From the NCBI GenBank assembly GCA_004022145.1, contig RCNU01000033.1: a stretch of 43,800 nucleotides of DNA; one strand, written 5' to 3'. The DNA is from Paecilomyces variotii (Eukaryota). A program made the translations under genes and the position numbers. Within the stretch, counting starts at the first letter, position 1; each line of letters begins with the position of its first letter. Shown here piece after piece: positions 1 through 43,800 of this stretch. Under the pieces are notes generated by a model, which was not told where the DNA came from, did not search any database, and saw nothing but the letters and a program-made list of their open reading frames with translations.

Positions 1-2600
1 CTTTAATATAAAGTATAGCTCTATTTTAACTTTTAAATAATTTTAGTTTAGTTAATTAAATATTGCTCTGCCTATAGCTATAACTCTATTTATCTAGATA
101 TTAAAAGGCCTAAATCCTTTTTAATTAGATCTTATCTTATCTCGCTCTCTATAATTAAAATAGCAGATATTATTAAGATCTATTCTTTAATTCTTTAGTA
201 TTAGCTAATATAGATTATTAATAAAGGTTACTTCTCTTTACTTAAGTATAATATCTCTTAAATCTATAATTTCTTTAGACTTATTTTTAGCAATTAGTCT
301 AGTTTTTAAAGTTATAAAGCTCTAACTTATTCTTCCCTTAGGGATAGTAGTCTCTATATTTAATATTCTTAACTTATATTTTTTAAGATATTAAACCTAT
401 AGCCTATATTTGCTATAATTATATAGCGCTAACTAGATTAAATAGATCTAGATATCTTATATAATAACCTTTTAAAAAATATTCTTAGATAAGTTTTTAA
501 GCTCTATTATTCTTTTATTCTTCTTTTTATAATAAAGGGCTGCTTTTACTTTTATAGTAATATATTATAATATCTCTTTTATTAATTTCCCTTTAAAGGA
601 TATAATCTAAAAAATCCTATTTATTTCTTAATAGTTAAAGTTTTCCCTTATTATAATATCTAATTAGATATATTAGTTCTATATCTTATTTAGGGTAAAG
701 TTTTTTTTACTTAGGTTAAAATATTTTTTATCCCTATACTTAGATTTAAGATACTCTTTAGCCCTATATAGATTATCTTAGACTTTATAATATAAGCTGC
801 TTAATATATTATTAGAAGTATCTATATCAATTAACCTAAGATCTCTAAATAATTAAACTATCCTTAATATTAAAGATTTCTTAGGGAAAAGGTTTTTAGA
901 TAAAGATTTTTTAATTTTTAATTTATTTTTATCTTCTATATTTTTAGGATTTCTTAGAATAAGACTCTTTATTCTTCTTCTTAATCTGGCTATTACTAGA
1001 TATACCTAGTATTTACTTAGCCTCTATATTATTTTTAAATTATATAGTTCTAATATTCTATATATCTTTTAAATACTTAATTTTTTTTTAATAAAGGGGT
1101 CTTCTAGGTTTACTATAGAAAAGGAGGGCTTTATATTAATTCTTAAAGCTTTGCTAGGAGGTTTTATTACTTATTTATTTTTAAAGGTTTTATTTATAAA
1201 TTATTTAGTTTTTTTAAGTAAACTTCTATAAGAATAAGTTATTATTTTAAATAATCTCTTCTTTTATTGCTTTATTACCGCCAGCTTTATATTTCTTATT
1301 ATTTTTAATACTTCTTTAGCTTCTTTTATAGATATATTCTTCCTTATATTAATTATATTAGCTAATAATTATATATAAGGCTTATAGATTAAGTTAATCT
1401 TTTTAGAATTAACCTATTATAAGACTTCTCTAACCTCCTTAGCACTTATATTTAGTTTATTTAATTAAGATTATACTTTAGTTTCTCTCTTATTTAGGCA
1501 GTAATAATCCTTAAGATTAGTATTAAATCTCTATTCTTATTAAAACTATTTCTAGTAGTTTATATTAGTATTTTAGGATTTAAGGTTATTATTACTATTT
1601 ATAAGCATTTTTAACCTTTTTTTAAGGATATTATCTTTTATACTCCTTAGTCCTATTATATTTTATATTTTTTTAATATAAATTTAGTATATAGCAGTAG
1701 GTTTAATCTTTTTTTCTCTTAAAAATTTTAATATTTTTTTACCTTTTAAATTAATAATAGCCTTTTTTATTAATATAAATATGCCGATTTTATATTTATA
1801 TCTTTTTTTTAGTTATTTCCCCTTATCTTAAGTTTTAAGCTTTTTTTCCCTTTTTAGCTTCTTAAAACTCTTAATCTTTTTTTTTTTTTTTTTCTTTTTT
1901 ATACTTTTCTTTTCTTTATCTAATATTAGATTTATTAATAAGCTCTTATCTAAATCTTTTATCTAATATTCTTCTTCTTTTCTTATAATCTCCTTTAGAA
2001 GATTATTCTCCCTTACTCTTATTTTAATCTCTTATAGCTCTTTATTAATAGGCTTTTAAAGAATTAGTCCTTCTCCGCTAAAGGCTTTTCTTAAGATATC
2101 TCTTATCTTTCTAATATTAGTTAGTTAAAGACTCTTTTTAGTTAGTATTCCTTATCTCTTAATATTATAAAGTCTATTAATTTATACTCTTACTAGATAT
2201 ATAGCCGCTATTCTTTAGTCTTTAGTATTAAAAGCTAATTCTCTTATAGCTATTAAGGTTTAATATAACTTTCTAATAATTAATAAGACTTAATTTATAA
2301 TCTCCTAGCCCTATTTCTTTATAGCTTTATAATAATTTTTATTAATATATTTATAGTTCTTTTTTACTTATATTTTTAATTCTTTTAGCTTATTAATAGC
2401 TAGTATTTTTTTCTTTCTTACTTCTTCTAATAGCTTCTATTAGTTTAAGAAATTATAAAAATTATTAGCTGCTTTATTATACTTATTTTAAAGATTTAAA
2501 ATAATTATTACTATATTACTTATAAACTAAACTTTCTCTTCTTTATTATTAGCCTTATTTATTATCTCTTTTATAAGCTTATAAATTTCACTAATTATAA
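1..2600 (-). pseudogene. Possible extra ORF relic downstream of family A integrase (unknown, K/E/R-rich)
   Basis: Strong purine bias on the minus strand and a protein-like reading over ~1860-2520. No recognisable domain; boundaries approximate. Confidence 0.4.
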
Positions 2601-3259
2601 TATATATATATATTCTAAGTTAAAGAGCTTTATTTTAATAGATAATATTTTATATTTCTAGTATGTTTTCTTCTATTTTTAATATATATCTTTATAAAGT
2701 AATTTTTTAAAATAGTTTCTAAGCAAAAAGATATACTTAAAAGATAAGATAGGGTTAAGTTTAGCTTAATTTAGTCTCTAATTACTTTTATTATAGTATT
2801 ATATAATATAAAAAATAAGGTTTTTATAATAAGGTAAGAATTCTTTATTTATTACTTATATTCTTTATCTAATATTTTTTATTTTTAGCTTTATTTATAG
2901 ACTTTTTTAAGATATTTAAGCCAATATTATATATTTTTTAGTTATCTCTCTTTTTCTTCTTTTTTAATTATTTTTAGATATTTTTAAATCCTTCCCCTCC
3001 CTAAAAAAAGACGCCTTTATCTTAAATTTATCCTCCTTCTCTTCCTATTATAGCATTCTTGCTTAATATTAAACTTATTTTATTATTAGCTTTCTGCTTC
3101 CCTTTTTCTAAGCTAATATTTTTAAAAGGAGAGTATTAGGACTATAATTATATATTCTAATCTAGATAGTATTTAATCTATATTATTATTATTATTACTT
3201 AATTGCTGATTTTCTTGCTTAAATACTATATTATTATTTATAGTTAATATTTTATTTTA

Positions 3260-6200
3260 ATTCTCTTATAAATAATAGCCTTTTAAGTAATTCCTATAAA
3301 TTAAGTCCCTAAAAAGTATACTATTTAACTCTTTAAGCTTATAGAATTCTTTTTTAAGGACTTCTTTAATTTTATATAATTTAAGCTAGCAGTATATTAG
3401 TTTTGTAAAGTAAGATATCTTAAGCTTTATATTATAAAGTAGAATAAGCTATCTTTTTATTAATTATTCTTTATAGAGCTATTTTTTATTATTAAAGATT
3501 TTTTTATTAGCTTCTTTTATATATTAAATATAAAATTAGGCCTCTTTTATATCTTAATCTTAGAGCTCTATTTATTATATATAAAGGAGTAGAAGATTTT
3601 CTATAGTCTTAATCTTATCTTATACTAAAGTCTTTTAGATAGGCACTTCTAGTTTAATTAGCAGTATAGTATTATATCTTATAATTACTCTAAATAGTAT
3701 TAAGCCTATAGAGATCTTAACTATATTCTTATTTACTTAGATTATTACTAATAGATAGTTTATCTAATTTACTTCTATTCTTTTTATAAGTTTTCTAATA
3801 CTATATATAAAAAACTTATATATAATTTTAACTACTTTATTTGCTTATAGGTTATATAGCAAGACTTTAATATAATTAATCTTATACTTCTATACTAATA
3901 TATTAATTATAGCTTTATTCTTTAGTTCTCTATTATTAATAAGAGTCTCTATTACTCCTTAATAATAAATCTAGTTTTCTTATAAGAATTTAATAATAGC
4001 TCTTAAAATAGGGCTATTAAGGGCTCTATATTTAATCTAATTAAAATTATCCTAAAGTATAATAATATAAGTTTTTCCCTTATTAAGCGGTATAATCTTA
4101 TAAATATCTAAGTATAGCTTTAATCTTTTTAGTAAAATAAATATTAATTATAAAGCTTCTTTTATATATTCTTTATCTGCTTTTTAATATTTATTATATA
4201 TCTTTACCTATCTAGCAATATACTTATATAGGCCTTTCTATTAATATTAATTAGCTACCTTTTAATAAATTACTTTATGCTTATAATATTTATACTCTTT
4301 ATAAAAAACTATGAAAATTTTTTTTTATTTTTTTTATTATCAATAACTATATAGTAAAGCTGATTTTATTATACTCTCTAAAAAAATATATTATCTTATA
4401 CTATATACTTTAGGGCCTTTTTCTTAAACTTAGTATACTATTCTTTATCTATATTATTTAATTTTATTATAGTTTATAACTATTCTATAATTAATAAAGA
4501 CTTTTTTAACCAATATAATATAGGTATTAATTAAGGGATACTATTTAATTCTATCTCTTACATATTAGTATAATAGATTATATAAAACTATAGGTCTAGG
4601 AATTCCTTTATATTATTATCTTCCGCCTCTTTTAGATCTTACTTTATTACTAGCTTCTAAGATAATCTATCTATAATTAAATTTTTTTTCCCTAATATAT
4701 AAATAATATTAAAGTTAAATAGCTAAATTTAAGTAATCTATTAAATAATTATTAACCTAGAGAAGTTTATAGCTATTTTATTTAGTTATATTATTAGAGT
4801 TTTTATATCTATTTCTAGTTGAAAATATATATTATATAGATATGCTTAGAATTTGTAAAATATCTTTAATATTGCCTTATATTTTAGCTTTTCTCTATTA
4901 TATTACCTCTTTACTTATATTTATACTTTATTTTTATATTTAGCTAGGTGTCTTTTATTAGACTTCTTTTTTTTTTAAGTAAGTTAAGCCCCCTATTTAT
5001 TATTATTAGCATTAGTATTAATAATAATTATATCTCCCTTTTTATAATTAATTAGCTTAAGTACTGGTATTATTATTAGGGCTATTTTTAAAGTATCTAT
5101 TACTTCTTATTATTTTAGCCTTTAAAAAAAGCCTTATTTTTTCTTTAGTATTAAATATATTAGCTTAGCTTTAATAATATATTCTTTAATCTATATCTAG
5201 TAATAGGCTATAATCCCTAAAAATTTTCTTACCTTCTATAAGTTTTAATAAGATAGCTATTTTAAGATTTTAATTACCTTAGCTAATTTAAGATATCTTC
5301 TCTTAGTATTATATATATAGCCTATTACTTTAATTCTTAGTATTATAAATTATAATTTCTTCTTAGTAATTATTAAACCTATAAATTTAAGATTATATAG
5401 TATCTTATTAATATTCTAGATATATTTAAATATAAACCTTCTAATTTCTAATAGTATCTCTTCCTTCTTATAGTTAGTCTTAGGTCCTTATATTAGTATA
5501 TTATCTAAAAATATATTATAGATATTAGAAATATTATCTGCTAGTGCTTTTATAACTTCTTATATAAATTTCTATATTATATTTATTTATCCTTAAGATA
5601 ATCTAGCTTAATAAATTAAACTAATCCCTAGTATATAGAAAGCTGTTAAGTCCTACAATTCCTTAGCTAACTCTAACTAATTATACTTAGAGAATAAGTT
5701 TATAAGTATTAATACTAGTATTTTACTAAACTCTTCTAAGAACTTATTAGCTAAAGGGGGTAGATTAGTATTTTATATTATTACTTAATTAACTTTTATA
5801 GCTATATTAATTAGCTAATATTTATTATTTTTTTTTTATTAGGAACTATAGATTTTAGTAGAGTCTTTAACTATATTTAAGGATCCCTATATTTATCCTT
5901 TTTTTTATTATTCCTTATATTATATTATAGAGTGCTTTTAGTATTAGAAAGCTTTTTGCCTGCTATAATTTATAATTTATAGTCTAAATAATAATTAGAG
6001 ATATAATTTTTAAGTATATTTATCTAATCTCTTTAAAAATTTAGGTAAAGATTGCTTTTTAAGCAAAAAGCACCTCTATTAATAGTTCTTTCTTTTTTAG
6101 CTATAAATTATTATCTATAATAAGATTTTTTAGATAATCTAGTATTAATCTTATTTTTTTCTTAATATCTAATATCTTTAGCTAGATATATTTAACAAAT

Positions 6201-7050
6201 CCTTTATATATTTTTTTTATGCTTCTTTAGGGGTTTTTATAATAATACTCTTTAATAACTTCTTTTTATTTTAATAACTCTCCTAAAGCTATTATAAGTT
6301 TATTTAATATATTTATTAGATAAACCTTTTTATATTTCTTTTTATACTATATATTAATAGAATATTTTATTTTTATAATAAAAAGGTTATACCTTTTAGA
6401 CAGTTTATACCCCTATAATCTTCTGACTTTTTTGTTTAATTTAGTAAGTTTAAATATCTCTATCCCTTTATTTTCAATTTCCTTACTTGCTCTAAAGCTA
6501 ATATTATTTATTAAATATAGCTCCTATAGGCCTTTTTTATTCCCAGTCTAATATCTATTATTCTTTTCTAGCTCTAGTTTAATAACTCTTATACCTAGGA
6601 TAATAGATTATGCAATATCTTTTCCCTTAACTTATTTTTTAGATTATTTATTAAAAATACCTGAATAATAGCTTAATTCTTTTAGTTTATAAAATAAATT
6701 ATATTCTTTATTATCCTATCTAATAGAGCAATATACTATAGATATGCTTAATATTTAAAAGGCTGTCCTAGAATATAATTATAGTTAATCTTATTATTTA
6801 CTATAAAAAAAGAGATTTTATAATAAAAAGATCCTATTTATATAAGTATTTTTTTATAGAGACTTATAAAAGGGGTTTGCCCGCTATCTACTAATATTAT
6901 ATTATTTCTAAATTTTTAGCTTATAATAAGTTTATAATAATTTGCTATATCTTTATATATTATATTAATTTTAGCTCTACTATCTATTATAATATTTTAT
7001 GCTTTTTTATATCTATTAATTCTAATTAGTAACTTTAAAATTGCGGCTAT
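3260..7050 (-). pseudogene. pol: Family A pol relic (protease, reverse transcriptase, integrase)
   Basis: De-RIPed readings: protease IDSGAEIN (6973-6984); RT DLFSGYDQ...RLPQGWTN...FLDD (5500-5511) followed by GPKT.Y..E..PGIRRFVFEH; IN AKFLWEDWICRWG and PYNPQANGVVE (~3800-4070); GPY/F-type RWLGPYKI...GSYKLEELDG (~3290-3420). Ends approximate. Confidence 0.85.
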
Positions 7051-9332
7051 ATATAGCACCTTATCTTTATTAAGAGGCTTAAATTATAAGGATATATAAG
7101 TATATTAATTCATACTGTTTATTATATATTTTATATTTAATATAGAGGCATTAAACTATACTCCTTTAATATTATAAAATATCGCCTTTATTATTACCTA
7201 CTATAATTGCAAGGTAAATAAGGCCTTATATAAATTAAGAGATAGACTAATAAGGTCCTAAATTAATATCTGAACTTTAGTATTTAATATTTAATTTATA
7301 ACCCCTATTATATTAGTAATTCCTTTTAACTTATTTGCAATTTTAAATCTTTTTAACTTTTATTTTTTTTTATCTTAATAATCTTTTTATCCTTATTTTA
7401 TTTAGGCATATTCTTTATTTCTTCTTTAATTATCTTTATTTTTTTAGTTGTGCTTAAAGGCTAATAATTGCTAAATTAGTTTATCTTAATTAAAGGAAAT
7501 CTCTATTTTTATTTAATTGCTTTCTGCAGCTTTTCCTTATATAATTATTTAGTCTTACTTTACCTTTTCTTTACTTTTTAGGGCTTATCTAATCTTATTA
7601 TATTAATAAAGTAATAATTTTTTATAATATCCCTAGCTTTTTCTTTAGAGCTTAAGTTATCTCTAGGCTGTCTTAGTATAATTAACTAGATATTATACCT
7701 AATTAAGCTAATATTTTTTTACTCTTCCTTTAGTCTTTATTTAATAATTTTTTTTATAATATATTTCTTTATATAAGATAAATAACTTCTCTATTCTATC
7801 CTTCTAACTTAAAGTAAAGTTTATAATCTTCTTCTTAATAGATAAGCTTCTGATTTAAAAGGCTTTTTAAATCTAGGTAATAGGATTAAATATAATTAGG
7901 AGCCTAGTAAAAGTTATATAAGTTTAAAGATATTTTAAATCTTCTAGTCAGATTAAATCCTAAAGGCGCTTTAGCTTATATATTTATATTAGTATTAGGC
8001 ATATTACTATTAGGCCTCCCTATATACTATATATTATATAGTTTTAACTTCTTAAACTCTTTTATTAATTAATTAATCTATAACTGCTTTATTAACTTTA
8101 CTTTAATGCTTTATTGTTTAGTCCTATTCTTATTCTTATTTAAATAAATTCTATTAAGTTTAATAAGAAGTTATATATTATCTTCTTTAATTACCTTCTC
8201 CTTTATTAAAGCTATTATATCTTAATCTTTTTTTAGTTTATTATTATTAAGATAGTAAAGGGTTTTAATTATTTTTACCCTATCTATTACCTTCTTATAG
8301 AAATTAGTATATTTAATAATAGACAGAATATAATAGTCTATATTTAACTCCTAAATTATTTACTGCTTAAGCTCTTTTAAAAGTTTTTAAAGATATTAAA
8401 CTCTTTATAAATATTAGCTTAATTTATCTAAAGTTATTAGTGCTTCTAATATAGCTTAATATTCTTAGTTATACTTTTTTAGGTCCTTAGAGCTATTATA
8501 TTTTATATTTTTAAACCTTTCTAATTATTAGATATTATATTTCTTTTAATATTTATTATAATAAGTATATTTTTATTTAATTGCTTCTGCCAATTTTAAG
8601 TAGTTCTTCTTTTTATATTTAGGTTAAATATTTATCTATAATAATATTAATAGGCTATAATAGTCTGCAAACTATTTAGTTTTTTCTTTTTCTAGGAGTT
8701 AATTTGCCTTATATAGCCTTTTAAAAAGCCTTAGATAATAAGTAATATTATTCTCTTTAAAATATAATATCTTAAGATTTTTAAGCATTAGTATTTATAG
8801 AGCTAATATAATCTAGATTAATTATACTATTAATAATTCTGTATTTTTAGATACCTGAGCTGTCTATACCTTTAGACCTAGTAATATTAAGGAGCTAAGA
8901 GTCTTTTTATCTTAACTAATATTAAAAAGATTAGTGTTTTTTTCTATATTTTTTTAAAGGAATAATAATAAAGATAATAATAAGAAATTCTTCTACTTTT
9001 TAATAAATAGTTCTTACTTAGTAATTTCTTATTCCTTTTAATTTTCTAATTCTCTTTTATACTTATTAAGCTCTTCCTTATATTTAATAGTTTTTTTTTT
9101 CTCTTATTATTAATATATATTTTTGCTTTATATTATATTTACTGTCTCTGCTAATTTAAGAGGTATATTTATTTCTTTTTATTTATAGTAGTAATTTTCC
9201 TTAGCTATTTTACTTATCTTTTTATTACTTCTTATCTCTTTCTTTAGCTTTAGCCTTAACCTTAGCTTTTAATTCTCTTTTCTCTCTTATTTTTGCTTAA
9301 TATTTTAATACCCCCTATATTTAGCTCTAATT

Positions 9333-9658
9333 TATTATAGGAAGATATATTAAGACTTAATATAGAGTCTTTAAGTAAGTAGATATTAAGAAGGAAGAGA
9401 AAGATATTTAGTTTCAGAGCTTAGAATAGAGCTAGAGAAGAAGCTCTAGCTATAAACTAATATAGTAAACCAGTAATAATCTAATGCTAAACTAATACTG
9501 AATAATAATAGAAAGAAAAAGCTGCTTATTTTATTCTAAATAACTAAAAGGTATTATCTCCTTTCTCCTGCTTTGCTTATAAACTTTTTAAAGACTTTAA
9601 GCAAAAGCATATAACCTCTTGACTAATTATATTCTTTATACTAATTCTCCCTACTACA
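9333..9658 (-). repeat. 5' LTR of family A (326 bp)
   Basis: Plus strand reads tattatagga...ccctactaca (RIPed TG...CA). Homologous along its length to the solo LTR at 33923-34266. Confidence 0.8.
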
Positions 9659-9737
9659 ATAGATAAAGGGAATTAAGAACTATTAAAACTTTAAAATATA
9701 TTAAATAACTTTAGCCCAGAAGAAAATATAAGAAATT

Positions 9738-12700
9738 CTGCATTAAAAATAATATACTTAAATCTAACTTAAGTTAAAATTTACTTAAAAAGTCTAATTA
9801 TAATAATATAAAAGTATTTTATCCTTAAAACTTTCTATTTTTCTTTTTTTTCTTATTATTAGTAGAGTAATTATATAGGCGGTTCGGTTCGGTTTAGGGG
9901 GGGGGTTAAACCGCCTGTAGCGGTTTTCGGTTCGGGGTAAATAAACCGTACCTAAACTAAACTATATACTAGTAGTTCAGTTTAAAACTAAAAAAACCGG
10001 ATTGGCATAATTAGTTACTAACCTAAGTTAGATCCGGTTATGTAACTATGCTCTAGCTATATTAGGATAAATAAGCGAAAATTACAATACCGTAATTTAC
10101 CGGTTTCTAATATATTTTTATTATATATACTAAATACTATAGTAATTTTATACCTCTAATATAAGTATCGATAAATTACATAGTGTAATTTAAATACGAT
10201 GTTAAAATTACGGTTCAAATGGTTTAAACCAAAAACCACCGGTTCAGTTCGGTTCTGGTAGACTCGCACCGCGGTTTACTAGGAAGCGAACCAAACCGAA
10301 CCATAGGCGGTTCGGTTCGGTTCGGTTCGGTTTTTTCGGTTTACTATAACCACTCTAATTATTAGATATTTTTTAAAACCTATCTATATTAATATTAATA
10401 AGCTGAGTCTAATTAATAAATTATAAAATAATATATTTAAAATAGGTTAATAGTAGTATTTTAATCTATTATACTTAGATTACTTATTATATTAAAAAGC
10501 TAGTCTTTAGAGTTAAGATTTTTTATAAATATTATATTTTTAAATAAGCGCCTATTTAAATATAACTTAGGTTAAAATTTATATTTACTATTTACCCTTT
10601 TATTTTGCTAGGTAATCTATTATATTAATAATATAAAATAATAGATTATAAGATCTTATTAATTGCCTATTATTACTATATTAAAAATTATTTTACTTAT
10701 AAAGTTCTAACTTAAATTAGTTTAATTAAACTATAAGAACTATTATTATTATAACTTATTATCCTCCTAAAATTCTTATCTTTTAAAAATCTTAATTAAT
10801 ATTTACTTATTTTATCTTTCCTTTTTTTTATCTTTTTTTTCCCGCTAAAGCCTATTTAAATTAGTTTAAATTATTTTACTGCTCTAATTCTATTATATTA
10901 TTTATATTAAATCTATAGTCTATAATAAATTAATCTTAGATTTAATTTAAGTTAGATAAAATATACTTATCTATAAGTAAGCTCTAATAAAATCTCTTAA
11001 GATTTTTTATTTCTTATACAGTAAGTTAAGATTTATATATCTTAATTATTCTAAGTTTTCCTGCTTCTTTTTTTATTTTTTATCTTTTATTAGTTCTTTT
11101 TTAAATAAAAGTTTAATAAATAGACTTAGCTTTATTACATATATCTTTTTCTATTCTTAAATAGCTTTCTAAATAATTAGATTATAATTAATAATATATT
11201 AGGCTAGTAATTTATTAATATTGTTAATATTAAGCTCTTAATCTTATTATATAAATAAATTAGCTATCTCTTATAAAGCTCTAAGATAATTATTCTACTT
11301 CTCCTATATTAAGTTAATATCTAACTTAAGTTAAATTAATAATATATATACTTTATTTTAGATAAGATTCTTTTCCTAAAAGTTAGCTTTCCCCTAGCCT
11401 AATTTTAATATTTTAATTATGCTAGTTTTTATATATTAGTAAGTCTATAATATCTCTAATAGATTAGCCTTCTTCTTTAATTCTTTCTTATAATATCTTA
11501 AGATATAAATATTCTTAATATTATAGTTCTATTAAAATTATATTCTTATAGTTATATTTTTAAAATCTATAAAAATCTATATATAATTGCCCTATATTGT
11601 ATTAGTTTTAACTTAAATTAGTTTTTTTAAAACTTATAATCTTAATAGTATTATTAAACTTTTTTATAATACTCTTAAACTTATCTTTAATTATTTTTAA
11701 GTATTTTTATAAGACTCTTACTTAATAATAATAATTAAATTATAATAAATAAGTTTAATACTCCTTATAGCAGTCCTTATTCTCCTTAATAATATCTATA
11801 TCTTACAGTATATTTAGCAACTTATTTAGCTAAAAAGAATTAGTCTAAATTCTAACTTAAGTTAAATAAAGGCTTATATTTTATTTTAAGTCTTGCTAGC
11901 CTTAATAAGGGTCTTTATAAATCTTATTAAAAAGCATATTAATAAAGTATATAATTATATTAAGATCCTCTATAATAAGAAATAAAGTTAACTAAAGTTT
12001 ATAGGCCTACTAAAATATCTTTAAATAGTTAAATATAAGAGATAAATAATACTATTTTAATTAGTACTAAAATATTATATATTTAAATATAGCTTTTAAC
12101 AGATTAATTACTTTATTCTATAATTTAACCTATAAGTTCCTATAACTAGTTAATATTATATCTCTAATATTTAACTTAAGTTAAATCTTATTAAGAAGAG
12201 AACTTAAGGTTCTTATTCTTATATAAGTTCTTTTATATTATTATATAGTCCTTATTATTTAATATAATAAGAAATCCTAGTCTCCTTATAAGGTTCTTAA
12301 AAAAGGAAACCTTTATTATTAACTATAATAAAAATAGTTTAAAAAACTACTTTTTATTTAGAGTAAGATATAGCTTATTTCTCTTATAATTAGACCTAGA
12401 TAGGAAGAATAATATTCTTAGCATATTATTACTAGCTTAATAATAATAATTAATAATAAATTACTAATTATTTATTAAGATATAAATGCTAAACTTCTCT
12501 ATAAAGATCTTTATAGCTTATTCTTTAAATCTTTTAAACTTAGCTTTTTAAATCTAACTTAGGTTAAAATAATTAAGAACTACTAAGTAATTTTCTTAAC
12601 TTATATAGTCTAATTTTAAATTAATTATAAGCTTACTAAGAATAAAGTTATAATACACTCTCCTATATAAAGTATAAATATAGTCTAAAATCTATTATAT

Positions 12701-13470
12701 TTATAAATCCTTTTATAAGAGAGCTTAAGCATATACTATATATTTTAATAAAACATTAATAACTAGCTAAGCCTACTTTTTAAAATTATCTATATTTTTA
12801 AGTAACTTTCTCTATTATATTTAATCTTTTTATTTAAAGGCCTAAATTAAAGCTAGTATATATTCCTTATCTATATTAGATCTCTCTATCTCCTTATAAT
12901 TTAAGCATAATATAGTTAATAATTCTATATTTATCTTCTCTTTATTATAGATATTAACCGCCTATAACTAGGCCTATTAATCTATAATTAGCTAAATTTT
13001 AACTTAAATTAAAATAGAGATATATATTAAGACTTAGCTTTTAAATAGTTCTATTTTTAAGAGTTTTAGTATAAGTAATAACTGCCTAAGTCTGCTTAAG
13101 CAAAAGCTCTAATAAAATAGCTTAATAATATTACCTCACTTAAAAAATAGGTTTCTAAATAAAATCTGGCTATTTATTAAAATAAATAAATATATCTCTC
13201 TCTATTCTATTTTTAAAGCGCGCGATATTAAAAGCCTCCTTATATACCTCTATAGTATTAGCATTATCTATATTATTATTTTTAATAAAGGTCTTAATAA
13301 CCTGTTTAAAGTCGCTGTATTCTATTATTACTTTTATCTAAATGCTAATATTTTACTATTAAATAGCTACTTAAAATTCTTACTTTAAATTCTTTATATA
13401 ATCTTTATTAAGATTATAATTTTTTTTTATCTTTCTATTTGCTATCTAGATTTTATATATTAATATATAA
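9738..13470 (-). pseudogene. Multi-intron gene relic of unknown function inside the hAT arm
   Basis: Short introns with RIPed GT donors, branch-like sites and YAG acceptors: 9738-9784, 10920-10970, 11304-11351, 11592-11637, 11830-11877, 12140-12191 (weaker: 10552-10595, 12531-12583, 12982-13026). The exons between them are 333, 240 and 192 nt, all multiples of 3, and read as a helical protein. Outer limits are uncertain and there may be more than one gene. Confidence 0.65.
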
Positions 13471-15640
13471 AGTTTTAAGAAATGCCTCTTTAAGTTTTAG
13501 TTAAACTATATTCTTTTAAAAAAAAAGAAAGATTAATAAAGCTATCTCTATTAAACTCTGCTTAGCTAATTTTTTTTTTTAATAATATTATAAGAGTAAT
13601 AGACTTAAGTAGTAAACTAGTTTTAAACAGTATTTTAATTTTAATTTAGGTTAAAATATATAGTCTAGTAGGTTAAGATTATTAAAAGATTTTATACTAA
13701 GACTATTTAGCTAAAGTTTATTTATAAATAAACTAGGGTTTTTAGAGGGCGGTAAAATAGATTAAGGGTTTTAGTATTTAGTAAAATAGTCTAGAGGTTC
13801 TTATTTCTATAAATCTTATAATAGGATAGTTAAATCTGCAGTATTTTAACTTAAGTTAGAATATAGACTACTAAAATAGAGATTAAGAGCTTATTATACT
13901 AAGAGTCTTAGAAGAATTTAAATTAAGGTAATAATATCAATAAGATATTATTTTATTCTTATAGGATTTCTTTACCTGTATATAAAAAGCTAATTCTAAC
14001 TAAGTTAGAATTAATAAGAAAAATATAAAAAATATATTTAGGGAAAGAAATAAATATAATAGGAAAAAAATAAAATTAATTTATATAGTCTATAACTTAT
14101 ACTAGTCCTAATTAAGAAGTTAATATTCTAACTTAAGTTAGATTATACTAACTATCTATCTCTTAATTAACAGTAGAACTTATTATATAAAAAAAATTAT
14201 TACTCTCTTACTTTTTAGCAGAGTATACTTCTTAAGATAATAAACCTAAAGGTTTTAGCAGAAACTTTTAGTATATTCTAACTTAAGTTAGAATATAAAA
14301 TTTAGATTCTTTTCTTAAATTTCTTATATAGAGAACTCTTAATAAAAATTATTACTTCTTTCTTATTACTTTATAGAAAATAATTATTCTTCTTTTAAAA
14401 TTATTCTATTTAACTTAAGGGTATTAAAAAATTAAATTAACCTTAGATTACTAGCTTCTTAATAGCCTATAATATAGATTTAAATTTAATTATTCTTAGA
14501 GAGTTATTTATTAATCCTAAGGTTATTATATTTAAAATCGCTATATTTCTTACTTAATTTACTAAGCTTAATAATTTTAATAAGATTAATAATAATTCTT
14601 ATATTTACCCTTACTTTCTTTTTTTTCTTAATACTACTTAAAAGGTAAATTAGCAAACTTTATTGCCTAATATTAATATATAAAATATATATTTCTATTT
14701 ATAGGCTACCTAAAAAAACTACTAAAAAGTCTAGCTTACTATATTTAATATACCTATAAAAATATAGGTAGCTAATTTAATTTAGAACTAATAAATCTAG
14801 TATATTTAAGGAATTACCTTAATTGCTTCTCTAAAGCATTATAATAAAAAAAAGTATTTTTTAATTTAAGATTATAATCTACAAGACCCTAGCTAAAAAT
14901 AACTATATTAATTTCTTCTTTTAGTATAGAACTATTTCTTAAAATTAATAAGAAAAAAGACCTTAATTTTATCTTTATAATACTATATTAATAAAGCTAA
15001 ATTAGGGTAAAATAAGTATCTTTAATATATTATAAAATAGTTAAGTCTAATAGCTTAAATAGGGGATTATCTATTATAAGAGAATAATATTCGACTTAAA
15101 AACTATATCTAAATAAAAAAGAAATAGTTAAGAGTATAATATAATTTTAATAATTTTAACTTAAGTTAGATTTTTAATAAGTTATATAAGTATATAAGAT
15201 TTTCTTTAGAAGTTATAATTTATTAATTATATATAGATTTTTTATTAACTTATTAAGAGAATAATTTAGAAAGTACTTTTTATTTAAAACAGTAATAATA
15301 GTTAAATATATATTCTTTAGTTTAATAACTTAAGCTTTTAAAAAAAATTATATATTATATATAATAATACTATATTAGCATTATAGTTTATAAATATATA
15401 TATTTCTATAGCTATAACTCTATATATATATATATTTAATAATATCTTAAAAGACTTTCTTTATAGTTTTACTTTTAAATTAATATAATAATATTATATT
15501 TAAACTATTTTTTAGCTATAGATTTAAAGATCTATAACTAATAATAATATAAAATAATATAAAGCTTTAATATCTATAATACTGTAAACTATATAAATTA
15601 TTTAAACTAAACTATTTAAGTTAATTTAACTTAAGTTAGT
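9763..15640. repeat. Dispersed 16-bp palindrome TCTAACTTAAGTTAGA (variants T(C/T)TAA(C/T)(C/T)TA(A/G)(G/A)TTA(G/A)A)
   Basis: Copies start at 9763, 10561, 10706, 10941, 11320, 11607, 11851, 12170, 12553, 12998, 13640, 13845, 13995 (1-nt deletion), 14127, 14277, 15155 and 15625. Further copies at 23057, 23675 and once in each hAT MITE (~10017, ~21254, ~41513). Confidence 0.9.
9863..10357 (+). mobile_element. hAT-type MITE (495 bp), copy 1
   Basis: TIR TAGAGT(GG)TTA...TAACCACTCTA; 8-bp TSD attattag (9855-9862 / 10358-10365); subterminal (TTCGG/CCGAA)n arrays. Confidence 0.95.
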
Positions 15641-15803
15641 TTAGCACATAATCTTAGTAAATACTTTAATTTTTTCAGTTTTAAACTAAACTACTAGAAT
15701 ATAGTTCAGTTTAAGTATAGTTTTTCTGCCCTAAACTAAAAACTGCTACGGGCGGTTTAACCCCCCCTTTAAACTAAACCGAATCGCCTATATAACTACT
15801 CTA

Positions 15804-18800
15804 TTCTAGATTAAATTTATAAATAGTATAATTATCTTAAAAAAGTTATAAATAAATTAATTATAAAAGTTATTAAACCTAATAAAAGCTTATATATTAA
15901 TTATATAAATTAAGGTCTTCTATTTAATAATTATTTTTACTTTATTTAAGTTTATTTTAATATAATCTTAGCTAATAATAATACTTAGAATTTAGTCTTA
16001 GAGATAATAAACTTATATTTTTAAATCTTTATATATAAGCTTACTTTATATAATTTCTATAAGATAATATAGATATATTAAATATATTTAGAATAAGTTA
16101 TATTATATATTAAGATATTATTAAGATATATAGTATAAAAGATATTAAGATAATCTTATAGAGTATTATTAATAAATTATTAAAATATTACTAGAGCTCT
16201 TATTAGATTAAATAATATTATTAATAATTTAAATAGGCTAAGTTAAGTATAAAAGGCAATTAAATATTCTTATTTCTTCTTAATATAAAGGTTATTAAAT
16301 ATAGAAATAATATTAATCTTTATAAAATACTTTATCCTTTTTAAATTATTTAAGGTCTCTTTTATTAAAAATAAAAGATATTAATCTTTAATAGTTATTA
16401 TATCTAGAGCCTAATAGTCTATATAGATTTATATTCTTTTATTAGACTTTTTAATAGATAAGATTAAAGATATAATAAGTAAGGAATTTAAGCAGATAAA
16501 TTCTTTTCTTAGGTTTTTTTAATCTATTTTTTTAAGACCTTTAATTTATCTTAAACTATAATATATAGGGGCTTAAAGGAGAGTAATTTCTCTTTTAATA
16601 GCTTAATATTATAATTATAAAAATAATATAATAATAAGTACTTAGCCTTTTTTAAAAAAAAATATTAATATAATTCTTAAATTTCTTAAGTAATAAGTAA
16701 GTAAGATCTTTTTTTTAAATTTATTTAATCCTTAAAATAGTATTTAAGTCTTTTAAGGTAATTATAAATATTTAAATATTTTTTTAAATATAGGCAGAAT
16801 AGGCAGCTAAAGAAATAAAGGCTATATTTCTTTTCTCTAATTTTTTAAGTCTTAAAGATAAGTATTAAGGTAAAGCTTTTAAAAAAATATTATATAAAAT
16901 AAATATTTTAATTAGCTTTAAAAGCATATTATAATTTTTTTAATAATAGTTATTATTAAAAGTAATATTATAAATAATAAATTATAAGTATAAGTTATAA
17001 TATTTTAATTAGAAAAGTTTTAAAATAATAGAATAGTATACTAATTAAATAATATAAAACTTAGCATTCTTTTTAAAATAATTTTTAATTCTTATATTTA
17101 TCTAGATATAATATATAATTTTCTAATCTTTTAATTCTCTTTTATTAAATATATATAAAGTAATTAAGTCTTTTAAAAGAATAAGCTCTAACTTTTAATT
17201 CTTAGCTTATCCTTAATCTATAAATTCTTATTTTTTAGCTTTAATATTAAGTAAGGTATAAATTAATAGATAAACCTTTTTTTTCTTCCTTTTTAATATT
17301 ATAAATAATATTATTAATTTTAATTATTATAAATATTCTTTAAGGTTAATTCTATAAATAGTAGCAGTAAAAATTTAAATAATATATAATTTTTAAGCTT
17401 AGCTACAATTTAATCTAGGCTTATTTCTTTTATTAAAGATTAATTAGAAAATAAATTATATAAGTTTAAGAACTATATTACCTAAGAAGTTTAAAAGCAG
17501 AATTTATATATAATTATAATCTAAATCTTCTAGTAATTATTAAAGTATAAATAATCTTTAATATAGTATTTAAGGGAATTATAATAAAAGTAAGTATTAA
17601 TTTTATAATATAATAAGCTATATTCTTTCTTGCTTAAGCATTTAAAAATACTTAAATTTATAGGGTTATATAGTTATACTAGGGCCGGCTCCTCTCTCTA
17701 TATAGAGTTTTTTTAAGGCTAAGTATAAATTCTTACAGTAGGGATAAAGTTTAAATTAAATATAAAGAGCTAAGTATATTAAACAGGCTTTAAAATAATA
17801 TTATAAGTCTTTATAATAGAGAATTAGTTTATAATATATTAATAATAATAGTTCTTAAGATCTTATAAGAATTTAATAAACTAATAATATTTATAATTTA
17901 GAGATTAACTATATAATAATATTCTTTAAAATTCTTAATTAATAGCTTATTTAAATAGAATAAATAATATTTTTTTAAATATCTTTTCTTCTAGTACTAA
18001 ATATTAGAACTTAATAAAAAAGATTTTAAACTTTTTATTAATCTAGTAGAGATTAAATAATTTACTATATATATTATTTATATAATTAAAATTATTAAAT
18101 ATATATTTTAAGAGATCTAGAATCTCTTAATAATTATTAAAAATATAAGTTTTATTTTTAATATAGAGTAATACTTAAATATAAAATACGCCCTTTAAGT
18201 AATTAATTATATAAATTATATAACTTTAAAAGATTAAAAATTAGTCTTAATTAATTATTATCTTTTCTTAGATTTAAGCTATAAAGTACTAAAAGTCCTT
18301 TTAATTGCCTTTAAATTTATTTAGGTTTAAAAATTATTTTAAAAATCTAGGGGTAAAAAAAGTATAATAATAAATATTTTAAGTATTTCTATTAAAGTAA
18401 CTATAAGTTTCTTAATACTAAGCTTAAGTTTAAATATTAATAAAGATATATTTATAATAAATATAATTATATAATAAGCTTAATTCCTTTTAAGAATAGC
18501 CTAAATATATTATTATTTCTTTTTTTAAAGCTAAGTCTTTTAATATTACTAAATAGCCTTAAATTTAATAACTTCTTATTTAAATCTCTATTAAATAATA
18601 ATAAATTCTTATTAAAACTTTTAAAGGTATATTTTAGCTTAATAATTTATTTTATTTATAATAGTCTTAGCTTTACTAATATATTTATATATTAAATAGT
18701 AATATTTATATTATTTTAGCTTATAGCTAGCAGTAATATATTTAATAAATTTATTCAAAGTAATTAGCAGAAATAAGAAAATTAAGGTAAATATCTTTAA

Positions 18801-19137
18801 TAATATTAACTTTTAAGTAAGAAGCTATATAATATTAAGATATAGGCTTAAGAAATAAGTTAGAATAAATAGAATAAGATAATTAATACTAGGATTAGCT
18901 ATAAAATCTTTATCTAGCTAATTTAGATTAGAATAAGCTATTGCAGATAAACTTAATAAATAAGATATAGCTTAAAAAGCTTAAATCTAGATTAAGCTAT
19001 ACGCTAAAGATATCTTTTATAAGGTTATATAATTCCTTATATAATTTAGAAGAATTAGGCCTTATTCTTCTAAATTAAATAAGCATTAGCTAGTAGATTT
19101 TCTTAAGTAACTTATCTCTCGCGCTAATACTATAATA
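15804..19137 (-). mobile_element. Gypsy family B, 5' half (5' LTR, gag/PR region, RT), degenerate
   Basis: LTR at 18833-19137; RT LDIFCTAYLDDILIYS (YLDD at 16117-16128). Colinear with 26421-27238 and with the reverse complement of 39950-42972. Confidence 0.88.
18833..19137 (-). repeat. Family B LTR (305 bp)
   Basis: Same sequence and length as 22012-22316, 23714-24018, 32884-33188, 33487-33791 and 39950-40254. Confidence 0.92.
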
Positions 19138-21099
19138 CTAGTCTAGTTTTAAAGCCTTAAAAAAAGTATTTATTTAAGCCTTAATCTTAAAGCTATTTAA
19201 TTAAATCTATAAGATTATAGTTAAAACTAATTTATCTAATTATATATTAGCTAGAGTTATATCTTAATATAATAATAAAGAAATCTTATATCTTATTATA
19301 TTTTTCTTAAAAAAGCTTTTTATTATAAAATATAATTATAAGATTTATAATAAAGAATTATTAATAATTATTTACTATTTTAAAGAGTAATACTCTAAGC
19401 TTAAAGGTATATTATTACTAATTAAAATTATTATAGACTATTATAATTTAAAATACTTTATATTAATTAAGCTATTAAACTAATAATAAGCCCGCTAATT
19501 TAAGTTTTTATCTTAGTTTAACTTCTAAATTATATATTATTTAAAGAAGTAAAAAATAAAGCTTAATACTCTAACTAAAAGGTTAGAAGATCTTTTTAAA
19601 GAGACGGATAAATAGTAATAATATTAGAGTTAAATAGTTTTAAAAAAAGAACCTTAACTTATAGATTTAAAATTCTTTAAAATTAAAAATTATTATTAAA
19701 AGTTAAATAATAAGATATATTTACTTTATTAACCTAATAGCTTAAAAGATTAGAAATCTTATTAAACTTATAGAAATATCTACTTAATTTATCTTAAAAA
19801 GCTAAATTATTTAATTTAAAAAATCTACCTAGTTTATTTTATTATCTAATTAGTTTATTAAGATTATTTAATCTATTAAAGAGATAAGCTAGCTTATTAA
19901 AGAAATTATTTTACTTATTAAAAAAATAGCTTTACCTATTAAATAAAATTAGCTAAATTTCTCTATTATATTTAATAAGCTAGAGTTTTTATTTAATATT
20001 AAGAATTTACTAGATATAGCTTATTTATTTAATAACTTAATATAATTTATCCTATAAGCCCTAGATTATAAAGCTAATTATTACCTTAAGATTATATTAG
20101 CTAATTATTAATAAAAAAAAGATATTTATATTATAAAGACTATTTATATATTCTTAACTATAATAAGCTAAAAGCCTACTTATTATAAGAATATTATAAT
20201 AAGTATATATTTAAATACTTTAGAAAATATAAGCTTTATAATTTAATCTTATAAAAGTATTATTAGCTAAATATATATTAATATATAAATTATTAGACTT
20301 AAAATTACTATATTTATTATTATATTATACCTTTAAATAAAGGCTATTAAGAAGTCTTATATTAACTCTTTATCTCTAAATATTTTTAATAAGATATTTT
20401 AATAGATTTTATTATTAGACTTATACTTTATTAAGATTATAATATTATATTAATTATTATAAACTAACTTATAAAGATAAAATATTTTATACTTTATTAA
20501 GCTATTTATAATATTAAAGAAGTAATATAATTATATATCTATTATATATAGAAGCTTTATAAGTTATTAAAGATTATAATATTTAATTAAAATCTTTAGT
20601 TTATTACTACTTTTTAAAAATATTTAATTTAATACTTAAATATTATAAACTTATTATTTATTATTTATTACTCTAAGATTAATAATTAAATAAAAAAAAT
20701 AAATATTATCTTAAAATAATATTTATATACTTATATTAGCTATTTATAAGATAATTAAGTTAATTAGCTATCTTTAATTAAGTTTATATTAAACTTTTAT
20801 TATTCTAAGATTATTAAAATATTACCCTTTTTTATTAATTATAGGTTTTATTTATATATAAGATTTAAGCTTATTTAGCCTATAAATTAGCTTATTATTA
20901 AAAATACTAAAGCCTTTATTAAAAAGATATAAGATATTATAAATTATATTTATACTTAGATTTATATTATTTAAGCCTATTATAAAGAATAGACTAATTA
21001 TTATTAAATCTTAGCTTATTATTATTATATAAAATAGTTTATTTAATTAAATGCCTAGAATATTTATACTTAATATCTTTAGAAGAAGCTTAACTAAAA

Positions 21100-21594
21100 T
21101 AGAGTGGTTATATAGGCGGTTCGGTTCGGTTCAGGGGGGGGGTTAAACCGCCCGTAGCGGTTTTTGGTTCGGGGCAGATAAACTGTACCTGAACCGAACC
21201 ATATACTAGTAGTTCGGTTTAAAACTAAAAAAACCGGATTGGCATAATTAGTTACTAACCTAAGTTAGATCCGGTTATGTAACTATGCTCTAGCTATATT
21301 AGGATAAATAAGCGAAAATTACAATACCGTAATTTACCGGTTTCTAATATATTTTTATTATATATACTAAATACTATAGTAATTTTATACCTCCGATATA
21401 AGTATCGATAAATTACATAGTGTAATTTAAATACGAGGTTAAAATTACGGTTCAAATGGTTTAAACCAAAAACCACCAGTTCGGTTCGGTTCTGGTAGAC
21501 TCGCACCGCGGTTTACTAGGAAGCGAACCAAACCGAACCATGGGCGGTTCGGTTCAGTTCGGTTCGGTTTTTTCGGTTTACTGTAACCACTCTA
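21100..21594 (+). mobile_element. hAT-type MITE (495 bp), copy 2 (least mutated)
   Basis: TIR TAGAGTGGTTA / TAACCACTCTA; 8-bp TSD aactaaaa (21092-21099 / 21595-21602). Confidence 0.95.
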
Positions 21595-22011
21595 AACTAA
21601 AAAAAACTTAGCTTATTTTATATTATTAAGATTATTAGCCTATATATTTATTAGCTTAACCTATCTATTTTAATATATATTTATCTTATATTTAATATTA
21701 GTCTACTTTATCTTATTACTAAGAACTCTATACTTAAATAAAGATAGCCTTTATTATTACTTATTAAAGTTAATAGCCTTAAAGAATAAGTTATTAAAAA
21801 TATCTTAGATTTTTAATAGAAATATTATAGCTATAAAGGCCTTTAATTATAATATATTATTAAATAAATAAGTTATAATAATTTAATTAAAGAACTTATA
21901 TATTATCTATAATATACTTAAGAGATTATTATAAACTTTTATTATTACTACTTAAATAAGCTAAAATTAGAAAATAGTCTTAATAAAGCTTAATTTTAAG
22001 AAAAGAAGTAT

Positions 22012-22316
22012 TATTATAGTATTAGCGCAAGAAATAAATTACTTAAGAAGATTTACTAGCTAATACTTACTTAATTTAAAAGAATAAAGCTTAACTCTTT
22101 TAAATTATATAAAGAATTATATAATCTTATAAAAGATATTTTTAGTATATAGCTTAATTTAGATTTAAGCTTTTTAAGCTATATTTTATTTACTAAGCCT
22201 ACTTATAATAGCTTATTTTAGTTTAAATTAGCTAAATAGAGATCTTATAGCTAGTCTTAATATTAACTACTTTATTCTATTTATTCTAACTTGCTTCTTA
22301 AGCCTATATCTTAATA
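22012..22316 (+). repeat. Family B 3' LTR (305 bp)
   Basis: tattatagtattagcgc...cctatatcttaata; preceded by a PPT-like tract. Confidence 0.92.
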
Positions 22317-23300
22317 AGTACTAATTAATTAAAATTATTACTTCTTAATTACTAAATATAATAGAATTTAATATATTTTATATTTATATATACTCTTAAA
22401 CTATATATAGTAATTAAATAATTTATTATATTATAAACTAATAAAGATATTTATTTTTTAATATTATCTCTTATTAAATAATATTAGATTAAATATTTTA
22501 TTAAATTAACTTAGCTATTCTATAATTTTACTCTTATTATATTAAAGATAAATAATCTATTAATTTATAGAGTTTTTAAAATTTATAATATTATCTTTAA
22601 TTATCTTAATAACTATATAAAATACTTAAAATTAAAAAAAGTTATATAGAAGATATAACTTTAAAATACTTTATTTAAAGCTTATAATAAGTTATAAACT
22701 TATTATATTAAAATATATAAATCTTAAGAATTTATATATATAATTATAATAATTCTTTACCTTAGTTTAAAGCTTAAATATTTTAAAACTTAAATCTAAT
22801 AAAATATAATAAAAAACTAGTATAATACTTATAAAAAGATTTTTTATAAGGTATTTTAATACTATAATAATTAAAATCTAAATATTAAAATATAATTAAG
22901 AATTTATTTATTAGTCTTAATATTAGATTATATACTTATATAATTTAAATATTATTATCTCCCTTTAAATATTATTAATACTTATTAAGAAATTTAAACT
23001 TATTTTATTAAAAATAATATTCTATTTAATATTATACTTAAATTATATAGTATTATTCTAACTTAAGTTAAATTAGCTTTATTAAAATTAAATAATATCT
23101 TTAACTATTAAAAAATTAATAAATATTAATTTCTAATTCTTATAATAATAGCTTAAGATTTTCTTATAATCTTATTAAGTAATATTAGTATAGAATAATT
23201 ATTTAATAATACTTAAAATATCTACTATTATTAATATAATTAATTACTTTTTAATATAATTTATACTTTAATACTTCTTATATATATTAAAAATTTTATT
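22317..23300 (+). pseudogene. hAT transposase relic (C-terminal half, with hATC dimerisation domain)
   Basis: De-RIPed readings: TRWNST (ata taa tag aat tta ata, 22356-22373); PFYDFTL..SK....SIHRVFEIYN.IFDHL; KL.TYY.KT....VYAIATIL.P..KL.YF; YWK.NE..FP.LA.MARDFLAIPSSGVGVERLFNSARDICHYRR.RL.P.TI (~23100-23280). One intron at ~23014-23076. Confidence 0.88.
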
Positions 23301-23713
23301 ATTTAGCAAGAGTTTAAGATAATAATTAATAATATAAATATAATACTTAATTATTAATAATCTAAAAAAAAGAGATTAAATTACTAAATTTAATTAGTAA
23401 TAATAAGAATATAAATAATATATTAAAAGAAGAGATAGAGGTTAATAATAAGAACTATTAAATAAAGCAGTTTAAGAGTTAAAATCTTTTAAGTATTTAA
23501 ATAGATTAACCTATTACTAACTCTATATATAATAAAAAAGAATTAAATTAATTACTTATACTTAAAGCTTCTATATATTCTTAAAGAAATATAATAACTA
23601 TAAATAAATTTAAGTCTTTTAATTATTACTTATATTAGATTAACTATATTAAAGGCTAATATAAATATTAATAATTTAACTTAAGTTAGATTTAATTATT
23701 AAATTCTAATATT

Positions 23714-26700
23714 TATTAAGGTATAGGCTTAAGAAGTAAGTTAGAATAAATAGAATAAGGTAATTAATACTAAAACTAGCTATAAGATCTTTATTTAATT
23801 AATTTAAACTAGAATAAGCTATTATAAATAGGCTTAATAAATAAAATATAGCTTAAAGAGCTTAAATCTAGATTAAATTATATATTAAAGATATCTTTTA
23901 TAAGATTATATAGTTTTTTATATAATTTAAAAAAGTTAAGCTTTATTTTTTTAAATTAAGTAAGTATTAGCTAATAGATTTTTTTAAGTAATTTATTTCT
24001 TATATTAGTATTATAATAATATTTCTCTTTTTAAAATTAAGCTTTATTAAGATTATCTCTTAATTTTAGCTTATTTAAATAATAATAATAAAAATTTATA
24101 ATAATCTCTTAAATATATTATAGGTAATATATAGATTCTTTAATTAAGTTATTATAATTTATTTACTTAATAATATATTATAATTAAAAGCCTTTATAAT
24201 TATAATATTTTTATTAGAAGTTTAAAATATTTTTAATAACTTATTTTTTAAAGTTATTAACTTTAATAAATAGTAATAAGAGCTATCTTTATTTAAATAT
24301 AAAGTCCTTAATAATAAGATAAAATAGATTAATATTAAATATAAAATAAATATATATTAAGATAAGTAGATTAAGCTAATAAGTATATAAGCTAATAATC
24401 TTAATAATATAAAATAGATTAAAATTCTTTTAATTAAGCTTTTTCTAAAGATATTAAGTATAAATATTTTAAATATTTAATTAAATAAACTATTCTATAT
24501 AATAATAATAGGCTAAGATTTAATAATAGTTAATCTATTCTTTATAATAAGTTTAAGTAATATAAATTTAAGTATAAATATAATTTATAATATCTTATAT
24601 TTTTTTAATAAAGGCTTTAATATCTTTAATAATAGGCTAGTTTATAGATTAAATAAGCTTAAATCTTATATATAAATAAAACCTATAATTAATAAAAAAG
24701 GGTAATATTTTAATAATCTTAGAATAATAAAAGTTTAATATAAACTTAATTAAAGATAGCTAGTTAACTTAATTATCTTATAAATAATTAATATAAGTAT
24801 ATAAATATTATTTTAAGATAATATTTATTCTTTCTATTTAATTATTAATCTTAAGATAATAAATAGTAAATAATAAATTTATAATATCTAAATATTAAGT
24901 TAAATATTTCTAAAAGATAATAATAAATTAAAGGCTTTAATTAAAAATTATAATCTTTAGTAATTTATAAAGCTTTTATATATAGCAGATATATAATTAT
25001 ATTATTTTTTTAATATTATAGATAATTTAATAAAAGATAAAGTATTTTATCTTTATAAATTAATCTATAATAATTAGTATAATATTATAATCTTAATAAG
25101 GTATAAGTTTAATAATAAAGTCTATTAAAATATCTTATTAGAAGTATTTAAGAATAAAGAGCTAATATAAAACTTCTTAATAGCCTTTATTTAAAGGTAT
25201 AATATAATAGTAGATATAATAATTCTAGGTCTAATAATTAATATATTAATATATATTTAGTTAATAATATTCTTATAAAATTAAGTTATATAACTTATAT
25301 TTTTTAAAGTATTTAAATATATATTTATTATAATATTCTTATAATAGGTAAGCTTTTAGCTTATTATAATTAAGTATATATAAATAGTTTTTATAATATA
25401 AATATTTTCCTCTTTATTAATAATTAATTAATATAATCTTAAGGTAATAATTAGCTTTATAATTTAAGGCTTATAAGATAGATTATATTAAATTATTAAA
25501 TAAATAAGCTATATCTAATAGATTCTTAATATTAAGTAAAAACTTTAGCTTATTAAGTATAATAAGAGAACTTAGCTAATTTTATTTAATAAATAGGGCT
25601 ATTTTTTTAATAAATAGAATAATCTCTTTAATAGGCTAACTTATCTTCTTAATAAATTAAATAATCTTAATAAATTAGTTAAGTAATAAAATAGACTAAG
25701 TAAATTCTTTAAATTAAATAGTTTAACTTCTTAAAATAAATTAAATAAATATTTTTATAAGTTTAATAAGATTTCTAGCTTTTTAAGCTATTAAGTTAAT
25801 AAAATAAATATATCTTATTACTTAACTTTTAATAATAGCTTTTAACTTTAAAAACCTTTAAATCTATAAGTTAAGGTTCTTCTTCTTTAAGATTATCTAA
25901 CTCTAATATTATAGCTATTTATCTCTTTTTTTTAAAAAAATTCTCTAACCTCCTAATTAAAGTATTAAGCTTTATTCTTTATTTTCTTAGATAATATATA
26001 ATTTAGAAGTTAAATTAAAATAGAAACTTAGATTAATAGGCTTATTATTAGTTTAATAGCTTAATTAATATAGAATATTTTAAATTATAATAATTTATAA
26101 TAACTTTAATTAGTAATAATATATCTTTAAACTTAAAGTATTATTCTTTAAAATAATAAATAATTACTAATAGTTTTTTATTATAAATCTTATAATTATA
26201 TTCTATAATAAAAAGCCTTTTTAAGAAAAATATAATAAGATATAAGATTTCTTTATTATTATATTAAGATATAATTCTAATTAATATATAGTTAGATAAA
26301 TTAGTTTTAATTATAATCTTATAAGTTTAGTTAAATAGCTTTAAGATTAAGGCTTAAATAAATACTTCTTTTAAGACTTTAAAACTAGACTAGTAAGTAA
26401 TTATTTAATTAAAAGAAACTCTTTAAGTTAAGTTTATAAATAATATAATTATTTTAAAAAAGTTATAAATAAACTAGTAATAAAAGTTATTAAACCTAAT
26501 AAAAGCTTATATATTAATTATATAGGTTAAAGTCTTCTATTTAATAATTATTTTTACTTTATTTAAATTTATTTTAATATAATCTTAGCTAATAATAATA
26601 TCTAAGAATTTAATCTTAGAGATAATAAATTTATACTTCTAGATCTTTATATATAAGCTTATTTTATATAGCTTTTATAAGATAGTATAAATATATTAAA

Positions 26701-27238
26701 TATATTTAGAATAAATTATACTATATATTAAGATATTATTAAGGTATATAATATAAAAGATATTAAAATAGTTTTATAAAGTATTATTAATAAACTATTA
26801 AAATATTATTAAGGCTTCTATTAAACTAAATAGTATTATTAATAATTTAAATTAGCTAAGTTAAGTATAGAAAATAATTAGATATTCTTATCTCTTTTTA
26901 ATATAAAGGTTATTAAATATAGAAATAATATTAATCTTTATAAAATATCTTATTCTCTTTAAATTATTTAAAGTCTCTTTTATTAAAAGTAAAGAATATT
27001 AGTTTTTAATAATTATTATATTTAAGGCCTAGTAATCTATATAGATTTATATTCTTTTATTAAATTTTTTAATAAATAGAATTAAAGATATAGTAAGTAA
27101 AAAACTTAAGTAAAAAAATTCTTTTTTTAGATTTTTTTTAATTTATTCCTTTAAGATCTTTAATTTATCTTAAGATATAATATATAAGAGCTTAAAGAAA
27201 AGTAATTTCCCCTTTAATAATTTAATATTATAATTATA
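23714..27238 (-). mobile_element. Gypsy family B, 3' part (RT, RH, IN, chromodomain, 3' LTR 23714-24018)
   Basis: 24019-26393 is the reverse complement of 19138-22011 without the MITE. YLDD at 26735-26746. Ends at Mutator-like MITE copy 1. Confidence 0.9.
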
Positions 27239-27757
27239 GGGCCTACACCTCGGCCCAGCCGGGGGCGAGCTTAGCCCACCCTAGAAGCTCAGCCTACCCG
27301 AGTATTTTTACCATTTTTTAAGTGGGCCGAGCTTTTAAACTAAAAACTTTAAAAATTTATTAAAAGTCGAAACCTAAAGATATTTCACTCGAAATTAAAT
27401 ATTTATATAGGTTATAACCTATATCTTATATATATAAAAAAAGAAAAATTAAATATCTAAAAATCGATTTTTAAGAATTAAAAAACCAAGAAAGATTTGT
27501 AATTTTCGAATTTCTATGTGTAATTTACTAACTCTTGCCCTAGCGTACCCAATTAAAATCCTAAAATCCTAATTTTAATATATAATGTAGACTAAAATAT
27601 AAATTATTTTATAATATTTTTTATATATTTCTACTATGCCTAAATAGGCTAGGAAAAATCAAAGTTTCTTGGGGTGCGCCGAGATCCCAAATACTTGGGT
27701 GGTATGAGCTTTTAGGGTGGGCTGAGCTCGTCCCCGGCTGGGCTGAGCTACATCCCG
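27239..27757 (+). mobile_element. Mutator-like MITE (519 bp), copy 1
   Basis: GC-rich imperfect TIRs of ~69 bp (GGGCCTACACCTCGGCCCAGCCGGGG... / ...CCCCGGCTGGGCTGAGCTACATCCCG). Near-identical to 37788-38306 and 42973-43491. Its own two flanks do not form a TSD. Confidence 0.88.
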
Positions 27758-28002
27758 GACTAGCTATAAGATCTCTATTTAGCTAATTTAGACTAAAATA
27801 AGCTATTATAAATAAGCTTAGTAAATAAAATATAGCTTAAAAAGCTTAAATCTAGATTAAGCTATATATTAAAGATATCTTTTATAAAGTTATATAGTTT
27901 CTTATATAATTTAAAAGAGTTAAGCTTTATTCTTTTAAATTAAGTAAGTATTAGCTAGTAAATTTTCTTAAGCGACTTATCTCTCGCGCTAATACTATAA
28001 TA
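27758..28002 (-). repeat. Truncated family B LTR
   Basis: Matches the last ~245 bp (plus-strand view) of 18833-19137; cut at the MITE boundary. Confidence 0.88.
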
Positions 28003-28832
28003 TTAAATATTTAGAAATATTTAAGTTTATAAGATTATATAGTTATATTAAGGCTAGCTTTTTTTTATATAAGGTTTTTTTAAGGCTAAATATAGGTTCT
28101 TATAATAAGAATAGAGTTTAAATTAAATATAAAAGATTAAGCGCGCTAAATAAGCTTTAAAATAATATTATAAGTCTTTATAGTAAAAGATTAATTTATA
28201 ATATATTAATAATAATAATTCTTAAAATCTTATAAGAATTTAATAAATTAATAATATTTATAACTTAAGGGCTAACTATATAAGAATATTTTTTAAAGCT
28301 TTTAATTAATAGTTTATTTAAATAAAGTAAATAATATTTTTTAAATATTTCTCCCTTTAATATTAAATACTAGAACTTAATAAAAAAGGTTTTAAACTTT
28401 TTATTAATTTAATAAAGGTTAAATAGTTTATTATATATATTATTTATATAATTAAAATTATTAAATATATACTTTAAGAGATCTAGAATCTCCTAATAAT
28501 TATTAAGAATATAAGTCTTATTCTTAATATAGGGTAATACCTAAATATAAGATACGCCCTTTAAGTAATTAATTATATAAATTATATAGTTTTAAGAGAT
28601 TAAGAATTAGTTTTAATTAATTATTATTTTTTTTAAATTTAAGCTATAAAGTACTAAAGATTTTTTTAATTATTTTTAAACTTATTTAAGTTTAGAAATT
28701 ATTTTAAAAGTTTAAGAATAAAAAAAATATAATAATAAGTATTTTAAATATTTTTATTAAAATAATTATAAGTCTTTTAGTATTAAACTTAAGTTTAAGT
28801 ATAAATAAAAATATATTTATAATAGGTATAAT

Positions 28833-28988
28833 TAATATAAGATAAAAAGATTAATATTAAAAATAATTCTTATTAAAAAATTAGAAGAAATCTTAAGATC
28901 TAATAAGTCTAAATATAAGAAGTTATATAATATATTATATAATTAGTAAGTTATATAACTTAAGGTTTAAGAGATTATCTCTATAATA
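28833..28988. repeat. Small solo LTR-like insertion (156 bp), family E
   Basis: Absent from the homologous B copies (~18465, ~40615). Ends ta...ata (RIPed TG...CA); 5-bp TSD ataat/ataac; agttatataact could be RIPed AGTCACGTGACT. Confidence 0.65.
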
Positions 28989-31900
28989 ATAACTATATAA
29001 TAGGCTTAATCTTTTTTAAAAATAGCTTAAATATATTACTATTTCTTTTTTTAAAGCTAGATCTTTTAATATTATTAAATAGCCTTAAATTTAATAATTT
29101 CTTATTTAAGTCTCTATTAAATAATAATAAATTCTTATTAAAGCTTTTAAAAATATATTTTAACTTAATAGTTTATTTTATTTATAGTAGTTTTAACCCT
29201 ATTAATATATTTATATATTAAATAATAATATTTATATTATTCTAGCCTATAGCTAGTAATAATATATTTAATAAATTTATTTAAAGTAATTAGTAAGAAT
29301 AAAAGAATTAAAATAAATATCTTTAATTATTATAGCGCTTAGTAAGAAAATAAAGTAAAAGATTTGCTAGTAAAACTCTTAACTACTTATATTATTTAAA
29401 AATAATTAGGAGATAAAGAAATTTATAAATAAAAGAATTAAGATTTTTTTTTAAATTCTTTTTTTTTTTCTCTTTAGCTTGAAGTTCTCTATTATATTAC
29501 TTTACTAGATTAAAGCTTTAATAAATCTAATTTAGTCTGCTTAAGCGTAATATTACTTTAAGCTTATTTTACTTATCTTATTTTATTTTATTTTTAAAGT
29601 TTTTTATCTAAGTATTTCTTACTACTTATAAAATCTATTTACTAATTAATAAAATATTAAACTTAAATTAGGTTTTTACTATAATAAAACTTATTAATAA
29701 ATCTAATTATCTTAAAAATAATCTTAAAGAATATAGTAAGAAGCCTAAATAAGAACTAAAAAAAAAAACTAATAATTAATATATTTTATTTTATTAGAAT
29801 AATAAGCTAATAAAACTCTTTTAAGATAAGTTCTAGAAAATCCTTAAAAAAGATCTTATTAAAATCTAGAATATATAGTATTATACTACTATTATCTTCC
29901 TAAAAAAGATTAATAACTTAAAGTATATTAAATATTTAAATAAATATATAATTAAATATAACTATAATCTTACCTAATAGCTTTATTAAAAAAAATATTA
30001 TATAATAAAGATAAAATAATAAATTATAAAACTTATTTATAAATAAAAAGATTATAAGAAGGCTATTATAAATATAGCTCTTTATTTTAAATATAAGGGT
30101 ATTTTAAGATCTAGGGGTAATTAGCCTTAATACTTTATTAAATTACTTAACTCGCCCTTATTTATTAATAAAAAAGATTTTAAATTTAATAATTAGCTAT
30201 TATAGATTAAAAATAAGTTAAAAATAAATATTAACTATTATAGAAGTAATTATCTTTATATTATATATATTTAAAGCTATCTAGGTAAAAAGAGTATAGT
30301 TTATATATCTCTAAGATTTTATAAAGATTTAAGCCTTCTCTTTTAAATAGCTAAAGAGATATTTAATTATTTTTAGGCTATATTTTATAACTTAAATTAT
30401 TAATAAAATATAAAATACTAGTTTATTAACCTATATATAAAGATATATTAAAAGTATAATAATTTCTTTATAAAATTTATAAGGCTAATAAGTAAAGTAA
30501 GTATATATTTTAATAATTATTAAACTAAGATATATAATAAAATAACTCTCTCTTTTAAAAGCCTTATTATTAGCTAATATTATTAAATTAAATATATTAA
30601 TAATTTTAAAGATATTTATTATTAAACTATTTATACTTTTTAAAAGAATAATAAAAATAATTATAAGGCTAGCTAAAATATAAATTTAAATATTAAAACT
30701 TTCTCTTAAACTTTATTTAATTAACTTAATAATAATTTATTTATTCTTAAAATTAATATTAAATTATCTATTATTAACTATAAGATATTAATAAAAGAAA
30801 AGAAGTATTTTTTTTATAAAGTAAAAGAATATTTTATTATTAATTATTTATTAAAAAAAGCTATAATAAATATTAAAAACTTAGAGATTAAGGAAAAAAA
30901 GAATAAATAGGATTTAAAAAATATTAACTCTTAGATTAAGATTTTAACTTAAGGGTTAATAGAGAACTAGTAGAGATTAATCTTAATTATTTCTTAAAGA
31001 GTAATTACTTTATTAAGCTTAATATAATTTATAAAAATAAATATAATATTAAGCTCTTTACTCTACTAGATTTTAAAATAAATAAACTCTATTTTTTTAA
31101 TTACTTATTAATCTTATTAATTATCTAGTTTTTAAATATTTCTTTAAAACCTTTATATTAACTTATATTTATTAATAGCTATAATAACTAAATTAGAGAA
31201 TAAATAGATTATATTCTTATTATTAATTTAAAGATTAATAGGAGAATTTATTTAAATCTCCCTATATTAATTATTAACCTAAATTATTATAACTTAATCT
31301 TTAAATAAAAATAAATAGCTAAAGAGTTTATTTTCTTAAATATTTAAAATTAATAATTAATTTAGCCGTATAATAATTTATAAATTTATTAATTTTAATA
31401 GAAGCTAGTTATTATAAAAAAGAATTTAATAAGGCTACTCTTAAACCTTAAATATTAATAAGATATTAATAAAAAAGACTTATAAATAGAGAAATAGATC
31501 TAGATCTTAAAAAGAGAAAATTCTCTCTATTATTAATCTCTATAAACTAAATAAATTAATACTTAATTAGTTTTAATAAAAATATAATATAAATTAAAAA
31601 ATTAATTTAATTTCTTACTTTTAATAATTATAAAGTTATATTCTCTTAAAATAAATATTAAGATAATATTAAATATTATATATATAAGAATAGAGAAATT
31701 TTAATAAATATTATATAAGAAAGATATAAAGGTTTTTATTATTAGCCTATATAAGATTAATAAAATTATTAAATAAAGGTCTTTAGCTATATAGGAAGAA
31801 TAGAAATTTTTAAAGCTAATTTATAAATATCTTTTTATAATTTATAAAGACTTTTTTAATATTTTCTTTAAATAAGTATTTAATAAACTATTTCTTTATT

Positions 31901-32883
31901 AGCCCTATAACTATAAAATAAAACTTAAAGAAGAGATTTTTTTAAGATATTAACTTTTTTATAAATAATTACTAGAGAAGCTAGAAATATTTAAAATATA
32001 TCTAATTAATAATTTAAAGAAAGACTTTATCTTATTTAGCTAAGAATTCTTTATCTTATTAATTTTTTTTATAAAAAAAGTAAATAAAAGATTATAATTT
32101 TATATTAATTATTATTACTTAAATATAATTATAAAAAAAGATTATTATCTCTTATTATTAATTAATAAAACCTTAGTTAAGATTAATTAAGCTAAGATCT
32201 TTATAAAGCTAAATATTTAATAAGTATTTTATAAGATTTAAATAGATTTTAATTTAAAAGCTTTAATAACTTTTTATATAAAATATAAGACTTATAAATA
32301 TTATATACTTCCTTTTAAGCTTATTAATAGACTAGCTATATTTTAATAATATATAAATAACCTCTTTTTTAACCTATTAAATAATTATATAAGTATTTAC
32401 TTAAATAATATTTTAATTTATTCTAATAATAAATAAAAATATTATTTCTAAATAAAAGAAGTGCTATTTTATTTATAAAAGGCTAGTTTATAAGCTAATA
32501 TTAAAAAATATAAATTTTATATTATATAGATAAAATATCTTAGTTTTATTATTAGTATAAAAAATATTAAAGTTAACTTTAAAAAAGTTACTATTATTTA
32601 AGATTAAAAATAGCCTAGAATAATTTATAAGATTTATTTATTTTTAAGTTTCTATAACTTTTATAAAAGGTTTATTAAAAACTATAATTATATTATAAAA
32701 CTAATAATAGATTTAATTAAAGAAAATTACTTATTTAATTTTAATTAGAAGTATTATAAGGCTTTTAAAATATTAAAAGAATATCTTTAATTAATATTAA
32801 TTTTATATAATTCTAATTCTAATAAGAGTATATATATTAAAATAAATATTTTAAATAGTATTATAGCTACTATACTTATTTAA

Positions 32884-33791
32884 TATTAAGGTATAGGCTT
32901 AGGAAGTAAGTTAAAATAAATAGAATAAGGTAGTTAATATTAAGACTAGCTATAAAATCTCTATTTAGCTAATTTAAATTAAAATAAACTATTATAAGTA
33001 GACTTAATAAATAAGATATAGCTTAAAAAGCTTAAATCTAAATTAAGCTATATACTGAAAATATCTTTTATAAGGTTATATAGTTCCTTATATAATTTAA
33101 AAGAATTAAGCCTTACTCTTTTAAATTAAATAAGTATTAGCTAATAGATCTTTTTAAGTAATTTATCTCTTATACTAATACTATAATAATACTTCTCTTC
33201 TTAGAATTAGCCTTAAGTTTAATAATTTTTTATTTAAATCTTTATTAAATAATAATAAATTCTTATTAAAGCTCTTAAAAGTATATTTTAATTTAATAAT
33301 TTATTTTATTTATAGTAGTCTTAGCTTTATTAATATATTTATATATTAAGTAGTAATATTTATATTATTCTAGCCTATAGCTAGTAGTAATATATTTAAT
33401 AAACTTATTTAAAGTAATTAGCAGGAATAAGAGAATTAAGATAAATATTTTTAATAATATTAACTCCTAGGTAAAAAGCTATATAATATTAAGATATAGG
33501 CTTAAAAAGTAAGTTAAAATAAATATAATAAGATAGTTAATACTAGGACTAGCTATAAGATCTTTATTTAGCTAATTTAGACTAAAATAGGCTATTACAG
33601 ATAAGCTTAATAAATAAAATATAGCTTAAAAAGCTTAAATCTAGATTAAGCTATATGCTAAAAATATCTTTTATAAGGTTATATAATTCCTTATATAATT
33701 TAAAAGAGTTAGGCCTTACTCTTTTAAATTAAGTAAGTATTAACTAGTAAATCTTCTTAAGTAACTTATTTCCCGCGCTAGTACTATAATA
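32884..33791 (-). mobile_element. TRIM-like non-autonomous derivative of family B (908 bp: LTR, 298 bp, LTR)
   Basis: LTRs at 32884-33188 and 33487-33791. The interior is the B 5' leader fused directly to the PPT end. Flanks tttaa/cttag differ only by RIP-type transitions. Confidence 0.85.
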
Positions 33792-33922
33792 CTTAGTAAG
33801 TAAATAAATAAGATTTTTAGTATTTAATAACTTATTACTTAAAGATAATAATATTAACTAAGTATAATTATTTAATTTATAATAAGAAGCTCTTAATAAT
33901 TATATAAGCTCTTAAGAAATAG

Positions 33923-34266
33923 TATTATAGGATAAAGTATTAAGACTTAGTAATAAGTCTTAGAGTATAAGGAAATAGAGGAAGAGAAGAAGAGCTTTAT
34001 TCTTTAGGGCTTAAAGTAGAGTTAAAAGAGAAACTCTAATAATAAAGTAATATAATAAGTAGAAGCTGCTTTATTATTAAACTAATATTAAATAATAACT
34101 AAAGGGGGAACTGCTTATTTTATTCTGTATTAATTAATTAATACTCTTTTATTCTCCTCTCTACCTTATTAAAAGTATTTAAGCTACCTCTTCTAATAAT
34201 AGTATATAACTTGCTAATTTAATTATATCTTCAGAACCTCCTTAATTACTATTTCTCCTTACTATA
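33923..34266 (-). repeat. Solo LTR related to family A (344 bp)
   Basis: Similar to 9333-9658; 4-bp TSD atag (33919-33922 / 34267-34270). Removing it restores the RNase H reading of D. Confidence 0.82.
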
Positions 34267-37200
34267 ATAGTATATAAAGCTTATAGATTTATAAATAAAT
34301 AAGCTATTTAATATTTTAACAGATTATTATACTCTTAAATATTTTATATTTATTAAAGTATTAAATTTAAAATAAGCTTAATAAGTAAAGTTCTTATCTT
34401 ATTATTATTTTTTAATTTAATATTACTCTAAGAAGCTAAATACTTTAGTTAATATTTTATTATAATAAGAAGAGAATATCTCTTAATAAAAAAAGTAAAT
34501 AAACTAATATAAAACCTAATACTTACTAAGACTTAAAGTCTTAAATATATAAATTTAGAAGAAGTTAATAAAGTAAGAGGCTCTCTTAGCTTTAATATTA
34601 ATTAGAGAGTTTATCTTAGTAAATAGAATTCTTAAAGAGAATTATAAGAATATTAAACTAGTATTATTCTATAAAGATATAAGCTAAGAAAACTCTATAT
34701 ATTAATTAATAAATAGGCTCTTATTATATAATAAATAATTAATTATTCTTAATTAAAGAGATTTATAAATATATCTTTTAAATAAAGTCTATTATTAAAT
34801 CTCTACTGCTTATTTTAAATACTAGAAGATATAATAACTAATAAAGTCTTATTATTACTAGCTTTAAATAATTAGTTTTATTAACTAATATATTAATAAT
34901 TATTTAACCTATTATTAAACTAAAAATTCTTAAGACTTTTTACTAAAGCTGCTTTAATTATTACTTATCTCTAAATAACTATAATAATATATTTTAATAG
35001 ATTTTTAATTCTTTTTAAAGAATAAGTATAAGTATAATATAGTATTTATTATAATTAATTGTTTTAATAAGTATTTTATTTTAATTCCTTATTATAATAT
35101 AGTTATAGTATAAACTATAGCTAAGATCTTTCTTAAGTATATATATTATTATAAAGGCGCTTTTAATATAATAGTTTTTAATTAAAGACTATAATTTATT
35201 TTAAATTTTTAAGATAAATTTTATTTATTATTAAGAGTAAAGTTAAAGCTTTCTTTAGCTATATATCTCTAGATAAATAGATAAATAGAAATTTTAAACT
35301 AATATATAGCTTAAAGATTATAACCTTATATTAGCTATTATTAAGATAATTAGTTAAATTATCTCTTAATAGTTAATTTTATAGCAGTAATATTAACCTA
35401 AGAATTTATAAGAATATCTCTATTTATAGTTAAATATAGATATAAGCCTTATATCTTATTTAACTAATAACTAATACTATAGTTTACCTTAATATTTAAA
35501 AAGGCTAACCGAATTAAAGCTTAGTAATAAATATATAGGCTTTAGTAGATCTAGAGAATAATAGAAGCCTTTATTATAAAGGCTTAAGAATAGTAAAAGA
35601 AATAGGCTAATAAATATTATTAAAAGGTTAATTTTAATATTAGTAATAAGGTTTTTATTAAACCTATAAACTAAATATTTAATTAATCTTTATAAAAGCT
35701 TAATAATTAAATAAAAGGCCCCTTTAAAATTCTTAAGAAGATAAGAAATACTTAGAAGCTAAAGCTCCCTAATATTATAAAGGTTTATTTTATATTTTCT
35801 CTAGATTACTTCTAATAGACGCCGGATAATCTTATTTTATATTAAATCTATAAAGAGTTTCTATTAATTAAGATTTAAGGTAAATTAAAATAAGAAATTA
35901 ATAAAATTTTAGCCGTTTAAACTAAGTATAAATATCTTTAATATTAAGCTATATAAAAGAGGTATAATAAAGATTTAATATAATATTCTGCTAAAAATTT
36001 TAAGAATTCGCTGTTAAAGCTCTAGAAGTTCTATAATAAATTCTCTAAGAAACCTAGACTATTAACTAACTTAAATTATTAAATTAATTATATTAATAAA
36101 GATATTAATCTAGAGAAATAAAAGGATAATAATTATCTTATTAATTTAGGGATAAATTAGCTTAAATAAAGGGGTAATATTATAGCGCTAATATAGCACT
36201 AATTTAATAAAGAGATAAAATAAAAGATTTACTAGTAAAATTCTTAACTATCTATATTATTTAAAAGTAATTAAAAGATAAAAGAATTTATAAATAAAAG
36301 AATTAAGATTCCTTTTCTAAATTCTTTTCTTTTTCTCTTTTTAGCTTAAAGTTCTCTATTATACTATCTTACTAGATTAAAGCTTTAATAAATTTAATTT
36401 AATCTGCTTAAGTATAATATTAATAGTATTAACTCCTAAATAAAAGCTATATAGTATTAAGATATAAGCTTAAGAGGCAGGTTAAAATAAGTAAAATAAA
36501 GTAGTTAATACTAAGACTAGCTATAGAATCTCTTAGTTCCTTATATAATTTAAAAGAGTTAAGCCTTACTCTTTTAAATTAAGTAAGCACTAGCTAATAA
36601 ATCTTCTTAAGCGATTTATTTCTCGCGCTAGTATTATAATAATTATAATAGTAATTAAACTAAAATTAGCTAGCTATATTAATAATCTTATTATTTATAA
36701 AATCTTCTTTATAAAGTATATTATCGGCTTATACTTAAGTATATATTAATATATATTATTATAAGAACTTTAAACCTTATATAAATATATATAAATAAAT
36801 TCTATATATATAGAATTTATATAACTAGGTTAAACTACTAGTTATATAATAAAAGAGAAATATAAATATTATATAATACTATATATACTAAATATATATA
36901 AGGGAAATAGCGAAGTTATACTTATAAATTAAAAGATAATAAAAAGATAAAGAAGAAATAGAGGTAAAGATATAGAAGAAATCTTTAATAAATTAAAGAT
37001 AAGATTAGTTCTCTTTAAGTAATAAATAAAAAAGCTAGAGGTATTATTCTTAATAAAATATATTATTCTTAATAAGTTTTATTTACTATAATATATTAAT
37101 AATCTATATAAATATATATATCTAAAATAAATTAAATCGCATAAGAATTTTCTATAATTATAGATATTTTAAGTATATATAAAGTATATACTATAAATTT

Positions 37201-37787
37201 ACCCGTAAGAGATTATATACTCTCGATATTTAAGTAAGTATACTTTTTATCTATATATTCTATTAGATTATAAGATTAGCCCTTTTAATAGGGCTAAGCC
37301 CTATTATATAAATAAGTAGGCTAATTAATTAAGCTAATTAATTCTCTTAATAAGAGAAATTACTTACTTAATTACTCTAGTTATATAATATCTTAATATT
37401 ATATTCTCTTTTATTATTATTTAATTAAGATCGTCTGCAATCTTTATACTTATAAAGTTTTTACCCCTTAAATAGATTATATTTATTAATATAGTATCTT
37501 ATTATTAATTCTTTAGCTACTTATAGTTTAAAAGCTTAGTTTAATCTATAATATATTCTTTAATTATATAGTAGTTAATTATTCCCCTAATAATAGCTAA
37601 TTATTATTATAGTATATAAGATTAATAACTATAGAATTTACTACTTAATATCTATTATTATTATATATATCTTACTAAGCTAAATAATTCTTTATTTTAA
37701 TCTTAACTCTTATTTACTAATTCTAATTAATTAATATAATTAGATAAAGGTCTTTATTAAGTAATTAAGGTATAGGAGATAATCTAT

Positions 37788-38306
37788 GGGCCTACACCTC
37801 AGCCCAGCCGGGGGCGAGCTCAGCCCACCCTAGAAGCTCAGCCCACCCGAGTATTTTTACCATTTTTTAAGTGGGCCGAGCTTTTAAACTAAAAACTTTA
37901 AAAATTTATTAAAAGTCGAAACCTAAAGATATTTCACTCGAAATTAAATATTTATATAGGTTATAACCTATATCTTATATATATAAAAAAAGAAAAATTA
38001 AATATCTAAAAATCGATTTTTAAGAATTAAAAAACCAAGAAAGATTTGTAATTTTCGAATTTCTATGTGTAATTTACTAACTCTTGCCCTAGCGTACCCA
38101 ATTAAAATCCTAAAATCCTAATTTTAATATATAATGTAGACTAAAATATAAATTATTTTATAATATTTTTTATATATTTCTACTATGCCTAAATAGGCTA
38201 GGAAAAATCAAAGTTTCTTGGGGTGCGCCGAGATCCCAAATACTTAGGTGGTATGAGCTTTTAGGGTGGGCTGAGCTCGTCCCCGGCTAGGCTGAGCTAC
38301 ATCCCG
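37788..38306 (+). mobile_element. Mutator-like MITE (519 bp), copy 2
   Basis: Long imperfect TIRs; 9-bp TSD ataatctat (37779-37787 / 38307-38315). Confidence 0.92.
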
Positions 38307-39636
38307 ATAATCTATTATAGTAATTAAGAATACGTATTATTTATATCTTATTATTATTATAGTTTTCTTTTTCTCTATTTATTATTCTCCTTATATTTAT
38401 TTAGGTTATTTATTTAATTTTTATCTTTATTTCTCTTTTACTTCCTATATATTATATACTCTAATTATTTTTATTTTTATTACTTATTTATCTATTATAG
38501 TCTTAATACTTTATTATATCTTATTCTATAACTAAAGCTATAATTATTATATAATCTTTTATTATAATATAGCCTTAAGTAACTTACTTACTCTTATAGA
38601 AAGTAATCTTATATCTTTATTTTATTATATTTTAAATAGATTAAATACTCTACGCGCTCTTTTTAAGAGTTTTCTTATTAATTAACTTACTTTAATAATT
38701 AGTACTTATAGTAATTATTAAGTTCTTAAAGTAACTTCTTTTTATCTACCTTATACTCCTTAATTAGCTTAGCTAATTAAATATACTAATTATCTTAACT
38801 TAACCCTTATTTATTCTTATATTAATCGGACTAATTTTCTCTTACTTAAATATATAATTATTTTAGCTAATTTTACTAGCGGTAGTCTTATATAATATTA
38901 TAACCTTAAAGCTCTCTATAACTCTATAGTTCTTATAAACTTACTAATTATAAGTAATTTATATTAAGAGTTATTAGCTATATATATAGAATATAGAATT
39001 TTATAGCGCTTAAATAATAATAACTTACTCTATATATAAGACGCTACTTTTAATAATTATTATATCTTAACTACTTTAATCTAGTTATATAGTAATATAT
39101 AGCTCTTTTAATATATATATTACTATTAAAGCCTTAGCCCTTTTAATAAATATATTATATTAGGGGATATTATTAATTATATCTATACTAATTATATATA
39201 AATAAGTAATTATTAGTATTATAGTATTAATAAGTCTTATCTTTTCCTTTTAATTAATTTAATTAGTCTTAATAATTTAAGAACTATTATTAGTATTTCT
39301 TTTATCTTAAATTACCTTAGTAATTATTTAGCTCTATTCTTTAATTATTCCGATTATAATAATAATAATAATATTTTTAATGCTAAAGATAATAATATAA
39401 TAAAGATTAAAGATATTAAGATTATTCTATTTATTTATTTTAAAGTATTTAAACTAAAGTTTAATTATAAGAGCTATTTAGATATTTTATTATACTATAT
39501 TTATTACTTATTTAGTAAGTTTAATTTTAATTACCTCTTAGTATAAATACTAGCTAATTATATCTTTAATTATATTAGCTTTTTATATAATTTTAATTAG
39601 GCTAATTCTTTAATTATATAAATTACTTTAACTTAT

Positions 39637-39949
39637 TAAAGTAATTATAGTAAATTAAAAAAACTAAATTAAACTAAATTAAACCGCTTATAGTTTAATT
39701 TAATTTACTATTTTATAAATTAAAACGGTTTATAGATTTTATAAATTAAACTAATAGTTTATAATATACTATATAATTTAAATAGATTTAGTTTTTTTAA
39801 TTTTATTCGGTTTTTTTAATTTAATTTAAGTTTTTTAATTTCTTTATATTAATCTTAATTTTTATATAGACCTTTAAGAACTATTTATATTATTTATTCT
39901 TTTATAATATTTATTATCAAACATTAAATAAAAATTAATAGAAAGATAT
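39637..39949 (-). mobile_element. Right end of a hAT element (TIR and subterminal repeats), heavily RIPed
   Basis: taaagtaattatagtaaattaaaaaactaaattaaactaaattaaaccgcttatag matches the MITE right end as seen at 41188-41250. It diverges after ~70 bp, so it is a related subfamily. Confidence 0.75.
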
Positions 39950-42900
39950 TATTATAATACTAGTATAAGAAATAAGTTACTTAAGAAAATCTACTAGCTA
40001 ATATTTACTTAATTTAAAAGAGTAAGGCTTAACTCTTCTAAATTATATAAGGAATAAGATAACCTTATAAAAAATATCTTTAATATATAGCTTAATTTAG
40101 ATTTAAGCTTTTTAAGCTATATTTTATTTACTAAGCTTACTTATAATAGTCTATTTTAGTTTAAATTAGCTATATAAAGATCTTATAGCTAGTCCTAGTA
40201 TTAACTATCTTATTATATTTATTTTAACTTACTTCTTAAGCTTATATCTTAATATTATATAGCTTTTACTTTAAGAGTTAATACTATTAATAATACTTAC
40301 TCTAATTCTTTTATTCTTGCTAATTACTTTAAGTAAGTTTATTAAATATATTATTATTAGCTATAGGCTAAAATAATATAAGTATTATTACTTAATATAT
40401 AAATATATTAATAAAGCCAAGGCTATTATAAATAAAATAAGCTATTAAATTAAAATATATTTTTAAGAGCTTTAATAAGAATTTATTATTATTTAATAAT
40501 AATTTAAATAAGAACTTATTAAATTTAAAGCTATTTAATAATATTAGAAAACTTAGCTTTAAAAAAAATAGTAATATATTTAGGCTATTTTTAAAAGAGA
40601 TTAGGCCTATTATATAATTATATCTATTATAAATATATCTTTATTTATATTTAAATTTAAATCTAATATTAAGAGACTTATAGCTACTTTAATAGAGATA
40701 TTTAAGGTATTTATTATTATATCTTTCTTTATTCCTAGACTTTTAAAATAACTCTTAAACTTAAATAAGTTTAAAGATAATTAAAAGAACTTTTAGTACT
40801 TTATAGCTTAAATCTAAGAAAAAATAATTATTAATTAAGACTAATTCTTAACCCTTTAATACTATATAGCTTATATAATTAATTACTTAAAAAATATATT
40901 TTATATTTAAATATTGCCCTATATTAAGAATAGAACTTATATTCTTAATAATTATTAAAAGATTTTAAATCTTTTAAAATATATATTTAATAATTTTAAT
41001 TATATAAATAATATATATAATAAATTATTTAACCTCTATTAAATTAATAAAGAGTTTAAAACTTTTTTTATTAAGTTTTAGTATTTAATATTAAAAGAAG
41101 AAATATTTAAAGAAATATTATTTATTCTACTTAAGTAAGCTATTAATTAAAAGCTTTAAAAAATATTATTATATAATTAGCCTCTAATAGAGTAATTATA
41201 GTAAACTGAAAAAACCGAACCGAACTAAACTAAACCGCCTATAGTTCGGTTTAGTTTAATTCTTAGCAAACCGCGGTATAAGTTTACTAGGTTTAAACTA
41301 AACCGTTAGTTTTTAAGTTAAACCGTTTAAACTGTAATTTTAACCTCGTATTTATATTATACTATATAATTTATTAATACTTACTTTAGAGGTATAAAAT
41401 TACTAATATATTTAGTATATATTATAAAAATATATTATAAATTGGTAAATTACAGTATTATAATATTCGCTTATTTATCCTAATATAGCTAGAATAAGGT
41501 TATATAACTAGATCTAACTTAGGTTAGTAACTAGTTATACTAATTCGGTTATTTTAGTTTTAAACTAAATTACTAGAATATAGTTTAGTTTAAGTATAGT
41601 TTTTCTACCTTAAACTAAAAACCGCTATAGGCGGTTTAACTATCCCCCTAAACTAAACTAAACTGCCTATATAATTACTTTAGCCTCTAAGTTATAAATA
41701 TTATTAATTTACTAAATTCCTATAAGATTTTAAGAATTATTATTATTAATATATTATAAATTAATTCTCTATTATAAAAATTTATAATATTATTTTAAAG
41801 CTTATTTAATATATTTAATTCTTTATATTTAATTTAAACCCTATTTCTATTATAAGAACCTATATTTAGTCTTAAAAAAATCTTATATAAAAAAAGAAGC
41901 TAGCCTTAATATAGCTATATAATCTTATAAATTTAAGTATTTTTAAATATTTAAGCAAGAAAGAATATAGCTTATTATATTATAAAACTAATATCTGCTT
42001 TTATTATAGCTCTTTAAAATATTATATTAAAAATTATTTATATCTTAATAACTATTAGAAGATTTAAACTATAATTATATATAAATCTTATCTCTAAACT
42101 CTTTAGATAATTTAATTCTTAAACTTATATAATTTATTTTTTAATTAATCTTTAATAAAAAGAGTAAGCTTAAATTAAGTTATAGCTAAGCTTAGAAATT
42201 ATATATTATTTAAATCTTTATTACTATTATTTATAAAATTAATCTTAAAAAATACTTATAATAATTAAAATTAATAATACTACTTATAATATTAGAAAAA
42301 AAAAGAAGATTTATTTATTAATCTATACCCTATTTAATATTAGAGCTAAAAGATAAAGATTTATAAATTAAGAATAGGCTAAAGACTAGAAGTTAAAGTT
42401 TATCCCCTTAAAAGATTTAATTATTCTATATATATTTAATAAAAAAAAACTAAAGAATAAAAAGATTATATATTATATCTAAATAAATATAAGAATTAAA
42501 GATTATTTTAAAAAGATACTAAGTTCTATATTATTTAATTAATATATTATTCTATTATTTTAAGACTTCTCTAGCTAAAGTATTATAACCTATACTTATA
42601 ATTTATTATTTATAATATTATTTTTAATAATAATTATTATTAGGAAAATTATAATATACTTCTAAAGCTAATTAAAATATTTATTTTATATAATATTCTT
42701 TTAAAAGCTTTATTTTAATACTTATTTCTAAGACTTAAAAAACTAGAAAAAAAAATATAGCCTTTATTTCTCTAGCTACTTATTTTATTTATATTTAAAA
42801 AAATATTTAAATATTTATAATTATTTTAGAAGACTTAAATATTACTCTAAGAATTAAATAAGTTTAAAAAAAAATCTTACCTGCCTATTATTTAAAAAGT

Positions 42901-42972
42901 TTAAAGATTATATTAATATCTTTTTTTTTAAGAAAGCTAAATACTTATTATTATATTATTTTTATAATTATA
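39950..42972 (+). mobile_element. Gypsy family B, 5' part (5' LTR 39950-40254, gag/PR region, RT start)
   Basis: Reverse complement of ~16610-19137. Contains hAT MITE copy 3 and ends at Mutator-like MITE copy 3. Confidence 0.88.
41188..41682 (-). mobile_element. hAT-type MITE (495 bp), copy 3 (more diverged)
   Basis: Reverse orientation; 8-bp TSD gcctctaa (41180-41187 / 41683-41690). Confidence 0.93.
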
Positions 42973-43491
42973 CGGGATGTAGCTCAGCCCAGCCGGGGAC
43001 GAGCTCAGCCCACCCTAAAAGCTCATACCACCCAAGTATTTGGGATCTCGGCGCACCCCAAGAAACTTTGATTTTTCCTAGCCTATTTAGGCATAGTAGA
43101 AATATATAAAAAATATTATAAAATAATTTATATTTTAGTCTACATTATATATTAAAATTAGGATTTTAGGATTTTAATTGGGTACGCTAGGGCAAGAGTT
43201 AGTAAATTACACATAGAAATTCGAAAATTACAAATCTTTCTTGGTTTTTTAATTCTTAAAAATCGATTTTTAGATATTTAATTTTTCTTTTTTTATATAT
43301 ATAAGATATAGGTTATAACCTATATAAATATTTAATTTCGAGTGAAATATCTTTAGGTTTCGACTTTTAATAAATTTTTGAAGTTTTTAGTTTAAAAGCT
43401 CGGCCCACTTAAAAAATGGTAAAAATACTCGGGTGGGCTAAGCTTCTAGGGTAGGCTGAGCTCGCCCCCGGCTGGGCCGAGGTGTAGGCCC
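42973..43491 (-). mobile_element. Mutator-like MITE (519 bp), copy 3, inverted
   Basis: Reverse complement of copies 1 and 2; its own two flanks do not match. Confidence 0.9.
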
Positions 43492-43800
43492 GATATAATT
43501 AATTTTCCTTATCTTATTATATAAATATATATTTAATTACTTACTTTAATATATTTATTTTAATAATAAATAATTTCTCTTAAATTAACTATATAAGCAC
43601 TAGTTATAATATTAATATAGATTAAATTTATAAGAAGGCTATTTTATATATAATATTTTATATAATTAAGCAGAATTTCTTTTTTTAAATTATTTTATTA
43701 GCTTTTTTTAATAAGTCTAATAATAGAGCTATTATTTATAAAAAGTATTATATAAACTATTAATAATAAGTAGCTAGTCTTAAGAATTATTAAACTTTAT

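Follow-up and report, generated by a model that had tools for sequence, protein, structure and literature searches.

A probable remnant of a long hAT-type transposon, degraded by RIP and carrying a fragment of an orphan gene, in Paecilomyces variotii

Here we describe a region of Paecilomyces variotii DNA that ends in a hAT-type terminus, contains a complete nested MITE, is saturated with RIP mutations, is enriched for a short palindrome and holds a copy of the start of an orphan gene. The region lies within a stretch of 43,800 nucleotides, which is referred to below as the window. We conclude with moderate confidence that positions 9663 to 15803, minus the nested MITE, are what survives, on the right-hand side, of a long hAT-type relative of the 495-bp MITE and amount to at least 5.6 kb. 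In our best reading, this long element is a dead, truncated hAT relative with a duplicated gene fragment and not a working cargo carrier, and the region has no present-day function.

RESULTS

A hAT-like MITE family and a solo end of the same type

The features discussed below are as follows, with RY space denoting bases collapsed to purine or pyrimidine.

9333-9662, unstranded: LTR-like terminal repeat of a Gypsy element that fills 1-9662 (RY-space BLAST)
9663-9862, unstranded: putative leftmost retained interior piece of the long element, with a palindrome at 9765-9776
9863-10357, plus strand: nested complete hAT-type MITE of 495 bp (M1), with its duplication ATTATTAG at 9855-9862 and 10358-10365
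10366-15664, unstranded: RIP-saturated interior, single copy within the window (RIP indices)
13038-13325, minus strand: RIPed copy of the beginning (~95 codons) of an orphan gene family of P. variotii, P0001/P0008 (phmmer, tblastn)
14400-14775, unstranded: another coding-like remnant, with a period-3 peak and no homologue found (partly searchable)
15665-15803, minus strand: solo A-type hAT end, with terminal inverted repeat TAGAGTAGTTATA and subterminal CGGTT-type repeats; 139 bp homologous to the MITE
15804-15811, unstranded: presumed target site TTCTAGAT, the flanking 8 bp, with repeat family X from here on
9765-15638, unstranded: palindrome scatter, with starts at 9765, 10563, 10708, 10943, 11322, 11609, 11853, 12172, 12555, 13000, 13642, 13847, 13997 (an 11-mer), 14129, 14279, 15157 and 15627, and one more in the nested M1 at 10019

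The MITE is present in three complete copies (9863-10357, 21100-21594 and 41188-41682), all with perfect 8-bp target-site duplications (ATTATTAG, AACTAAAA and GCCTCTAA). Both of its ends begin with TAGAGTGGTTA(T/C)A and are adjoined by CGGTT arrays of three and five units. The terminal inverted repeats of hAT elements are short, begin with YAGRG and are accompanied by short subterminal repeats. The 8-bp duplications in three of three copies, together with the common terminal repeat and the CGGTT subterminal repeats, confirm that the family is hAT-like. M1 is 96% identical in bases to M2 and fully identical in RY space (1.00); it is a separate insertion and no end of the long element. An earlier note on this DNA had described more than 6 kb bounded by a hAT end; the end stands, but the body is not uninterrupted, as M1 sits within it. 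As a methodological observation, the RY collapse recovered RIPed repeats at 98 to 100% identity where base identity was 67 to 96%.

The solo end at 15665-15803 faces left and is 81 to 85% identical in bases to the A ends of the three MITE copies. Its RY identity to the MITE end is 0.99 over 139 bp, in agreement with the claim that the two ends are of the same type, and 60 of 60 RY positions match the MITE A end, compared with a background of 30.2 +/- 3.9. Immediately outside the terminus, the RY match to a second copy of X (26421-26607) begins exactly at 15804 (0.99). At a true insertion boundary, homology to an uninserted copy would be expected to begin immediately outside the terminus, as it does here. 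The 25 bp to the left of the insertion site in the second X copy are absent elsewhere in the window.

The region is defined by this one end only. An RY scan of the whole window revealed no further A or B ends to the left of the solo end and no copy of the expected flank, and no 8-bp duplication for the long element is present in the window. The right-hand terminal repeat and duplication that the earlier note had anticipated were hence not found there, and neither was a pair of inverted ends with one 8-bp duplication, the left part being cut by the Gypsy LTR. The missing second end may be located beyond the limits of the window. We considered and rejected a degraded A end on the left, at ~9600-9760: a RIP-tolerant local alignment there scored 31, against 16.3 +/- 1.6 for shuffles, but caught only the neighborhood of a palindrome, and no end was seen in the RY scan.

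The left limit at 9659-9662 is the end of the LTR-like repeat of the Gypsy element and not an element end. In RY space, 9333-9636 matches 33923-34232 with a BLAST score of 126 (control maximum, 34), and by eye the match extends across an indel to ~9662, where the LTR marks the left cutoff of the palindrome-bearing DNA. The Gypsy element has an RT_RNaseH match on the minus strand at ~4780-5100. With the nested MITE and a single copy of its duplication taken out, 9663-9862 is continuous with the sequence from 10366 onward.

Homology of the solo end to the MITE past the 139 bp was not significant (50, versus 45.7 +/- 5.4 for shuffles), and the interior showed no significant homology to the MITE beyond this stretch except for the short palindrome. 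A limit of this kind is what a MITE truncated to 139 bp would produce, with the 5.3 kb to its left being unrelated RIPed DNA, such as another old repeat or segment, in which the palindrome and the gene fragment occur by coincidence. The window does contain truncated ends, as seen from a second solo end, a 131-bp B end at 39635-39765 with unrelated LTR-like repeats within ~180 bp, and the lack of a partner end and a duplication in the window fits this explanation as well. On the other hand, a hAT MITE and its long parent usually have only the terminal ~130 to 140 bp in common, with the same terminal inverted repeat and short subterminal repeats. The distribution of the palindrome described next also speaks against a truncated MITE, and we give this explanation a real but minor chance of being correct.

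A palindrome links the interior to the MITE family

A palindrome of 14 to 22 bp with the core TAACTTAAGTTA (about 16 to 22 bp being informative) occurs ~17 times in the region. With one mismatch or fewer allowed, 9663-15803 contains 16 matches where 0.60 are expected (maximum, 4 in 500 simulations), and the whole window contains 23 where 3.8 are expected. Every MITE copy has one palindrome, whose distance inward from the A terminus is 156 bp in three of three copies, and the corresponding palindrome lies 165 bp inside the solo end. For a truncated MITE, a palindrome within ~10 bp of the MITE position would have an estimated chance of ~6% at a density of about one per 350 bp. The array furthermore ends at the hAT terminus, with no palindromes between 15804 and 21255, that is, in the next 5.4 kb. 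Since the palindrome is common to the interior and the MITE copies, it ties the interior to the hAT family, and the earlier suggestion that the interior belongs to that family is thus probably correct, although for a region with one end only.

We propose that the palindrome is a family-specific cis-motif and, as a guess, that it is a dyad binding site. Two exact palindromes, at 23059 and 23677, lie outside any hAT piece, and the motif is therefore not strictly private to the family. The spacers between palindromes showed no long-period repeat and no RY similarity to each other, which led us to reject a tandem or satellite structure. An arrangement of independent cassettes in random orientation was likewise not supported, as strand skews shift by domain and not per palindrome. 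The two longest spacers are exactly the two with coding-like remnants. It is conceivable, if quite unlikely, that the palindrome is a working cis-element and that the long element was a modular carrier that gained host DNA piecewise between palindromes; such an element could act as a dyad site for a transposase or host factor or as a hairpin-prone hotspot for template switching during repair synthesis. Literature searches with palindrome 12-mers returned only unrelated primers or operators.

The interior is saturated with RIP mutations

The interior (10366-15664) has a GC content of 17% and a (CpA+TpG)/(ApC+GpT) ratio of 0.18. RIP saturation is equal to that of the flanking transposons across all 5.3 kb and shows no gradient. 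No RY-space match between the interior and other parts of the window exceeded the control score of 34, and it is solely from its RIP mutations that we infer the interior to be repetitive. BLAST matches of 66 to 70% between 15120-15645 and 20400-25100 vanished in RY space and were treated as composition artifacts. No Rfam families or tRNAs were found in 9600-14660. In a search of sequencing runs, 20 of the 24 runs listed contained part of 10358-15803 (nine studies), and in 5 of those 20, half or more of the sampled words from this stretch were present; the small shares (0.07 to 0.18) in grain and food-fermentation metagenomes carry no evidential weight. Metagenome scans gave no matches to the terminal repeat and no relatives of P0001.

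A fragment of an orphan gene and other coding signals

Both peptides quoted in the earlier note are literal minus-strand translations, and one of them (EYSDF...ARF) is the RIPed N terminus of an orphan P. variotii protein, P0001/P0008 (XP_028483058.1 and its strain homologues), the only protein homologue of the region. The copy, at 13038-13325, was detected by phmmer (E value, 1.2e-11) and by tblastn (E value, 1.1e-14; 93 residues, ungapped) and coincides with a period-3 peak of 5.8. Reversal of C>T/G>A changes explains 74 of 93 residues, compared with 20.8 +/- 4.0 of 112 for a shuffled protein, and the RIP-aware ungapped score is 161, with noise at 32 or below. The start Met is now ATA, and stops are frequent throughout the copy. 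This relic, which is invisible to Pfam, was recovered by a full HMMER search with a stop-masked translation.

The intact relative, P0001/P0008, is matched by the element-borne copy (13325-13038) over residues 1 to ~95. The P0001 homologue appears to be a single-copy gene of normal GC content in many P. variotii strains (nine cluster members, about one contig per accession). When P0001, at near and longer lengths, and P0008 were used in word-based protein searches, the only matches were P. variotii or unnamed near-identical proteins. The homologue belongs to no Pfam family, and the AlphaFold2 model of P0001 (mean pLDDT, 43.7) is too poor for a fold search. ESM Atlas matches (0.92; 112 to 120 of 256 features in common) were within the range of shuffled proteins and were discarded.

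A homologue of this kind, in a region that is single copy within the window and in a species in which RIP is active (PMC6300479), would also be consistent with an ordinary host locus rather than transposon cargo, with RIP leakage having degraded a stretch between repeats in which an orthologue or paralogue of this gene lies. Homology is, however, limited to residues 1 to ~95. Residues 119 to 284 of P0008 and the gene models that lie downstream in other strains (P0010 and P0011) gave RIP-aware scores equal to those of reversed controls, although the first exon scores 161 in this test. That the remainder of the gene and its neighbor are absent is in line with a captured fragment and not with a syntenic locus. 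RIP saturation without a gradient over 5.3 kb, as in the flanking transposons, also argues against a host locus, which would moreover leave the palindrome array without an explanation, and we consider this explanation unlikely. The fragment may derive from a captured host gene, or the "gene" may be a surviving open reading frame of the element.

The second coding-like remnant has a period-3 power of 5.3 in 14400-14699, and in the bin at 14460 two frames have 4 or 5 stops, versus 16 to 19 in two others. The parts of 14400-14775 that were submitted had no Pfam match. Among the protein-like exons that had been proposed, those at 13038-13325 were borne out, whereas those at 10971-12051 showed no period-3 signal (power, 0.0 to 2.2), contained 5 to 15 stops per 80 codons in every frame and had no Pfam match. 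The region as a whole has ~9 to 10 stops per 80 codons in every frame and no open reading frame of 100 codons or more; the longest, of 90 amino acids, is on the strand opposite to the gene fragment.

When stop-masked six-frame translations of 9659-15803 (the whole region and pieces of 300 amino acids) were read through against Pfam, no family, transposases included, scored in a test that its controls showed to be nearly blind. Matches to DUF2059 (E value, 0.06) and TraL (E value, 0.05) were at chance level. The hAT domains DUF659, Dimer_Tnp_hAT and BED finger had no match, in a test that barely sees the known Gypsy element: this neighbor yielded only RT_RNaseH (E value, 1.7e-4), and there was no match in two other stretches of the window with a strong period-3 signal. 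The statement that there is no recognizable transposase motif is accordingly right as far as Pfam matches are concerned, but because the test is nearly blind in RIPed DNA, it does not show that cargo has taken the place of a transposase.

This bears on the view of the earlier note that the body of a large hAT family is occupied, instead of by a transposase, by its own long-resident multi-exon accessory gene. A hAT-type end, the failure of a weak test to detect a transposase, one verified gene-derived stretch with a second period-3 peak and published cargo-carrying hATs (PMC6737239, PMC6710886) are all compatible with it. Cellular-type gene sequence is indeed present, but the "unidentified multi-exon passenger gene" is reduced to ~95 homologous codons, and a domesticated accessory gene is not supported: the ~290-bp fragment is filled with stops, and the remainder of the gene is at control level. 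The absence of long open reading frames and of a signal in the 10971-12051 exons, a homologue with no Pfam family and a low-confidence fold, and a test for transposases that barely detects even the adjacent Gypsy polyprotein further count against an accessory gene, which we regard as very improbable.

DISCUSSION

The kind of element that we favor here, a dead and truncated hAT relative with a duplicated gene fragment, is already known from the histone H3-capturing hAT of Pseudocercospora and from ToxhAT. The earlier note was correct that large gene-carrying hAT elements are in print (PMC6737239, PMC6710886). In Pseudocercospora fijiensis, a 9.5-kb hAT captured histone H3; all copies are RIPed, the original is intact, and most copies match only one exon (PMC6710886). 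As we read it, the Paecilomyces region resembles this case: a DNA transposon of hAT type and large size lies in RIPed, AT-rich blocks, its family has 8-bp duplications, and it holds a duplicated piece of a cellular gene ruined by CpA>TpA RIP with an intact relative elsewhere. It differs in that 99 complete copies of ~9.5 kb are described for P. fijiensis, each with both 20-bp terminal repeats, a duplication and a DUF659 hAT domain (PMC6710886), whereas the window has one end, one copy and no detectable hAT domain. Furthermore, histone H3 is a housekeeping gene, while the fragment here is from an orphan gene in a presumably Eurotiales-type host. The abstract and sections 6 and 7 of PMC6710886 do not mention a scatter of palindromes, the only feature of the region for which we found no precedent.

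ToxhAT, a 14-kb element with ToxA in wheat pathogens, is likewise a large hAT-like element with non-transposase gene sequence, but its virulence gene is intact and expressed, and the element is shared between species (PMC6737239). The Paecilomyces passenger is, in contrast, a dead gene fragment with no sign of transfer; with no open reading frame of 100 codons or more, an intact, potentially expressed passenger was not found. In comparison with pairs of hAT MITEs and their long parents, neither a transposase nor a second end of the parent can be observed in the window, and the relation of parent to offspring is a presumed one. The region also has the signature of the AT-rich blocks described for P. 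variotii, in a two-part genome with CpA-biased RIP of transposons (PMC6300479). In the main text of that study, a Tf2-type retrotransposon is named, and the words hAT, MITE and palindrome do not appear.

A plausible order of events would be that the long element entered repeat X at 15803/15804, that a Gypsy retrotransposon later truncated it on the left and a MITE relative inserted into its body, and that RIP then mutated it to saturation. The long element would have been moved by a hAT transposase that recognized its subterminal CGGTT repeats and its terminal inverted repeat of 13 bp. Its presumed minus-strand passenger, a duplicated start codon and ~95 codons of the orphan Paecilomyces gene, was most likely acquired by capture during transposon gap repair (transduplication) and subsequently destroyed by RIP, with the intact relative surviving in the species.

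The RY collapse and the stop-masked HMMER search may both be of wider use. If our main reading holds, it would leave existing knowledge unchanged and provide a further example, from a different order of fungi, of a hAT element that duplicated part of a host gene, with the copies then destroyed by RIP. It would also be of use in dating transposon activity and in annotating AT-rich blocks in Paecilomyces-type genomes.

RIP and the hAT end at 15803

The window is extremely AT-rich, with a GC content of 11-27% per kilobase, and its RIP signature is complete: TpA/ApT is 1.2-1.6 in every kilobase, and (CpA+TpG)/(ApC+GpT) is 0.00-0.64 per kilobase throughout. For the interior of the proposed long element discussed here (9663-15803), the latter index is 0.18, and 421 of its 524 remaining C residues are in CpT. 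Excerpts of previous work on P. variotii (PMC6300479) describe AT-rich blocks that are produced by CpA-biased RIP. We compared sequences after collapsing them to purines and pyrimidines (RY), an alphabet that RIP transitions leave unchanged.

Members of one hAT family in the window
9863-10357: complete 495-bp MITE (M1), nested in the long element
21100-21594: complete 495-bp MITE (M2)
41188-41682: complete 495-bp MITE, inverted
15665-15803: solo A end, 139 bp, left-facing
39635-39765: solo B end, right-facing, RY identity to the MITE of 1.00 over 75 bp

All three complete MITEs are flanked by perfect 8-bp target-site duplications. Both termini begin with TAGAGTGGTTA(T/C)A and are adjoined by CGGTT repeats; further inward the two ends, labelled A and B, diverge. 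The RY identity among family copies is 0.98-1.00, versus a base identity of 81-96%. An earlier note had placed a hAT end at 15803, and this was borne out, with the terminal 60 positions of the 139-bp A end all matching in RY space (background, 30.2 +/- 3.9). Scanning the entire window in RY space, on both strands, revealed four A ends (9863, 21100, 41682, and 15803) and, likewise, four B ends (10357, 21594, 41188, and a solo, heavily RIPed one at 39637) but no partner for the solo A end. The A end at 9863 is not that partner, as it belongs to M1, which is complete, nested, and flanked by a duplication of its own. A match at 39818 (48/60) was regarded as a repeat-array artefact. The solo B end is so strongly RIPed that its base identity with the MITE is 67%, against an RY identity of 1.00 over 75 bp or, when gaps are allowed, 91% over 134 bp. 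Unrelated LTR-like repeats take over from 39947.

The solo A end could be nothing more than a truncated MITE. We consider this unlikely, but the explanation stays alive because only 139 bp are in common with the MITE, beyond which similarity between MITE and interior is not significant, and because the solo B end is of similar length.

Boundaries of the region

Other repeats in the window
15804-19140, 26421-29400, and ~39947-42755 (inverted): repeat family X (~3 kb each, three or more copies)
19136-22323 and 23707-26395: large inverted duplication, arms 88-91% complementary, spacer of 1.4 kb
27230-27757, 37779-38306, and 42973-43501 (inverted): GC-rich, MITE-like element of ~529 bp with long terminal inverted repeats

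To the right, the second copy of repeat X (26421-26607) matches in RY space from 15804 onward, with an identity of 0.99. Since this is the first base past the hAT terminus, it looks like a true insertion boundary. The 25 bp preceding the site in the second X copy have no other occurrence within the window, which therefore offers no other flank and no empty-site match. On the left, an LTR-like repeat from 9333 to ~9662, matching 33923-34232, closes a Gypsy element with a minus-strand Pfam match to RT_RNaseH. Position 9659, where the earlier note had the hAT element start, is thus the edge of a retrotransposon cutting or abutting the region and not an element end.

The ends of repeat X carry an LTR-like unit of ~300-600 bp that recurs five to six times in the window (families D1-D4), and two of the X copies are interrupted by one MITE each. 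M2 is present in only one arm of the inverted duplication, and hence its arrival postdates the duplication. The three copies of the ~529-bp element, which is distinct from the hAT MITE, are 98.7% identical and almost free of RIP.

A palindrome as the probable link between interior and end

No RY-space match between the interior and any other part of the window exceeded the control score of 34. Our principal reason for taking the interior and the end as one element of the MITE's family is a short palindrome. Allowing one mismatch, the core TAACTTAAGTTA occurs 23 times in the window (3.8 expected) and 16 times in 9663-15803 (0.60 expected; maximum of 4 in 500 simulations); of these 16 copies, the long element itself has 15 and the nested M1 has the other. 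Two additional variants, a C>T/G>A derivative and an 11-mer, are located at 13642 and 13997, respectively. No copy occurs in 15804-21255. Each complete MITE has a single palindrome, always 156 bp inward of its A terminus, and in the solo end the palindrome lies 165 bp inward. The information is limited to ~16-22 bp, and RIP-type changes from TAACCTAGGTTA account for all variants. The spacers (130-880 bp) are neither tandem nor similar to each other. The family does not have the palindrome entirely to itself: exact cores at 23059-23070 and 23677-23688, both within the spacer of the inverted duplication, are outside any recognizable hAT piece, and another remnant of the palindrome-bearing family may lie there. 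The half-site has AACC/GGTT in common with the subterminal CGGTT repeats of the hAT family, which suggests that the palindrome is a putative dyad binding site. No relevant literature containing the motif was found.

A fragment of a host-type gene

Direct translation of the region gave no open reading frame of 100 codons or more, stops being present at ~9-10 per 80 codons in every frame. A Pfam search of the region revealed nothing credible. We also used the period-3 power of the purine track as a RIP-proof measure of coding. The strongest such signals in the window, at 38300-39650 (up to 14.8; next to the solo B end, on its outer flank) and 30200-30950 (10.1), point to RIPed coding sequence, and stop-masked six-frame translations of both had no Pfam match. 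The Pfam negative weighs little, because these two stretches go unseen and the same test gives just RT_RNaseH (E 1.7e-4) in the 9.6-kb Gypsy element. Within the region, period-3 peaks are located at 13050-13349 (5.8) and 14400-14699 (5.3).

Coding-like remnants in the region
13325-13038, minus strand: gene fragment, start codon plus ~95 codons
14400-14775: second coding-like remnant

When the stop-masked minus-frame translation of 12138-13937 was searched against a library of 1.84 billion proteins, a single match was obtained (E 1.2e-11), in which residues 2-96 of the 139-amino-acid orphan protein P0001 correspond to query residues 206-300. Its cluster has nine members, eight P. variotii hypothetical proteins, including XP_028483058.1 (C8Q69DRAFT_529975; 284 amino acids), and one unnamed protein. 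By tblastn, P0001 residues 1-93 align without gaps to 13325-13047 (E 1.1e-14), with the start Met opposite an ATA. Among these 93 residues there are 34 identities, and 74 positions are explicable once C>T or G>A changes in the window's codons are undone (shuffled-protein control, 20.8 +/- 4.0 of 112). In an ungapped, RIP-aware scan, this site scored 161, and neither any other position in the window nor any reversed query exceeded 32.

Together, the library match, tblastn, and the RIP-aware scan establish the second of the two peptides that the earlier note had assigned to a multi-exon passenger gene as the N terminus of a real gene family. No support emerged for its first peptide (~11745-11830) or for the exons it proposed at 10971-12051, which showed no period-3 signal, no stop-poor frame, and no Pfam match. 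The family itself has no Pfam domain, word-based searches found no relatives beyond P. variotii, and its structure models are of low confidence only. Metagenome scans for the hAT terminal repeat and for P0001 relatives returned no matches. The gene models differ widely by strain (127, 129, 139, and 284 amino acids). Residues 119-284 of the long model, which other strains' annotation assigns to a separate neighboring gene (P0011 and P0012), and the unnamed gene model P0010 gave noise-level scores in the region. The fragment stops 27 bp short of the palindrome at 13000.

The second remnant has YSDFK (within 14504-14560), as does the start of the fragment (13290-13325, minus strand). About 18 bases are alike in RY space and the remainder has no match; this recurrence may reflect chance or a tiny duplication.

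It could be argued that the region is a syntenic host locus into which RIP has leaked. Against this, what is present is a gene fragment and not a locus, RIP saturation is uniform, and the palindrome is family specific.

Relation to gene-carrying hATs

The reading that needs the fewest assumptions is a long element of the hAT family, bearing a duplicated piece of a host-type gene and inactivated by RIP. Such an element would measure at least 5.6 kb, would have lost its left part behind the Gypsy insertion, and would have a MITE relative nested inside it. In the window it is represented by one copy with one end. The gene relation may run in either direction: a host gene may have been captured, or an element open reading frame may have survived as a gene.

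Gene-carrying hATs are a kind already described. In the excerpted accounts, Pseudocercospora fijiensis has an ~9.5-kb hAT that captured histone H3; its terminal repeats are 20 bp long, its duplication is of 8 bp, and it has a DUF659 domain. It reached hundreds of copies, all of them RIPed except the original, and most copies match one exon only (PMC6710886). A second gene carrier, ToxhAT, is 14 kb long (PMC6737239). The palindrome scatter of the long element has no counterpart in these excerpts. If the reading as a long, gene-carrying hAT-family element is true, the P. variotii element would be a further, far more decayed member of this kind, from another fungal order.

Follow-up and report, generated by a model that had tools for sequence, protein, structure and literature searches.

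A repeated 16-bp palindrome in a RIP-mutated hAT-type transposon of Paecilomyces variotii, a candidate dispersed DNA site

A 16-bp palindrome, TCTAACTTAAGTTAGA in its perfect form, is a real and unusual repeated DNA signal in one dead, heavily mutated hAT-type transposon. The study covered one window of one genome, the window being the whole 43,800-nt stretch of contig RCNU01000033.1 of Paecilomyces variotii (GCA_004022145.1). Quite possibly the palindrome served a dimeric protein as a double-stranded DNA site that was scattered along the element, belonged to the hAT family itself and was kept to non-coding DNA by its stop codons in all six frames. A candidate protein-binding site remains the most economical reading.

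Palindrome copies in a RIPed element

The palindromes are found in a long element that is bounded on one side by a hAT-type terminus:

9690..15803, no strand assigned: long RIPed element with palindromes, right end homologous to the MITE end
15670..15803, minus strand: hAT-type terminus that repeats the first 134 bp of the MITE in RIPed form, with TAGAGTAGTTATA as inverted end
9863..10358, plus strand: un-RIPed 496-bp MITE of the same family, inserted in the long element

With the MITE and one of its two target duplications subtracted, the long element measures ∼5.61 kb. Its left end is a junction with another repeat and no terminus, the homology of 9333-9690 to 33923-34290 stopping near 9690. 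The right terminus matches 9861-9941 exactly over 81 nt in purine/pyrimidine space. The inserted MITE is flanked by the 8-bp target duplication ATTATTAG (9855-9862 and 10359-10366) and carries one palindrome variant at 10017-10032, and its copy at 21100-21595 is flanked by AACTAAAA. The MITE has 8-bp target duplications and TAGAG... inverted ends, and the ends of the family are rich in AAACCG/CGGTTT, a candidate transposase-site motif. The terminus is common to the MITE and the long element, each with a palindrome ∼155-180 bp from it. The hAT association proposed in the earlier note is thus supported by the terminus at 15803 and by the related MITE with its 8-bp target duplications. A Pfam search of all six frames of 9000-15800 gave 0 families, with no transposase, recombinase or DNA-binding domain found in the element, and a PDB sequence search with the three minus-strand frames of 9690-13037 gave 0 matches; the lack of a transposase or DNA-binding domain in these searches counts against the DNA-site reading.

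The following copies were identified in the window (no strand assigned; from the mismatch search unless described otherwise):

9763..9778: TCTAACTTAAGTTAAA
10561..10576: TATAACTTAGGTTAAA
10706..10721: TCTAACTTAAATTAGT
10941..10956: TTTAATTTAAGTTAGA
11320..11335: TCTAACTTAAGTTAAA
11607..11622: TTTAACTTAAATTAGT
11851..11866: TCTAACTTAAGTTAAA
12170..12185: TTTAACTTAAGTTAAA
12553..12568: TCTAACTTAGGTTAAA
12998..13013: TTTAACTTAAATTAAA, 25 nt downstream of the verified exon's final codon
13640..13655: TTTAATTTAGGTTAAA, RIP-tolerant search, carries 4 transitions and lies 315 nt upstream of the verified exon's start codon
13845..13860: TTTAACTTAAGTTAGA
14127..14142: perfect palindrome TCTAACTTAAGTTAGA, exact search
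14277..14292: perfect palindrome TCTAACTTAAGTTAGA, exact search
15155..15170: TTTAACTTAAGTTAGA
15625..15640: TTTAACTTAAGTTAGT, sub-terminal, ∼165-180 bp from the terminus; the MITE copy lies at a near-equal offset
21254..21269: variant ACTAACCTAAGTTAGA in the MITE copy 21100-21595
41513..41528: variant ACTAACCTAAGTTAGA, inverted, in the MITE copy 41185-41679
23057..23072: copy within a 1.4-kb core that shows weak similarity to 15120-15650 of the long element
23675..23690: copy in the same core

Exact matches were restricted to 14127 and 14277 in the whole window, a count of 2 that 0 of 100 shuffles reached. When up to three mismatches were allowed, 25 matches were obtained in the window compared to 4.03 ± 1.82 in shuffles (maximum 9), and the stretch from 9763 to 15640 holds 17 of them. 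The RIP-tolerant form T[CT]TAA[CT][CT]TA[AG][AG]TTA[AG]A has 14 matches in the window, 12 of them in 9700-15810, a span of 6.1 kb for which 0.03-0.17 copies (maximum 1-2) were expected from 500 Markov simulations at each of the orders 1-5. The word AACTTAAGTT is present 9 times in the long element vs 3 times in the remaining 37.7 kb. Altogether, 16 copies are found within ∼5.6 kb of otherwise unique DNA. The recurrence described in the earlier note therefore stands, but the perfect form does not recur, as all copies except two are variants with 1-4 mismatches, and the spacing, given as ∼150-650 bp, is irregular and spans 145-878 bp. Across the 16 copies, the inner 14 bases depart from the consensus by transitions (C>T/G>A), save for one transversion at 10561. 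The flanks of the copies have nothing in common, neither as nucleotides nor in purine/pyrimidine space, in agreement with the claim that the segments share the palindrome only, and a search for other dispersed purine/pyrimidine motifs revealed no second enriched one. Outside the long element, copies were found only as one per MITE (3 MITEs) and at 23057 and 23675, and none was detected in the Gypsy-like part (1-9000) or the other repeats. As had been claimed, the palindrome is within the window specific to one hAT-related element family.

The palindrome is a perfect dyad with 6-bp arms (TCTAAC/GTTAGA) and a 4-bp centre, TTAA, which is the usual geometry of homodimer sites. Read directly, it contains no CpA, TpG or CpG, and because of this it was spared by RIP. 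RIP of the palindrome-bearing DNA is itself borne out by a GC content of 16-24% over the long element, and the motif is still recognisable there because the preferred dinucleotides are missing from it while all surroundings were mutated. A pre-RIP form with CpA/CpG, as proposed earlier, is not supported: among the TA positions of the 17 mismatch-search copies, 0/51 keep CA, TG or CG, and the un-RIPed MITE copies read ACTAACCTAAGTTAGA beside intact CpG and CpA. This MITE form, with differences at two positions, is shared by 3/3 MITE copies.

It was considered whether AT-rich low-complexity DNA could yield the same word repeatedly, by chance or as a convergent RIP product, since the AT content of the window is extreme and RIP drives many sequences towards T/A words. 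However, even a fifth-order model leaves the 12 observed copies far above expectation, and many of the 16 copies retain C/G at the fixed positions 2, 6, 11 and 15 (14/16 at position 6, 7/16 at positions 2 and 15). Moreover, the palindrome is present in an un-RIPed MITE, and ∼30 kb of other RIPed repeats contain no 16-mer match to the RIP-tolerant form. Such an origin is extremely improbable, and it was rejected as the mismatch and RIP-tolerant searches both lie far above the simulated background.

Coding relic and intron-shaped segments on the minus strand

The earlier note had placed a gene on the minus strand, and a relic of one was indeed identified:

13038..13325, minus strand: verified coding relic of 96 codons, homologous to residues 1-96 of an orphan Paecilomyces variotii protein

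The homology is documented by phmmer (E=1.6e-12), by BLASTP (36% identity over 96 residues) and by a RIP-aware score of 253 vs a null maximum of 51, and 76/96 codons are reachable by C>T/G>A changes. The start codon is mutated from ATG to ATA, and the relic contains 7 in-frame stops, opposite W, Q, R and one K. It is the sole exon verified in the long element. Since it begins at the start codon of the paralogue, 6/16 palindromes lie upstream of this position, including the one in a supposed intron at 14108-14152. The homology ends at codon 96, inside the first exon of the paralogue and 22 codons before its first intron; no RIP-derivable GT was found after the last matched codon, and the remainder of the paralogue could not be detected anywhere in the window.

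All seven intron-shaped segments that had been listed on this strand are present where they were placed, with GT or AT starts and YAG ends, and the three exon lengths (192, 240 and 333 nt) are correct. A fourth adjoining 'exon', 10596-10919, is 324 nt long and also a multiple of 3. When RIP-tolerant donors were combined with YAG over 44-59 nt, 9/16 palindromes were enclosed on the minus strand vs 3.35 at random positions (P=0.002), and 6 were enclosed vs 3.6 expected on the plus strand, which is not significant. Several minus-strand segments carry CTAAT or TTAAC, branch-like, 11-15 nt before YAG, and in 5/9 a G directly follows the segment (both read directly). The minus-strand enclosure fits introns and counts against the DNA-site reading.

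These observations and the coding relic would suit a multi-exon minus-strand gene with one palindrome per short intron, either as a parked DNA site or as an intronic RNA hairpin, and the four consecutive inter-segment lengths divisible by 3 (324, 333, 240 and 192) point in the same direction. However, by simple arithmetic at least 4/6 such lengths have P ∼0.1, and with a strict GT donor the enclosure falls to 5/16 on both strands. Stops make up 12-13.5% in every frame of the four in-phase 'exons' (49/363, 44/359, 49/359) vs 7.3% in the verified relic, a test of low power in this element as the relic itself has 7/96 stops in the true frame and 6/95 in another. For these 'exons' neither Pfam nor the PDB sequence search gave a protein family or homologue. 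In addition to the upstream copies, one palindrome is sub-terminal, in non-coding DNA, and another belongs to a MITE; that copies are thus not solely intronic counts for a DNA site. A retained 51-nt intron and two longer read-through stretches of the paralogue keep an open frame and presumably cannot contain the palindrome, since a stop codon interrupts each of its three frames on both strands. These stops confine the palindrome to non-coding stretches (flanks, spacers, any introns), and by themselves they would make it look 'placed between exons'.

As RNA the palindrome is weak, which counts for a DNA site. The bare hairpin has −3.8 kcal/mol, and 8/9 intron-shaped segments fold no better than shuffles, with one showing a z below −2; the hairpin alternative raised earlier is weakened accordingly. 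With one exon verified, 6/16 palindromes upstream of it and strict-GT enclosure equal on both strands, the described placement in 'intron after intron' was not demonstrated. Placement of palindromes in introns of a gene is possible, and the full multi-exon interpretation appears rather unlikely.

Origin of the copies and the candidate DNA site

Sixteen near-identical 14-mers in otherwise unique DNA might also have arisen as insertions of a tiny mobile or repair-generated unit, functionless and spread shortly before RIP; a micro-element, a degenerate introner-like unit or end-to-end joined 8-bp termini are candidates. Precedents are introner-like elements, which are quick to degenerate (PMC3609843), and Hypoxylaceae introns, which have strong internal symmetry and proliferate without flanking duplications (PMC8469720). 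However, no consistent target duplication was found at unit sizes of 12-20 nt; the sole nominal excess (unit 14, 3-nt flanks, 6/18) arises because the outer T and A are fixed. The palindrome lies anywhere from 0 to 32 nt from a putative splice site, all copies in the window belong to one element family, and the two-position difference is fixed in the MITEs. We know of no mechanism that inserts a bare 16-mer, and such an origin is judged unlikely.

The relic also prompts a reading of the long element as a mosaic of captured fragments with palindromes at the junctions, where cassettes would have been recombined or captured. Homology to the P. variotii protein covers the first 96 codons only and ends inside an exon, 25 nt from a palindrome, and the inter-palindrome segments are unrelated to one another. 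Against this, a single junction could be examined, no recombinase was found by Pfam in six frames, and no source was detectable for any other segment. A dyad of 6-bp arms and a 4-bp centre is short in comparison with known site-specific recombination sites, and the mosaic is considered quite improbable.

The favoured reading, a dispersed DNA site, would regard the pre-RIP palindrome as a cis-element of 14-16 bp, essentially invariant within one hAT-type family, with at least 16 copies over at least 5.6 kb of the long member, one per 496-bp MITE and two in a related fragment. It would have acted as double-stranded DNA, as the site of a dimeric sequence-specific protein, possibly the family's transposase or another element or host factor, and many sites could have loaded this protein along the element. 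BED-type fingers of hAT relatives bind short palindromes. Against this reading, 16 identical 14-mers exceed the usual yield of binding-site evolution, and the copies may instead have a copy-and-paste origin.

Comparison with known systems

MATE elements of Aspergillus nidulans, reportedly described by Clutterbuck in 2004, are said to be DNA elements of roughly 6 kb in a Eurotiales fungus, with RIP-mutated copies, dozens of copies of a short palindromic word along their length, only short ORFs without homologues, the 8-mer RWCTAGWY as word and target duplications of 9-10 bp. The present element resembles them as a RIPed DNA element of similar size in a Eurotiales fungus, with a scattered short palindromic word, but its word is a 16-bp perfect dyad and its family's target duplication is 8 bp. 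RWCTAGWY is not enriched in the long element (3 copies, 0.53 per kb, the same density as elsewhere in the window).

Sub-terminal transposase-binding repeats of hAT elements (Ac AAACGG, Hermes GTGGC, Tol2 AAGTA-type) are non-dyad sites of 5-6 bp, clustered within a few hundred bp of each end. Similarly, many copies of a short word in a hAT-type element would give multivalent protein binding, and the family has an AAACCG/CGGTTT-rich terminus; unlike these repeats, the palindrome is a 16-bp dyad spread over at least 5.6 kb. Since known hAT sites are short and end-clustered and the family has such ends of its own, the palindrome would be a second kind of site, and to our knowledge no hAT precedent exists for a site spread over a whole element; both points count against the DNA-site reading.

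Pack-MULE-type transduplication is the capture of gene fragments by non-autonomous DNA transposons. A transposon-bounded non-autonomous element with the 5' part of a gene and an intact relative elsewhere is reminiscent of it; here, however, capture is suggested by a single fragment in an element of which one end was seen.

Introner-like elements of Dothideomycetes and other fungi are likewise multi-copy sequences tied to short intron-shaped segments; they have stable predicted structure, degenerate, resemble one another over their full length, exceed ordinary introns in size and are distributed over many genes, whereas here 14-16 nt are shared in 44-59-nt segments with weak folds in one element family (PMC3609843). 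Hypoxylaceae stwintrons and related introns have pronounced internal symmetry and proliferate without flanking duplications; in them 45-55-nt terminal inverted repeats span the intron and splicing was verified, in contrast to a 16-bp dyad at a variable place in merely intron-shaped segments (PMC8469720).

Repeat setting and limits of the hAT-type element

The GC content was 11-27% across the whole window, and the RIP indices were 1.25-1.47 for TpA/ApT and 0.00-0.48 for (CpA+TpG)/(ApC+GpT), values that are the hallmark of repeat-induced point mutation (RIP). From a self-comparison of the window, nested decayed repeats and two short, hardly mutated element families could be identified.

Features of the window used in the analysis
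1-9000, minus strand: Gypsy-like retroelement (RT_RNaseH, E=1.6e-4)
~4780-5100, minus strand: Gypsy-like RT/RNase H relic (PF17919, E=1.6e-4)
9863-10358, 21100-21595 and 41185-41679 (inverted): 496-bp MITE with the inverted ends TAGAGTRRTTATA

Stop codons made up 2.5-5% of the Gypsy-like coding frame compared to 13-22% in the other frames, and this lower density makes the relic useful as an internal reference for coding DNA altered by RIP.

The MITE is flanked by 8-bp target site duplications, ATTATTAG around 9863-10358 and AACTAAAA around 21100-21595. For the third copy (41185-41679), (TTA)GAGGC was found on both sides, with the left flank partly within the aligned range. The terminal inverted repeat TAGAGTRRTTATA is common to both MITE ends and position 15803, and AAACCG/CGGTTT is abundant in the MITE ends. 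Members of the hAT superfamily carry short terminal inverted repeats that begin with YARNG. Such repeats were present at the MITE ends and at 15803, together with the 8-bp duplication of the MITE, and the MITE is presumed to be of hAT type from its inverted ends, 8-bp duplications and AAACCG/CGGTTT-rich ends, features which we take to be diagnostic. The three copies are 81-96% identical and nearly free of RIP within RIPed DNA of 13-20% GC; the copy at 21100 is mutated least, and the copy at 41185 has RIP-like CG>TA changes. As the copies sit in already RIPed repeats, the MITE family was active after those repeats had decayed. A second short GC-rich family of ~528 bp (27230-27757, 37779-38306 and 42973-43501; mutual identity 97-99%) has inverted arms of ~59 nt (27249-27307 and 27689-27747), is un-RIPed and lacks the palindrome.

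Positions 15670-15803 correspond to the first 134 bp of the MITE in inverted, RIPed form and include an exact match of 81 nt in purine/pyrimidine space, which RIP cannot alter. This indicates that a longer relative of the MITE terminates at 15803. On the left side, the homology between 9333-9690 and 33923-34290 ends near 9690, so that the palindrome-bearing DNA, here called the long element, corresponds to 9690-15803. It measures ~5.61 kb when the later MITE insertion at 9863 is subtracted, and a single terminus lies within the window. A possible older second copy of its left part (34926-35356 versus 9821-10761) scored 118-131 against a null maximum of 97-125 and was rejected as too weak. The same 0.8-kb repeat (15811-16619 and 26428-27238, 88% identical) begins right after the hAT terminus at 15803 and right after the right arm of a large inverted duplication (19136-22323 / 23707-26395; arms of ~2.7 kb, identity 89-90%); both abut the same repeat boundary. 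The left arm of this duplication is interrupted by a MITE.

The six translations of 9000-15800, with X in place of each stop, matched no Pfam family, in a search whose sensitivity is limited by RIP, and a PDB sequence search with three minus-strand frames of 9690-13037 gave no hits. Accordingly, no BED finger, RNase-H-like core or hAT dimerisation domain was matched in Pfam or PDB; the RIPed Gypsy control gave only RT_RNaseH. The long element may be non-autonomous or truncated. Rfam returned no matches at E up to 0.1 for 9000-16000, the tRNA scan returned no genes, and the MITE end pattern was found in no stretch of a metagenome scan. Between 36 and 78% of the words were present in six sequencing runs labelled organism A (three studies), with at least half in five of them; small shares in grain and food-fermentation metagenomes and shares of 6-8% in two metatranscriptome runs are uninformative on habitat or expression.

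Distribution and pre-RIP form of the palindrome

The earlier note described a perfect 16-bp palindrome recurring through this DNA. The perfect form was found only at 14127 and 14277 in the window; what is dispersed are its variants. With up to three mismatches, 25 matches were obtained compared to 4.0 ± 1.8 in shuffled sequences, and 17 of them lie within 9763-15640. A RIP-tolerant form of the pattern has 14 copies in the window, 12 of which fall in 9700-15810, where Markov models of order 1-5 predict 0.03-0.17. With these corrections the recurrence was confirmed. The 12-nt core occurs 16 times in the long element and once per MITE copy. Two further copies, at 23057 and 23675, are located in a 1.4-kb core, whose weak similarity to 15120-15650 stems in part from the palindromes themselves; the Gypsy-like part and the remaining repeats of the window held no 16-mer match. 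The 1.4-kb core is flanked by the arms of the inverted duplication and holds the sole two palindromes beyond the long element and the MITEs. The motif is real and statistically solid, and resides in a dead hAT-type element. Chance or convergence under RIP is refuted by the mismatch search and the Markov expectation and has a practically negligible probability.

The palindrome and its shifts were the sole over-represented long words in the element, in nucleotide as well as in purine/pyrimidine space. Within the inner 14 bases, the 16 copies deviate from the consensus by transitions only, except for one transversion at 10561. No similarity was found among the flanks of the copies, purine/pyrimidine space included. 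A single between-copy match of at least 26 nt (27 nt) was obtained in purine/pyrimidine space, controls gave no fewer, and no longer repeats hidden around the palindromes could be detected there. A flank model scored 218 compared to 152-185 at random sites, a value inflated by the three identical MITE flanks. Sixteen identical 14-mers suggest a copy-and-paste origin, as would be expected from functionless insertions of a tiny palindromic unit; however, no consistent target duplication was found around the palindrome, and this explanation is considered quite unlikely.

The 16-mer contains no CpA, TpG or CpG, and its C and G residues stand in CpT and ApG contexts. As read from the sequence, CpT is largely spared by RIP in the window, so that CT-rich words are what remains. 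Among 17 copies from the mismatch search, none of the 51 TA positions keeps CA, TG or CG, whereas approximately one fifth would be expected to survive if these positions had been RIP targets, as estimated here from the RIP indices. The MITE copies read ACTAACCTAAGTTAGA, with CpG and CpA intact right beside the motif. Both observations indicate that the TA steps are ancestral. Therefore, the pre-RIP consensus is TCTAACTTAAGTTAGA or very close to it, and the CpG/CpA-rich ancestor proposed earlier was abandoned. The motif is visible because it is immune to RIP; a repeated word holding RIP targets would have blurred, and no second dispersed word was found in the purine/pyrimidine scan of the element.

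A minus-strand gene relic and the possible placement of palindromes in introns

When 13020-13640 was translated on the minus strand, each stop being set to X, and searched with phmmer against 1.84 billion representatives, a single match was obtained (E=1.6e-12), for which BLASTP reported 36% identity and 64% similarity over 96 ungapped residues. The matched cluster has nine members, and all eight named ones are annotated as 'hypothetical protein' of Paecilomyces variotii with 127-284 aa (here called the paralogue). The match spans the protein from its Met (ATG, now ATA, at 13325) to residue 96 (13038), and the stops in this stretch are aligned to W, Q, R and one K. Of the 96 codons, 76 match a codon for the P. 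variotii residue or could arise from one by C>T/G>A changes (shuffles 17.7 ± 3.7, maximum 32), and the RIP-aware alignment score was 253 compared to a null maximum of 51. Together, these results demonstrate that the minus strand once encoded protein here, as the earlier note had claimed. Within 13200-13330, this coding stretch includes a patch that still has CpG (GCGCGCG at ~13221) and is less mutated than its surroundings.

Other parts of the P. variotii models were not detectable anywhere in the window. The homology ends 22 codons before the models diverge at residue 118, a position taken to be the probable first intron of the paralogue, and the last matched codon is not followed by a RIP-derivable GT donor. 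On the simplest reading, the element contains the 5' part of an orphan-family gene, either its own decayed gene or a captured fragment. That the palindromes mark junction sites in a mosaic of captured fragments is considered very improbable.

No homologues of the P. variotii protein were found beyond the species, with near and longer lengths searched, and no Pfam family was assigned at default thresholds. A 20-residue stretch resembles SNF2 motif III (ATPFYNSVNDFFTLVRFI) with E=0.17-0.18 and 11 bits, compared to a Pfam cut-off of 24.9, and an Atlas feature match was weak (score 0.92, low shared-feature count). An SNF2-related domain was thus not recognised above the threshold, and 'SNF2-like' is kept as a lead only; that part of the paralogue is absent from the window. 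The paralogue models differ among strains (P0001-P0012), with 127, 129, 139, 187, 202, 236 and 284 aa; some retain introns and some split the locus. The paralogue may be a decaying or mis-modelled gene.

The earlier note further proposed one palindrome per intron of a cargo gene. The seven intron-shaped segments on which this was based are present and span 45-52 nt. Using a RIP-tolerant rule that was fixed after the data had been seen (donor [GA]T[AGT]AG[TCA] or GT[AT][AT]AT, followed by YAG at 40-65 nt), 9 of the 16 palindromes were enclosed on the minus strand compared to 3.35 at random positions (P=0.002); on the plus strand the 6 enclosed did not differ significantly from the 3.6 at random positions. 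Of the nine shortest enclosing segments, seven measure 44-48 nt; CTAAT or TTAAC is present 11-15 nt 5' of YAG in several, and in five of the nine a G comes next. Four consecutive spacers are divisible by 3 (324, 333, 240 and 192). However, with a strict GT donor, 5 of 16 palindromes were enclosed on each strand (1.1-1.5 expected), and such strand-symmetric enclosure is expected from weak extensions of the dyad, e.g., GTTAATAT-...-TTATACTAAC at 14129, and not from a stranded gene. The finding of at least four of six lengths divisible by 3 has P ~0.1 before allowing for the choice of boundaries.

Read as exons, the four in-phase spacers contain 49/363, 44/359 and 49/359 stops in the three frames (12-13.5% in every frame), compared to 7.3% in the true frame of the verified exon (13325-13038) and 2.5-5% in the Gypsy coding frame, although the power of this test is limited since the verified exon, when read in a wrong frame, contains 6 stops in 95 codons. 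Codon periodicity (chi-square) was uninformative, also for the Gypsy control. Moreover, six palindromes out of 16, those from 13640 to 15625, are located upstream of the verified start codon, one is sub-terminal at the same offset as the copy in the MITE, and the palindrome of the MITE has no intron shape.

In the intact paralogue, one model runs on in frame for 17 additional residues at the very point where another is spliced, which represents a retained 51-nt intron, and two more read-through stretches of 40-50 residues are open. Every frame of the palindrome contains TAA or TAG, so that it must be absent from these intervening sequences, which belong to a part of the paralogue that has no counterpart in the window. 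An RNA hairpin that co-regulates splicing is a weak alternative: the dyad would form a 6-bp A/U-rich stem of -3.8 kcal/mol, and in their RIPed forms eight of the nine segments folded no better than shuffled sequences (z -1.57 to +0.59; one below -2). Of the intron proposal, the seven segments and the minus-strand relic stand, but a single exon is verified and six palindromes precede the start codon. Placement in an intron is possible for some copies, is demonstrated for none and follows no general rule; one palindrome per intron is rather unlikely.

The dyad as a proposed dispersed cis-element and comparison with known systems

The reading tentatively preferred here, at somewhat less than an even chance, is that the dyad is a dispersed cis-element inherited with the transposon family and read as duplex DNA by a dimeric protein. 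It is suggested by the sequence pattern: the dyad is invariant, is present in the long member and in its MITE derivative, is irregularly spaced through unique DNA, is excluded from the verified open reading frame, cannot be coding in any frame and is too weak as an RNA hairpin. A dimeric protein is predicted to bind the dyads along the element; binding might serve to load transposase, or to coat or compact the element as the earlier note suggested, or might involve a host factor of chromatin or insulator type. Counting against such binding, AAACCG is already present in the family as a candidate sub-terminal motif of the typical kind, no binder or DNA-binding domain was found in the element, and the identity of the sixteen 14-mers points to copying. 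More speculative and distinctly improbable is a hAT lineage with a whole-length array of identical RIP-immune 16-bp dyads, in which copies that have lost their coding capacity to RIP could still be recognised, coated or mobilised by a dimeric transposase or partner protein, with sites tolerated in genes only in introns and spacers. What probability remains falls to none of the readings listed here.

If the dyads are a protein-binding array, this would be a fungal DNA transposon with multivalent sites along its whole length, not just sub-terminally, and a cis-element that passes RIP intact through its dinucleotide make-up, which bears on how RIPed relics might stay cis-competent or nucleate chromatin. 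If each copy marked an intron, the palindrome would represent a new type of signal associated with introns. For the present it is a well-documented curiosity of a dead element, and the question can be tested directly with the intact P. variotii paralogue.

The exact 16-mer was also found at at least 120 metagenome loci, with no motif array among the matches listed. Twenty-three loci chosen by flank pattern (L005, L009, L020, L023, L031 and others) aligned as a conserved intergenic region, and by eye more of the at least 120 share this context. The region lies downstream of the C-terminus of a LuxR-type response regulator (translated by eye), has 40-53% GC and contains GCGATCGC words; contigs rich in GCGATCGC are probably cyanobacterial, a hallmark that we assume. 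There the 16-mer is presumably an operator. These loci have no relation to the fungal element and represent a coincidence.

No description of the 16-mer was found in the literature searched. Matches listed for its 10-mer core and for 'Spe-motif' were unrelated, and none listed for hAT, RIP and palindrome was pertinent. On the intron side, the nearest analogues are introner-like elements, which according to PMC3609843 have copies similar along their length and stable predicted folds, and symmetrical stwintrons, for which PMC8469720 describes long terminal inverted repeats and verified splicing. The features of introner-like elements were not matched here: in contrast to their whole-length similarity, the flanks of the palindromes are unrelated, and a stable predicted structure (z below -2) was seen in one of nine segments, as RIPed forms.

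The sub-terminal repeats of hAT elements follow a like principle, but are short, non-dyad and terminal, whereas a 16-bp dyad is dispersed here. The nearest known analogue is the MATE elements of Aspergillus nidulans, which are reportedly ~6 kb in size, RIPed and without recognisable ORFs, and are said to carry dozens of scattered short palindromic Spe-motifs, clustered and of the form RWCTAGWY, a target duplication of 9-10 bp and, close to the ends, paired palindromes of 40 bp. The likeness lies in scattered short palindromic words within a RIPed element of ~6 kb, the MATE side being as reported. The Spe-motif occurs three times in the long element, at the same 0.53 per kb as in the remainder of the window, and the target duplication is 8 bp and not the 9-10 bp said of MATE; therefore, the long element is not a MATE. 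No 40-bp palindrome was visible at the 15803 terminus in the sequence and the end alignment. Transposons through which short palindromic words are scattered are already known, and the variant here is a RIP-immune 16-bp dyad in a hAT-type element.
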